Origin: Phyllobates terribilis
Lineage: Eukaryota
Direction of reading: 5' to 3'
Assembly (NCBI RefSeq): GCF_046119375.1
Contig: NW_027362771.1
Span: forward strand, 416,392,001-416,456,000
DNA length: 64,000 nucleotides
The notes below the pieces were generated by a model. It was not told where the DNA came from, ran no database searches, and was given only the letters and a program-made list of their open reading frames with translations. The position numbers were made by a program, and so were the translations under genes. Position 1 is the stretch's first letter. Each line of letters opens with the position of its first letter. Below, piece after piece: positions 1-64,000 of this stretch.

Positions 1-1369
1 TTTTTCCTCCTCCTCTTCCAAGAGCCATAGCTTTTTTATTTTTCATCAACAAAGATATATGAAGGCTTGTTTTTTTGCAATTGAAGCTTTGAATGACACC
101 ATTCATTTTAAAATTCAATGTGCTGGAGATCAAGAAAAGAATTCAAAGTGCGCTGAAATTGTGCAAAAAACACAATTCCACTATTGTTTTTATGGCATGC
201 ATAGTCGGGAAGAGCTCCACCTGTGGCTGTTAGAGACAGATGAGAGTTGAATAACACAGCCATCATCTGCCATCATCTGCTGTCAATATAGCAGGCTCAA
301 TTTTTGAGATCGCTTCAAAGAGAGGGACCCGATATATGAGGGTTCAAACTAGGGACCCCAGCACTCCAGAGAAGATGTTGGACATATGGTGGTTTTCTCA
401 AGTCTAGCTTATGAAAAATGCAAATAGCCTCTTCAGAGGGAATCTAAGTGGAAATGTTTCTCCTTGTGGAGAGTACAAAGCCTGTGTAAGGAGACTTATC
501 TGGGAATTTAACTAGGCAAATAGCCTCTTTAGTGAGGAAGAGAACCAGAACTCTAGCGCCACCTATTACATGTAGCAATCCTAAAAGTCAATATCAACCC
601 TTTAACAAGCCTTACCATGTGACTTAGGATAAAAAGCCAAATCAGAAACTCCATATGCAGACATGTGACTTTGGATAAGAATGGAAGTGGAAGCAAATGC
701 AGTTGTTGTGGGGTTGTGTGACTTAGACCCGTTGGGTTTTGCCTGGCAGCATGGGTGCTGTGGGGCACCTGGGTCGCTCCCCTGCTGCCACGGGGTCACA
801 GTGGTTCCACTGAGCGGTTTGCCGTGATGGTGTTGTGGCAGTGGGCCTAAAAATTCTGAGCAACATGTTAATTAAGTACCTCATGATCAGTTTTGTAAAT
901 TTTGGCTTAGTCGAAATAAATCATTGTATAATATTAGGGTGTTTTTTCCATGTCTCTTTCTAACCATCTTACCAATATTTACTGGAAAAAATATTTAATG
1001 GAAATAAATCACAATGAGGATGGTAAAGGTATGTGCACATGACGTCTTTTGGTAATCAGCATACCTGCCGAGTTTGCCAAAGGAAAAGGCTTCAGGAAAA
1101 TGCCAATGGTATTTTTCCTGAAGCATCATTCTTGCTGTCCTTTGAGTGGAACTGTTCGTTGCGGTTTGCTGTTGTTTTTTTCCTGCATTACAATATTTTA
1201 CATCTTTCATATAATATTATTATACGATACTGAGCAGCTTCCAAGCAGAAACTGCCTGAAGAATAGGTCAGATCACTTTTGAAGCCTCATGGTGTTAGTT
1301 AAAACGAGCTCAAAAAGACTGAACACATACACAGCAAGTTGTTTTTACATTGCAGGGCATGTGTGCTTT

Positions 1370-2561
1370 TGACGCGCCCCCTGGGCCAGTGTTGTTGGGG
1401 ATACCCGGAGCCGGATCAGATGGGGGTTGTAGTCTCCGAGTGGCGGTGACCCGGTCCGTGCCCAGGGTGTCAAACTCAGTGTGTGGCAGTCCTACAGATG
1501 TTATTAGAGTTCTTTGTGTCGACTACGCCACCCGTTGATTCGCGGTCAAAAGGCCGCCGCTGCAGCAGGGTCCGCTGAGGCTGTTGGTATGTGTGCAGCT
1601 TTGGTAGTATAACCCCCAACGGGAGGGGTATAGCCTCAGGGGGTCAGCCGTGGAGGATGGTGGTTGTGAAGGTGCAGCAAAGAGACTCAGAGGCATAAAA
1701 TGCAGTTCCAGGGTTTTACTTACTGGTGTTGCTCGGGTCACTGTTTACAGCAGTGACCACCCGAGCTGTGCTGCGTCCACCAGGTCCTGGACTCGGTCAA
1801 CTCCCAGGCAACTCCGGAGTGTGGTCCTGAGCTCCTTTCTGACTCTCCCTTCTTCTGGCCGTTCCCACCAGGGATCCACCTAAGTCCGGCTCCCTTGGGC
1901 CTCTTGTTGGTCAAGCCTCCTCTGGGCTCCCTGACCCTATTCTTGGTCTGCCTTCCGGGTGGATTTAGTGGGTGGTCGTGGCAGATCCTGCCCACGACCT
2001 CTGGTCTCTGGCTGAGGATTAGTGCTGTGGCCTCCACCAGCTTGGGATCCGGTACCCTGTTGCCGACCCTTCACTCTTTTGTCCTTATTTTGGGATCTTG
2101 GGGTCCCCTCTGCGCCTCTGGGTCTCTCTTCCTTCTCCTCTGCTCTGCTTCTCAGGCTCTCAGACAGACTGTCTGACTGACTGACTGTGGCTGACTGACT
2201 GACGTCTCACAGACTGACCCTGATCTAAGATGGTTCCCACCTTATATACTCCCTCTATGTGTGAGCTCAGGTGACCAGCACCCAATGAGCTCCTAGCTTT
2301 ACCCAGGCTGCTCCCCCTATCTGCCCCTACACTACTGGGATGTTCCACCCCCCTCCCACTCCAGCCAGGAACAGACACTGTCGTACCTGCACATTTCTCT
2401 AGTGGGAGTACCATCGGTCTGTTCCTCGGAAATGGGATGTGTGTAGTGCATGCAGCTAACTGAGCTCAGTTCCACATTCCATCCTTACCCGGGAGTGGAA
2501 TATCACACCTCTGGGTTGAGGTGCAATACCCCTGTAGCAGCCGAATCCTCAGGGTGCTACA
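1370..2561 (-). mobile_element. Solo LTR related to the LTRs of the cold-shock-domain element at 51496-56214
   Basis: TG...CA termini (tgacgcgcccc...ggtgctaca). Shares gtggcggtgacccggtcc and cacacctctgggt...gca blocks with 54966-56214. Flanks cttt/tttt are only an imperfect TSD. Confidence 0.75.
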
Positions 2562-2679
2562 TTTTCTTTTTAGCATTGTTATTAATCACTTTTTCAGGCA
2601 GGTATTGTAGGAGCCGTGCCTGAAATAGACATTCTGTACATATGATGTAACAGAAAACAGAAGTAAAGTTTTTCCTTAA

Positions 2680-2994
2680 AGGGGGTGTCCCTTTTCAATT
2701 TATTTTGGCCTATAGGTCTGCACAGGTATAAAATAACAAGTGATGTACTCAATATCCTCTTCCCTGCTGCTTTGGTCCTTGTTTATTGGATGCAGCACTG
2801 ACGTTATATCTACAGTGTACATCACCCCTGCAGCTAATCACTGACCTCAATAGTATACTGCTCAAGCCGCTGAGCTCAGTGATCTGTTGCAGTGGTGATG
2901 TGCACTAGAGACGTGACATAAGCACTACAGCCAATAAACAAAGACACCTGTGAACACCTATAGGTTAAATAAAATTGAAAAGGGACAACCCCCT
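2680..2994. mobile_element. T2/Kolobok-like MITE
   Basis: ttaa|agggggtgtccctttt ... aaaagggacaacccct terminal inverted repeats; internally palindromic. Confidence 0.65.
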
Positions 2995-3412
2995 TATGGA
3001 GACTGCTGAGCTGGGGTTGGGGGACTTATAGGACATGGGACGCACATATCAGCTTCACTGAGGAAGTTATCTATCAGCTGTTCAAACTTTTCTGTTTAGA
3101 ACCCCCCGTCAAAGTCCTCTCACCCAGCCAACCAATTCTCTTACTTTGCACTGATGAGGAGCTGTAGGTAAATGGAGATTCTGTTTTGGTAATTGTAAGT
3201 TTCTTTGAGGATTGCTATTCCCTGTAGATGGACCTAGAGACACTGCTCTCTTCCTCTATGAAGCAGCTTCTCGCAAAGAAAAACATAAACACCTTCATTT
3301 TGAAGTTTCAGGGCAATCTGTTTTTTTTTATATTTCTTTAATATAGTATGTGACGTGCTTCGCAGGAAGAATAATAATGAAATCCACACCACTGATGGTG
3401 TTGCTCTACTAC

Positions 3413-3546
3413 CTGTAGTGTGAATGGATACAGATTTGCTGCTCTCGCTTGGGCCACCCACATTCACAGCTCTGACGCTAATGCGATAAGTCTCATTAGG
3501 CTTCAGCTGGATGAGACATTCACAGATGGGAATCCCAACAATAGAC
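3413..3546 (-). CDS. fsd2: FSD2 coding exon 9 (FN3-2, C-terminal half)
   Basis: acag|[45 protein letters not shown]|gtagta; 134 nt. The downstream SPRY exons were not found in the window. Confidence 0.93.
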
Positions 3547-4954
3547 CTGTGAAAGAAATTGCGAATTATGTGTGTCACACTTTCAATTAGCAAGAAAATA
3601 AGTATTTCTACAGAATATTAAGCTGCAAACCTGTTCTGGATTCTTAACGCATAAGAAGGAAAAGTGCATCATTTTGCATGTTTTTATCTTTTTTTTTCTC
3701 GTTGTTTAATTCTCTTACGTAAATTAAATAATACGTCCCAACCAGACAACACCTATCCATTTGCTCTTTCAGACCCGGTACATGTTGTCTAATTTTTCAC
3801 ACGTACCAGAGACACTTACACATATAGACCCATTATAATCTATGGGGCTGAGCACATGTGACCCACACGTAGACATGTCCGTTTTTACAGTAGATAGATA
3901 GAGAATAGACAGGTAGATGTCCATGAGATATATTAGTGCCTTGCGTAAGTAGCTTACTGTGCATGTATTAACCTAATAAATAAATGGAAAAAAAAATACC
4001 AACCCACAGCTGGCCCAGAACTGGAACATCACATGAGATACACCAATTCTGGCGCTTCGCTTTGGCTCTTGGTGCATTGGCAATGGAAGTAATGCGGCTT
4101 GGGGTTGATGTCAGCTGTGAATTGTGAGTACTAATGGACGGTGGCCACTGCCAACACCAATAACAGCTGATCAGCAGGGGTATCGGGTGTCAGACCCCAG
4201 CCGATCAGACATTGATGACCTATCCGAAGGATAGGTCATTAATGAAAAAGTAGTGGACAATCCCTTTAACTATGGCAAAATGACAAATTGTACAACTTAG
4301 CTACAAACACCATTATTTTTATCATCATTTAATTTTTTGGAGGAGCATGGGGTCAGATAAATAGCCAATTTGCTGATATCAAGTTTGCTTTAAAGAATAA
4401 TCCTATAAAACCCTGATCATCTTAACAAAGTTTTCAAATATCAATAGTATAAGCAAACATAAAGGCACTTTCTACAATATCTTACTTAAGAAAAATGTCT
4501 TTCCATCCCCCATCTTCCTGATCTCATTATTCACTCATAAAAGGAGAGAAAAAGTGAAAGAGAGGCACAAAGACCTTGCTGCTGCTTTCTGTTAAGTTTT
4601 TATCGAAGCCCAGAGCTGGATTTACAGCTACACTGCGCAATACTGCTGTATAATATCCTCCATGCTGCTCCTGTTCCTGAGGCTGCGCTACAGAGAGCTC
4701 CAGTAGCTCAGGGCAAACTTATAATCAGAGAAGAAACACGCAAAGGTTAAAACTGGTGAAAAAATAATAGTCATATCATATAATGGCCAGAAATAATGCT
4801 ACACATGTACACTCACAATAGCATATAGAAATGACATTTTAAAGCTTTCTAGAGACTTTGGGGATGTTTCAGGACCCTCTGGACATTCCTACGTAATAAA
4901 AGACTATTCACTAGCAGTTTATAATAGACACTCGGGTGCAGAGAGTGTACTTAC

Positions 4955-5108
4955 TCATTCACCGAATTATCCTGTGTCTCTGTTGCCACTTTGAATATTT
5001 CCACTGTATATGATTCAACTGGGTTAATGTTCCCGGATTCCCAGCAGATTAAAGCTGCGTTCTGACAACTCAGACATTCCCTGGTTTTAATGATAGGTGG
5101 GGCTGGTG
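4955..5108 (-). CDS. fsd2: FSD2 coding exon 8 (FN3-2, N-terminal half); absent from the supplied ORF track
   Basis: tgtag|[52 protein letters not shown]|gtaagt; 154 nt; phase 1-2. Confidence 0.93.
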
Positions 5109-5793
5109 CTACAAACATAAAGTACATCATTGTGACTGCTGAAATGCATCCTCGCTAATGATTTGATAAACTTTGCTATTTTTTATTGTTACTTAGAAAA
5201 CAAATTCCATCCACAAACATTTGGCCCCTGACTAGATAGATGAAAAATGTTGCATCAATGAAGTGGGTAGTCCAGCACCTTTAACGTCCCCATCACTACT
5301 CAACACTAGTATCAGGGTTCCAGGATTCTCATGGGCTCAAACCACATGGAGTTTTAAAGAACTGGAAACTGGGCCTGTGTGGCGATGCACTGTTCACACC
5401 CAGTAGTAGTTAATAAACCACAAACACAGGGCTCAGTATCGCCATTATTCCCATAGGGTTTATATATTACTAGATGTTATTGTAGATGGTTGGGGAGTAC
5501 AAGGTTCTCTGTGTTCGATCACAGCTATTAAATCTGTGTGGAAATCCCCTTTTAACATAAAATGGAGAACACATAATAGAAAGAGCATTGTTGATGTATA
5601 ATTTATAATACTAAGAGCAAGAAAACTGTGTTAGAATAATACAGACATTTCCCGAGTACAATATTCATGGTGTATTCTCTATGGAAACAGATCTAGCCCA
5701 ACTCTGATTTATTTGTAGCATTGAACAGTTCGGTGCTCTATTCTATTACCATCCAGTTATATGTACCCAGAATTGATGGGGGCTTAGAATTAC

Positions 5794-5928
5794 CTGTCAC
5801 GTACACGGCACTTTCACTTGCCGGGCTCTCCCCACTGGCATTTATTCCAATAACCCAGAATTCATACTGGGTGTTTGGCAGCAGGTTGGACACTGTGCAG
5901 TAGGTTTCTTTGGCTCTTATCATAAATT
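5794..5928 (-). CDS. fsd2: FSD2 coding exon 7 (FN3-1, C-terminal half)
   Basis: [45 protein letters not shown]; 135 nt; phase 1-1. Confidence 0.95.
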
Positions 5929-6089
5929 CTGTGAAACAATATTGCAGTACAATCATCATTATAGTATTGGTACTCTCATATGGATTAAAGGCACCTTTTG
6001 GACCCCCTTAGGATCCACAGTCTGGGTACTAATTGAACCCAATATGGTTCAATGGTCTTTTATATCAATTAGCACAATGCAAAGTGACT

Positions 6090-6557
6090 GAACAAAGGGG
6101 AAATCTGCATCAAATCAAAATTCGTGTGACCATCTTTTGCCTTCAACACCACATCAATTCAATGACTTGTCACATGAAACGGTCTTCTAAAACTTCACCT
6201 TTATAGCACAGTTTGGCTGTTTATCAGCAGTTTTAAGCCTCCAACACAGCTGTTTCTGTTTTAGTTCATCAAAGTTTCCTACATATGAAAATGATGATCG
6301 TTATCACCTGTTAGATATCATGAGTTACTCATACACCTGAATAGAATTCTACCAAATCTCTGACTGTGCAAGCGTATTTAGAAAAATTGATGCTGTTTTG
6401 AAGTCAAAGGGTGGTCACACCAAATATAGTTTGATTTACATTTCTCTTTTGTTCACTCATTTTGTAAATTGATAAGCTATTGATACTTCTACTTTTTAAA
6501 GAATTCGTACTTTGCAGCATTTTTTCCACATCTGCCTAAAACTTTTGCACAGTGCTG
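6090..6557. mobile_element. Tc1/mariner remnant (one TIR plus transposase 3' end)
   Basis: ...aagggtggtcacaccaaata...aaaacttttgcacagtgctg|ta. Left boundary approximate. Confidence 0.55.
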
Positions 6558-6615
6558 TATATACAGCATATTTTATTACACCTCTGAATACATTTTTTAT
6601 AGTATGTTACTGTAC

Positions 6616-6771
6616 CTTCGCGATTCTCTCCTGGAGTAACATCGGACACTGGTTTATAGTAGAGGTGGTAATGCTCCACTGTGTCATCTGAAAACAGGCT
6701 CCAGCACACACGGAGGGATGTCGCTGTGGCAGAATTGGGTGTCTGTGGGTTGATTACAGGAGCGGAGGGAA
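6616..6771 (-). CDS. fsd2: FSD2 coding exon 6 (FN3-1, N-terminal half)
   Basis: [42 protein letters not shown]; AG/GT bounded; 156 nt. Confidence 0.95.
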
Positions 6772-7224
6772 CTGTAATATGCAAGATTATTGCTTAGTTA
6801 GACAATCATTGTACAGCTATTGACCTTCACCTTGTACAGAAAAAAACTAAAACTACTGTATGATCCTAAATGTCTACAATGCTCCTAGTAACAAAGCATA
6901 TACATAATTATGTGACCAGTGCTCATAATAATGAGGCAAGGAAATCATTTATTATTATATAGTATTTCTTATGCATCATTAAATCCATTCCAGGTCACAT
7001 TATTAGAAAAGCAATATATACGCGGAAATAATAGCCATCCATTCAGGTATGTACACGAAATGTTGAACCATGCCTCACAGCGTAAAAAGCTTTTGTACAT
7101 AGTGAGATTGTGCAAATTTAGCAGAAATAGTAGGGTGAAGTCTACAACATACAGAATTCAATCTGTGATATAACTACAAAATGTCATTGTTTTTCTAATT
7201 CATTCTACTTGCATTAAACAGTGT

Positions 7225-7500
7225 GTTGGCACCCTTGAAATTGTTCCAGAAAATTATTGCAATTACAAATGTTTTGTTATACACATGTTTATTTCCTTTG
7301 TGTGTATTGGAACAACACTGAGAAAAAAGGAAAATTGGACATAATTTCACACAAAACCCCAAAAATGGACCAGACAAAATTGTTGACACCCTCAACTTAA
7401 TATTCTGTTGTACACCCTTTGGAATAAATAACTCAGATCAATTGCTTCCTATCACCATCAACAAGCTTCTTAAACCTCTCAACTGGAATTTTGGAGCACT
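7225..7500. mobile_element. Tc1 TIR fragment of the family at 47651-50730
   Basis: gtgttggcacccttgaaattgttccagaaaattattgcaattac closely matches 47667 onward. Confidence 0.6.
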
Positions 7501-8320
7501 CTTAGTTTGTACATACAGTAGATATAGGTTCTTTTTAGACTCATATTTGGTGAAGCCGGACTTGTGTGTTAACGAAGAGTATAAACTTTATAATTTACAC
7601 TTTTGAGATTATTCCCTGTATAACAAAACAATATGCTTGCAAGGCTGCAGAGAATTCATATGCCCTGGAATTGACCTGAAAATCTGTCAACAGTATCCAT
7701 TGTGCTTATGGCAAGACTCGTTAAAGAGTAGATATTGACTTTTAGGATAGTTACATCCAATAAGTGGCGCTCGAGTTTAAGTCCTCTTCCTCTAGGAAGA
7801 AGCTATTTGCATATATGGATGAGCAGTCACAGATATTTGACTCGTACTCCCTACTCTATGGCTAGATCACTGATCATCTCCCTCAGCAAAATGGAAGAGG
7901 CAAATCTGCAAATTGGGCACCAACAATGTGAAGCTAACCACAACAGTTTCCACAACACTGTTTTCCTAGCCAGTCACCCAAATTTATTTGGACACTGTTC
8001 CAAATAGTCCCCAAAATGTTGCTGCTATATGGATGGAGTAGAAGAGTATGTAAATTAAGACTGCCGAAAGCCGAGATCTTTCACTTAGGTTGGCCAAGCT
8101 ATACATTGTTCATGTCATGAGCAGGCAACATGCCCTGCATCTTTGTTCTCAAGAAAGATACATTGTTATCAGAGGTTTCTGACAGTGGCCTACTCTCCTC
8201 ACAGGTTAAAACACATGCGCATTCAGCTGAATAGTGCATGCAGGTGTATAGAAAGTTAGTTAGTTATAGCTGTTGGCTAAAGAAGCATTCAGCCGACAGC
8301 TATTGAAAGTGTGTGGCCAC

Positions 8321-9848
8321 CAGGGCTGTGGAGTCAGAGTCGGTGTCCATTTTGGTGGAGTCGGAGTTGGAGTCAGTATAAAATGGACCGAATCCTAAAA
8401 TACACTGCTCAAAAAAATAAAGGGAACACTTAAACAACAGAATATTACTCCAAGTAAATCAAACTTCTGTGAAATCAAACTGTCCACTTAGGAAGCAACA
8501 CTGATTGACAATCAATTTCACATGCTGTTGTGCAAATGGAATAGACAATAGATGGAAATTATTGGATATTATCAAGACACCCTCAATAAAGGAGTGGTTC
8601 TGCAGGTGGGGACCACAGACCACATCTCAGTACCAATGCTTTCTGGCTGATGTTTTAGTCTGAATGTTGGTTGTGCTTTCACACTTGTGGTAGCATGAGA
8701 CGGACTCTACAACCCGCAGAAATTGCTCAGGTAGTGCAGCTCATCCAGGATGGCACATCAATGCGAGCTGTGGCAAGAAGGTTTGCTGTGTCTGTCAGCG
8801 TAGTGTCCAGAGGCTGGAGGCGCTACCAGGAGACAGGCCAGTACACCAGGAGATGTGGAGGGGGCCGTAGGAGGGCAACAACCCAGCAGTAGGACCGCTA
8901 CCTCCGCCTTTGTGCAAGGAGGAACAGGAGGAGCACTGCCAGAGCCCTGCAAAATGACCTCCAGCAGGCCACAAATGTGCATGTGTCTGCACAAACTGGT
9001 AGAAACCGACTCCATGAGGGTGGTATGAGGGCCCGACGTCCACAGATGGGGGGTTGTGCTCACAGCCCAACACCGTGCAGGACGCTTGGCATTTGCCACA
9101 GAACACCAGGATTGGCAAAGTCGCCACTGGCACCCTGTGCTCTTCACAGATGAAAGCAGGTTCACACTGAGCACATGTGACAGAAGTGACAGAGTCTGGA
9201 GACGCCGTGGAGAGCGATCTGCTGCCTGCAACATCCTTCAGCATGACCGGTTTGGCAGTGGGTCAGTAATGGTGTGGGGTGGCATTTCTTTGGAGGGCCG
9301 CACAGCCCTCCATGTGCTCGCCAGAGGTAGCCTGACTGCCATTAGGTACCGAGATGAGATCCTCAGACCCCTTGTGAGACTATATGCTGGTGTGGTTGGT
9401 CCTGGGTTCCTCCTAATGCAGGACAATGGCAGACCTTATGTGGCTGGAGTGTGTCAGCAGTTCCTGCAAGATGAAGGCATTGAAGCTATGGACTGGCCCG
9501 CCCGTTCCCCAGACCTGAATCCGATTGAGCATTCAGATCTAGGATGTGCTATTTAAGTGTTCCCTTTATTTTTTTGAGCAGTGTATATATTACATTGGGT
9601 ACAATAGTACAATGCAGAATGTGCTGTAAATGTTTTCATAAGAATTTGGGAAAGTTATGAAATGTCCTATAAATGTCTGTTCTGTTCCTGATCTAAGGGT
9701 CTAGACTTTTAGTGGAGATGAATCTGTGCTGCACTTTATGTACACGCTCAATAGTGAGGCAGTGCTGTGGAGTCAGAGTTGGAGTTGGAAGTCAGGGAAA
9801 TTGAGGAGTCGGAGTCGGTGGTTTGTCTTATCGACTCCACAAGCCCTG
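8321..9848. mobile_element. Non-autonomous hAT element hosting a Tc1 insertion
   Basis: TIR cagggctgtggagtc / gactccacaagccctg; perfect 8-bp TSD GTGGCCAC (8313-8320, 9849-9856). Confidence 0.85.
8403..9583 (+). mobile_element. Tc1/mariner element with degenerate DD34E transposase
   Basis: TA TSD; TIR cactgctcaaaaaaataaagggaacactt. Transposase starts at 8695 ([20 protein letters not shown]), has a stop at 8890 and a frameshift near 9050, includes VLFTDESRF...WPARSPDLNPIEH, then loses its C-terminus. Confidence 0.92.
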
Positions 9849-9946
9849 GTGGCCACCTTAACTTCTTAAAATGAAGACTCAAATTTCAACAAAGGATAAA
9901 CAAAGTGCATATAATAAAATATATGTGTATAGAGTACCATATAGAT

Positions 9947-10121
9947 CAGTGTTTCCCAAACCCAGTCCTCATGGCCCCCAACACATCATGTTTTCAGGAT
10001 TTCCCTAGTACTGTACAGGGGAGAGAACCTGTGTCAATAACTTCATCACCTGTGCAATAGTAAGGAAATCCTGAAAACATGACGTGTTGGGGCCGTGAGG
10101 ACTGGAGTTTGGGAAACGCTA
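9947..10121. mobile_element. Palindromic hAT MITE
   Basis: TIR cagtgtttcccaaac / gtttgggaaacgcta; 8-bp TSD ATATAGAT on both sides. Confidence 0.85.
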
Positions 10122-10314
10122 ATATAGATGAGCATATTTATTATTAATGACAATGGTCAATTTACCGTCCACACAGCTTTCTTCTTGTGTATGTTAGTCT
10201 CTCTCTAGATGTGAATTATCACTGAAAATACTATGCATCATTGTACTGTAGTAAGATAAAGATTAAAGTATGCAAAGAGGACCGAAACATGCCTTACACT
10301 GGAAAAACAATTAC

Positions 10315-10436
10315 CTGCGAGAGAATTGATGGAATCCAAAAGCTGATCCACATCTGAGTAGTCCAAAGTAATGTTTTTAAAATCGGCATTTGTTGAAATA
10401 TTTAAGTTGATATCAGTATTGAAGTATTGGTGTAGC
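10315..10436 (-). CDS. fsd2: FSD2 coding exon 5 (COS-box region)
   Basis: tttcag|G LHQYFNTDINLNISTNADFKNITLDYSDVDQLLDSINSLA G|gtaatt; 122 nt; phase 2-1. Confidence 0.9.
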
Positions 10437-10462
10437 CTGAAAAAAAAAACACGTAACTTTAA

Positions 10463-10854
10463 AGGTAATCTGTCAGCAAGTTTTGGTTACCTCATCTGTA
10501 GGCAAAGAGAAGCTGAATCCAACGATGCATCACTTAGATTACTGGGTGCAGCCCTTCTGACACAATAAGAGCTTTTAGATTTAGAATGAAGCAGAGCTGA
10601 AGAAGCTAACTCCGCCCACACCACAGCTAACTCTGCCCACCCACAGCTAACCCCACCCACATCAGGATTGCGGTGTACAAAGTCCATAGACAGTTAGCTA
10701 GTCCGGCAATGTTAATCTCTTAGTGATAAATCCTTCACAGTTAGTAAACAGCAGCACGCACTTTGACAAGTGACACATCCCTGAATTCTGAGTTTCAGCC
10801 TCTATCTCCTGCTGTCTTCAGATTGCATAGCAAAAACCTGCTGACAGATTCCCT
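10463..10854. mobile_element. T2/Kolobok-like MITE, about 25 bp upstream of the exon 5 acceptor
   Basis: TTAA TSD; TIR aggtaatctgtcagca / tgctgacagattccct. Confidence 0.8.
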
Positions 10855-11111
10855 TTAATGAAACAGAATTGTACGGCATACAGATTTTGAGACCATTTAA
10901 GGAAGATCAATCACCAAACTTCACAATACAAATTGCACACATTATTACACATAAACTGCTAAAGATGGACTCATAAATTGCTAATTGTACCATTATGATT
11001 TCACAGCCATAGATTTTGAAAGTAAGTACATCAGTCTTACCAAGTCGAATATATTTATGTTATAACGTATGCAGTGTTCATTTTGTATTCTAGTGACTTT
11101 TGATTTTTTAA

Positions 11112-11287
11112 AGGATTCTGTCACTGGTTTTTTTCTAGGCCATCTGAGAGCAGCAGCTTTACTATTTCTTTAGAGATAATCTCCTAGCAAACAGCCCAGT
11201 AGGTGGTACATCGCTGGAATCAGGGTCTCTGTCCCTACAACATGCTGTTTTCAGATTAAGTAGCACAAACCTGATGACAGATTCCCT
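11112..11287. mobile_element. Internally deleted T2/Kolobok-like MITE
   Basis: ttaa|aggattctgtca ... tgacagattccct. Confidence 0.65.
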
Positions 11288-12006
11288 TTCAGCAATAGTA
11301 ATAGCTCTTCCAAAGCTTTCAAAAGTTGTTAGAAGTCTGAAAATGTATTGATTATTCAGGTCACCCAAGTATTGCTAGAAGCTATTTACAGTAACTATAA
11401 CTGGTTTGTGATCTGCAGAATTATAGACTCTCAAAAGTCTCACTTTTATTTTTTTTTCCTCTGTTTTTATCACATCAACAACTTCACGCTATCCTTATAT
11501 TAAATAAAGAGATTTGGGACTAAGATGTATCCATAAGGATAAAGTAACACTTGTATAGGGAATCAGTCCAATAACACTATTTACCTGTAGATATAGGGTT
11601 AATCTGCATGTTAACAGCGTTATGAAGGTTTTTGGCTGCAGTACTGAAAGTGCGACATGCTGAAGAAAAGGGGGATTGTCATATGGGCGAGAAGTAAAGT
11701 GCATAAGCATACACTGAGATGAAGAAAAGAGGAGGAAGATAGGAAATACTATTAGGGTTAACCATTAATAATCATATTATACAGACATATAATCCACAAA
11801 CTGCTCATTAGTATTTGTTACATCAAATATCAACATGCTCGCACTCCAATTTATGAGTGAACACATTGTTTTCCATTACAGTACATGACAGCCTATAATA
11901 TACTCTCATTGTACAGCATGATCCTTGGTGATCAAATAAATGACCCTTTATAATCACTGTCCTACTGGAAAGATTTCTATACTACAGAAATCATAATTGT
12001 TTTTAC

Positions 12007-12029
12007 CTGTTGGTTGTGTCAAGTGCAGC
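12007..12029 (-). CDS. fsd2: FSD2 coding exon 4, 23-nt micro-exon
   Basis: Polypyrimidine tract plus tgcag|GCT GCA CTT GAC ACA ACC AAC AG|gtaaaa (AALDTTNR, compare recalled human DAVAMADR). Links phase 0 to phase 2, as the flanking exons require. Confidence 0.85.
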
Positions 12030-12809
12030 CTGCAAAAGAGAATAAGAAAAACATATAAATCTAAAGGGTTTACTTGGCCTAAATTTGCAGAAAGTTAACA
12101 AACAAAATGATTAAGTAAAACGATCTTTATATGTGCAAATATTATGCAAATAATACAAAATGTAGTAAGTTACATAATTGCTAATGCAGTGGTGTAGCAT
12201 TGGTTCAGGGGCGGACCTACTGCCCGTGCAGCCCGTTCATTGAACGGGGGCCCCGAGGGAGAGGGGGCCCCTCCAGCCTCCAGCAGGGCCGCCATCATGG
12301 TATGACTGTCCTGACTCCAGTATGGGGCCCGGCCGGTCGGGGCCCCCTCGGAGCCCCGTTGGGGCCCCCCTCTTGTGCGTCCCCTCATGGGGCCCCCGCA
12401 GGGCCAGCGTCAGCACCCGGTGTGCCCAGGCAAATGCCGGGGCCCTGAGCAGGCGGGGGGGGCCCTCACCGTCGGGCACCCCGTGCACTATGGGACCCGT
12501 GAGCGGAGCAGAGCGGTGTCAGCGCCCGCTCCCCCCCCCCCCGCTTTCTCAGGGCCCGGCACCCGGCACAATACTTACCCCTCCCTGTGCCTCCGCAGCA
12601 GCTCCTGCATCCTCCGCGGCTGCTGCACTGTGACGTCTCAGGTCAGAGGGCGTGGTGACGTCTTTACACTGCACTCTCTCCTGAGCCGTCACAGAGCAGA
12701 GCGGGATGAGGCCGGCGACGCTGAGGAGTCCGGAGCAGCGGCAGCAGGTGAGACGTGAGGTGAGTATTTGATTTTTTTTTTATTGTATGGAGGCCTGTGG
12801 CAGTATAAG

Positions 12810-13510
12810 GGAGGGGGGGGGGTGTGACATCCTGCATGGGGCATTAGAAGGGAGGGGCGGTGTGACATCCTGCATAGGGAATTATAAGGGAGGGGGGGGG
12901 TGTGACATCCTGCATGGGGCATTATAAGGGAGGGGATGTGTGACATCCTGCATGGGGCATTACAGGAGGGGTGACATCCTGCATGGGGCATTATAAAAGG
13001 GGGGGTGACATTGTGCATGGGCATTATAAGGGGGGGTGACATCCTGCATGGGGCATTATAAGGGGGGGGTGTGACATCCTGCATGGGGCATTATAGGGGG
13101 GGGTGACATCCTGCATGGGGCATTATATGAGGAGTGACATCCTGCATGGGGCATTATAAGGGAGGGGGTGTGTGTGACATCCTGCATGGGCATTATAAGG
13201 GGGGGTGACATCCTACATGGGGCATCATAAGGGGGGGGGTGACATCTTGCATGGGGCATTATAAGGGAGGGAGGGTGACATCCTGCATGGGGCATTATAA
13301 GGGAGGGTGTGTGTGTGACATCCTGCATGGGGCATTATAAGGGAGGTGGGTGTGACATCCTGCATGGGGCATTATAAGGGAGGGGGGGTGTGACATCCTG
13401 CATGGGGCATTATAAGGGAGAGGGGTGTGTGTGACATCCTGCATGGGGCATTATAAGGAAGGGGGTGTGTGTGTCATCCTGCATGGGACATTATAAGGGG
13501 GGGTGACATC
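12810..13510. repeat. ~35-bp G-rich minisatellite
   Basis: Unit gtgacatcctgcatggggcattataaggg(a)ggggg with variable G-run, roughly 19 copies. Confidence 0.9.
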
Positions 13511-13599
13511 CTATATGGGAGGGAACAGCCTGCATGGGGCATTATGTGGAGAGAACAGCCTGCGTGGTGCATTATGTGGGGGGAACAGCCTGCATGGAG

Positions 13600-15420
13600 T
13601 GTTATATGGGGGCCAGTATTGTGTATGGAGCGTTATATGGGGGCCAGTATCCTGCATGGAGCGTTATATGGGGGCCAGTATCCTGCATGGAGCGTTATAT
13701 AGGGGCCAGTATCCTGCATGGAGCGTTATATGGGGGCCAGTATTCTGTATGGAGCGTTATATGTGGGCCAGTATCCTGTATGGAGCGTTATATGGGAGCC
13801 AGTATTCCATATGGAGCGTTATATGGGGGCCAGTATCCTGTATGGAGTGTTATATGGGGGCCAGTATTCCGTATGGAGCGTTATATGGGGGCCAGTATTC
13901 TGTATGGAGGATTTTATGGGGGCCAGTATTCTATATGGAGCATTATATGGGGGCCAATATTCTGTATGGAGCATTATATGGGGGCCAGTATCCTGTATGG
14001 AGCGTTATATGGGGGCCAGTATTCTGTATGGAGCGTTATATGAGGGCCAGTATTCTGTATGGAGCGTTATATGGGAGCCAGTATTCTATATGGAGCGTTA
14101 TATGGGGCCAGTATCCTGTATGGAGCATTATATGGGGACCAGTTTCCTGTATGGAGCATTATATGGGGGCCAGTATTCTGTATGGAGCATTTTATGGGGG
14201 GCCAGTCTCCTGTATGGAGCGTTATATGGGGGCCAGTATCCTGCATGGAGCGTTATATGGGGGCCAGTATCCTGCATGGAGCGTTATATAGGGGCCAGTA
14301 TCCTGCATGGAGCGTTATATGGGGGCCAGTATTCTGTATGGAGCGTTATATGTGGGCCAGTATCCTGTATGGAGCGTTATATGGGAGCCAGTATTCCATA
14401 TGGAGCGTTATATGGGGGCCAGTATCCTGTATGGAGTGTTATATGGGGGCCAGTATTCTGTATGGAGCGTTATATGGGGGCCAGTATTCTGTATGGAGGA
14501 TTTTATGGGGGCCAGTATTCTATATGGAGCATTATATGGGGGCCAATATTCTGTATGGAGCATTATATGGGGGCCAGTATCCTGTATGGAGCGTTATATG
14601 GGGGCCAGTATTCTGTATGGAGCGTTATATGAGGGCCAGTATTCTGTATGGAGCGTTATATGGGAGCCAGTATTCTATATGGAGCGTTATATGGGGCCAG
14701 TATCCTGTATGGAGCATTATATGGGGACCAGTTTCCTGTATGGAGCATTATATGGGGGCCAGTATTCTGTATGGAGCATTTTATGGGGGGCCAGTCTCCT
14801 GTATGGAGCGTTATATGGGGGCCAGTATCCTGCATGGAGCGTTATATAGGGGCCAGTATCCTGCATGGAGCGTTATATGGGGGCCAGTATTCTGTATGGA
14901 GCGTTATATGTGGGCCAGTATCCTGTATGGAGCGTTATATGGGAGCCAGTATTCCATATGGAGCGTTATATGGGGGCCAGTATCCTGTATGGAGTGTTAT
15001 ATGGGGGCCAGTATTCCGTATGGAGCGTTATATGGGGGCCAGTATTCTGTATGGAGGATTTTATGGGGGCCAGTATTCTATATGGAGCATTATATGGGGG
15101 CCAATATTCTGTATGGAGCATTATATGGGGGCCAGTATCCTGTATGGAGCGTTATATGGGGGCCAGTATTCTGTATGGAGCGTTATATGAGGGCCAGTAT
15201 TCTGTATGGAGCGTTATATGGGAGCCAGTATTCTATATGGAGCGTTATATGGGGCCAGTATCCTGTATGGAGCATTATATGGGGACCAGTTTCCTGTATG
15301 GAGCATTATATGGGGGCCAGTATTCTGTATGGAGCATTTTATGGGGGGCCAGTCTCCTGTATGGAGCCTTATATGGGGGCCAGTATTCCGTATGGAGCCT
15401 TATATGGGGGCCAGTATACT
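13600..15420. repeat. 31-bp minisatellite with 558-589-bp higher-order repeat
   Basis: Unit tatgggggccagtattctgtatggagcgtta. The variant unit ggggaccagtttcc recurs at 14131, 14720 and 15278. Confidence 0.92.
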
Positions 15421-15877
15421 GTGTGGAGCGATTCGCTGGTTTCTGAGCTATTGTGGAATTTACAATAGATATCACCCATGTAATGTAAGAAGTGAAATCT
15501 TCGGCATTGTACTATATATATATTTGTCTTCGGTATCTGTGCATCATGAATCGTGGTATATGTTAAAGGGGACCACTGAGACTCTTTGGCCCGGGGCCCA
15601 AAAAAAACAGTAGCCGGCCCCGGGACCCCGGGCCCCATGCTGAGCGCTAAGCGCCGGGACATCTCAGCGCTGCTTTCCTCTGTGTAGCAGAGCAGCGCTG
15701 CGCCTTCATGATTCCCCTGACTTCCGGTCATGTGACGGCGCCGTCACATGGCCGGAAGTCAGGAGAACCTGGTGGCAGCGACGTGGACGAGCGCCAGGAT
15801 TCTGCAGGGATCGCATGGGGATAAGTATAACAAGTTTTATTTTTTAAAATACAATTAATTAACTAGGAGTGGGGGGA

Positions 15878-16215
15878 ATCAGAGATGCACGGGGGGGATG
15901 AGAGATGCACAGGGGGGATGAGAGATGCACGGGGGGAATGAGAGATGCATGGGGGGGATGAGAGATGCACGGGGGGGTGAGATGCACGGGGGGATGAGAT
16001 GCACGGGGGGGTGAGATGCACGGGGGGGATGAGATGCACATGGGGGGATGAGAGCTCCACATGGGGGGGATGAGAGCTGCACATGGGGGGTATGAGAGCT
16101 TCACATGGGGGGATGAGAGCTGCACATGGGGGGGATGAGAGATGCATGGGGGGGATGAGAGCTGCACATGGGGGGATGAGAGCTGCACATGGGAGGGTGA
16201 GAGATACACATGGGG
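15878..16215. repeat. ~20-22-bp G-rich minisatellite
   Basis: Units ggggggatgagagatgcac and ggggggatgagagctgcacat. Confidence 0.85.
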
Positions 16216-18147
16216 GGGGTTATGTTTACATAACTTTGTTGCCCCATGAAGGGCAGGGGGGGGGGGGGGAATTTCTTGCACAGGGGCCCACTACAGTCTG
16301 TGTCCACCCCTGCATTGGTTGCCAGTGCCCAGGGCAAGGCAAGTATTTTGAGCCCCATAACCTGTGGACCATTATCATTTCCTATCTCCCATCCATCAGT
16401 CTAGACCATGTGCCAAACAACGGCCTCCATTTTTGCCTCCCTCTGACAGGCAGGGACTCCGGCGTGTCACTTCACTCACTCGTGCTGCGGCTGACACTTC
16501 CCTCCGCCTTGCTCTGCCTGCTTCCAGGTGGGCTTCTGGTTGTGTCCTTAGGGCACGCGTGCCCCCACTCTCTTAAAGGGCCAGCGTGCGCACTTGCTAT
16601 TACGTCCCCAGAAAATGGCTGCGTGACATTACATATATATATTGCTTCCTCCTTGCTGGGGAGGTGCCTGAGCAACCTTCCTGTTCTACAGTATATGTTA
16701 TAAAGGTTGCATACTAGTCCATGCTACCAACCCTGCCGCACTCTGGTGCAAATCAAGTATGCTGCACTCCGGTGCAAACCAAATGTCACGCCAGGTGTGG
16801 GGAAGACTTAGTGCAACACAGAGGGAAAAGGGAAAGGAAGCCCAAACAATAAGGAAAGGGGAAAAGTGGAGACCTCCTAGTCTGGTCTAGCGTCACCCTG
16901 TCTCAACTATCATCCCTATATTGCCTCCTCAGCAATCGCCGCATGCGTGCCTCGCCCTACTCTCCCTGACGTATGGCTACGGCTAGGGATGGAAGGAGAT
17001 GGCCACTAGTCAACCTCCACTAAACTCTATAGACAACAAGGGTAGACAAAACAGGGGAAATGGCTTAGTTTTAGATGTACTCCAATTAAACACACGGCCT
17101 CAAGCTCCAGAGAGGATGAAGTACTCCTCCTGCTAAGCTTCACAAGTAGAAATGGATATTGCCAGCAACTCCCTGTAACGGGTCTGGGAGGCGGAACCTC
17201 TGAGCAACTATACAAAGGGGCGGTCCTTGTAAGGAAGCGGGTGGCTCCCAGGGAAGACGGGCAGGTAGTCACGGCAAGTGACAGGGACAGTCTCTGGGTA
17301 GAAGGGCAGGTAGTCGCGGCAAGTGACAGGGACAGTCTCTGGGTAGAAGGGCAGGTAGTCACGGCAAGTGACAGGGACAGTCTCTGGGTAGAAGGACGGG
17401 TACTCAAGGCAAGTGACAGGGACAGTCTCTGGGTAGAAAGACAGCAGGCTGGTGGCTGGTGAGCGCTCCCAGGTGAGCGGGCGAGAGTCTTTGGACAGGC
17501 AGGTGGTCACGGCAAGTGACGGCAGAGCCTCCAGGTAGGCTAGCAGGCAGGTAGCAGGTGAGTGCTCCCAGGTGAGCAGGCAAGAGTCTCTGGACAGGCA
17601 GGTGGTCACGGCAAGTGACGGAGGAGCCTCCAGGTAGGCTAGCAGGCAGGTAGCAGGTGAGTGCTCCCAGGTGAGCAGGCAAGAGTCTCTGGACAGGCAG
17701 GTGGTCACGGCAAGTGACGGCGGAGCCTCCAGGTAGGCTAGCAAGCAGGTAGCAGGTGAGCGCTCCCAGGTGAGCAGGCAAGAGTCTCTGGACAGGCAGG
17801 TGGTCACGGCAAGTGACGGCGGAGCCTCCAGGTAGGCTAGCAGGCAGGTAGCAGATGAGCGCTTCCAGGTGAGCGGGCAGGCTGGTCCATAGACAGACTG
17901 ACAGGTGTCGGAAGGCAGACCGTCGGACCGCAGGCTTGCAAGCAGGTAAACGGATATCAGGCAGGTATCAAGCAGGAATCTGACAGGTGACTGGCAGGTA
18001 ACTGGTAACGGGACCTGAGGGCTGAAGCAGAGTGAAGGCTTTGCAACAAATTGCTCGGGCACCTCCATTTTGGAGGAGGTGCCTTATATATGGTGAGGTC
18101 CTCCGGCCATTGGCCGGGGACTCCTTAGGACGGCGCGCGCGGCCCCT

Positions 18148-21100
18148 TTAAGAGAGGGGGAGCGCGCGCGCCCTAAGCACAGTGGCCGGGAAGCAGCGCA
18201 CGCTGCCAGCAGAGCGGGAGGAGGACGCCGGGCACGGAGTGGAGAGGTGAGGGGAACAGCGCCCCTGCCTAGCAGGAGGCAGGGATGCCGACGCTACAGT
18301 ACCCCCCCCTTTAGGCCCCCCCTTTTTTAGGCCAGACAGAAATTTATCAAGGATGAGAGGGGCATGGATGTTCTCCCGGGGCTCCCAAGTTCTCTCCTCA
18401 GGACCAAACCCCTTCCAATCTACCAGAAAAAAGGTTTTTCCTCTTACCCTTTTGGTGGCCAGAATGTTCTCTACCTCAAACTCGTTTTCAGCGGAAACCG
18501 GAGCAGGAGGCGTACCTGTAGACTTGGAAAAAGAGTTAAGTACCACGGGTTTGAGGAGAGATACATGGAAGGAGTTAGGGATCCGCAAGTTGGCCGGGAG
18601 TTTCAATTTATAGGCCACTGGGTTGATTTGTTTGATAACTTCCAGTGGGCCGATGAACCGAGGCCCTAACTTGTAGGAAGGAATCTTGAGCCGGACATAC
18701 TTGGACGAGAGCCAGACTTTATCTCCAGGACGGAATTGTGGAGGATCCAGGCGCTTCTTGTCAGCGTGTTTTTTCATCCGCTCTGACGACAGAAGGAGTG
18801 CGGATCGGGTACTCTCCCAAATGGAGGAAAATTTGCTAACGAGAGATTCCGCAGCCGGATTGTCCACCGAGGTGGAGACGGGAAATGGGATCCGAGGATG
18901 CTGACCGAAGACTACAAAAAACGGGGACTTGGAGGAAGATTCGCTCTCGTGATTATTGTAAGAGAATTCGGCCCATGGCAGGAGATCCACCCAGTCTGAA
19001 TGGTGGGCATTAACGAAGTGCCGGAGGTAACTGGTCAGGATCTGATTGATCCACTCCACTTGACCATTGGACTGTGGGTGGTATGCGGAGGAGAAGTCCA
19101 GGGTGACGTCTAGCAGCTTGCATGTGGCTCTCCAGAAGCGTGAGGTGAACTGGACCCCACGATCCGACACGATGTGGAGGGGCAGGCCATGGAGACGGAA
19201 GATGTGGCGGATAAAGTCTTTAGCCAGCTCGGGTGCAGACGGGAGGCCTGGCAGGGGAATGAAATGAGCCATTTTGGAAAAGCGGTCAGCGACCACCCAA
19301 ATGACCGTATAACCGGCAGAGACAGGGAGATCTGTTATGAAGTCCATAGCTATATGCTGCCAGGGGGCAGCAGGTACTGGAAGAGGAAGGAGGCGACCGG
19401 CTGGCAGGTGTCTCGGAACCTTGTTGCGGGCGCAGGACACACAGGCAGAAACAAAGTCTATTACGTCCTTGTGCAGGGTAGGCCACCAGTAGTGCCGGGT
19501 GATAAGCTGGAGGGTCTTTTTCTGACCGGCGTGGCCAGCAAGCTTAGACGAGTGACCCCAGTGTAGGATCTTCTCCCGATCAGGTACCGTTACGAACGTC
19601 TTACCGGGAGGGAGACGATTTAGACTCACGGGGGCCACCTGCATTACTCTGATGGGATCGATGATGTGTTTAGGTTCCTCCTCAAGATCAGACACCAGGA
19701 AGGATCGGGACAAGGCATCAGCTTTGATGTTTTTGTCAGCCGAGCGAAAATGAAGAACAAAATCAAAGCGAGCAAAAAACAAGGACCACCGGGCTTGGCG
19801 CGGGTTAAGTCTCTGGGCACTCTGGAGGTAAGCCAAGTTCTTGTGGTCCGTGTAAATTATTACCGGGTGAAGAGCCCCCTTGAGCAGGTAACGCCACTCC
19901 TCCAATGCCAGCTTAATGGCCAATAACTCTCGGTCTCCTATAGAATAGTTGCGCTCGGAAGAGGAGAAGAGTTTGGAGAAGAAGCCGCAAGTTACCATTC
20001 TCCCGGAAGACGATTTTTGGGTAAGTACCGCTCCGGCTCCAGAAGAGGAGGCGTCAACTTCCAGGAAGAATAGCTTGTTGCCGTCCGGGCGATGCAGCAC
20101 CGGGGTGGAAGAGAAAGCCTGTTTTAAGGAAAGAAAGGCTTCCTCTGCTTCGGGCGGCCATTCTCTGGGATTAGTGCCCTTACGGGTGAGCGCAGAGATA
20201 GGGGCAGTCCGGGAAGAGAAGTGCGGTATGAAGAGGCGGTAGTAGTTGGCGAAGCCCAGGAACCGCTGAATAGCCTTCAACCCCTCTGGTCGAGGCCACT
20301 TCTCGATGGCAGACAGTTTCTCAGGATCCATTCGTAGGCCGGTCTGAGAAATTATGTAGCCCAAAAACGGAAGCGAGGTCTGCTCAAAGAGGCACTTCTC
20401 ATATTTAGCGTAGAGGTGGTTCTGCCTGAGCCTGAGCAGAACCTGATGAACATCCCTCCGGTGTGTGGGGAGATCCGGAGAGAAGACCAAGATGTCGTCC
20501 AGGTACACCACTACGCAGGAGTAGAGAAGGTCCCGGAAGATGTCATTGACCAACTCTTGAAAGACGGCAGGAGCGTTACAGAGACCGAAGGGCATTACCA
20601 GGTATTCATAGTGGCCGTCCCGGGTGTTGAATGCCGTCTTCCATTCATCCCCCTGACGGATACGGACCAGGTTATACGCCCCACGGAGGTCCAGCTTGGT
20701 GAAGATTCTAGCCCCCCTCAGACGGTCAAATAATTCCGGAATGAGCGGAAGGGGGTATTTATTCTTCACCGTGATCTGGTTAAGGCCTCTATAGTCTATA
20801 CAGGGACGGAGTAAGCCATCCTTCTTTTTGACGAAGAAGAAGCCTGCTCCCGCCGGGGAAGTAGATTTCCGGATGAACCCCCGGGCCAGATTCTCCTCAA
20901 TATATTCTGACATGGATCGGGTCTCAGCAGCAGACAAAGGGTATATGCGCCCACGGGGAGGAGTAGCGCCGGGCATCAGGTCGATTGGGCAGTCGTATGG
21001 TCTATGAGGGGGTAATGTCTCTGCCTCCTTTTTATTAAAGACGTCCGCATACGACCAATAAGGAGCCGGAAGACCAGGTAGATTGGCTGGAGTAGGAGAA

Positions 21101-21567
21101 GGACGGACAGGATGGACGGGAACTAAACAAGTCTTATGGCAGTCCTGTCCCCAGAAAAGGACTTCTCCGGTCTGCCAATCAAGCACGGGTGCATGTCTCT
21201 GAAGCCAAGGTAGGCCTAGTAAGAGGGCGTGAGAGAGTCCAGGCAGATCATGAAAGAAGATGCTCTCAGAGTGCAGCATTCCCACCTGCAGGGTTATGGA
21301 TTCGGTGATGAGTTGGATGGGATGTGGTAAGAGGCCCCCATCCACGGCAGCGACAGATAAGGGTACAGCTAGAGGTTTGGTGGGAATGCGGTATTTCTCT
21401 ACCAGAGACTGAGAAATGAGATTTCCGGCAGCTCCAGAGTCAAGTTGGGCTAGTTCAAAATAACGGTTCTCCCCGCAGATGATAGAGACCGACAGCAACA
21501 GAGATGGAGAGGGTTTACTCTTGTCTAGGACGACCTCTCTGAGCGATCCTAGACACAGGCGTTTCCC
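18148..21567 (-). CDS. Element A pol: protease-RT-RNaseH-integrase-chromodomain, uninterrupted
   Basis: LDSGA; VVVYLDDILVFS; H-H-C-C zinc finger; SDRGVQF; GPLEV; EFEVENIL...DWKGFGPEERTWEP chromodomain. The frame is open from the -1 slippery site. Confidence 0.93.
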   Translation of the reverse strand, partial: GKRLCLGSLREVVLDKSKPSPSLLLSVSIICGENRYFELAQLDSGAAGNLISQSLVEKYRIPTKPLAVPLSVAAVDGGLLPHPIQLITESITLQVGMLHSESIFFHDLPGLSHALLLGLPWLQRHAPVLDWQTGEVLFWGQDCHKTCLVPVHPVRPSPTPANLPGLPAPYWSYADVFNKKEAETLPPHRPYDCPIDLMPGATPPRGRIYPLSAAETRSMSEYIEENLARGFIRKSTSPAGAGFFFVKKKDGLLRPCIDYRGLNQITVKNKYPLPLIPELFDRLRGARIFTKLDLRGAYNLVRIRQGDEWKTAFNTRDGHYEYLVMPFGLCNAPAVFQELVNDIFRDLLYSCVVVYLDDILVFSPDLPTHRRDVHQVLLRLRQNHLYAKYEKCLFEQTSLPFLGYIISQTGLRMDPEKLSAIEKWPRPEGLKAIQRFLGFANYYRLFIPHFSSRTAPISALTRKGTNPREWPPEAEEAFLSLKQAFSSTPVLHRPDGNKLFFLEVDASSSGAGAVLTQKSSSGRMVTCGFFSKLFSSSERNYSIGDRELLAIKLALEEWRYLLKGALHPVIIYTDHKNLAYLQSAQRLNPRQARWSLFFARFDFVLHFRSADKNIKADALSRSFLVSDLEEEPKHIIDPIRVMQVAPVSLNRLPPGKTFVTVPDREKILHWGHSSKLAGHAGQKKTLQLITRHYWWPTLHKDVIDFVSACVSCARNKVPRHLPAGRLLPLPVPAAPWQHIAMDFITDLPVSAGYTVIWVVADRFSKMAHFIPLPGLPSAPELAKDFIRHIFRLHGLPLHIVSDRGVQFTSRFWRATCKLLDVTLDFSSAYHPQSNGQVEWINQILTSYLRHFVNAHHSDWVDLLPWAEFSYNNHESESSSKSPFFVVFGQHPRIPFPVSTSVDNPAAESLVSKFSSIWESTRSALLLSSERMKKHADKKRLDPPQFRPGDKVWLSSKYVRLKIPSYKLGPRFIGPLEVIKQINPVAYKLKLPANLRIPNSFHVSLLKPVVLNSFSKSTGTPPAPVSAENEFEVENILATKRVRGKTFFLVDWKGFGPEERTWEPRENIHAPLILDKFLSGLKKGGPKGGGTVASASLPPARQGRCSPHLSTPCPASSSRSAGSVRCFPATVLRARALPLS

Positions 21568-22505
21568 GACCTCTCCGGGCAGGAATGGATCCGGTGCTCC
21601 TTACTGCCACAGTAGAAGCAGCTCCCCTCGGCACGGCGTAACTCTTGACGGGTTTTGACCATCTTGGTCTGGTCGACCTGCATAGGCTCGGGTGAGTGCG
21701 CCTGGGGAGTAGCGGGAGAAGTAACAGATTTCTGAAAGGTAGGGGCTAGACGTGGAAACCTCCTCACCCCGGGTGACCTCTTTGGCGCGTTCCTGGAACC
21801 GGATGTCAATCCGGGTGGCAAGAGTTATTAAGTCGTCAAGTGTGGTAGGTATGTCCCGACCGGCAAGTTCATCTTTAATACGGCCGGACAGACCCTCCCA
21901 AAAGACAGACACCAGGGCGTCGTTATCCCAGGCCAGCTCCGAAGCAAGGGTACGGAACCGTATGGCATATTGGCCCACGGTGAGATTTCCTTGATGGAGG
22001 CGTAGCAGAGATGATGCAGATGAGGTCTTCCGTCCGGGTTCGTCGAAGACTTTCCGGAAAGCCGTGAGAAAGGCTGGCAGGTCGGACACCAGGAGGTCTC
22101 CTCTCTCCCATAGAGGATTTAGCCAAGCCAGTGCCTCCCCCGTGAGATGGGACATGATGAATGAAGGCTACTTTGGCCCGGTCGGAGATAAACTTGTGGG
22201 ACAGGAGTTCAAAGTGCAGGGTGCACTGGTTTATGAAGCCCCGAGCTTGAGCGGGGTCGCCTCCGAAGCGAGGAGGTGCAGAAAGCCGGGGTCCGGGGCA
22301 GGATGCCATGGTATTGGTGGGCAGTGGCGCTGCCGGGCTGCGAGTCATGACACTAGTGGTGGTTGCTGGTGGAGCAGTCAGAGTGTCCAGGCGAGAGTTG
22401 ACATTCCGCAGATGACTCAGGATGGACTCCTGTTGGGACCTCTGACGGGACAGTTCATGACATAGGTCCGAGAGCGAGGGAGCTTGGGTGCCACCGGGTT
22501 CCATG
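21549..22505 (-). pseudogene. Element A gag (CCHC zinc knuckle), broken by two frameshifts
   Basis: MEPGGTQAPSLSDL...PPRFGGDPAQARGFINQC. A 4-nt duplication (ttcattca) near 22160 and a second shift near 21775 interrupt it. Ends CFYCGSKEHRIHSC-PERSGNACV*. G GGA AAC slippery site at 21567-21561. Confidence 0.88.
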
Positions 22506-24523
22506 GCCTGAGCAAACTGTAACGGGTCTGGGAAGCGGAACCTCTGAGCAACTATACAAGGGGGGGGGGGGGGGGCGGTCCTTGTAAGGAAGCGGGTGGC
22601 TCCCAGGGAAGACGGGCAGGTAGTCACGGCAAGTGACAGGGACAGTCTCTGGGTAGAAGGGCAGGTAGTCGCGGCAAGTGACAGGGACAGTCTTTGGGTA
22701 GAAGGGCAGGTAGTCACGGCAAGTGACAAGGACAGTCTCTGGGTAGAAGGACGGGTACTCACGGCAAGTGACAGGGACAGTCTCTGGGTAGAAAGACAGC
22801 AGGCAGGTGGCTGGTGAGCGCTCCCAGGTGAGCGGGCGAGAGTCTTTGGACAGGCAGGTGGTCACGGCAAGTGACAGCAGAGCCTCCAGGTAGGCTAGCA
22901 GGCAGGTAGCAGGTGAGTGCTCCCAGGTGAGCAGGCAAGAGTCTCTGGACAGGCTGGTGGTCACGGCAAGTGACGGCGGAGCCTCCAGGTAGGCTAGCAG
23001 GCAGGTAGCAGGTGAGTGCTCCCAGGTGAGCAGGCAAGAGTCTCTGGACAGGCAGGTGGCCACGGCAAGTGACGGCGGAGCCTCCAGGTAGGCTAGCAGG
23101 CAGGTAGCAGGTGAGCGCTCCCAGGTGAGCAGGCAAGAGTCTCTGGACAGGCAGGTGGTCACGGCAAGTGAAGGCGGAGCCTCCAGGTAGGCTAGCAGGC
23201 AGGTAGCAGATGAGCGCTTCCAGGTGAGCGGGCAGGCTGGTCCATAGACAGACTGACAGGTGTCGGAAGGCAGACCGTCGGACCGCAGGCTTGCAAGCAG
23301 GTAAACGGATATCAGGCAGGTATCAAGCAGGAATCTGACAGGTGACTGGCAGGTAACTGGTAACGGGACCTGAGGGCTGAAGCAGAGTGAAGGCTTTGCA
23401 ACAACATTGCTCGGGCACCTCCATTTTGGAGGAGGTGCCTTATATATGGTGAGGTCCTCCGGCCATTGGCCGGGGACTCCTTAGGACGGCGCGCGCGGCC
23501 CCTTTAAGAGAGGGGGAGCGCGCGCGCCCTAAGCACAGTGGCCGGGAAGCAGCGCGCGCTGCCAGCAGAGCGGGAGGAGGACGCCGGGCACGGAGTGGAG
23601 AGGTGAGGGGAACAGCGTCCCTGCCTAGCAGGAGGCAGGGACGCCGACGCTACACTCCCTCTCAGACACACCAGGTATATATACACCCAGGCCAGAGAGC
23701 TAATTAGCAAGAGAGAGGTAGCCGCTCGGTCCTAAAGACAGCCTTTTAACTAAGAAATTGTCTGCAATGCCAAACGTAGAGATCTCCTGCAACTCACTGC
23801 AGGGCGACTGTCTGTCACCTCCGACACACCCGTGACACCAAGTCTGCTGCACTCCGGTGCAAACCAAGTCTGCTGTACTCCGATCCAAACCAAGCCTGCT
23901 GCACTATGGTGCAACCTGGCCGCACTCCGGTGCAACCCAGCCTGACGCTCTCCAGTGCTATCCTGTCTGCTGCTCCTGGGCACCATCCTGCCTGTCCTAC
24001 TAGGTCCAGCTGCAGCGCATCCGTTGGTCTGTTCTGGAGTAGCACCTGGGCTACCTCCCTCGTCCTTCCTCGGGTCGCAGAGTCGTAAAGCCGCCGTGCG
24101 TCCGGGGTTGGATTGGGCGAGGCCCCTAATTACATCCCTCCAGGCACTCCTCGGTCCGTGGCACAGTGGTTCCACAAACCACGTTCGTGACAATTTTATA
24201 TCTTAACCACACCCAGAGGTCAGGTATGTGGGTAGCTAGATCCGCCCATCTCTCCAAGTACCCGTTACCTGGCCCCAGGTGCACCAAACAGTCCTCTTAG
24301 TGCTTACGCACACTAGAGCAATATTCTTGGTTACATCACAGAGGACAGCCATCTCTGTGATACATACCTCCCATCAACAATGTGTCCATTAGACACCTTA
24401 CAGTATGTATTGAATTTTGAGGAAAAAGCTGAATAGTGTGCCCACTGATCCTATAGTTTTTTCAACTTTTTGCTCAAATTAGACATAACTTATCAATAAA
24501 AAGTTATACATTGTTATAATATA

Positions 24524-26151
24524 CAGTACAGACCAAAAGTTTGGACACACCTTCTCATTTAAAGATTTTTCTGTTTTTTCATGACTATGAAAATTGTACA
24601 TTCACACTGAAGGCATCAAAACAATGAATGAACACATGTGGAATTATATACTTACAAAAAAGTGTGAAACAACTGAAAATATGTCTTATATTCTAGGTTC
24701 TTCAAAGTAGCCACCTTTTGCTTTGATGACTGCTTTGCACACTCTTGGCATTCTCTTGATGAGCTTCAAGAGGTAGTCACCGGAAATGGACTTCCAACAA
24801 TCTTGAAGGAGTTCCCAGAGATGCTTAGCACTTGTTGGCCCTTTTGCTTTCACTCTGCGGTCCAGCTCACCCCAAACCATCTCGATTGGGTTCAGGTCTG
24901 GTGACTGTGGAGGCCAGGTCATCTGGCGTAGCACCCCATCACTCTCCTTCTTGGTCAAATAGCCCTTACACAGCCTGGAGGTGTTTTTGGGGTCATTGTC
25001 CTGTTGAAAAATAAATGATGGTCCAACTAAACGCAAACCGGATGGAATAGCATGCCGCTGCAAGATGCTGTGGTAGCCATGCTGGTTCAGTATGCCTTCA
25101 ATTTTGAATAAATCCCCAACAGTGTCACCAGCAAAGCACCCCCACACCATCACACCTCCTCCTCCATGCTTCACGGTGGGAACCAGGCATGTAGAGTCCA
25201 TCTGTTCACCTTTTCTGCGTTGCACAAAGACACGGTGGTTGGAACCAAAGATCTCAAATTTGGACTCATCAGACCAAAGCACAGATTTCCACTGGTCTAA
25301 TGTCCATTCCTTGTGTTCTTTAGCCCAAACAAGTCTCTTCAGCTTGTTGCCTGTCCTTAGTTGTGGTTTCCTAGCAGCTATTTTACCATGAAGGCCTGCT
25401 GCACAAGGTCTCCTCTTAACAGTTGTTGAAGAGATGTGTCTGCTGCTAGAACACTGTGTGGCATTGACCTGGTCTCTAATCTGAGCTGCTGTTAACCTGC
25501 GATTTCTGAGGCTGGTGACTCGGATAAACTTATCCTCAGAAGCAGAGGTGACTCTTGATCTTCCTTTCCTGGGGCGGTCCTCATGTGAGCCAATTTCTTT
25601 GTAGCGATTGATGGTTTTTGCAACTGCACTTGGGGACACTTTCAAAGTTTTCCCAATTTTTCGGACTGACGAACCTTCATTTCTTAAAGTAATGATGGCC
25701 ACTCATTTTTCTTTACTTAGCTGCTTTTTTCTTGCCATAATACAAATTGTAACAGTCTATTCAGTAGGATTATCAGCTGTGTATCCACCAGACTTCTGCA
25801 CAACACAACTGATGGTCCCAACCCCATTTATAAGGCAAGAAATCCCACTTATTAAACCTGACAGGGCACACCTGTGAAGTGAAAACCATTTCCGGTGACT
25901 ACCTCTTGAAGCTCATCAAGAGAATGCCAAGAGTGTGCAAAGCAGTCATCAAAGCAAAACGTGGCTACTTTGAAGAACCTAGAATATAAGACATATTTTC
26001 AGTTGTTTCACACTTTTTTGTTAAGTATATAATCCATATGTGTTAATTCATCGTTTTGATGCCTTCAGTGTGAATGTACAATTTTCATAGTCATGAAAAT
26101 ACTGAAAAATCTTTAAATGAGAAGGTGTGTCCAAACTTTTGGTCTGTACTG
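24524..26151 (-). mobile_element. Full-length Tc1 with ~266-bp TIRs; transposase has one early nonsense codon
   Basis: TA TSD; TIR cagtacagaccaaaagtttggacac. ATG 25738 MARKKQLSKEK*(TGA)VAII..., then a 338-aa open frame with WSDESKF, QQDNDPK and PDLNPIE. Confidence 0.95.
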
Positions 26152-26949
26152 TATATATATTTTTTTTTATGACATTTTTTTCTGGAAAAAAAATTATTTT
26201 CCTAGCCCTAAAGTTACCCATACCCCTTTCCCTAGCCACAACTCTTATGCAACCGTATCCCTAGTCTTAACCCTAGGTATAAGCCTAAGAATTGTCCAAC
26301 TAGGGTGAGAAAATGTGTGAAATGTAATAACAGCTCTTAGAAATTAATGAAGGTAGTATTGAATAATGTAAACACGATTCAATACTGCCTTCATTTATTG
26401 AAGGCTGCTCAGTTTCTGCCTATGTAGAACATAGTAGTCAAGATAAGTTTATCATCTATGCAACTGAGATGACAAAGCTTAATTCATTATGCTGAGAGCT
26501 TTGTCATCTTGAGTGCTGCGCTCTGCACAAGCAGCGCAAGGGAGGACTCAATCTGCCAGTATGCCACACCAACAAGAAACCTCACTTGCCAGTGTCGACC
26601 ATTTGACATTGAGGATTTGGGGAGACATTTTTTGCGACCCCATAGACGCACTTGATTAAACCACACCTTCGGTCCCCCTATGATATACTACTAGGTAATG
26701 ATGGAAACAAGCAAAGTCTATCATACACATACTATAGGCTCATGTGGTTTTGATTTAGAGCAGTGTTTTTTACAGTTCCTGTCATGGATGTAGTTGCAAA
26801 ATCTATAAAGCCATTTCATAGTTAACACAGTGAACATTGAAGCAAGGCTAGCACTCTATGACACTGCACATGACCCTTATTCAGCTGCCCCCCCCTTCTG
26901 CAAACAGGTAGGTAAAGTGGGTTATCTGATGGATCACAGACACGAAATA

Positions 26950-28567
26950 CACTACCGTTCAAAAGTTTGGGGTCACCCAGACAATTTTGTGTTTTCCATG
27001 AAAACTCATACTTTTATTTATTAAATGAGTTCCAAAATGAATAGAAAATATAGTAGAAACATTGACAAGGTTAGAAATAATGATTTTTATTTGAAAGAAT
27101 AATTTTCTCCTTCAAACTTTGCTTTTGTCAAAGAATGCTCCCTTTGCAGCAATAACAGCATTGCAGACCTTTGTCATTCTAGTTGTTAATTTGCTGAGGT
27201 AATCTTGAGAAATTTCACTCCATGCTTCCTGAAGCCCCTCCCACAAGTTGGATTGGCTTGATGGGCACTTTTTGCATACCATACGGTCAAGCTGCTCCCA
27301 CAACAGCTCAATGGGTTTGAGATCTGGTGATGGCGCTGGCCACTCCATTACAGATAGAATACCAGCTGCCTGCTTCTTCCCTAACTAGTTCATGCATAAT
27401 TTGGAGGTGTGCTTTGGGTCATTGTCCTGTTGTAGGATGAAATTGGCTCCAATCAAGCGCTGTCCACAGGGTATGGCATGGCATTGCAAAATGGAGTGAT
27501 AGCTTTCCTTATTCAAAATCCCATTTACCTTGTAGAAATCTCCCACTTTAACAGCACCAAAGCAACCCCAGACCATCACATTCCCTCCACCATGCTTGAC
27601 AGATGGCGTCCGGCACTCTTTCAGCATCTTTTCAGTTGTTCTGCATCTCACAAATGTTCTTCTGTGTGATCCAAACACCTCAAACTTTGATTCGTCTGTC
27701 CATAAAACTTTTTTCCAATCTTCCTCTGTCCAATGTCTGTGTTCTTTTGCCCATATTAATCTTTTCCTTTTATTAGCCAGTCTCAGATATGGCTTTTTCT
27801 TTGCCACTTTGCCCTGAAGGCCAGCATCCCGGAGTCGCCTCTTCACTGTAGACGTTGATACTGGCGTTTTGCGTGTACTATTTAATGAAGCTGCCAGTTG
27901 AGGAGCTGTGAGGCGTCGATTTCTCAAACTAGAGACTCTAATGTACTTGTCTTGTTGCTCAGTTGTGCAGCGGGGCCTCCCACCTCTCTTTCTACTCTGG
28001 TTAGAGCCTGTTTGTGCTGTCCTCTGACGGGAGTAGTACACACTGTTGTAGAAAATCTTCAGTTTCTTGGCAATTTCTCGCATGGAATAGCCTTCATTTC
28101 TAAGAACAAGAATAGACTGTCGAGTTTCAGATGAAAGGTCTCTTTTTCTGGCCATTTTGAGAGTTCATAGAACAAACAAATGTAATGCTCCAGATTCTCA
28201 ACTAGTTCAAAGGAAGGTCAATTTTATATCTTCTCAAATCAGCCAAACCATTTTCAGCTGGGCTAACATACTTGTGCAAGGGTTTTCTAGGGTTTTCTAA
28301 ACATCCATTAGCCTTCTTACACAGTTAGCAAACACAATGTACCATTAAAACACTGTGGTGGTGCTTGTTGGAAATGGGCCTCTATACACCTATGTAGATA
28401 TTGCAATAAAAACAAGAAGTTTGCATCTAGAATAGTCATTTACCACATTAACAATGTATAGAGTGTATTTCTGATTCATTTAATGTTAGCTTCATTGAAA
28501 AAAAAATGTGCTTTTCTTTCAAAAATAATGAAATTTCTAAATGACCCCAAACTTTTGAACGGTAGTG
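26950..28567 (-). mobile_element. Full-length Tc1; transposase 28155-27112 has one in-frame TAG
   Basis: TA TSD; TIR cactaccgttcaaaagtttggggtca. MARKRDLSSETRQ...WTDESKF...QQDNDPKH, stop at 27385, then in-frame MEWPAPSPDLKPIE. Confidence 0.95.
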
Positions 28568-29009
28568 TATATGCCAAACTTGCAGAAGAATGTGGGTGGC
28601 GACAGATTTATTGCCCTTGCCTCCCTATGTCATTGAACAGCAAACTATTTTGAGCTCCTTTTTTCCCCTCTCCAAATTATGCATATTTGTTTTTTTATGA
28701 ACAGCAAGGATCCTATAGTTAAGGCAAATATATTTCCAGCGTCGTAACGAAGTGGCGAACGTAACGCATTGGCTTACATCACTGGGCTGTTGCCACATCA
28801 AGTCCCAAATTAAAATCTGACCGATGGACAACAATATATATATGCCATGTTTCCTATATATGGAAAGATAAAATCATAATAGGAAATATGACATTAATAT
28901 CTCTCTTCTGGGACCTCCAGGGCCGAAGACATCCTGAAAGTTGAAGATCTCTTAATTTTTGTGACCCTAGCCTAGAATAAATAAATATGGGTGAAACAAA
29001 CCATAATAT

Positions 29010-31170
29010 ATGTTAACCCTTAGATTCCTCAAAGTAGCCCCATTTTGCTCTGATGACAACTTTACACATCATTGGCATTCTTTCAAGCAGCTTCATTAGG
29101 TGATAGTCTGAAATTACTTTTCAAAGGTCTTGATGTAGTTTCCAGAGAGAACACTTGTTGGCTGCTTTGCTTTCACTCTGTAGTCCAACTCAATCCAAAA
29201 CATCTCAAATGGGTTGAGGTTGGGTGGCTGTGGTGGCCATATCATCCAGCAATTTTCCAGATTGACTGACCTTCAAGTCTTAAAGTAATGACGGACTGTC
29301 GTTTCTCCTTACTTACACTGTGTGCAGAATTATTAGGCAAATGAGTATTTTGATCACATGATGCTTTTTTTATACATGTTGTCCTACTCCAAGCTGCATA
29401 GGCTGGAGAGCCAACTACCAATTAAGTAAATCTGGTGATGTGCATCTCTGTAATGAGGAGGGGTGTTGACTAATGACATCAACACCCTATATAAGGTGTG
29501 CTTAATTATTAGGCAACTTCCTTTCCTTTGGCAAAATGGGTCAGGAGAGATTTGACGGGCTCTGAAAAGTCCAAAATTGTGAGATGTCTTGCGGAGGGAT
29601 GCAGCAGTCTTGAAATTTCCAAACTTTTGAAGCATGATCGCCGAACAATCAAGCATTTCATGGCAAATAGGCAACAGGGTCTCAAGAAGCGTGTTGGCCA
29701 AAAAAAGGCGCAAAATAACTTTCCATGAATTGAGGAAAATCAAGCGTGAAGCTGCCAAGATGCCATTCGCCACCAGTTTTGCCATATTTCAGAGCTGCAA
29801 CGTTACTGGAGTATCAAAAAGCACAAGGTGTGCGATAATCAGGGACATGGCCAAGGTAAGGAAGGCTGAAAAACGGCCACCTTTGAACAAGAAACATAAG
29901 ATAAAACCTCAAGAATGGGCCAAGAAATATCTTAAGACTGATTTTTCAAAGGTTTTATGGACTGATGAAATGAGAGTGACTCTTGATGGGCCAGATGGAT
30001 GGGCCAGAGGCTGGATCAGTAAAGGGCAGAGAGCTCCACTCCGACTTAGACGCCAGCATGGTGTTGGGGTACTGGTATGGGCTGGTATCATCAAAGATGA
30101 ACTTGTGGGACCTTTTCGGGCTGAGGATGAAGTGAAGCTCAACTTCCAGACCTACTGCCAGTTTCTGGAAGACAACTTCTTCAAGAAGTGGTACAGGAAG
30201 AAGTCGGTATCGTTCAAGAAAAACATGATTTTCATGCAGGACGATGCTCCATCACATGCATCCAACTACTCCACAGCGTGGCTGGCCAGTAAAGGTCTAA
30301 AAGAAGAAAAAATAATGACATGGCCCCCTTGTTCACCTGATCTGAACCCCATAGAGAACCTGTGGTCCATCATAAAATGTGAGATCTACAGGGAGGGAAA
30401 ACAGTACACCTCTCGGAACAGTGTCTGGGAGTCTGTGGTGGCTGCTGCGCGCAATGTTGATCGAAAACAGATCAAGCAACTGACAGAATCTATGGATGGA
30501 AGGCTGTTGAGTGTCATCATAAAGAAAGGTGGCTATATTTATCACTATTTTTTTTGGTTTTTGTTTTTGCATGTCAGAAATGTTTATTTCTAAATTTTGT
30601 GCACTGATATTGGTTTACCTGGTGAAAATAAACAAGTGAGATGGGATTATATTTGGTTTTTATTAAGTTGCCTAATAATTCTGCACAGTAATAGTTACCT
30701 GCACAAACAGATATCCTCCTAAGACAGCCAAATCTAAAAAAAACCCACTCCAACTTCCAAAAATATTAAGCTTGGATATTTATGAGTCTTTTGGGTTGAT
30801 TGAGAACATAGTTGTTGATCAATAATAAAAATAATCCTCTAAAATACAACTTGCCTAATAATTCTGCACACAGTGTAGTTGAGTGGTTTTAACGATATTC
30901 CGGCTTAGTAAAGTTGAGGAATAGGAATCAGTGCTGTATGGTTACATGTAAGAAGCAACCTCTGCAAAATACACCTGATGGTCACAAACACTTTCTGAAG
31001 GCTGGTGATTGAACAACTGAACTGTTGACAAGGCAAACATGTTCACTGGAAGCAATTTCAGGTGACTACCTGAAGAAAATGCTTGAGGAAATGTCAAAGT
31101 TGTGTAAAAGAGGGGTACTTTGAGGAATCTAAGGTTTAATGCATTTTCTGGTTTGTTTGACACTTGTTTC
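29010..31170 (-). mobile_element. Old deleted Tc1 relic hosting the Tc1 at 29316-30875
   Basis: Degenerate matches to the 24524 family (caaagtagccc...ttggcattc; ggtgactacctgaag). Boundaries approximate. Confidence 0.55.
29316..30875 (+). mobile_element. Tc1/mariner element with frameshifted N-terminus
   Basis: TA TSD; TIR cactgtgtgcagaattattaggcaa. Catalytic frame 29634-30593 contains WTDEMRV, MQDDAPSH and SPDLNPIENLW. Confidence 0.93.
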
Positions 31171-31334
31171 TGTACTCCTTGTCTCCAAATGTGTCCCCTT
31201 ATAATTTTGCTGCCTTTCAGTCTTAGTTAACAATTTTTTTTAAAAAATAACATAATTAATCCTCTACTATATAACACTATGAACAGCTTACCAAATATCA
31301 ATTTAATCTTCTAAAATTAACACTGTTGACATGA

Positions 31335-31450
31335 GCATAGTTCTATAGTTAGAATGAATGAAAAAAATAATGTTTCCATCAAGTTCAACCGAAGGAAGGG
31401 AGAGGATGAAGCGAAGGGGTATAGGTACAGCCATAATGCATGAAACAATC
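31335..31450 (-). mobile_element. Probable CR1-type LINE 3' end fragment
   Basis: Minus strand reads ggttgaacttgatgga...ctatagaactatg, resembling CR1 3' tails. Confidence 0.45.
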
Positions 31451-31554
31451 TGCCCTAAAAGAGCAACTATTTCAAACCTCCTGATCCTGAGTGTCGATCA
31501 ACATTCACACCAATAATTTTATCTATATACAGATGTAAATACTTTTTTGCCCAA

Positions 31555-32180
31555 AAATGACAAAAGTATTTTCGGAGTGATACCTTTATTGGCTAACCAG
31601 AAAAAAAAAAATACAGTATATGCAAGCTTTCAGAGCACAAAGGCTCCTTCTTCAGGCGGTATTACAAATGAATTGATAAGACAAAAGGCACAACATTTAA
31701 GAGATGTTACAGCAAGACATTTGTTCATGAGGTGTAAGGGGTGATGCATACTAATGATAAGTCAAAGTGACCAAATTTAGGGTTTTTAGTTGCAAATGGC
31801 AAGTCTGTGGAAATGTTTAATTATCTGGAGACCGTCTGATGGAGGTGTGAATTGAATCCATGTAGTGAGTCATAAATCCAGGTGTTAGATTGAGTCTTGG
31901 ATTTATGACTCACTACATGGATTCAATGCACACCTCCACCAGACGGTCTCCTAAAAACCCTAAATTTGATATCTTTGACTTATCATTAGGAGGCATCACC
32001 CCTTACACCTCATGAACAAATGTCTTGCTGTAACATTTCTTAAATGTTGTGCCTTTTGTCTAATCAATTCATTTGTAATTTTGCCTGAAGAAGGCGCCTC
32101 TGTGCTCTGAAAGCTTGCATATATATATTTTTTCTGGTTAGCCAATAAAGGTATCACTCCGAGAATACTTTTGTAATTTT
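31555..32180. mobile_element. Penelope-like element fragment as a ~630-bp inverted duplication
   Basis: The arms are reverse complements centred at ~31890. They carry ctgaagaagg...ctctgaaagcttgca...agccaataaaggtatcac, recalled as typical of vertebrate PLE ends. Confidence 0.7.
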
Positions 32181-32331
32181 TGTGCATAAAGTATATTGAT
32201 TTTTCTGACTAACACGGTACCACAATATAACTTTGTATTGTACATTATCTATTTACAGATATATTTATGTTGTTGGTATACTATTGGTACAGACGTTTCA
32301 TTACTAAATTGAGATTTTTAGGAGCTTATAC

Positions 32332-32565
32332 CTTCACAAATTCCACTTTGTCATTCTGCTTGAATAACTGCTGTATAGTCTCCATTAAATCCTTTGAAGT
32401 GTCAAGACTTTTCCCGCAGTCAACTAATTGCCCAAATAAGGATTCCAGTTTAAGTCTCTTTTCTTCTCCAAGAGCTTGCATTTTTTCTTCAAGTTTAGAT
32501 GCTATAGTATCTATCACTTCTGTGCAATGCAACTCAAGATTCTGGTCTTGTCTCCCCGAATTCTC
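32332..32565 (-). CDS. fsd2: FSD2 coding exon 3 (coiled coil)
   Basis: cag|ENSGRQDQNLELHC...KLESLFGQLVDCGKSLDTSKDLMETIQQLFKQNDKVEFVK|gtataa; 234 nt. Confidence 0.92.
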
Positions 32566-32662
32566 CTGGATATCATAAAATATCAGATATTTGTCACTGT
32601 ACTTAAAACATAACTAATTATCTCATAAATAATTAAACAAAAAAAACCTCAAAACAACTTAC

Positions 32663-32758
32663 CTCTATTGTGGTATACATCTCCTCAAGGTGTCCGGCAA
32701 AATTCTCCATCTGGGTGATCTGCTCTTCCAGTTTACACATGCTTTTGTGTATTTCCTC
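32663..32758 (-). CDS. fsd2: FSD2 coding exon 2 (coiled coil)
   Basis: ag|[32 protein letters not shown]|gtaagt; 96 nt; phase 0-0. Confidence 0.92.
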
Positions 32759-33589
32759 CTTAAGATTGAGACAAAGTTTTGTAAGGCAAACGTGAGCTAT
32801 TGAAACAATCCCAATCAGATGTATGGAATCAATTTTTCAGTTTTAGAAATGTAATTAAAAAGCTCAACAAATCTAGGTAATGTGTAATTACAGGTCCACC
32901 ACAAATGTATTTTGCGATCCATAAGAAACAGAAATTATTATTTCCATTTGGTCACTGGAATTTGAGAAAATATATAATGATTTGTTTTGCATAAATTATT
33001 AAGGTATATTAAGTAAAAGCAATAATTTGTAGGACTATGGCTCTGTGTTAGTACTGGAACCTGCCACCATTATTACCTCTATTTGGAAATGATTCTTTCC
33101 AAAAATGAATTTCTTGTATTTTACACCCTACTAACCTGCCTAAATTTGATATTTCTATTTCCATACATTATTGTACCATAGCTTTAAGGCAACATGTCTA
33201 ATTTTTTGACTGATCTTTAATTCAGTGTCATGCTCTTGTCACCTTCACCTCAAAAACTACTCCAGAATCCTCCCTTTTATTACTGTTAGAAATGCAAAAA
33301 CTTGTAGGACTTCAAATCTGCACATTTACAGATACTGGCTGATGATCGGTTCATTCATCTTTACATGTATAACCCTGTTTATTATTCAGTTGAATGTGCA
33401 TCCTTGGCTGCCATTTTCAAGGGGTCTACGGTGCCTGCGGGCCGCATGTGCAGAAAATAGGGCGCCAAGGGAACAGAGGACAGGTGAGAAGAATCTTTTT
33501 TTTTTCTTTTATGTATATGTGAAGAACGGCACAATAGATGACATTACTACAATATGGGGACCAGAATTCGGCATTATTACAAGATGAAG

Positions 33590-33885
33590 ACAAGGATAGG
33601 GACATTTCTATCAGATGGGACGAGGAAGGGGCATTACTACAAGAAGGGCACCGGGATGGGGACATTACTCCAAAATGAGGACCAGGATGGGGCATTACTA
33701 CAATATGGGGACCAGAATGGGACATTACTACAATATTGGGGCGAAAATGGGGCATTACTACAATATGGAGGCCAAAATGAGGCATTATTACAAGATGAGG
33801 ACCAGGATGGGGACATTACTACAAGATGAGGACCAGGATGGGTACATTACTACAAGATGAGGACCAGGATGGGGACATGACTACA
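33590..33885. repeat. ~21/33-bp minisatellite within a MITE relic
   Basis: Repeats of gacattactacaagatgaggaccaggatgg. Confidence 0.75.
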
Positions 33886-33889
33886 ACGT

Positions 33890-34331
33890 CGCTAGCTGCC
33901 TGCATGAAAGGATGAGTGCAGCGGGGGCCGCCAGAAGGTAAGTATATATTTATTTTTTATTTTATTCTTTTATTTACAGTTTTCTATGGTACCCAGGTCC
34001 GGAGGAGAGTCTCCTCATCCCCAAGACCCGGGTACCATCCGCACATTGCAACGCGTGCATTCCGCATGTCCTTATCTAGTGAAGCGGAATACATGCGTTC
34101 TAATGCAAGTCAATGGCGGCGAAAACGCAGCACTTCCGCAAAATAATTGGTAGTGCTGCGTTTTTTTCCGCAATGATAATCCGCAGCGGAAATTTCCGCA
34201 GCATGTGCAGAGCACATGCGGATTATCATTGGGGAACATGGCAGGCCTTCTACCATGCGTTTTTTAAGTGTTTCTGCAGCGTTATTGCACGCTGCGGAAA
34301 CGCTTAAAAAACACATCGTGGGCACACAGCC
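33890..34331 (-). mobile_element. Partial Harbinger-like MITE of the 62768-63588 family, ~40 bp downstream of the exon 1 donor
   Basis: Ends catcgtgggcacacagcc|taa, the reverse complement of the start of the 62768 copy. The internal ggtaccc...ggagagt block is shared. Confidence 0.65.
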
Positions 34332-34371
34332 TAAAAGTACTTGCACAAAATAGTATTCCATATAATCGTAC

Positions 34372-35241
34372 CTTGATTTCCTCTACTGCAGCACTGATTT
34401 CTTTGACATCATGATCTTTGTGTATGCCAAATAGTTTTTCAAAGGCTCTAATAGGTGTTTGGCATACAAGACAGAAAATGTCTGGTGCTTCTTCTCTGTC
34501 TTCATTGACCTGATTACTTGAATCAACGCATGAAGCCTCGGTACCATCTGCTTTGTTAACATTGGTTCTTGCATCTGCACAGCTGTCAACCGGAAGTTGT
34601 ACTGGGATTTCTTGTTTGACATCCACATGTCCAGAGCTGTCATCGGACGATGCAGAATTTACATGTTCTTGGTGCAGTTGTTTTTTGTCTTTAATTTGAC
34701 TATCTAAAGAAATTTTGACTTCATCTCCGACATCCTCTTTTTGAGTGTGTTTGTCTGTATGAGGTACATCTTCCAGAACTTTAGGAATGTCACCTTCATG
34801 CTTAGATTTGTTCTTTTCTGTATTCTGTTTTGGGTGTTGAATGGTTTGCTCAGGGTGAAGAACATTAGGTCTTATAGACATTTGGTGATATGGTTCTGTA
34901 AAGAATGAAAATTCTTCTGCATCTTTATCCTCAGACAATCCATACATTTTCGCCAATTCATCAACTTCTTTTTGCAAATCCACCTGTGTCTGGTCTGCAC
35001 CAGCAGTAATTACGTCTTTGCATTCATCGGTCTCTCTTTGTGCTTGTTCTTCCTTTTCATTTTCAGGAAATATTTCTAATCTGCTGGTCGAATCATAGAG
35101 ATCAGTATGATAAAACATCAGGCCCTTCTTCTCTGGCTCTTTTTCTTCTTCTTTAGATTTAGATTGTTCTGCTTGATCTATAGATGAATCATCATCAGTT
35201 GATCTCACAACTTCAAGTTCCTTGACTTTATCCAGCTCCAT
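34372..35241 (-). CDS. fsd2: FSD2 first coding exon (acidic N-terminus plus B-box-like C-x2-C...H motif), 290 codons
   Basis: ATG at 35241 (MELDKVKE...). FYHTDLYDSTSRLEIFPE, LQKEVDELAKMYGL and DIFCLVCQTPIRAFEKLFGIHKDHDV match recalled vertebrate FSD2. Ends EEIK|GTACGA, phase 0. Candidate AG acceptor at 35261-35260. Confidence 0.92.
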
Positions 35242-35925
35242 TATTGGATTCCCCAATATCTACATGATGTTTTATCATGGCCAATGGAAAGTGACAAGAA
35301 AAGAAAAGGATATTGTTATTCCAGTGTTTCATAATTATATTTATATTTTTTGGGACATCTAAAAGAGTACCAATAATACCTCATCCTTCTCTCCAAGACT
35401 TGTTAAATACAAATCTACTTGGTTTATCAAGTATACGTCTCCTTTTCCCATGTAATTGTTCAGATTGGCAGATTTGCCATTTTAGACTCTAGATAGGATG
35501 TGAGAAACCGCTATAGGTGCTGTATCAGTTTTTATCACTGTATTTAATCTTGAATATAAATTTATAGAATGCTGTAACTATGACCCGTCCAGACCATGTG
35601 TTGTTGTGTAAGTTCAGCAATAGATATTCTCGTTGCATATGTTGAATTTATCCATAGAGGTTAACAGAACCGTTGGATGCCAAAAGAGTGTCGGTATACA
35701 TTTTTTAACTGTCTAAAAAATGCTGGGTTTCTTGTACAGTTGGCCATTATAAAAAGTATACTGTGCAGAATACTTTTATTTTTTTAACAAGTATGTATGA
35801 CATATGCCACTGTATGGCAAAACACAATGTGAACAGATTAACAAATAAATCTAACTCTTCACAACTTGATAGAACATAACATTTGAGAAAGCTACGTGTA
35901 CAAATAAATGAAGCACTGTAAATCC

Positions 35926-36822
35926 AGGAGTGTTCCGATATACAAATTCATTTTCATCCTAAATCCCTATCTACGTATTTAATGTCATAATCTATACTAT
36001 TTTCTAATACAGTAGACTTTAACTAAAAATTCCCTATCCTTCCCTAACTACAGTATCTAACTGCTCTTCTTTTCTTTTTTTTACAACTTCCTTTTTTGAT
36101 GACGCTTTGTTTGAGAATTCCAGTGCAAGCTCGGATACTGAAACGAAGCGTCATCAGGGGGCAGAGGCTGCGGTCACTGTCACAGCTTCTGCCCCCTCCC
36201 TGAAACGAAGCGTCATTGGTGACCTTCGTTTCAGGCCCTGGGCTAGTCCCTGCACGATGTGCACTGTGCAATGTTTAAAATGACCGAGCACTCTCTCGGC
36301 AGCTTAGATCAGCAGTAAGGAGCCACCAACCGAGTGCACTTTCAGTGCGTGTTTCAGAATACCCAGCGTGCAGAGACGAGCGTCTCACCTGCAAGTGTTG
36401 TCACCGGGTATTCTAACAACGTGCACTGATAGTGCGCTCTGTTCTGTTGCCGACTCGTTACTGCTCATCTGAGATGGCGAAAGAGCGCACTGTCACTGTG
36501 CACATCAGTCTAGGACTAGCCCAGCCACTATAACAAAGGTTACTGATGATGCTTAGCTTCAGAGAGGGGGCAGGGACTGCGTAGTGACCGCAGCTTCTGC
36601 ACCCTAATGACACTTCATTTGAGTATCCCAGTATGCACTGGGATTCTCAAACAAAGAGTCATCAAACAGGAAGTAACAAAAAAAAGAAAAGCAGTTAAAT
36701 AGTGTAGTTAGGAAAGGATAGGGAATTTTTAATTCAAGTATATTAGAAAATAGTTTAGATTATAGAATTACCTGGATAGGGATTTAGAATGAGAATTAAT
36801 TTGTTTTTCTGACCATCCCTTT
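35926..36822. mobile_element. Long palindromic T2/Kolobok-like MITE
   Basis: Arms 35960-36270 and 36490-36800 are reverse complements. Right end accatccct|ttaa; left end degraded. Confidence 0.65.
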
Positions 36823-38336
36823 AAAACTTCAGCCGCCTTCATTTTAATATTTAAGTAAGATACATGACAGTCAAACATACATTTGCTCCAATGTTTAAAG
36901 CCCAAATGAGCATTTTAATCATAGAATGGACTATGTGATTTTTTTAAATATAAAATGTAACCTATTTTGATGTTGGAAGGCCTAATTTCTAGCATTTCAT
37001 TCGATGCTGGACTTACGCTATTTACCTATAAGATATGTTGTTCTAAACTCTGTGCATCTGTTGGCTGGTGTATGCTGAGCTGGACTTGTCCTATACATAC
37101 AAGTAAAATATATCAATCATTTACAAATTGAACTCACAGAAGCGCTGCAAGATCATTTCTTGAATATCCAAGCTTTAAAGAGAGACATTTAAATAATGAG
37201 AATTTATTAGGGAATTTTTAGATATGCAATTCTCTGATCTATTTTTGTAGGAACACACATTAACTATTCCTATTGCACTAAATACAGCAGCCGCGCACAC
37301 AATGTACTTACAAATGGACACAAACAAAAAAGTACGTGAGGAAACAAGACAGAATAAGCAGCTTCTTATTTCATATAGTTTATTCTACAATATATCAAGA
37401 TCTCAATCCACCTGCTCCTAAATGCAGAAATCAGTGTCTGCCAGTGTATTAACATGCAATACTGGATGCAGTTGATGTGATTTTGACTTTTTTACTAGAG
37501 AGGACATGCCATTGTCACATGAAAGAGGCATCAGAAGCTCAGCATGAAGCTAATAAATGGCTTATAGGTAGAAATTAGCCATGCACAAAATTACCTGATA
37601 ATCTGGGTTCCTATCCTTGTGTGAGATAACCGCATAGACGAGACTCTGGGATCAGCTTGGGGAAGAGGAGCATGAAAGCCCTCAGGAAATTTTAGACACT
37701 GTGCCCAGGAATACTGATATCCCAGCAGTAATGGAGGATGACAAATATAGATCTTCTGCAGCTGTTCTCCACTCTTCATGTCAAAAAGAGAAGCTGTAGA
37801 AGTGTGCGGAGGCCATGTCACTCTGCTCAGTACTAGCAGCAAACAGATACACACTAGATAATGTACAGATAATCAGGAGGTAAAATACTCAATTTCCTAG
37901 CCATCAGAAATTCAGAACTAAAAGTGACTTTTCATATGTATATCAAGTGTTAGCTGTATAGTATCGGTCTAAAGTTTGGACACACTTGTTCATGTAATGG
38001 TTTTCCTAGTTGTGCACATTGTTAATTAAGACAAAAGGCAACAAAACCACGAAGAAACACATGGCAACAAGAAGTAAAGAAAAAAAAATATTTATATAAT
38101 ATGTGTTATTCTTCATTCATACATCCATTATTTTTCATGAATGCAAAAAAATGGTACGTGTCTCATCAGTGTTTGGTCAGTGTGTTTTTACCATCAATGT
38201 TTCACCAGTGATTTTCATATATGAAAAAAGAAATAAATGACAAAGTTTCTCCTATACTCTGCAATGTTAATCACGGACTGCACTCAGGCTGCAAACTGAT
38301 GTCACTAATGTTGTACCCAAAGACTTTATTGATACT

Positions 38337-39700
38337 TGTTACGCTCGCGCCTGGACTGACTGGCGTGAGCGTGATTAGTGATCCCACTGTACCATGAACC
38401 GAGGAGGGCCTGGAGGGGCGTAACTAAGTATCAACCCGATCCGACTCCGTGGACCAAGAAGGAACCGAGCAGAGGGACCAGGTGCGACTCCAGGTCAGAC
38501 CCTGGTCACAGTTGTTGACCCACACTGGGGAATGCAGGAACAGGCAGGTTAGACTGGCATACAGGCAGGTGGGTATTGGCAAGTACGGCTGGTATGCAGA
38601 CAGGTGGGCACTGGCAAGCACAGTTGGTATGCAGACAGGCGGGCACTGGCAAGCACGGCTGGTATGCAGACAGGCGGGCACTGGCAAGCACGGCTGGTAC
38701 GCAGACAGGTGGGCACTGGCAAGCACGGCTGGTATGCAGACCGGGAGGTACTAGCAGGTTGGAGCGCAGGCTGGATAAGGCAGAGCAGAGAGAAGCCGCC
38801 GGAGCGGTGGGCAAGTCAGAGCAGAGAGAAGCTGCCAGAGCGGTGGGTAAGTCAGAGCAGAGAGAAGCTGCCGGAGCGGTGGGTAAGGCATAGCGGAGGG
38901 AAGCCGCCGGAGCGGTGGGCAAGTCAGAGCAGAGGGAAGCCGCCGGAGGGGTGGGCAAGTCAGAGCAGAGGGAAGCCGCTGGTGCGGTGAACAAGGCAGA
39001 GCAGAGAGAAGCCGCCGGAGCGGTGGGCAAGTCAGAGAGGACAGGGCTCTGTTCACATGGAACAGACTGGAAAATACAGGAAGATACAGAGGAAGGGAAA
39101 AGGGACCAGCAGAACCAGATACACACAAGGTACTTCCTATGAAGTAGCGAGTGGACACAAAACTCACAAACAGAAGCACAGAGACAACGAGTTGGAGCCA
39201 GGTGCAGGTTCAGATACTGCAGGAAAAGGGAAGGCATGGACATAGAGAAATACAGGCAACAGACTAGGATACAGTTCAGACAGGAACTGCTACTGCAATG
39301 AGATACAAGAACGAGCCTGGGAATACAGCCCCCAGAGTGGCAGAAACAGACTAGAAGTCAGAGATAACAGGTCTGGGAATGCAGCCCCCAGAGTGGCGGA
39401 AACAGACTAAAAGTCAGAGATGACAGGACAGGACCTGGCAATACAGTTGCAAAGACAAACTGAGTGAAGGTGTTGCTCAGGCACCTCCTACTGGGTGGAG
39501 GGGGTTTAAATATCCAGTGACTCACAGCAATAGGCTGGAGACGCATTAGGGGTGCGCCCACAGCAGCTACAAGAATCAGGAAGTAACCGGGCCGCCGCCC
39601 TAAGCAGTCAGTCAAGAGAAATGCACACAGCATGAACAATAGCACGGTTTGCAGGCTGGACTGACAGGTAAGATTGCGGTCTTGCATAGTGGGAGGTGGT
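38337..39700 (-). mobile_element. Solo LTR Z (Sushi-type) with 33-bp and 39-bp internal tandem repeats
   Basis: Begins tgttacg. Minus strand has tatttaaa then ggaggtgcctgagcaac (39488-39472). Right boundary and TSD not resolved. Confidence 0.6.
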
Positions 39701-41647
39701 TCATCTGTGATGCAGGTAAAAAATGGACGTGTCCATGATTTTTGCACTGATACAAGGTCCTTTAAAGAAATACGTACTCGTGAACAGCCCCATAGACTAT
39801 AATGGGTATGTGTTCTATTTGTGAGAGTCATGGATAGAACAAGTACCTGAAAAATGGATGTCTGAATAAAGCCTTGAAGCTTAGATTCCTTATAATACCC
39901 ATATTTTACTGTGATGACAGATTTACAAACCCTTTCCATTCTCTCAAGCATCTTCATCAGGTAGTCACTTGGAATGACTTTCCAACAGTCTTAAAGGCAT
40001 TCGCAAAGTTGCTCAGCTTTGTTAGTTGCTTTGCTTTCACTCTCTGGTCCAAATCATCCCAAAACATCTCAATTGGGTTGAGGTCAGATGATTGAGGAGG
40101 CCATGTCATATGACACAGCACTCCATGTCGTTGCAGAATCCTGGGATAGCAATGATGGGTAAATGTGCCTTGAATTCTGAATAAATCACCAACAGTGTCA
40201 GCAGTAAACCAGACAAACACCAACAAACCTCCCCCTCCATGCTTCATGGTGGTCATCAAACATGAAGAAATCATCAGCTCACCTTTTTGTGTCTCAGAAA
40301 AACAGAGGTGGATACCAAAAATCCCAAATTTTGACTCATCAAACCACAGTACAGATTTCCAGTGATCTAATGTTCAGTCTTTGTATTGCTTGGCTTAAAT
40401 AAGGATCTTCTTGTTTACGGTCCTCAGTAGAGACTTCTTTGCAGCAGTTTGATAATAAAGGCCTGCTTCTCACAGTCTCCTTTGGACAGCTGATATTGAG
40501 TTGTGTCTGCTAATTGATGTCTGTGCATCATTTAATTGAGGTTATCTGAGCTGCTGTCAGTTTGTCGTTTCTGAGACTGATAACTCTGATGAAGTTATCC
40601 TCTACCGCAAAGCTAATGCTTAGTCATCCTTTGCTGAGATGGGCGTGATGAGAGCCAATTTCATTATAGTGAATGATGGTTTTCATGGTTGTTCTTAAGG
40701 ATACCTTCAAAGTTCTAGCAACTTTCCAGAAATGCTGACTTTGAAACTGTGTGCCAACACTGCCTTGGCACAACACACCTGATAGTTTCAAACACTTTCT
40801 AAAAGCCAGTGATTCCACAAATGGACTCTTGTTGAGACCTATCTGTTCATTGAAAGCCATTCCAGGTGATACCTGATGAAGCTGCTTGAGAGAATGCCAA
40901 GGGTGTGTAAAGCTATCATCAGAGTAAAAGATAGGTACTTTGAGAAATCTAAGCGTTATCACTTATTCTAATTTGTTTCACATGTGTTCTTTTCTCCTTG
41001 TTTCCATATGTGTTCCTTCATGGTTTTGATGCCTTCAGACTTAATCTACAATGTGCACATTGCAATAAGAACTAGGAAAACCTGTCACGCTGTCTCTGTA
41101 TACTGGAGGTAGGGGGCCTAAGCTGACCCTAAGCTGGGGCCCTGACTAGTCCCTCAACCTGGAGGTACTGTTAAAGGTACAGAGGTCCAGGCCGCCAGCG
41201 TAACCCCTACCTCCTGAGGATCCCTGCACCTAAGTAATCTAGTCCTGAGAAGGACCCCGATCACAACAAAAGGGGACAAGTAATAATATGCCCACACACA
41301 GTACTTAGACGAACGAGACAGTACAAGGGAAAAACCAAAACCACCTTGCATACAACAACTACACAACTACAACAGAGGGAACACCAATGGGAAAGGAGAT
41401 AAATGATAAAGCGAGGAAGGGAAAAAACACTCCAAATACACTTATCTCAGAAACTCCAAACACCACGATCCGCTCTGTTAGTCTGAATGAAATGCTTTCA
41501 CCGACACTTCCCAAACAGACCAGCAGGCATTTGAAGGAGTCTCACTACAGCAGTATTGATTGCAGCTGGGCGAGGCTGGACCTCGTCTAGCACAGAGAGA
41601 GAGAGAATTAACTCCCTCACTGCCGAAAAACACAAAGCACCAACAAG

Positions 41648-44600
41648 TCAGCTGCGAGAAGTCAGGCTGTGTACTCGTGACGATCTTCGTGGCGACACAC
41701 CCGTGACAGTACCCCCCCTTCTACGAGGGGCCTCCGGACCCTCAGGGCCAGGTTTATCCGGGTGAGTCGTGTGGAAGGCCCGAACTAATCGGTCTGCGTT
41801 AATATCCGACGCAGGAACCCACATCCTCTCCTCAGGACCATACCCTTTCCAATGAACCAGGTACTGAAGGGACCGGCGATTAAAGCGTGAATCGATGACC
41901 CTCGATACCTGGAACTCCAAGTTACCATTGACCACCACTGGAGGGGGAGGTAAAGGTGACGGTACCACCGGCGCCACATACCTCTTAAGCAACGATCTGT
42001 GGAACACGTTGTGAATTTTAAACGTAGGGGGGAGGTCAAGACGGAATGCCACCGGATTAATAATAGAACTGATTCTGTACGGCCCGATGAACCTGGGACC
42101 CAGTTTCCAGGAGGGAACCTTAAGTTTAATATTCCTGGTAGACAACCATACCCGATCGTTCACACTTAGGTCCGGACCAGACACTCTCCTCCTATCAGCC
42201 ATACGTTTGTATCGGTTCCCCATAGTATTCAGATTCTTCAGCACCCCTCTCCATACTGAAGCGAGTGATGAGGAAAATCGTTCCTCCTCAGGAACCCCCG
42301 AAGAGCCCCCCCTACTGAAAGTACAAAACTGGGGGTGAAAACCATATGCCCCAAAAAACGGGGACTTACCAGTGGACTCGCTCCGCCTATTATTAAGAGC
42401 AAACTCTGCCAGAGGTAAGAAAGAAGCCCAGTCCTCCTGGTTCTCTGACACAAAACACCGGAGATATGTCTCCAAGCTCTGGTTCATACGTTCCGTCTGA
42501 CCATTGGTCTGAGGATGAAAAGCCGATGAGAATGACAAATGCATCCCCCGCCGTGCACAAAACGCCTTCCAGAACTTGGACACAAACTGAGACCCCCGAT
42601 CAGACACCACCTCGGAGGGTACCCCGTGAAGCCTCACAATCTCCCCAATGAACACCTGCGCAAGAGTTTTAGCATTAGGGAGAGCCGGAAGAGCGATAAA
42701 ATGTGCCATCTTGCTGAACCTGTCCACTACAACGAGTATGACCGTTTTACCCGAAGACGGAGGGAGGTCCGTAATAAAGTCCATAGACAGATGAGTCCAA
42801 GGACGCTCCGGGATCTTCAAAGGTAAGAGGGCCCCAGACGGACGGGTATGTGAGGTCTTAGAGCGCGCACAAACCCCACAGGACGCGACAAAAGTTACCA
42901 CCTCCTTATGTAAGTTAGACCACCAAAACCGACGCGAGAGGAGATCCACTGTTGCTTTACTCCCCGGGTGTCCTGCAAAAACTGAGTTATGGTGTGCCTC
43001 GATCACCTTTTGTCGCAACTGATCTGGAACAAACAGTCTCCCCGGAGGTCCAACAGGGGCGTCCCCCTGAGCCTCCAATACCTCCTCCTCCAGCTCAGAG
43101 CATACTGCCGAAACCACCACCCCCTCCTGAAGGATAGGAATCGGGTCGTCCGTATTCCCGGCCCCAGGGAAACTACGAGATAAGGCATCCGCCTTTACAT
43201 TTTTTGACCCAGGACGATATGTAACGACAAAATTAAACCTGGTAAAAAACAATGACCACCTAGCTTGTCTGGGATTCAGACGTTTCGCGGACTCCAGATA
43301 TAGCAGGTTCTTGTGATCGGTGATGACGGTGACCGGATGGACTGCCCCCTCCAAAAAATGGCGCCACTCCTCAAAAGCTAACTTAATGGCCAAGAGTTCC
43401 CTATTGCCGACATCGTAATTCCTCTCAGCGGACGACAATTTTTTAGAGAAAAAGGCGCACGGATGCCACTTACCAGGGGACGAACCCTGTGACAATACTG
43501 CTCCCACCCCTACCTCGGAAGCGTCTACCTCTACAATGAATGGCTGTGACGCATCAGGTTGAATGAGTATGGGTGCCGAGGCAAAACATTTTTTCAAGGA
43601 GGAGAATGCTTGACAAGCCTTGTCAGACCACCTAGAAAAATCCGTCCCCCTTTTAGTCATGTCTGTTAGAGGCTTAACCATGGACGAGAAATTACGAATG
43701 AACTTCCGGTAATAATTAGCAAACCCCAGGAAACGTTGTAGTGCCTTAAGATTCTCTGGACGATCCCACTCAAGAACTGCCCGCACTTTCCCAGGGTCCA
43801 TACGAAAACCGGACGCTGAAACCAGGAAGCCTAAAAACTGGAGTTCCTGTACGGCGAACACACACTTTTCCCATTTGGCATACAGTTTATTATCCCGCAA
43901 GATCTGTAACACCTGCCTAACGTGCTCCTGATGAGACACCAGATCCGGCGAGTAAATTAAGATATCATCCAGATATATGACAACAAACTGTCCCACCAGG
44001 CGGCGAAAAATGTCATTAACAAAGTGTTGGAACACCGCCGGGGCATTAGTCAGACCGAATGGCATGACAAGGTTCTCATAATGCCCCTCCGGAGTGTTAA
44101 ACGCCGTCTTCCACTCATCCCCCTCCTTCATCCTAATCAGATTGTACGCCCCCCTGAGATCCAACTTAGAGAACCATTTGGCGCCCACGATCTGATTAAA
44201 GAGATCGGGAATAAGTGGGAGCGGATACGGATCTCGGACCGTAATCCGATTAGGTTCACGGAAATCCAGGCAAGGGCGTAGGCCTCCATCTTTCTTCTTA
44301 ACAAAGAAGAACCCCGCAGCCACCGGTGAAGATGAAGGTCTAATATGCCCCTTAGCCAGACTTTCTGAAATATAATCCTTCATGGCCTGCCTCTCAGGAC
44401 CAGAAAGGTTATACAACCTAGCTTTAGGTAACTTGGCCTCAGGGAGCAGTTTTACAGAACAGTCATACTCGCGATGAGGAGGTAGTTCCTGACACCCTTT
44501 CTCTGAGAATACATCCTCAAAGTCCGCCAGAAATGGAGGTAAGACCCAAGGAGTAACCGCACCGATGACCGTGTTCATGCAGTTTTTATTACAGAATTTA

Positions 44601-45031
44601 CTCCATTGGCTTATCTCTCTGGTTTGCCAATTAATAACAGAGTTATGCTTAGCTAACCAAGGAAGGCCCAACACTATAGGAGTGGGAAGACCCTCCAACA
44701 CGTAGCAAGACAACAGTTCTTTATGTATTGCCCCCACTTGAAGTTTTACGTCATGCACAGCTTGCAAAAAACTTCCCTGACCGAGAGGCCTGGCATCGAT
44801 CGAGAATATGGGGATGGGTTTAGCCAACTCACTCAATCGCATACCTTGAACCCGGGCAAACCGAGCATCAACCAGATTAGCCCCGGCCCCACTATCCAGA
44901 AGAACAGATATCCTCTCAGTTCTCGTACCCACCACCACCTCCGCCGGTACGAGAAACTGAGACGAACCTAGGGACGAAATACCTACTCCCAGATTGCCGT
45001 CCACCACACAACCTGGGATCAACAGTTTTCC
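41648..45031 (-). CDS. Element B pol: protease-RT-RNaseH-integrase-chromodomain, uninterrupted
   Basis: LLDSGAG; VVIYLDDILIYS; HHCC; SDRGSQF; GPYRI; EFQVSRVIDSR...HWKGYGPEERMWVP. Confidence 0.94.
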   Translation of the reverse strand, partial: GKLLIPGCVVDGNLGVGISSLGSSQFLVPAEVVVGTRTERISVLLDSGAGANLVDARFARVQGMRLSELAKPIPIFSIDARPLGQGSFLQAVHDVKLQVGAIHKELLSCYVLEGLPTPIVLGLPWLAKHNSVINWQTREISQWSKFCNKNCMNTVIGAVTPWVLPPFLADFEDVFSEKGCQELPPHREYDCSVKLLPEAKLPKARLYNLSGPERQAMKDYISESLAKGHIRPSSSPVAAGFFFVKKKDGGLRPCLDFREPNRITVRDPYPLPLIPDLFNQIVGAKWFSKLDLRGAYNLIRMKEGDEWKTAFNTPEGHYENLVMPFGLTNAPAVFQHFVNDIFRRLVGQFVVIYLDDILIYSPDLVSHQEHVRQVLQILRDNKLYAKWEKCVFAVQELQFLGFLVSASGFRMDPGKVRAVLEWDRPENLKALQRFLGFANYYRKFIRNFSSMVKPLTDMTKRGTDFSRWSDKACQAFSSLKKCFASAPILIQPDASQPFIVEVDASEVGVGAVLSQGSSPGKWHPCAFFSKKLSSAERNYDVGNRELLAIKLAFEEWRHFLEGAVHPVTVITDHKNLLYLESAKRLNPRQARWSLFFTRFNFVVTYRPGSKNVKADALSRSFPGAGNTDDPIPILQEGVVVSAVCSELEEEVLEAQGDAPVGPPGRLFVPDQLRQKVIEAHHNSVFAGHPGSKATVDLLSRRFWWSNLHKEVVTFVASCGVCARSKTSHTRPSGALLPLKIPERPWTHLSMDFITDLPPSSGKTVILVVVDRFSKMAHFIALPALPNAKTLAQVFIGEIVRLHGVPSEVVSDRGSQFVSKFWKAFCARRGMHLSFSSAFHPQTNGQTERMNQSLETYLRCFVSENQEDWASFLPLAEFALNNRRSESTGKSPFFGAYGFHPQFCTFSRGGSSGVPEEERFSSSLASVWRGVLKNLNTMGNRYKRMADRRRVSGPDLSVNDRVWLSTRNIKLKVPSWKLGPRFIGPYRISSIINPVAFRLDLPPTFKIHNVFHRSLLKRYVAPVVPSPLPPPPVVVNGNLEFQVSRVIDSRFNRRSLQYLVHWKGYGPEERMWVPASDINADRLVRAFHTTHPDKPGPEGPEAPRRRGGTVTGVSPRRSSRVHSLTSRS

Positions 45032-45858
45032 GACGACTCTTCACTCTGCAAGGGACGGGATGGACACCCCCCAATAAAATGTCCCTTTCTCCCGCAGAAG
45101 AAACACCTTCCTGTCTTATGGCGCACCACCGGTTCCCTCCCCCGAAATGATGTCCCTCCTAATTGCATAGGCTCCTCTGGACTGACCAGGGGAACCACCA
45201 TATGAGGGGACCTTGTAGGAGGTGGAGTCATCACAGGGGGTAGAGTTATCCCGCACCTCTCCCGAAGCCGTCTGTCAACGCGAATAGCAAGGGCCATAGC
45301 GGCTTCCAGTGACGCGGGAGAGTCATACTGTGCCAACACATCCTGTAATTTGTCGGATAAACCATGACAAAACTGGCTCCTAAGAGCCGGGTCATTCCAC
45401 TGGGTGTCCGTGGCCCACCTACGGAACTCCGAACAGAATTCCTCCGCCGGACGATCTCCCTGCTGGATCCTACGTAACTTAGACTCAGCAAGGGAGATCC
45501 GATCTGGGTCATCATATACGAGTCCCAGAGCAGCGAAAAACCTATCCACTGACTGGAGAGCCGGGGAGCCCGGGGGAAGAGAGAACGCCCAAGATTGTGG
45601 GTCCCCTTGTAGGAGCGAGATGACAATTCCCACCCTTTGTTCTTCACTCCCCGATGACCGAGGCCGCAGCCGAAAGTACAACTTGCATGCCTCCCGGAAA
45701 ACAAAAAACTTGTCCCGCCCCCCAGTGAACCTGTCAGGGAGAGCTACTTTAGGTTCTGGTCCGGCTTACTCCTGAGGATGCAAAACCTTGGACCTAACGT
45801 CCGCCAGCTCCATGGACAAACTCTGCAACTGCCGAGCTAGACCGGCTACTGGATCCAT
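45019..45858 (-). pseudogene. Element B gag with a single TAA at codon 31
   Basis: MDPVAGLARQLQSL...HPQE*AGPEPKVALPDRFTGG...CFFCGRKGHFIGGC. G GAA AAC variant slippery site at 45031-45025. Confidence 0.88.
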
Positions 45859-47055
45859 GGTAGCTGGAGAAAAACTAAGTGGGTCGGTGAAAATGTCACG
45901 CTGTCTCTGTATACTGGAGGTAGGGGGCCTAAGCTGACCCTAAGCTGGGGCCCTGACTAGTCCCTCAACCTGGAGGTACTGTTAAAGGTACAGAGGTCCA
46001 GGCCGCCAGCGTAACCCCTACCTCCTGAGGATCCCTGCACCTAAGTAATCTAGTCCTGAGAAGGACCCCGATCACAACAAAAGGGGACAAGTAATAATAT
46101 GCCCACACACAGTACTTAGACGAACGAGACAGTACAAGGGAAAAACCAAAACCACCTTGCATACAACAACTACACAACTACAACAGAGGGAACACCAACG
46201 GGAAAGGAGATAAATGATAAAGCGAGGAAGGGAAAAAACACTCCAAATACACTTATCTCAGAAACTCCAAACACCACGATCCGCTCTGTTAGTCTGAATG
46301 AAATGCTTTCACCGACACTTCCCAAACAGACCAGCAGGCATTTGAAGGAGTCTCACTACAGCAGTATTGATTGCAGCTGGGCGAGGCTGGACCTCGTCTA
46401 GCACAGAGAGAGAGAGAATTAACTCCCTCACTGCCGAAAAACACAAAGCACCAACAAGTCAGCTGCGAGAAGTCAGGCTGTGTACTCGTGACGATCTTCG
46501 TGGCGACACACCCGTGACAAAACCAATGCAAGAAAAGGTGTGCCCAAACTTTTGACAGCCACTGTATTTATGAACTTTTCTGCTACATGAATTTGTATAT
46601 ACAACAATGGTGATGCTCCAATCAATCCAAAAAAGTGTATCAAATGATCCATAATTTAATTTGTTCCGCATTAATTTGGTGAATTTGGTGATCAGTTATT
46701 ATAACCTTAAAGGGAACCTATCAATACATTCATGTTGTCAAAACTTTGGTCAACAAGAAATATTGATGCACTTTACAGTGAACTAAGATGTAATCTGAAA
46801 CATTAACATCTCAGAAAGTAAAGTATGAAATTAAGCTGGACATGGGGCAACAGTCCACATAGCGACACCCCTCCGACTTCTCCCCACATGATTCAGCTGG
46901 ATAGACAGCTCTATCCTTATATTCATATAACATAGTTCTTTGCAATGTGATAGTATATTATTGTGATTAGGGCAAAATCACATATCTAATATTGTGAAGG
47001 TCCCACATGTGCCATTAAGCAGCTGTGAGCCATTGGGACATGAACTCTAAAATCA

Positions 47056-47302
47056 ATAAGCGAAGAAATAGACCAGCTTCACAAATAGATTATTCTTTAT
47101 TTAGATTAAAACCATACCCAGGACATGAAAAGTCATGATGACACGATTAAGGGTGAGTGTTCACCTGAAGAGCGTTGATGCAAGCGTTATACTAATGCAA
47201 ATTCACCTGTCATCATGACTTTTCATGTCCTTTGTATGGTTTTAATTTAAATGAAGAAGAATCTATTTGTGAAGCTGGATTATTTCTTCTCTTATCGCTT
47301 AT
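47056..47302. repeat. ~250-bp foldback with ~90-bp arms and a perfect inner 24-bp stem
   Basis: aggacatgaaaagtcatgatgaca (47120-47143) pairs with tgtcatcatgacttttcatgtcct (47208-47231). The arms extend imperfectly outward. Confidence 0.8.
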
Positions 47303-47650
47303 CTGGACTGCCTTGAGCTGTTGTCTGAGCTCCGAGTGGATGGGGATAACGTCAATGGAGAGTTGGAATTCACATTATTGTATAAACTCTAAAAGGCCTC
47401 AGGTTGGGCTTCCATGGATCAGACTTGTTTTTTTTCAGCAAATCTTACAAATGCTCTATCAGATTTGAGTCAGAGAGATTTGAATGCCAAGTCAACACTT
47501 TCATCTCTTTGTTATTTTTCTCAAATCATTCCTGAACAATATTTGCAGTGTAACAGGTACATTTCTTACTGAGAGTTCCCTACTAAGAGATGTCACTGCT
47601 GTTGCCATGAAGGATGATGCTTGATTAGAAAAATGTTTGGATGGGGTATA

Positions 47651-50600
47651 CAGTCATGGCTGAAAGTGTTGGCACCCTTGAAATTGTCCCAGAAAATGAA
47701 GTATTTCTCTCAGAAAATTATTGCAATTACACATATTTTGTTATACACATGTTTATTTCCTTTGTATGTATTAGAACAACACAAAAAAACAGTAAAAAAG
47801 GCAAATTGGACATAATTTCACACAAAACCCCAAAAATGGGAGGACAAATTTGTTGACACCTTTCCAAAATTGTGAGCAAACAACTTTGTTTCAAGCATGT
47901 GATGCTTGTTCAAACTCACCTGTGGCTAGTAACAGGTGTGGGTAAAATGAAAATCACTCCTGAAATCAGATACAAAGGGGAGAAGTTGACCCAATCTTTG
48001 CATTGTGTGTCTGTGTGTGCCACACTAAGCATGGAGAACAAAAAGAGGAAAAGAGAACTGTCTGAGGACTTGAGAACTGAAATTGTTGAAAAATATCAAC
48101 AATCTCAAGGTTACAAGATCTTGATGTTCCTTTTCCATGGTGCGCAACATAATCAAGAAGTTTACAACCCATGGCACTGTACCTAATATTCTTGGACGTG
48201 GACGGCAGAGAAAAATTGATGAAAGGTTGCAATGCAGGATAGTCTGGATGGTGGCTAAGCAGCCTCAATTAAGTTCCAAAGAAATTCAAGCTGTCCTGCA
48301 GGCTCAGGGTGCATCAGTGTCAGCGTGAACTATCCATCGACATTTGAATGAAATTAAACGCTATGGCAGGAGACCCAGGAGGACCCAACTGCTGACACAG
48401 ACATAAAAAAACTAGACTGCAGTTTGCCAAAATGTATAGTACAGACCAAAAGTTTGGACACACCTTCTCATTTAAAGATTTTTCTGTATTTTCATGACTT
48501 TGAAAATTGTACATTCACACTGAAGGCACCAAAACTATGAATTAACACATGTGGAATTATATACTTAACAAAAAGTGTGAAACAACTGAAAATATGTCTT
48601 ATGTTCTAGGTTCTTCAAAGTAGCCACCTTTTGCTTTGATGACTGCTTTGCACACTCTTGGCATTCTCTTGATAAGCTTAAAGAGGTAGTCACCGGAAAT
48701 GGTCTTCCAACAATCTTGAAGGAGTTCCCAGAGATGCTTAGCATTTGTTGGCCCTTTTGCCTTTACTCTGCTGTCCAGTTCATCCCAAACCATCTCGATT
48801 GGGTTCAGGTCTGGTGACTGTGGAGGCCAGGTCATCTGGCGTAGCACCCCATCACTCTCCTTCTTAGTCAAATAGCCCTTACACAGCCTGGAGGTGCGTT
48901 TGGGGTCATTGTCCTGTTGAAAAATAAATGATGGTCCAACTAAACGCAAATCGGATGGAATAGCATGCCGCTGCAAGATGCTGTGGTAGCCATGCTGGTT
49001 CAGTATGCCTTCAATTTTGAATAAATCCCCAACAGTGTCACCAACAAACTACCCCCACACCATCACACCTCCTCCTCCATGCTTCACGGTGGGAACCAGG
49101 CATGTAGAGTCCATCCGTTCACCTTTTCTGCGTCGCACAAAGACACGGTGGTTGGAACCAAAGATCTCAAATTTGCCTGTCCTTAGCAGTGGTTTCCTAG
49201 CAGCTATTTTACCATGAAGGCCTGCCGCACAAAGTCTCCTCTTAACAGTTGTTGAAGAGATGTGTCTGCTGCTAGAACTGTGTATGGCATTGACCTGGTC
49301 TCTAATCTGAGCTGCTGTTAACCTGAGATTTCTGAGGCTGGTGACTCGGATAAACTTATCCTCAGAAGCAGAGGTGACTCTTGGTCTTCCTTTCCCGGGG
49401 CGGTCCTCATGTGAGCCAGTTTCTTTGTAGCGCTTGATGGTTTTTGCAACTGCACTTGGGGACACTTTCAAAGTTTGCCCAATTTTTCGGACTGACTGAC
49501 CTTCATTTCTTAAAGTAATGATGGCCACTCGTTTTTCTTTACTTAGTTGCTTTTTTCTTGCCATAATACAAATTCTAACAGTCTATTCAGTAGGACAATC
49601 AGCTGTGTATCCACCTGACTTCTGCACAACACAACTGATGGTCCCAACCCCATTTATAAGCAAGAAATCCCACTTATTAAACCTGACAGGGCACACCTGT
49701 GAAGTGAAAATCATTTCCGGTGACTACCTCTTGAAGCTCATCAAGAGAATGCCAAGAGTGTGAAAGCAGTCATCAAAGCAAAAGGTGGCTACTTTGAAGA
49801 ACCTAGAATATAAGACATATTTTCAGTTCTTTCACACTTTTTTGTTAAGTATATAATTCCACATGTGTACATTCAGTGTGAATGTACAATTTTCAAAGTC
49901 ATGAAAATACAGAAAAATCTTTAAATGAGAAGGTGTGTCCAAACTTTTGGTCTGTACTGTACGTAAGGCAAAGTCCTTCGGGGAAAGCGTCTTGTGAACA
50001 AACTAGACCAAGATAGAGCTTTTGGTAAAACACATCATTCTACTGGTTACCTAAAGCGGAATGAGGCCTACAAAAAAAAGAACACAGTACCTACAGTCAA
50101 ATATGGTGGAGGTTCAAAGATGTTTTTGGGAAATCTGAAGATCACCAGAGGATTTTGGGTCGCAATGTAGTGCCCAGTGTTGGAAAGATAAGTTTCTATT
50201 CTAGGTCATCGGTCTTTCAGCAGGACAATGACCCTTAACATACTTCAAGAAGCACCCAGAAATAGATGGAAACAAAGCGTTGTAGAGTTCTGAAGTGGCC
50301 AGCTACGAGTCCGGATCTAAATCCCTTTGAGCACCTGTGGAAAGATTTTAAAATTACTGTTGGGAGAAAGTGCCCTTCAAATATGAGAGACCTGGAGTAG
50401 ATTGTAAGAAGAGTGGTCCAAAATTCCAGTTGAGAGATGTAAGAAGCTTGTTGATAGTTATAGGAAGCGATTAATTGCAGTTTATTCCAAAGTGTGTGCA
50501 ACAAAATATTAAGTTGAGGATGCCAACAATTTTCTCCGGCTCATCTTTGGGATTTTGAGTGAAATTATGTCCAATTTGCCTTTTTTTCTCAATTTTTTGT

Positions 50601-50730
50601 GTTGTTCCAATACACATAAAGGAACTAAACATGTGTATAACAAAACTTGTGTAATTAGATTAATTTTCTGGGAGAAATACTTCATTTTATGGACCAATTT
50701 CAAGGCTGCCAACACTTTTGGCCATGACTC
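47651..50730 (+). mobile_element. Degenerate Tc1 interrupted by a second Tc1
   Basis: TA TSD; TIR cagtcatggctgaaagtgttggcac / gccaacacttttggccatgact. Remnant MENKKRKRELSEDLRTEIVEKYQQSQGYK. Confidence 0.88.
48437..49959 (-). mobile_element. Internally deleted Tc1 of the 24524 family
   Basis: Same TIR; inserted at a TA inside the host transposase. MARKKQLSKEKRVAII..., with a deletion joining LRTG to KFEIFG. Confidence 0.92.
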
Positions 50731-51231
50731 TATGTCAAAGTAACATCAACATGAATACCATGCCAGGACTCAATGTTTCCCAGCACAAGATTGCCCAGAG
50801 CATCACACTGCGCTGTCATTTTGCCTTTTACCCCACAGTGCACCCTGGCAAGGAATAGTCCAGTAGTGCTTCTGATATTATGGAGGAAGCTGTAGTTATG
50901 GAAGTTGCCGATGAAAATGTGGAAAGTAGCCTTCGTAAAATGCTGCTGTTGAGGAGAGCCATAGGATCAAATACTTAATTAACCTCAAGACATAGGAGAT
51001 TGAGAGAAAAGACCCATAAAGTGTATTATTTCACCTTACATAAGCTTGTTCAGATCAAAAGATGGCTGCCATTTCCTGTTTCATCACACCATGCTCTGTT
51101 ATGCAAGATGGCAACTGGACCTATGACTACATCCTATTGTACATGTGGCAAAGCTGGAGACTTTATTTATGACTACATCCTGTCGTACAAGGAAGTTCTG
51201 GGAGGAAGCTGAATTCTATAGAAGGACTAAC

Positions 51232-51432
51232 CCCGATGACCTCATGGATTACTCTCCCTGATGACCTCATTGATCACGCCCCCTGATGACCTCATGGATC
51301 ACGCCCCCTGATGACCTCATGGACCTACCCACCCTGATGACCTCATGGATCTGCCCGTGGACTAACCAATCAATAGATCTGGTTACTCACATTCTGGAGC
51401 TAACCGAGCCCATATACAGAGTTTATATAAAT
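51232..51432 (+). promoter_or_regulatory. ERV U3 enhancer repeats, CCAAT and TATA
   Basis: 5 copies of ~25-bp ccctgatgacctcatggatcacgcc (7 in the 3' LTR, 62350-62520); aaccaat; tttatataaa; AATAAA at ~51447. Confidence 0.7.
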
Positions 51433-53355
51433 CTATATCGGAGTTGAATAAACGACACTTGGAGCTGTGTGTCTGATGTTATTCTTTCTTGCATGTGACG
51501 TGCCCCCTGCGCCGTGGGGAACTCGGTAGCCGGGCCGGTCGTTGCTAGGGGAGATGTCACAGTGGCGGTGACCCGATCCGTGACCCAGGGCGGTCAATAA
51601 AAAGGGGATATTTACAGGGGATTTATGGTTTTTATATACAGTTCGTGACGCCACCTGTGCTATGCGGCTATATGGAGCTGCCGCTGCGGAGCAGGTCCTC
51701 TGGAGCTGGTGTAAATGCAGCAGAGTTGGTTTAGCTCTCCACAGGTAGAGCTTAGCTCCAGGGCTGTGCTGAGTTGTTATGGATGTTGTGGTGTAGTGCA
51801 GGGGGTGATGGCGCAGCAATAACTTCACAGAGACAGTGGGGTGCAGTCTTCAGAGTTTACTCACAGTTGTTAAGTTCCTCAGGTTGCACTGTCCAGCTTA
51901 CAGCCTCCCACGTTCACCAGGCAGGGGTTCAGCAATCCCTCAGGTATTTCAAGAGTGCCTGACAGGACCCCGTTCTATATGACCTTCTCAGCCGTCTTTC
52001 TGCGCTGGCTCTCACCCTTCTTGCCCTGCGCCTCGCCAAACAATGTCCCAAGCCGGTATCCTCAGATCTTTCTGGGCAACCTGGAGTTCCCTGGATCCTA
52101 TGTGGTTACCTTTTTGGCGACTTGAGTGCGGATGTGGCAACTGCACCCTGAAAGTACAGAAGCCTCCGGTTTGCAGTTGAACTTTGTAATTCTCACTGAT
52201 TAGGGGCCGGTCCCCTCTGCGGCTCGATCCCTCCACAGATTCGGGCGTATGGATGGCCTCCAGCACTGCCCGTACCCCTGGGATCCCTTCTTCGTTCCTG
52301 GAGCCTTTCTCCTGCTCCTCTCTCCTTTCTCCTCTCCTTCTCAGTCTTGGGCCTCTCTCCTAGGCCCTCCTCCTGAGCAGAGCTCCTGCTCCCCTCAAAC
52401 TCCACCGACTGACTGGCCTCTCTTTCCAAGATGGTTCCCTCTTTTATATCACTTCTAACACGTGTTTGCCTGATCTACGTCCTCCACCCACACCCACTAC
52501 ATGGTTCCTCCTACTTTGGTTTCCCCCACTCCAACCAGGGACCTCAGCAGGAAGCGCGACACATCTTGCCCTTCCAGCTTGTCTGGAGTAGTGTAATGTT
52601 GGATGCAGGTGTTAGGGTCCCGGGCAGCACTCTATCCTTACCTGAGAGTGAGATACCACACCTCTGGGTGAGATGCAGTACCTCTGTGGCAACTGAACCC
52701 GCAGGGGCGCCACATACCCCCTTGGTAAAACACAGCACGTCTGCGGGCTGGAACAGAGTAAAGCACAAAATATTTTAAAGACATGCAATTTTTAGAATGC
52801 ATTCGCATATAAGATCATAAACAAACTTTTTCTTCCCTTTATGGGAGGCACATTCCTTGAACGTTACATGTTTCTTATCAAGAATTTTTAAAACATTATA
52901 AAACTTTTTCAATACAATTTTCTTCACATTTATAAAACATTTCTCATATAAAACATTTTTAGTAGGCTACAGCGCAATCTGCAACCGGCTGTCCATTCTT
53001 TTCAACAAGGTGCAATCTAGCAAACATGAGCATGAGGGACCGGTCCGAAAACCCTCAACGTAGGCCCTGGGCGTGGCTGCAGGGCATAGGTGATCCAGGT
53101 GTTGGACCAGGTCTTCGGCCACGCCAAATGGGTTTTTGTTCTGAGGTCATCTCCGTTGCACCAAACCAATAAGGGGCACTTTAAGAAGTGCAACTATTTA
53201 CAAGGACAGTTTTCGGCTGCTCACAGTCCTCAGCCTGTCAATCTTTGGTACCCTTGCCGGGTAATTATGGAAACACACTCATAACTTTTTCCAGTTTACA
53301 CCAACATAGCTGTACCCTTCCGGGTAACTATATACAGTACAGTTCCACCTACTGC

Positions 53356-54596
53356 TCAGTAGTGGTGCTTCCTCCCGGGAAACAACTCCTGTCCATTATA
53401 AGCTGGCCCAGCCGGGTCATCAGCTCTAGATGGCGAGGGTTCACTCTTCTCCACCACCCTGTGGACGTTCAGGGCATACCAGCCCCTCTCACCTCTATGC
53501 CTGGTGTAGGTGACGTGATCACCAGGGTAGAGATTCCGATCTGGATGTCCTTCCTTTAGGTGGGACTCCAGGTCCCTCCTGTTGACAAAAAGATCTGTCT
53601 CGGTGTGTGGATCCCGGATGAAACCCCATCCTCCATCCAGGTTAAACTTCACCATGGTCCCTTCGGCACGGGGACCATGTGCAGCTTCCTTGTTTTTGCG
53701 GGCCCGGGCCTTCTCCTCCATGTTCCGGGCCTCTAGTCTCTCCCAGCACACCCGCCGGAGGTGCCGCTCTTTTTCCAGCTGCGCCAGCTCCCTCTTGCAG
53801 TGCTCCACCTGGCGCGCAGCCTCTGCTCTGGTCTCCCGGGGAAACCCCATGAGGTCCCCCCCAGGGTTGTCCCACAGGAACTGGTCCTCTTCACTCCCAG
53901 AGATGGCTAAGGGCTCAGGAGCGGGTAACAGCGGGAGGCTACGGTTTTTCACCTCCGCGGACCAGTCCCAAGGCAGACGCTCGTACACCCACTAAGGTGT
54001 CAGAGGCGGTGGTTCCTGCAAGGGGCCCAGGAGCGGGCCAGCGTCACTGGTGCCCGGGGTGACGGTTCCAGGCTCCGAGGTACGTTTAGGGCGTTCGAGC
54101 CCGGCGACGGATGATATTCCAGGAGGGCTAAGAACGGATCGTCATTTTCCACGCCCAGGGATGGAGGGCTCTGAAGGGGGACCAGGTGCGGGCCAGTGTC
54201 GGTAGCGCCTGGTGTTGACGGTTCCGGCAGGGGGTCCAGGAGCAGGTCAGCGCCTTCAGCGCCCGGGACAGGGAGACTCCTCTTACCTGCTCCCGAGGCT
54301 GCTCCTGTGCTGCACTCTGCCTCCTGGTGCTGATCTGGCTCCACCAAGGCTGGGGCGCTGCCTGCTTCTTGCAGCGCTGGCTGCTGCCGGTTCGCCATCC
54401 TCTCGACCATCTCCTTTTTCCAGGTGGCGATGGCATCCTGCTGGGCCCTCTCCATCCTCCGACTTAGGTCCTCCATCCCGGCGTAGAGGAACTCTGTATC
54501 CTCCCGGGACAGCTTGGATACCATCTCCTCCAAGGTGAGGGGTGCCTCAGGCTGTTGCAGGCCGCTGGCGGGAACTCCTGTCTCACCTCCCTCCAT
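53356..54596 (-). pseudogene. Coiled-coil plus cold-shock-domain protein, split by a frameshift and a TAG near 54000
   Basis: Kozak ATG at 54596 (gcaagATGg), helical LEEMVSKLSRED...ERAQQDAIATWKKEMVERM. A second frame holds a helical segment then the CSD (53670-53458): EGTMVKFNLDGGWGFI (RNP1), TDLFVNRRDL (RNP2), NLYPGDHVTYTRHRGERGWYALNV. Confidence 0.8.
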
Positions 54597-54943
54597 CTTG
54601 CCTGCCGGTTGCCATCTGTCTAGACTGCTTGAGACCACACCGTCTCCCAGTTTTCTTCTTTTTTCCTCTCCCCTTTCTGGGGCGGTCCCATGGCTGCTTG
54701 CTGTCGGACACACCTTTGGGCAGCCCCCCCAGCTTGATGGACATATCCACATACATGGTCACTGTTGCTCGGGGCGGGCCTCGCTTTTGGCGCCATTCTG
54801 GAACCCGGCCCACGATGGGAGGCGGTTTCTTGTTGTCTTTTGGCTCGCACATAATGGCCCCCGTTCTTCTGGGGTGGGCGCCACACTCAGTACAGGACAC
54901 AGTTTCCAGGCGCACAACACCCGGCGACAACGGGTGGGCTCAT

Positions 54944-54961
54944 ATCCTGTTCGTGACGCCA
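54944..54961 (-). promoter_or_regulatory. PBS complementary to the tRNA-Ser(CGA) 3' end
   Basis: TGGCGTCACGAACAGGAT is the complement of ...ATCCTGTTCGTGACG-CCA, the recalled 3' end of vertebrate tRNA-Ser-CGA; 4 nt from the LTR end. Confidence 0.85.
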
Positions 54962-56289
54962 AAGATGACGCGTCCCTGGGCAGTGGGGTACTCGGTAGCC
55001 AGGCCGGTCGTTGCTAGGGGAGATGTTACAGTGGCGGTGACCCGGTCCATGACCCAGGGCGGTCAATAAAAAGGGGATATTTACAGTGGATTTATGGTTT
55101 TTATATACAGTTCGTGACGCCACCTGTGCTATGCGGCTATAAGGAGCTGCCGCTGCGGAGCAGGTCCTCTGGAGCTGGTGTAAATGCAGCAGAGTTGGTT
55201 TAGCTCTCCACAGGTAGAGCTTAGCTCCAGGGCTGTGCTGAGTTGTTATGGATGTTGCGGTGTAGTGGAGGGGGTGATGGCGCAGCAATAACTTCACAGA
55301 GACAGTGGGGTGCAGTCTTCAGAGTTTACTCACAGTTGTTAAGTTCCTCAGGTTGCACTGTCCAACTTACAGCCTCCCGCGTCGCGCTATGTTCACCAGG
55401 CAGGGGTTCAGCAATCCCTCAGGTATTTCAAGAGTGCCTGACAGGACCCCGTTCTATATGACCTTCTCAGCCGTCTTTCTGCGCTGGCCCTCACCCTTCT
55501 TGCCCTTCGCCTCGCCAAACAATGTCCCAAGCCCGTATCCTCGGATCTTTCTGGGCAACCTGGAGTTCCCTGGATCCTATGTGGTTACCTTTTTGGCGAC
55601 TTGAGTTTGGATGTGGCAACTGCACCCTGAAAGTACAGAAGCCTCCGGTTTGCAGTTGAACTTTGTAATTCTCACTGATTAGGGGCCGGTCCCTTCTGCG
55701 GCTCGATCCCTCCGCCGCCTGGCAGATTAGGGCGTACGGGTGGCCTCCAGCACTGCCCGTACTCCTGGGATCCCTTCTTCGTTCCTGGAGCCTTTCTCCT
55801 GCTCCTCTCTCCTTCCTCCTCTCCTTTTCAGTCTTGGGCCTCTCCTAGGCCCTCCTCCTGAGCAGAGCTCCTGCAGAGCTCCTGCTCCCCTCAAACTCCA
55901 CCAACTGACTGGCTTCTCTTTCCAAGATGGTTCCCTCTTTTATATCACTTCTAACACGTGCTCCCCTGATCTACGTCCTCCACCCACACCCACTACATGG
56001 TTCTCCCTACTTTGGTTCCCCCCACTCTAACCAGGGACAGGGCTCAGCAGGAAGCGCGACGCATCTTGCCCTTCCAGCTGGCCTGGAGTAGTGTAGTGTT
56101 GGATGCAGGTGTTAGGGCCCCGGGCAGCACTCTATCCTTACCTGAGAGTGAGATACCACACCTCTGGGTGAGATGCAGTACCTCTGTGGCGACTCAACCC
56201 GCAGGGGCGCCACACATGCACTTGACCATATCCATTAGGCCAGGAGCAGGCAACTAGTGAACATATCAAAATGTTCGCCCTAACATTTT

Positions 56290-56308
56290 TGGCTGTCCAA
56301 CGTGGGGC
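56290..56308 (+). promoter_or_regulatory. ERV primer-binding site, tRNA-Lys(CUU)-like, degenerate
   Basis: tggctgtccaacgtggggc versus the recalled Lys1,2 PBS TGGCGCCCAACGTGGGGC; immediately after the LTR end. Splice donor cg|gtaagt at ~56410. Confidence 0.65.
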
Positions 56309-57152
56309 CAGCAGAGGGAGAAGCCCTACACCCTTAGGACCGGCGAGTGGAACGGCAGGACGCACTGAATACACCGAGCCAGGAGACTGATCACCTCCTT
56401 AACCAAACACGGTAAGTCTGCTGATTTTTATAATCTGTAGTCTTTTCCTGTGTTCCTCGGGGTATCCTGTGCAGATTGCCTGACTGTGTCCGGTTTTTGA
56501 GGTATCTGTAAGACGGCAGAAGGGTCTCTCCACTGCTGGCCATTTAATTGCGGAAGAACCGTCACGTGCTCAGTTGCCTGCTGCCTGTTATGTGTCGTGT
56601 TGAGGGGAGATTGACTGGTATTAAAAGAGAGCAAGTGGGTTTTTCAGCGGTGTCTGGAGAAGTAAAGGATATTGTCTGTGGTACAGTTAACATTTGTCGC
56701 CTGTGATACGATTTTCAGTTCTGGTGGAGAAAGTAGGGGTACTTAGCCTGGAGTGAGTGACTCGGCGTGGCCTGGAGTGAGTGACTCGGCCTGGTACCGG
56801 CACGGAGCCTGGAGTGAGTGACTCGGCCCGGAGCCTAGTAAATTGAGTTTCGGCACGTAGCCTAGAGTGAGTGACTCGGTACGGGGCCTGGTAGTTGGAT
56901 TAGTAAATTGAGTTTCGGCACGTAGCCTAGAGTGAGTGACTTGGTACGGGGCCAGGTAATTGTATTAATACAGGTGTTTTATTTATTTTTTATATATATA
57001 TATATGGAAATCAGACAGGGACTACGTGGCAGGACGGAGACAGATAGAAAGTGTGTGCTGCAGACTTAGTTTTCCTTTAGAATCTCAGGTTTGAGTCATT
57101 CTCCCCCGTCTTATTGTTCGTTTTGTGTTTATTTTGGTCTATATAGAGAAAG

Positions 57153-59360
57153 ATGGAGAAATTAATGCAGTTTTGTCGTATTGGCACTAAGCCAAATTCA
57201 GATGGCAAGTTGGACCCGTGTGCATTAGATGCGACTCGTGAAGGGAAAACTCATGTTAAACAATGTAAAAAGCTTATGAAGTTGAGTGGAATGCCAGAAG
57301 GGGGGAGGTTACAGCCCCTGGAGTGGAAGACTGTCTTAAAAGAGAGAAAAGGTACTCTAGAAGATAATGAATTGTTGTCTACTGCTAGAGCATTGGAAAG
57401 AGTCTCTGAAAGTTTGTATAGAGAAAATTGGTTAGAAGAGGAAAAGAAAAAGGACAGAGTTTTGAGTTATGTGTATTACAAAAATGTATCCTGTGAGCGG
57501 CCACCGCCATATAATGGTGGTGATGGTGGCACATTGCCATGTGCTGTTTCTGGTGGTGGCCATTTTGTGGATGGCACATGGGCTCCTTCTGGTGGCAGCC
57601 ATTTTGTAGATGGCAAATGTGCTCCTTCTGGCGGCAGCCATTTTGTGGATGGCAAATTTGCTCCTTCTGGCGGCAGCCATTTTGTGGATGGCAAATGTGC
57701 TCCTTATGGCAGCAGCCATTTTGTGGATGGCAAATGTGCTCCTTCTGGTGGCAGCCATTTTGTGGATGGCAGATGTGCTGCCTCCGGTGGCGGCCATCTT
57801 GGAACGTTGCCCCAGATTATACAAACTGAGCCATATCATCATGTAACTGACATAGATCTGGCTAAATCGAGTGAGGCATAATCCAGGAATATACACACGT
57901 CTTTCGGTGGTGAACATACTAGGCCAATGTTACACACCACAAGACCAGATCCTTTTTACCCAGTAATGACTACTAATGGCCAGTACTATACTTCTTCGGG
58001 AAGTGATCATGCTTTACCCATGTTCCCTGTCACAAAGGTGTCCAGTGAGTCACCAACCCTTTCACCTAACACTCCCATCGTGAGCCCAGCTATTCTCCCA
58101 CCTGGATCATCCCCAGCACTTTCCACTGTCACTTCCCCTGGCAACTCAGCCACACGTCCACATGAGTTACTTCAAGCAGCGACCTCTCCTCCCAACGCTT
58201 CCGCTACAACAGCACTCTCACGCAGTCTACTTAACTCTATTCCAGTACCTCACAGTCTCTCTCGCAGCCGAGCGCACACCTGTATGGAACGATGGCCACT
58301 GAATCAAGGAGGGGCTCAATCTGGGGGGGACACCAACATCACAGGAAGCACAAAGGGTAGGGAATGTTGGCAACCCATTTTTGAAAAAGAACTTCCTGAG
58401 GGACCCTTGTTAGTGGTGGGTAAGGGTGACATAACGACAATGGAAACAGACGCTATTGCTAATGCTGCCAACCCTCGGTTAGAGCACAACGGAGGTGTGG
58501 CTAGAGCTATAGTGGAGGCAGGAGGGGCGACTATTCAAACTGACAGTCGAATCATTGTTGAGTCGCGTGGTCAGATAGCTGTTGGGGACAGAGCCGTGAC
58601 TAAATCTGGCAATCTTCATTGTAGAATGATCTTACACGCTGTGATCCCTACTTTTGATCCTATTCATCCACATGTCAGTGCCCGACAACTACGCGCTGCA
58701 ATAACTCGTATCTTAGAGTATGCGAATATTAGTGAGCAGATTGAGACCTTGACAATTCCTGCCATTGGTGTTGGCCTCTTCGGGTTCCCTGTTCATGCGT
58801 GTGAAAGGGAGATTGTTGGAATTATAATGAACAAGTTTAGCCCCCCAAGCATTTGCTGCCTCTCCGAAATCAGGTTAATTAGTAATGAGGACAGGACTGT
58901 TAAAGCTTTTAAGACTGCCTGCATCACCTGGACTCCACCCCATGATATTGGAGCTGCCCAAATAGAGCCCCTCATTCCAGGACTGTTACCTCCCTCTGCT
59001 CCTCATACACAAGTAATTACACCTGTACTTCCATTGCCATCTCTACTCCCGCCTCAGGTGCCACCACCAACCCTGCCAACACCCACGTCTGAGGAGCCCA
59101 TCCTTTATGTCAAGTGTATACCCCAGCAAGCTGCTACTCTGCTGAACCAACTCACAGATCCAGAAAAACAGCCGATGCCTTTCTAGAGAAGCATGCTTCA
59201 AATCCAAAGGAATTACACCTCCACATGGCAAGATCTAATTTCCCTGGCAAATCTTAAAGCAGGCGATGCATATTGGCCTGTTATGGACACTGCATTAAAT
59301 GATGCCTCACTTGTCAGTGACACCACATGGGACTCTGGTGCTCAGTTCTGCCAACAACTT
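57153..59360 (+). pseudogene. ERV gag: MA-like N-terminus, PPPY late motif, 13-aa repeats, Pro-rich region, macrodomain, CA N-terminus; one frame with two in-frame stops
   Basis: ORFs 57153-57881, 57927-59186 and 59193 onward share one frame. Stops TAA 57879 and TAG 59184. CA-like LYVKCIPQQAATLLNQLTDPEKQP...YTSTWQDL. Confidence 0.85.
58380..58925 (+). CDS. Macrodomain (MacroD/PARP14-like ADP-ribose-binding fold) within ERV gag
   Basis: KGDIT, DAIANAAN, HNGGVARAI, AVTKSGNL, ILHAVIP and IPAIGVGLFGFP occur in canonical order and spacing, with no stop inside the domain. Confidence 0.93.
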
Positions 59361-61860
59361 AAGCTCCGAGCAGTTAACGCGGCAACCGTACTAGAAAGTC
59401 CCATTGTGCCCAATCCACATACATTGTTATCAGAAATACCATCAGATGCAAAACGTTTCACTGTCATCGATCTGGCCAATGCTTTCTTCAGCGTACCACT
59501 ACATCCAGAAGATTGGTACCTGTTTGCCTTCACTTACAGAGGATCACAATACACCTGGACAGTCTTACCACAAGGAGCACAGAACTCACCAAGTCATTTC
59601 TCTCAGGCCCTTGCCTCTTGTTTACAGCCGTGGAGAGAGACTAACCATCAAGTTGTCCTTCTTCAGTATGTGTATGATCTCCTACTATGTTGTCAGCAGA
59701 AGAGTCGAGTCTCAGTCTTCTCCTTCATCTTGCACAACAAACCTGCAAGGTGTCCCTCAACAAAATCCAGTGGTGTCAGCCCAAAGTTGTGTTTTTAGGC
59801 CATTGTCTCTCTCCAAACCTGAAACACCTAACGGGTGAAAGGAAACTTGCTATTGAGACCGTTCCTCTACCAAAAGGACCTAAGCAATTACAAGCTTTCT
59901 TAGGACTTATCACATATTGTCGCCAATGAATTCCAGATGCCTCAAAGCTGATGCAACTGTTGTACGATGACCTCAAGACGTCAGCTTTTCCACTTTGTCC
60001 CAAATCCGTGGAAGCCTTCTACGCTCTTTAACAGGCCATACAGTCTGCACCAGCTCTTGGAATCCCAAATTATCTACTACCTTTTTACTTGTGTGTCAGT
60101 GAAGTAGCAGGACATGCTTCCGGAGTCCTAGCACAGAAACACGGGGGAAGAACAAGACCCATCGGCTATTACTCTGCCCGTCTGGACTCGGTGTCTCAAG
60201 CTTCCGCTTCTTGCCTCAGAGCCGTTCATGCTGCACATGTGCTTCTGGACAAAACTTCTGATATCATCTTAGGACATCCGGTTCTCTTAATGGCTCCACA
60301 CGACATAAAAGCTATTCTTGACCAAACTCAACCTAAACATCTGTCGCTGCAGCGTCAAATGAGACTCCAATGTTCCCTCTTGATTCCGGATAATGTCACT
60401 CTTGTCCGCTGCACCATCCTCAACCCGTCCACGCTACTTCCTCTTTCCAGGGGGGATGTGGATGATGCTACTGATGCTCTAGGTGAAGATGCCTTTACAC
60501 ACTAAGAGGATCATGATTGTCTCGAACAGATGCAGGAAGAAGCTGCCTCCAAGAGAAATGTGTCTGAAGACCCACTTCCGCATGCTGACCTGACGTTCTT
60601 CACCGATGGTTCCAGATTTGCAGATGAAACAGGAAGATTCCATATGGGATATGCTGTGGTTACACATGACCAGGATTCATTTAGAAAAGAGAAAGCAGCC
60701 GTGTACATGTCTCAAGACACTGAAGAAGGGCCTCAAAGCTCTCTTATGAAGTTTTATCCATTTCCATCAAGACAAGACACCAGATGATGAAAAGAAGTCG
60801 TGGCAAGAAGCAGGAGCTAAAAAGGATGAAGATGGAGTCTGGAGGAAGAACAAAAAGATTTGTCTACCTCGTAATCTGTACCACTCGGTATCAGAATGGG
60901 CACACGGTATCACCCAGAGAGGCAAGAATCAGATGAATGACTTGATTTGGAAGACTTATATGGCACATGGGATTTCTACTGTCACCCAAAAATATTGTCC
61001 TGCTTTGTGTGTGCAACATGCAATCCAGCACCGCCTCAAAAAGTTACTCTGAAACATTTGGCTAAACCACTCTATCCCTTTCAAAGAATTCAAATCGATC
61101 ATATTCAAATGCCAAAAGTAGGGAAATACGAGTATGTACTGGTAGTGACTGACATGTTCTCGGGATGGCCTGAAGCCTATCCAGTAACCAACATGACTGA
61201 CAGAGTGACTGTTAAAAGAGACTGATGACTGAGGTAGTGTGCAGATATGGAATCCCAGAGGTGATTGAGAGTGACCAAGGACCCGCATTCATTTCAGCAC
61301 TGACTAAGGAACTATGGACATTGGTAGGGCCCGATTTGGGTTTACATACTCCGTATCACCCCTAGAGCAGTGGTAAAGTAGAAAGGCTAAATGGCACCTT
61401 GAAAAACAAAATACTGAAAGCCAGTCAGGAGGTTAAACTTCCTTGGACAGACATTTTGCCCATTGCCTTATATTCAGTCAGAAACACTCCGAGGGGTCCA
61501 GCTAAACTTACACCACATGAGATTCTTTTTGGGGAGCCTCCAAGGTTGCGTCAATATTTTCCACAACAGCTAGCCTTAGGAAGTGATACTCTTGTAGATT
61601 ATGTCATTGCTCTTACTAAAGAATTGTCAGTAATACATGCATGAGTTTTATCATCCATTCCAGATCCAGATTTCAGTGAAGGTACTCACACTTTCCAACC
61701 TGGTGACAACGTGCTGGTAAAGAAGTTCACCAGAAAGACATCCCTGGAGTTGAGATTTGAGGGTCCCTACCAAGTGCTCCTGACCACTCCTACTTCAATC
61801 AAACTCTAAGGAAGACCGACGTGGATACACGCCTCCCACTGCAAGAAGTTTGTGCCTCCA
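59361..61860 (+). pseudogene. ERV pol remnant (RT, partial RNaseH, integrase) with stops, frameshifts and deletions; protease absent
   Basis: LRAVN...FTVIDLANAFFSVPL...LPQGAQNSP...YVYD (YVDD mutated); FFTDGS; IQIDHIQMP; SDQGPAF; WIHASHCKK. Confidence 0.92.
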
Positions 61861-61877
61861 TCAGAACCTTCTACAAA

Positions 61878-61979
61878 ATGTTACATATCCTCTACTTTGT
61901 GTGTTGTGCCATTCTATACTCATTTGTAGGAGCACAACAGGTCGCAATCACCCAAGCAAGAGGGGTGATCACGCACTGA
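61878..61979 (+). pseudogene. env remnant: signal peptide only
   Basis: MLHILYFVCCAILYSFVGAQQVAITQARGVITH* directly after integrase and ~40 bp before the PPT. Confidence 0.65.
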
Positions 61980-62767
61980 TGGGTGAGGGAACCAGAGACA
62001 AAAGGTTAATAAAGTATTTAGGGGGGACTGTTGAGGAGAGCCATAGGATCAAATACTTAATTAACCTCAAGACATAGGAGATTGAGAGAAAAGACCCATA
62101 AAGTGTATTATTTCACCTTACATAAGCTTGTTTAGATCAAAAGATGGCTGCCATTTCCTGTTTCATCACACCATGCTCTATTATGCAAGATGGCAACTGG
62201 ACCTATGACTACATTCTGTTGTACATGTGGCAAAGCTGGAGACTTTATTTATGACTACATCCTGTCGTACAAGGAAGTTCTGGGAGGAAGCTGAATTCTA
62301 TAGAAGGACTAACCAACCACAGAGCGACACATCGTTTGGAGACACCCACCCTGATGACCTCATGGACCACGCCCCCTGATGACCTCATGGACCAACCCAC
62401 CCTGATGACCTCATGGATCACGCTCCCTGATGACCTCATGGATCATGCCCCCTGATGACCTCATGGATCACGCCCCCTGATGACCTCATGGACCAACCCA
62501 CCCCGATGACCTCACAGATCTGCCCATGGACTAACCAATCAATACATCTGGTTACTCACATTCTAGGGCTAACCGAGCCCATATACAGAGTTTATATAAA
62601 TCTATGTTGGAGTTGAATAAAGGACACTTGGAGTTGCGCCATAGCTGATCAAGGAGAGCTTACATCCGACTGTGTGTGTCTGATGTTATTCATTCTTGCA
62701 TGCACTTGATCATATCCATTAGGCCAGGAGCAGGCAACTAGTGAACATACCAAAATGTTCGCCCTAA

Positions 62768-63588
62768 GGCTGCGTGCCCACGATGCGTTTTTCATGCGTT
62801 TCCGCTGCGGAAATTCCGCAGCGGAAGCGCATCAAAAACGCTTGGTAATCCGCACCCCATGGTCCCCAATGGCATTCCGCAATGTCAATGCCCATGCTGC
62901 GGATTTTCCCCCAGCGTTTCTGCAGCGCTCATAAATCCGCAGCATGTTCATTAATTTTGCGGAAGCGCAGCGGAATTGCCGCCATTGACTTGCATTGAGA
63001 CGCACATAATCCGTGTCTGTACATTTGTACACGCGGATTATATGCGTTTCAATGTGCAGATGGTACCCAGTTCTGGAGGAGAGAAGACTCTCATCCAGAC
63101 CTGGGTACCATTGTACCTGTAAAAAAAGAATAAAATAATAAATAAAGTTTATATTCACCTGTCCGGCGGCCCCTGCAGCGCTTATCTTCCAGGACCTGAG
63201 ATGACGTCACGGTCATGTGACCGCAGGCTGTCTCGCGAGAGCCCGGCAACCAGAAAGAAGCCAGGACGAGCGCGACAGCACACGCGGCGGGGGATCGGGG
63301 GTAAGTATAGCTTTATTTGTTTATTTTTACGGTCACACTATATAAATCCATGCCGTTTGCATGGATTTATATAGTGTGACCTACTTGTCAAGCACTTTCC
63401 AAGTGATGCTATCGCCTGGAAAGTGCTTGTCAGTCCGCATGCCGAAACGCATGCGTTAACGCATGTGAATCCGCATGTTTTCTGCAGGAAAAACGCATGC
63501 ACAATCCGCATGCGTTTTTTCTGGCAAGGGAGATGCAGAAACGCTGCAGAAATGCTCTGCTTCATTTCTGCATCGTGGGAACATAGCC
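62768..63588 (+). mobile_element. PIF/Harbinger-like MITE inserted 2 bp from the end of the ERV 3' LTR
   Basis: TAA TSD; TIR ggctgcgtgcccacgatgc / gcatcgtgggaacatagcc. Removing it restores ...gccctaaCA, matching the 5' LTR end. Confidence 0.88.
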
Positions 63589-64000
63589 TAACACTGCCAA
63601 GTATTAATAGGACTCCAGAAGAATCTTTTTCACCTCAGATTCCCCAATTCTCAGCAATTTTTGGCATAACCATAGATATTGGTATCATCATGCATGGAGG
63701 CATAGTACAATGTTTTATAAGGTCACCCTGACCAATCACCAATGATTTGTGTAAAATTATTTGCTTTATAACACAAATTTCAACTCAGGTTTTTTTTTAT
63801 AAATGTAACTATATGAAGTTTTTTGTGTGCCAAGTTGTATTTTTTAATGGCACCATTTTGAGGAATACTGTATGTATTGGATGTTAAAAACAGCAATTCC
63901 ACTGGTGTTTATTATTTTTGAGTCCAGTACAAACAAAAAAATGCAAGAAAATGTTTTTTACATTTTTTATTTTTGTATTAACGCAGCTTTGGGAAGGCTC

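Follow-up and report, generated by a model that had tools for sequence, protein, structure and literature searches.

Non-autonomous LTR retrotransposons are usually regarded as non-coding or gag-only parasites. LARDs, TRIMs and the non-autonomous member of a soybean pair have no pol, and their PBS, PPT and LTR ends are common to an autonomous partner, LARDs and TRIMs being non-coding by definition. Satellite viruses and defective interfering genomes are likewise helper-dependent, have one protein of their own and spawn deleted offshoots. Bird endogenous retroviruses (ERVs) with a captured cold-shock domain (CSD) are described as 46 scattered ERVs with RT that stem from several captures at varied positions, two of the CSD rows scoring 1e-24 to 1e-26 to pfam00313, near the host, and the authors suggest that the domain may aid proliferation (PMC12287698). 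The host CSD protein YB-1 is reported to support MLV and HIV production via stabilisation of viral RNA (PMC6040738).

Here we describe a copy of a CSD-carrying LTR element in a 64,000-nt stretch of the Phyllobates terribilis genome (contig NW_027362771.1, positions 416,392,001 to 416,456,000; hereafter the window). Its group resembles LARDs, TRIMs and the soybean pair in having no pol, partner-shared PBS, PPT and LTR ends, tandem arrays and chimeras, but unlike LARDs and TRIMs it retains a selected ORF unrelated to Gag. These passengers may also be likened to satellite viruses, as they are likely helper-dependent, have one own protein and give rise to deleted offshoots, although they are intragenomic retrotransposons and the protein holds a predicted RNA-binding domain instead of forming a capsid. 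With the bird ERVs the group shares its nature as LTR retroelements with a captured CSD (PMC12287698); in contrast, it is one old, diverged lineage in which the CSD is the sole cargo of pol-less gypsy elements, with tens of thousands of copies and measured purifying selection. The literature searched contained no description of the frog group, and in PMC6278860 and PMC11152451 the main text has no relevant CSD passage, though their supplements or repeat libraries could hold the family unnamed.

Results

Structure of the window element

The first-pass annotation had described two LTRs, a CATG target-site duplication (TSD), an 18-nt tRNA-Ser(CGA) PBS and a PPT, all of which were verified in the window copy. 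The features are as follows, with the support for each in brackets.

51492..51495, no strand: left TSD, CATG (sequence and empty-site joint)
51496-56214, minus strand: whole LTR element with TG...CA ends (boundaries confirmed to the base)
51496..52714, minus strand: 3' LTR, 1219 bp, TGTGGCG...GTCA (sequence)
51641..51653, minus strand: 13 nt of the element's PBS repeated within U5, 3' LTR copy (sequence)
52715..52730, minus strand: polypurine tract region, resembling that of the autonomous partners (AGGGGGAA/TA before TGT; sequence comparison)
53023..53267, minus strand: 3' non-coding segment common to autonomous gag-pol elements, 72-80% identity (alignment)
53356..54852, minus strand: family ORF, ~480 codons in open relatives, split over three frames in the window copy
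53458..53664, minus strand: cold-shock domain, RNP1 GWGFI, RNP2 DLFVN (PF00313 profile and model)
53695..53829, minus strand: predicted 45-residue conserved helix, immediately N-terminal of the CSD (alignment and model)
54381..54533, minus strand: predicted N-terminal helical segment, conserved across subfamilies (alignment and structure prediction)
54944..54961, minus strand: PBS, 4-nt spacer to the LTR (18/18 complementary to the tRNA-Ser(CGA) 3' end)
54966..56214, minus strand: 5' LTR, 1249 bp (TATA-like box 55937-55948; AGTAAA signal 55324-55333)
55110..55122, minus strand: 13 nt of the element's PBS repeated within U5, ~160 nt before the true PBS (sequence)
56215..56218, no strand: right TSD, CATG (sequence)
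1370..2561, minus strand: solo LTR from the sister Ser(AGA) clade, carrying an AGA-type PBS repeat (LTR comparison)

Two direct TG...CA LTRs, a TSD, a tRNA PBS and a PPT are all present, which makes the element an LTR retrotransposon. Its LTRs differ from each other by 45 mismatches and 6 gaps (K2P 0.038, LTR-LTR alignment) and enclose an interior of 2251 bp, in five frames of which capsid, zinc-knuckle, PR, RT and IN profiles found no match, as the first reading had proposed. The empty-site joint, without the element, was present in contigs of all three runs (3/3), these contigs being presumed RNA and the flank itself possibly a repeat. The 18-nt string complementary to the PBS occurs at 20 genomic sites, each time after a T-loop motif; of three scanned loci having both string and motif, one was called as tRNA-Ser(cga) by ARAGORN.

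Autonomous partners share cis sequences with the passengers

As the earlier reading had anticipated, there are autonomous partners that have this PBS and these LTR ends; they are Ty3/gypsy elements with a PNMA-like Gag bearing a zinc knuckle, PR, RT, RH and IN. Partners and passengers have U5, PBS, leader start, PPT and 3' segment in common, this last (53023..53267) being a likely cis signal; similarity within the shared segments is no more than 66-80%, and the U3/R of passengers is unlike that of the helpers. The gag and PR-RT-RH-IN interior of an autonomous Ty3/gypsy element was found only in the putative helpers and not in the CSD-group copies examined, so that the original description as non-autonomous holds: there is no gag or pol, and the cis signals are those of an autonomous family. 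None of the gag-bearing elements carries a CSD of its own (0/20 CGA, 0/2 AGA), and in the third clade all 20 members sampled lacked autonomy and showed no match to five helpers. In one chimera (L216), whose LTRs are 96.5% alike, a short microhomology marks the join between a helper-type leader and gag start and the 3' half of the CSD type; DNA-level recombination could also have produced it. A candidate autonomous CSD carrier (L229) was rejected, the pol upstream of its divergent CSD belonging to a neighbouring chromovirus, and no autonomous CSD carrier was found.

Each LTR also carries 10-13 bases of its own PBS. This repeat switches with the primer tRNA and is kept, tracking the primer, in both helper and passenger LTRs. 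It has no strong intramolecular partner (best -15 to -16 kcal/mol vs. -19 to -23 kcal/mol for a perfect match, values without a shuffle control).

The cold-shock domain protein

The interior was first read as encoding helices followed by a CSD; these parts are present, but in the window copy the coding region lies in three frames, the frame changing near 54640 and again near 54000, and the linker is shorter than in most relatives. The CSD itself is real: the PF00313 match at 53458-53664 scores 30.4 bits against a curated cut-off of 27 (E 3.6e-7), and a structure model (pLDDT 79) agrees in predicting the CSD fold, a five-strand OB resembling Csp and YBX1. The full-length prediction is poor (pLDDT 45), its confident part being two helices only. 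The best solved relatives of the domain are YBX1 CSDs; YBX1 and CspA score alike to it (30 bits), and in loop length it is nearer YBX1 (a 1-residue gap, vs. 5 for CspA). The layout, a Pro/Ala-rich part before the CSD and an acidic-then-basic tail after it, recalls YB-1. The likeness to YBX1/YB-1 extends over fold, loop length and order of parts, whereas identity is ~30% and confined to the CSD, two helices are extra and the protein is encoded by a mobile element. At the YBX1 contact positions the Trp of KWFN is replaced by Lys and the His of VFVH by Asn; within the aromatic patch the RNP1 and RNP2 Phe are retained and the RNP1 Tyr has become Trp. Because the Trp and His contacts are replaced, nucleic-acid binding may differ from that of canonical CSDs. 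The CSD tree contained no vertebrate YBX, LIN28, CSDE1 or CARHSP1 rows, CSDE1-like and YBX-like rows falling below the score filter, and a genome search with a YBX-like pseudogene matched only itself, adding no host YBX domain.

Outside the CSD, the ORF has a basic patch near the N-terminus within the first 85 codons, a Pro-rich linker and an acidic tail. The first 85 codons show low dS and high dN/dS and may belong to the leader RNA and not to the protein. A Gag origin of the ORF was rejected, profile-profile likeness to helper Gag having 0.4% probability. Protein database searches gave one relative per single-sequence query and four with a profile; Atlas matches were all below 0.9 and are leads only.

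Family size and selection

The CSD group comprises three LTR clades, the youngest estimated at 24,000-50,000 copies with the exact PBS, and many copies have LTRs 99-100% identical and open ORFs of 450-600 aa. Among copies picked by PBS, the ORF was matched in 40/40 and the CSD in 34/40, so the domain is found family-wide and is not confined to the window copy; of the 21 copies in which it could be measured, 18 had an interior of 1.5-2.3 kb. Of 16 AGA copies picked by position, 13 combined perfect 4-bp TSDs with LTRs 99.0-99.9% alike, and 11 had the CSD; passengers make up about half of the AGA clade (16/30). Relatives were found in three other poison-frog species, and the CSD is kept in other frog genera. 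The solo LTR at 1370-2561, previously taken for a relative of the window element, is indeed related but is a member of the sister Ser(AGA) clade, lying at K2P 0.11-0.13 from young AGA LTRs vs. 0.25 from the window element's LTR.

The CSD is under purifying selection, with a dN/dS of about 0.1-0.2, so that the neutral evolution which the first-pass annotation had named as a refutation is not what is seen. Across 15 open ORFs, dN/dS was 0.13-0.15 in the CSD vs. 0.5-0.7 in the linker; copies picked by PBS alone gave 0.11-0.29 at pS 0.12-0.74, and 42 AGA pairs gave pS 0.56 and pN 0.07, pairs being non-independent and many of them saturated. Synonymous sites are saturated while the CSD remains 55-90% identical. 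Open ORFs with dN/dS < 1 set the group apart from LARDs and TRIMs, whose interior is non-coding.

CSD-deleted offshoots

Three deletion junctions were found in 40/40, 39/40 and 31/40 scored matches, so that offshoots without the CSD have multiplied to between 31 and at least 40 copies each. Offshoots that have lost both helix and CSD continue to insert, and do so with perfect TSDs. As these offshoots amplify, the CSD is dispensable in cis for some rounds.

Discussion

We favour, at slightly better than even confidence, the reading that the window element is a broken copy from a non-autonomous Ty3/gypsy group which borrows related gag-pol machinery while its own CSD protein coats and stabilises the element RNA. 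Capsid and enzymes would likely be supplied by related gag-pol elements, with mobilisation in trans, on which the chimera L216 bears indirectly. The helix-linker-helix-CSD protein, whose RNA binding is a prediction, would likely coat and stabilise the RNA much as host Y-box proteins do retroviral RNA, the reported YB-1 link to retroviral RNA stability being a parallel for such a role (PMC6040738). It would probably favour its own RNA in part, so that coding lineages persist long-term, and likely also serve neighbours, because of which CSD-deleted offshoots could multiply for a while.

That CSD-less offshoots multiply, and that passengers form about half of the AGA clade, would also be expected if the protein acted in trans to suppress host control, be it small-RNA silencing, targeting of the PBS by tRNA fragments, or RNA decay, an activity from which helper, passenger and deleted offshoots would all benefit, making the passenger a partner and not a pure parasite. 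The altered aromatic patch points the same way, as does the PBS repeat, which tracks the primer tRNA in helper and passenger LTRs, but a pure public good is expected to decay, whereas dN/dS remains near 0.1-0.2 across many lineages, and we regard this reading as unlikely. The first-pass annotation had offered another role, in which the CSD acts as a nucleocapsid-like chaperone in the helper particle (tRNA annealing, strand transfer) with the helices docking Gag. CSDs melt nucleic acid and two conserved helices could dock, but helper Gag already contains a zinc knuckle, the ORF lacks Gag homology, two YBX1 aromatic contacts are replaced, and offshoots lacking helix and CSD multiply and insert cleanly; the idea is weakened to the point where we think it distinctly improbable. 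An action on nuclear DNA, activating the LTR promoter in a Y-box-like manner, would fit the N-terminal basic patch, Pro-rich linker and acidic tail and the distinct passenger U3/R, but the patch lies in the codons that may be leader RNA, and we give this proposal little credence. The view that the CSD is a captured host fragment travelling as neutral cargo is very hard to credit, for while the window ORF is broken, offshoots lose the CSD and the closest pairs show pN/pS near 0.7 (2 pairs), it is already contradicted by the dN/dS of open ORFs, PBS-picked copies and AGA pairs, by synonymous saturation beside a conserved CSD, and by retention of the domain across three LTR clades and other frog genera.

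In this group a host-type, predicted RNA-binding domain is present in tens of thousands of copies and has been retained by selection in different clades and frog genera. This suggests that retrotransposition involves an accessory step not recognised so far, and helper, passenger and deleted offshoot form a measurable system for how cis preference keeps a gene alive. More tentatively, they may form a three-tier community of gag-pol helpers, satellite-like passengers with a shared Y-box-like protein that protects RNA or blunts small-RNA control, and CSD-deleted cheaters, with a common second tRNA site in U5 that changed along with the primer tRNA; if so, an accessory-gene satellite would have helped drive poison-frog genomes to giant size. 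At ~4.9 kb per copy, youngest-clade passengers would occupy roughly 0.1-0.25 Gb. Another poison frog is reported to have 588 Mb of unclassified LTR elements, among which similar elements may be present (PMC11152451). The element also corrupts gene models, in which it is fused to R3HCC1 and also to a Harbinger transposase.

Structure of the element and its family

The first-pass annotation had described a non-autonomous LTR element with a CATG target-site duplication (TSD), LTRs of ~1.2 kb, a perfect 18-nt tRNA-Ser(CGA) primer-binding site (PBS) and a polypurine tract (PPT); all of these are present, and its coordinates are borne out to the base:

51496-56214, minus strand, LTR element
51492-51495 and 56215-56218, CATG TSD flanking the element
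54944-54961, PBS, complementary to the 3' 18 nt of tRNA-Ser(CGA)
directly ahead of the 3' LTR, PPT
55110-55122 and 51641-51653, PBS repeat in the U5 of the two LTRs

The LTRs measure 1249 and 1219 bp and differ by 45 mismatches and 6 gaps (K2P 0.038). A cold-shock domain (CSD) is, as proposed, the sole recognisable cargo: one of five interior frames scanned passed the Pfam cut-off (PF00313, 30.4 bits, 53458-53664), and the helix-plus-CSD part, modelled together with 32 natural copies (mean pLDDT 79), has a predicted structure resembling that of Csp domains from bacteria and of YBX1 domains (target TM 0.74-0.87). The coding region is broken across three frames, and the window copy is therefore dead.

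The domain is not confined to this copy, as CSD-ORF elements (passengers) occur in three LTR clades of the 10.6 Gb P. terribilis genome. Among 40 DNA matches to the CSD region, the first-listed 20 all have the 4.7-4.9-kb plan, some truncated or interrupted, and in two a single ORF of 480 aa is open and has the CSD at its C-terminus, both with GWRF as RNP1. The exact Ser(CGA) PBS occurs 8,117 times; the first 30 sites comprise 4 CSD-type elements, 23 starting with gag (two additionally with a partial CSD) and 3 of neither assignment. A narrower CGA pattern gave 736 sites: all 40 loci fetched matched the ORF and 34 the CSD, interiors were 1.5-2.3 kb long in 18 of 21 measurable copies, and pol matches at six of the 40 lay outside, nested or on the opposite strand. 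Genome-wide, PF00313 returned 33,380 first-look candidates; those scored at the top were mostly long open frames and come from a sister clade whose PBS is of the Ser(AGA) type. The solo LTR at 1370-2561, previously read as a member of the window element's own clade, belongs to this sister clade. Exact AGA sites number 69,769, and 16 of the first 30 are CSD-type, giving ~37,000 copies (95% interval 24,000-50,000; sampled at one chromosome end). Perfect 4-bp TSDs flank 13 of these 16, LTR pairs are 99.0-99.9% alike in 14, the CSD is found in 11, none has internal pol, and in five an unbroken frame runs from the N-terminal motif to the end of the CSD. The third clade has LTRs unrelated to the others, 540 exact sites, the same ORF type in 20/20 sampled copies and CSDs 33-38% identical to those of the first two; no helper was found for it.

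Third-clade LTR, TGTAATAG...TTACA, 1.03 kb, Ser(AGA) PBS, at loci L223, L225-L227 and L252-L271

Selection on the CSD

We estimated dN/dS from pairwise Nei-Gojobori counts among natural copies, the pairs not being independent. Fifteen open ORFs (17 rows minus one duplicate and one internally shifted; a biased set, 12 having been chosen by CSD score) gave 0.13-0.15 for the CSD, 0.19 for the preceding helix, ~0.3 for the N-terminal helix and 0.5-0.7 for the linker and first 85 codons; these 85 codons also show low dS and may be leader RNA. In copies picked by PBS only (29 of the 41 had sufficient CSD codons) the ratio was 0.68 for the two closest pairs, then 0.29, 0.18 and 0.11 as distance grew, the pattern expected from constrained lineages and decaying single copies. 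The window CSD gave 0.05-0.36 against 31 others where unsaturated, and 11 AGA copies showed pS 0.56 and pN 0.07 (42 pairs). The domain is under purifying selection; that it is neutral cargo is hardly credible.

Putative helpers, a chimera and deleted offshoots

A search for autonomous partners with the same LTR ends and PBS recovered gag-pol elements (putative helpers), whose U5, PBS, leader start and PPT are 66-77% identical to those of passengers of the same tRNA type; a 245-nt 3' segment of the window element is 72-80% identical to helpers. Twenty gag-bearing CGA elements read over ~9.6 kb have PR, RT and IN motifs, with CSD-ORF matches at two loci, in each case within a distinct element that is nested or adjacent; two gag-bearing AGA elements lack the CSD-ORF. 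The one helper fully scanned encodes a PNMA-like Gag with zinc knuckle, protease, a dUTPase-like part, RT, RNase H and integrase; the dUTPase-like match between protease and RT (L076:1622-2962) is weak, at 21 bits just below the cut-off. The passengers are a pol-less group, under selection and recently active, with helper-type cis signals, and their RNA would be copied inside helper particles. At locus L216, LTRs 96.5% alike enclose the leader and gag start of a helper fused to a CSD 3' half. Such a structure would be expected from template switching between RNAs packaged together; recombination at the DNA level may have produced it instead. Comparison of the passenger ORF with Gag led us to reject a Gag derivation, and the single candidate autonomous CSD carrier turned out to be a neighbouring element.

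Three of the 16 AGA copies (L272, L275, L283) have lost helix and CSD in deletions bounded by short repeats, and no two of them have the same junction. The junctions recur in 40/40, 39/40 and 31/40 scored matches at 95-100% identity, the first two counts being lower bounds, and such recurrence at many places implies that the offshoots multiply, although some places may reflect segmental duplication or deletions that arose repeatedly. Multiplying CSD-deleted offshoots speak against a simple cis model. The offshoots look young and the coding lineages are old, and both facts agree with a partial preference in cis combined with help in trans; the same holds for gag and pol.

Three copies from separate contigs (L165-L167) share a foreign cassette placing an ATG directly 5' of the CSD and represent a CSD-only derivative. 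CSD matches ~3.63 kb apart (G000:C3:355463560-355471097, C4:51300692-51308214, C1:582555200-582562713) are consistent with head-to-tail arrays with common LTRs, a tandem visible at L219.

Possible function of the CSD

The passenger protein is predicted to bind RNA, and we lean towards a YBX-like role in which it would coat and stabilise element RNA, because the arrangement of the ORF resembles that of YB-1, a protein reported to promote the production of retroviruses by stabilising RNA (PMC6040738). In the ova of another poison frog gypsy RNA is reported as abundant, for gypsy in general and not the CSD group specifically (PMC6278860). A trans-acting anti-silencing factor is a possible, clearly less probable reading; a nucleocapsid-like chaperone is unlikely, and a transcription factor very improbable.

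A PBS repeat in U5

The U5 of each LTR contains a second copy of the 10-13 nt with which the element's PBS begins, 87-178 nt (mostly 150-178) upstream of the PBS, in helpers and passengers alike. Across 60 loci (L034-L063, L174-L203) the repeat agreed with the tRNA type of its element in 56, was never of the opposite type and was absent from 4; conservation around it drops where tRNA likeness stops. The repeat may act as a further site for tRNA or as a decoy. Since the two repeat types correspond to two lineages, the switch may be a single event. Our literature search found no published description of the repeat. At L169 we observed a 177-nt U5 duplication bounded by PBS-like motifs.

Range, origin and novelty

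When 1.84 billion proteins were searched by profile, single-domain scores of 58-244 bits among the best 150 of 940 matches occurred solely in proteins labelled Phyllobates, Ranitomeya (two species) and Anomaloglossus, the rest scoring at most 40 bits; this range is a lower bound, because annotation usually masks repeats. An alignment of 41 domains over 72 columns gave a tree in which a branch (97/99) separates 26 frog element-type CSDs from 15 canonical ones, none of these from a vertebrate host. YBX1 and CspA score equally against the element CSD, loop length is closer to YBX1, and YBX is our best guess for the donor. At two contact positions of YBX1, Trp is replaced by Lys and His by Asn/Thr; both Phe are kept.

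At L204-L206 (G000:C4:791.48-791.52 Mb), L224 and L228-L232 lie CSDs of this lineage that are older and have diverged further; three of them are 17-19 kb apart, and they may represent old elements or a cluster that has been domesticated. Intron-less multi-CSD frames at G000:C1:734.43-734.45 Mb (L124-L129), interrupted by a LINE, are presumably processed CSDE1 copies. Public gene models P0001 and P0003 fuse the element CSD region to a Harbinger-type transposase and to R3HCC1, either by annotation artefact or by exonisation.

Helper-passenger retroelement pairs are well known; the novel features of this group are its scale, its division into three clades, the offshoots that lack the CSD, the chimera and the PBS repeat in U5. 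No pol-less LTR group with a CSD as sole, selected cargo was found in literature outside Repbase, Dfam and most subscription papers. CSD capture is reported for 46 bird ERVs (PMC12287698).

Elsewhere in the window, a Macro domain (57885-59186; 86.8 bits in Pfam) precedes RT and RNase H-like stretches in a retrovirus-like fragment (57147-60505). Two further gypsy elements (17217-23394 and 41083-46193; pol frames 1150 and 1130 aa, LTR blocks 99-100% identical) are presumably chromovirus-like. We take 8758-9556, 24686-25702, 27385-28164, 29631-30593 and 49049-49582 to be Tc1/mariner transposase remnants; 12812-16244 holds 20-40-nt minisatellite arrays.

Follow-up and report, generated by a model that had tools for sequence, protein, structure and literature searches.

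A stretch of 64,000 nucleotides from the genome of Phyllobates terribilis (the window; contig NW_027362771.1 of assembly GCF_046119375.1, positions 416,392,001 to 416,456,000) contains an endogenous retrovirus (ERV) whose gag frame appeared to encode a complete macrodomain. This raises the questions of whether a macrodomain is a regular part of Gag in this viral lineage or an accident of one copy, from which protein it was derived, and what it might do for the virus. The element in the window belongs to a class I (epsilon-like) retrovirus of frogs whose Gag has the macrodomain between matrix and capsid; this particular copy is dead.

Structure of the provirus and of its family

The features of the window copy were as follows (window coordinates).

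50943..50946, + strand: left target-site duplication (TSD), CTGC; 4-bp TSDs were found at the same LTR ends in five other copies
50947..51495, + strand: 5' LTR, first part, beginning TG; aligns with the 3' LTR
51496..56214, no strand assigned: nested, unrelated TG...CA LTR element inside the 5' LTR, with 1.2-kb LTRs and TSD CATG
56215..56285, + strand: 5' LTR, last part, ending CA; 97% match to the end of the 3' LTR
56290..56308, + strand: primer-binding site (PBS), assigned from sequence, presumably tRNA-Lys-like; same site in other copies
57153..57512, + strand: start of gag, with a matrix-like domain and a PPPY late-domain motif (57501-57512); conserved over six aligned Gags
57539..57811, + strand: six 39-bp in-frame tandem repeats, at the position of a RanBP2-type zinc finger in relatives
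57879..57881, + strand: premature stop TAA upstream of the macrodomain, in the window copy
about 58371..58940, + strand: macrodomain of PARP9/PARP14 MD1 type, in the gag frame
59082..59363, + strand: N-terminal part of capsid, cut by an internal deletion; premature TAG at 59184-59186
59364..61875, + strand: remains of a broken pol, with RT, connection, RNase H and integrase
61878..61980, + strand: env stub, signal-peptide region only; the same start opens a 2-kb env in copy L032
62020..62028, + strand: polypurine tract (PPT), assigned from sequence
62029..62769, + strand: 3' LTR; tandem repeats lie within it and its terminal CA is missing
62770..62773, + strand: right TSD, CTGC

Read from the ATG at 57153, the gag frame passes through the matrix-like domain and PPPY to the six 39-bp repeats; a linker rich in Pro and Ser leads on to the macrodomain, and a Pro-rich one from there to the beginning of capsid. 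The macrodomain is therefore in frame between the PPPY/Pro-rich region and the capsid N-terminus, where the preliminary description had placed it. The window copy cannot make the fusion, because two stops, at 57879 and 59184, break its gag; the first (TAA, 57879-57881) parts matrix from the macrodomain and the second is the TAG at 59184-59186. Both are minor variants by comparison with 40 other copies. The first site is a sense codon in 32 of these, a stop in four and a gap or without a match in four, and the second is a sense codon in 39 and without a match in one.

Approximately 1.35 kb is missing after 59363 (capsid C-terminus, NC, protease and the start of RT), and across the junction at 59363/59364 the N-terminus of capsid reads in frame into RT. 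The window copy has this deletion in common with nine of the 40 fetched copies (L038, L044, L046, L052, L059, L061, L064, L065 and, in part, L067); an internally deleted, non-autonomous form was thus amplified as a subfamily. The env of the window copy is a 0.1-kb stub. Of the matched LTRs with a TSD described at the outset, the LTRs and CTGC are present, but the 5' LTR is split by the nested LTR element of 4.7 kb and the 3' LTR is without its terminal CA. The 1.2-kb LTRs of the nested element are about 94% alike, with gaps. On its minus strand lies an ORF with a cold-shock domain (53356-53991; PF00313, E 3.6e-7), and no RT or integrase match was obtained among the three ORFs scanned in 51496-56214. 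Tandem arrays of 31-, 99-, 35- and 36-bp repeats occupy 13453-14900, 17200-23700 and 38499-39077 of the window, and a 5.3-kb-spaced duplication is also present elsewhere in it.

Sister copies (family A) were collected by searching the genome with the macrodomain. The best 150 of 3030 candidates were scored and 151 matches listed, most of them at 80-95% identity; the 3030 candidates span other families too and are not a copy count. Forty copies were fetched at 10 kb. The macrodomain was in a proviral setting in all 40, being followed by capsid in 39 and by integrase in one deleted copy, so that the gag/pol flanking expected of a viral domain was found throughout. Natural, unbroken frames running from matrix through the macrodomain to capsid were present in L048 (847 aa), L055 (912 aa) and L041 (803 aa), as well as in P0001 (956 aa). 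The claim of an in-frame macrodomain in Gag thus stands for these sequences, but in the window copy the frame is closed by its two stops.

The longer family A copies continue with NC, then TAG, then an in-frame protease (9/9 looked at), and TAG followed by in-frame pro was also seen in 5/5 family B copies looked at. Class I ERVs are described as having gag and pro-pol in one frame with a read-through stop between them (PMC13517186, extract), and this arrangement is present in families A and B. The best solved-structure match of a sister-copy RT was to MLV (E 2.6e-53, versus 4.9e-35 for foamy virus). Longer copies encode an MLVIN_C integrase C-terminus and a gamma-type env (TLV_coat), which in L032 has CxxC, furin and CX6CC motifs. 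The MLV-like RT, integrase C-terminus and capsid, the gamma-type env and the layout LTR-PBS-gag-pro-pol-env-PPT-LTR with a 4-bp TSD are those of a class I (gamma/epsilon-like) ERV. LTR pairs differ by 1.3-3.6% (median 2.7%, eight pairs) and the window pair by about 4%; family A appears young as judged from this divergence.

An env of at least 1.2 kb was present in five of the 40 family A stretches, a stub in 21 and none within the stretch in 14 (lacking or not reached). Env-bearing copies occur in families A, B, E and F. No Gly was found at position 2 in the window Gag or in any aligned Gag, so membrane targeting of these Gags is likely to proceed by a route other than myristoylation. In the relatives P0001-P0005 the PPxY motif is followed by a zinc finger of RanBP2 type. 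At the corresponding place family A has a tandem repeat that varies and contains Cys and His residues, and the repeat at 57539-57811 is possibly a degenerate finger of this type. RanBP2 fingers have been noted in an anuran ERV Gag (bioRxiv 2024.07.05.601823, extract). Contigs of four sequencing runs cover the region in pieces and are uninformative on expression; no RNA run was among those listed as containing it.

The macrodomain as a lineage-wide part of Gag

At least six divergent families of the Phyllobates terribilis genome, and Gags of three other frog genera, have the macrodomain in frame within Gag, and this layout is a lineage-wide, heritable part of Gag. Database Gags with the order matrix, PPxY, macrodomain, capsid, zinc knuckle were identified in Ranitomeya variabilis, Anomaloglossus baeobatrachus and, as two lineages, Ascaphus truei; PF01661 was present in 5/5 database proteins matched by the capsid region. 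Family B, with a macrodomain 45% identical to that of family A, has complete gag frames, pol and env. A genome search with capsid, which does not select for the macrodomain, gave four more families at 46-57% identity, and a macrodomain precedes capsid in all 14 stretches. The suggestion that the domain might be a one-off, post-integration insertion was thereby ruled out, as was a host PARP retrocopy, by these capsid-picked families together with the proviral setting of the copies.

Among the capsid-picked A and B copies, 34/40 had at least 50 macrodomain residues within 2.5 kb, two had only the last 20-24 residues, and four had no macrodomain within 2.5 kb. Two of these four have macrodomain matches 6.5-7.3 kb upstream, and in L147 the region has been replaced. 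A macro-less subfamily was considered and rejected; none of these copies forms a shared deletion. Macrodomain and capsid trees contained the same five lineages, with the deep order not settled, and their comparison neither supports nor opposes co-inheritance. A tandem duplication in L123 (family E) has produced two macrodomains before capsid. Dozens of truncated, near-identical family B copies recur every 150-200 kb (C4:775-781 Mb, C19, C159, C188, C192; L106, L107), as if one insertion had been multiplied within a tandem or segmental repeat of very large size.

No fish or non-anuran relative was obtained from word-seeded protein searches and a profile search, all of limited reach, and a scan of IMG/VR found nothing. 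An atlas search gave no usable match for the whole Gag and, for the capsid part, nothing beyond leads under 0.9 to capsids of retroviruses. The top viral fold match to a model of macrodomain plus capsid (described below) was Gag from the Rhinella marina endogenous retrovirus (RMERV, cane toad; UniProt A0A2U9K508, 873 aa), with E 1.1e-29 over 460 columns at 30% identity, the next match being at 3e-10. This suggests that RMERV Gag has the same layout. Like the frog macrodomain ERVs, RMERV and the anuran RMERV/Xen1 epsilon clade have an anuran host and a gamma-type env (PMC12690878, extract); the Gag fold match makes the frog macrodomain ERVs candidate members of this epsilon-like clade.

The preliminary description had anticipated that macrodomain-bearing fish ERVs might already be reported, and they are. 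Fish epsilon-like ERVs occasionally have additional ORFs for CNPase or macro domain proteins (PMC4977317, extract, citing Basta 2009; Basta is also in the reference list of PMC10499221, extract). These fish elements are likewise class I and epsilon-like, with a macrodomain of cellular type, but there the domain is an occasional extra ORF, whereas in the frog lineage it is inside Gag throughout. It is possible that a fish form is also embedded in Gag, or that the fish and frog forms share an origin. In the literature covered, with Basta 2009, Russo 2018 and Kambol 2003 beyond its scope, no account was found of a macrodomain within the Gag of a retrovirus, or in any ERV of an amphibian; the main texts of PMC12690878, bioRxiv 10.1101/2024.07.05.601823, PMC8278194 and PMC8450580 have no mention of one (supplements may differ). 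Macrodomain-encoding fish ERVs are thus in print and the Gag-embedded frog form is without a known account, although prior mention in the descriptions of the nearest named viruses (Russo 2018, Kambol 2003) is quite possible.

Identity, origin and active site of the macrodomain

All of the motifs on which the macro fold had been recognised (GDIT, NAAN, HNGGVA, GLFGFP) are present in the window copy, and PF01661 matched with E 1.3e-24 (87 bits, cut-off 22). The best solved relatives were MD1 of human PARP14 (E 2.6e-37) and of PARP9 (E 2.7e-34); MacroD1 (5e-10) and SARS-CoV-2 Mac1 (6e-7) matched more weakly. Structure prediction from a single sequence gave a pLDDT of only 39, and the model used was that of the macrodomain plus capsid of a natural sister copy, L045. 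Its macrodomain superposed on PARP9 MD1 with Z 29.2 (rmsd 1.6 over 189 residues; rmsd values to PARP9 MD1 were 1.5-1.6), tied with PARP14 MD1 (Z 28.6), and its capsid on MLV capsid with Z 11.7 (rmsd 2.9, 86 residues) or Z 11.1 (rmsd 9.9, 148 residues). The PF01661 score above cut-off and the rmsd of the predicted L045 model identify a macro fold.

PARP9/PARP14 MD1 (PDB 9QYD/9QYE, 3Q6Z/3VFQ) is closest by both sequence and fold, with approximately 40-44% identity to PARP9 MD1 and with the HxGG loop and the hydrolase signature in common. The viral domain differs in being a single domain in a polyprotein, without PARP, KH or WWE domains. Coronavirus nsp3 Mac1, alphavirus nsP3 and the rubella/HEV domains are also viral macrodomains with hydrolase-type motifs and serve below as the model for the proposed function. 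These, however, are non-structural replicase domains, whereas that of the frog ERVs is in the structural polyprotein, and they are far more distant (E about 6e-7 versus 1e-37; Z 17-21). The frog ERV macrodomain was acquired independently of them. MacroD and RNA-virus donors were rejected on their much weaker sequence and fold matches.

For trees, 417 macrodomains were cut from 161 stored proteins, host labels being taken from domain layout and name-checked for 20 proteins. The viral rows were not monophyletic in the first tree, which had a very long unrelated branch inside the viral clade. In the second, from which 19 rows were dropped (long branches and thinning), the eight viral rows formed one clade (100/98), grouped with PARP9 MD1 at 85/89. 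With four more viral families (12 rows), the viral clade was recovered at 90/97 beside PARP9 MD1 (97/95) and PARP14 MD1 (99/97), and the branching order was without support. Viral macrodomains and MD1 together were split from the MD2 outgroup at 100/100. By these trees the viral macrodomains are one clade of PARP9/PARP14 MD1 type, placed outside the supported PARP9 and PARP14 clades. Of the donors first proposed, PARP9/14 or MacroD, the macroPARP is favoured by matches and trees and MacroD is not. Our reading is a single capture of a macroPARP MD1 before the viral lineages split, with PARP9 the more likely donor by best scores. A recent capture from frog PARP9 was seen in no tree, though a union of viral macrodomains with frog PARP9 is compatible with the AU test (p-AU 0.24, not rejected).

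The published hydrolase signature consists of N(6x)GG[VLI] and G[VIA][YF]G (PMC10470015, extract). PMC10221186 (extract) gives the same positions, with activity shown only for MD1 of PARP9 and PARP14, on whose status as active hydrolases PMC10499325 and PMC10470015 (extracts) agree. Family A has both motifs: the catalytic Asn is present in 46 of 49 copies, the two Gly in 43 and 46, the loop-2 Ile in 47 and Phe in 47. The window copy has Leu in place of the loop-2 Ile (2/49 copies), a residue listed as allowed at this position (PMC10221186, extract). HNGG had been regarded as a possibly damaging substitution in a GGG loop. This was not borne out, and HNGG as a loss of function was discarded: host MD1 domains differ at the position preceding GG (Gly in just 8/34 PARP9 MD1), the active hydrolase human PARP14 MD1 carries HYGG, and an Ascaphus Gag also has HNGG.

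The other substitution first noted, AVIP for AVGP, is a real derived change. HAVGP has become HAVIP in family A (Ile in 48/49 copies; Gly in 68/69 vertebrate MD1), at a position that varies in the reader domains MD2/3. The Ser before loop 2 (68/69 vertebrate MD1) is Gly in 56/59 family A copies, as in 221/236 MD2/3. The near-invariance of the HAVGP Gly and of this Ser is our own count and not a published criterion. Both residues are kept in Anomaloglossus, family B and most others; the two changes appear confined to family A, lean towards reader-type domains and, as second-shell changes, may have weakened hydrolysis there. The Asp of GDIT, which we take to be the adenine-binding residue, is Asn in 29/29 family B copies, and family E has Ser at this place. 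Loop-1 motifs are broken in the single copies of families C and D, and the Anomaloglossus Gag macrodomain keeps every canonical motif. Site conservation over seven viral rows correlated with that of host MD1 (Spearman 0.65 over 173 columns). From these residues, the ancestral viral domain looks like a hydrolase that underwent later, lineage-specific changes.

Selection and proposed function

For dN/dS, each column was scored for variants relative to its most frequent codon, and CpG codons were left out. Singletons are mostly post-integration; variants in at least three copies formed the shared class, which is small (7 to 17 variants per class). Singletons were neutral in every region (0.9-1.8). 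Among shared variants, the macrodomain of family A gave 7 nonsynonymous and 14 synonymous changes (dN/dS 0.19 versus 1.40 for singletons, p 3e-5; 49 copies), alongside 0.32 for capsid, 0.36 for RT and 0.38 for integrase. The family B macrodomain gave 0.30 for shared variants versus 1.02 for singletons (p 0.035; 29 copies). With ten capsid-picked copies added (59 family A copies), values at three thresholds were 0.12-0.22 for the macrodomain, 0.13-0.52 for capsid (p 0.18 at the lowest threshold) and 0.60-0.83, not significant, for the upstream linker in the same frame. Most copies were chosen by macrodomain score, which may favour intact domains, but their singletons are without such bias. These codon counts indicate that the macrodomain was under purifying selection during replication of the family, at a strength like that on capsid. 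The decay envisaged in the preliminary description therefore applies to the window copy, which is dead, but not to the lineage. Purifying selection in a polyprotein can reflect a need for folding, and part of it may stem from germ-line retrotransposition rather than infection, since most family A copies are without env.

Domains of Gag are produced and enter particles in large numbers, and the interval between matrix and capsid is the position of MLV p12, which is released by the viral protease. The reading we prefer, at about even odds (roughly 0.5), is a virion-borne ADP-ribose eraser, packaged with Gag, that would undo antiviral ADP-ribosylation. An ancestral virus would have captured the macrodomain once, from a host macroPARP transcript. 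The domain would be made in every Gag molecule, carried into the particle and, at the p12 position, freed by the viral protease. It could then strip mono-ADP-ribose set on viral or host proteins by interferon-induced PARPs, either within the virus-producing cell or shortly after entry. The reversal of interferon-induced mono-ADP-ribosylation is drawn by analogy with Mac1 and nsP3.

It is rather unlikely that the domain, at least in family A, is a reader, binding ADP-ribose without cutting it and thereby shielding modified sites or anchoring Gag or the entering core to host proteins or chromatin bearing ADP-ribose, in the manner in which p12 anchors the MLV core. The two family A changes towards MD2/3-type residues are fixed over copies, the binding-pocket Asp, Gly-Gly and loop 2 are retained, and hydrolase activity has been lost repeatedly with the fold kept in PARP14 and alphaviruses (PMC10221186, extract); the published catalytic signature, however, is intact in family A, and the Anomaloglossus Gag has every canonical motif. 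Less probable again is an active eraser with a target outside the interferon response, such as viral RNA or cDNA ends or silencing factors during intracellular germ-line retrotransposition. Such a role would fit the fact that most sampled family A copies have a macrodomain yet have lost env, and PARP14 MD1 has both protein and nucleic-acid ADP-ribosylation as targets (PMC10499325, extract). Against this, four families do have env-bearing copies, env-less copies may be mobilised in trans, and the class of donor is induced by interferon.

We consider it very unlikely that the domain is a tolerated passenger or a structural spacer, acquired a single time and retained only because a folded insert does no harm whereas misfolding would spoil Gag. 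Between lineages the macrodomain is less conserved than capsid (34-48% versus 41-65% identity), and pocket residues differ between families, as this explanation would expect. Yet the domain is present in every lineage seen, though its flanking linkers vary freely in length, the constraint on it is as strong as on capsid, and pocket motifs are conserved in lineages from very distant frogs.

To extend the virion-borne eraser to a whole clade of amphibian epsilon-like retroviruses, including RMERV, is more tentative, and we hold it possible but doubtful. A long-held PARP9/PARP14 hydrolase in Gag would then be a virion-delivered antidote to interferon-induced ADP-ribosylation, that is, the Mac1 strategy invented independently in a structural protein, and would constitute fossil evidence of macroPARP restriction of retroviruses. 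In a few families of RNA viruses, ADP-ribose erasers are known as parts of replicase proteins; a Gag macrodomain under capsid-like selection would point to a genuine pressure of ADP-ribosylation on the assembly or entry of retroviruses. The natural series of canonical, Asp-changed and reader-leaning domains could be used to tell binding apart from hydrolysis.

Fragments of the family A macrodomain in Phyllobates terribilis (P0010, and cluster members P0166-P0169) are called 'PARP9-like' genes in RefSeq, and viral fragments named as host genes in this way can inflate frog PARP counts.
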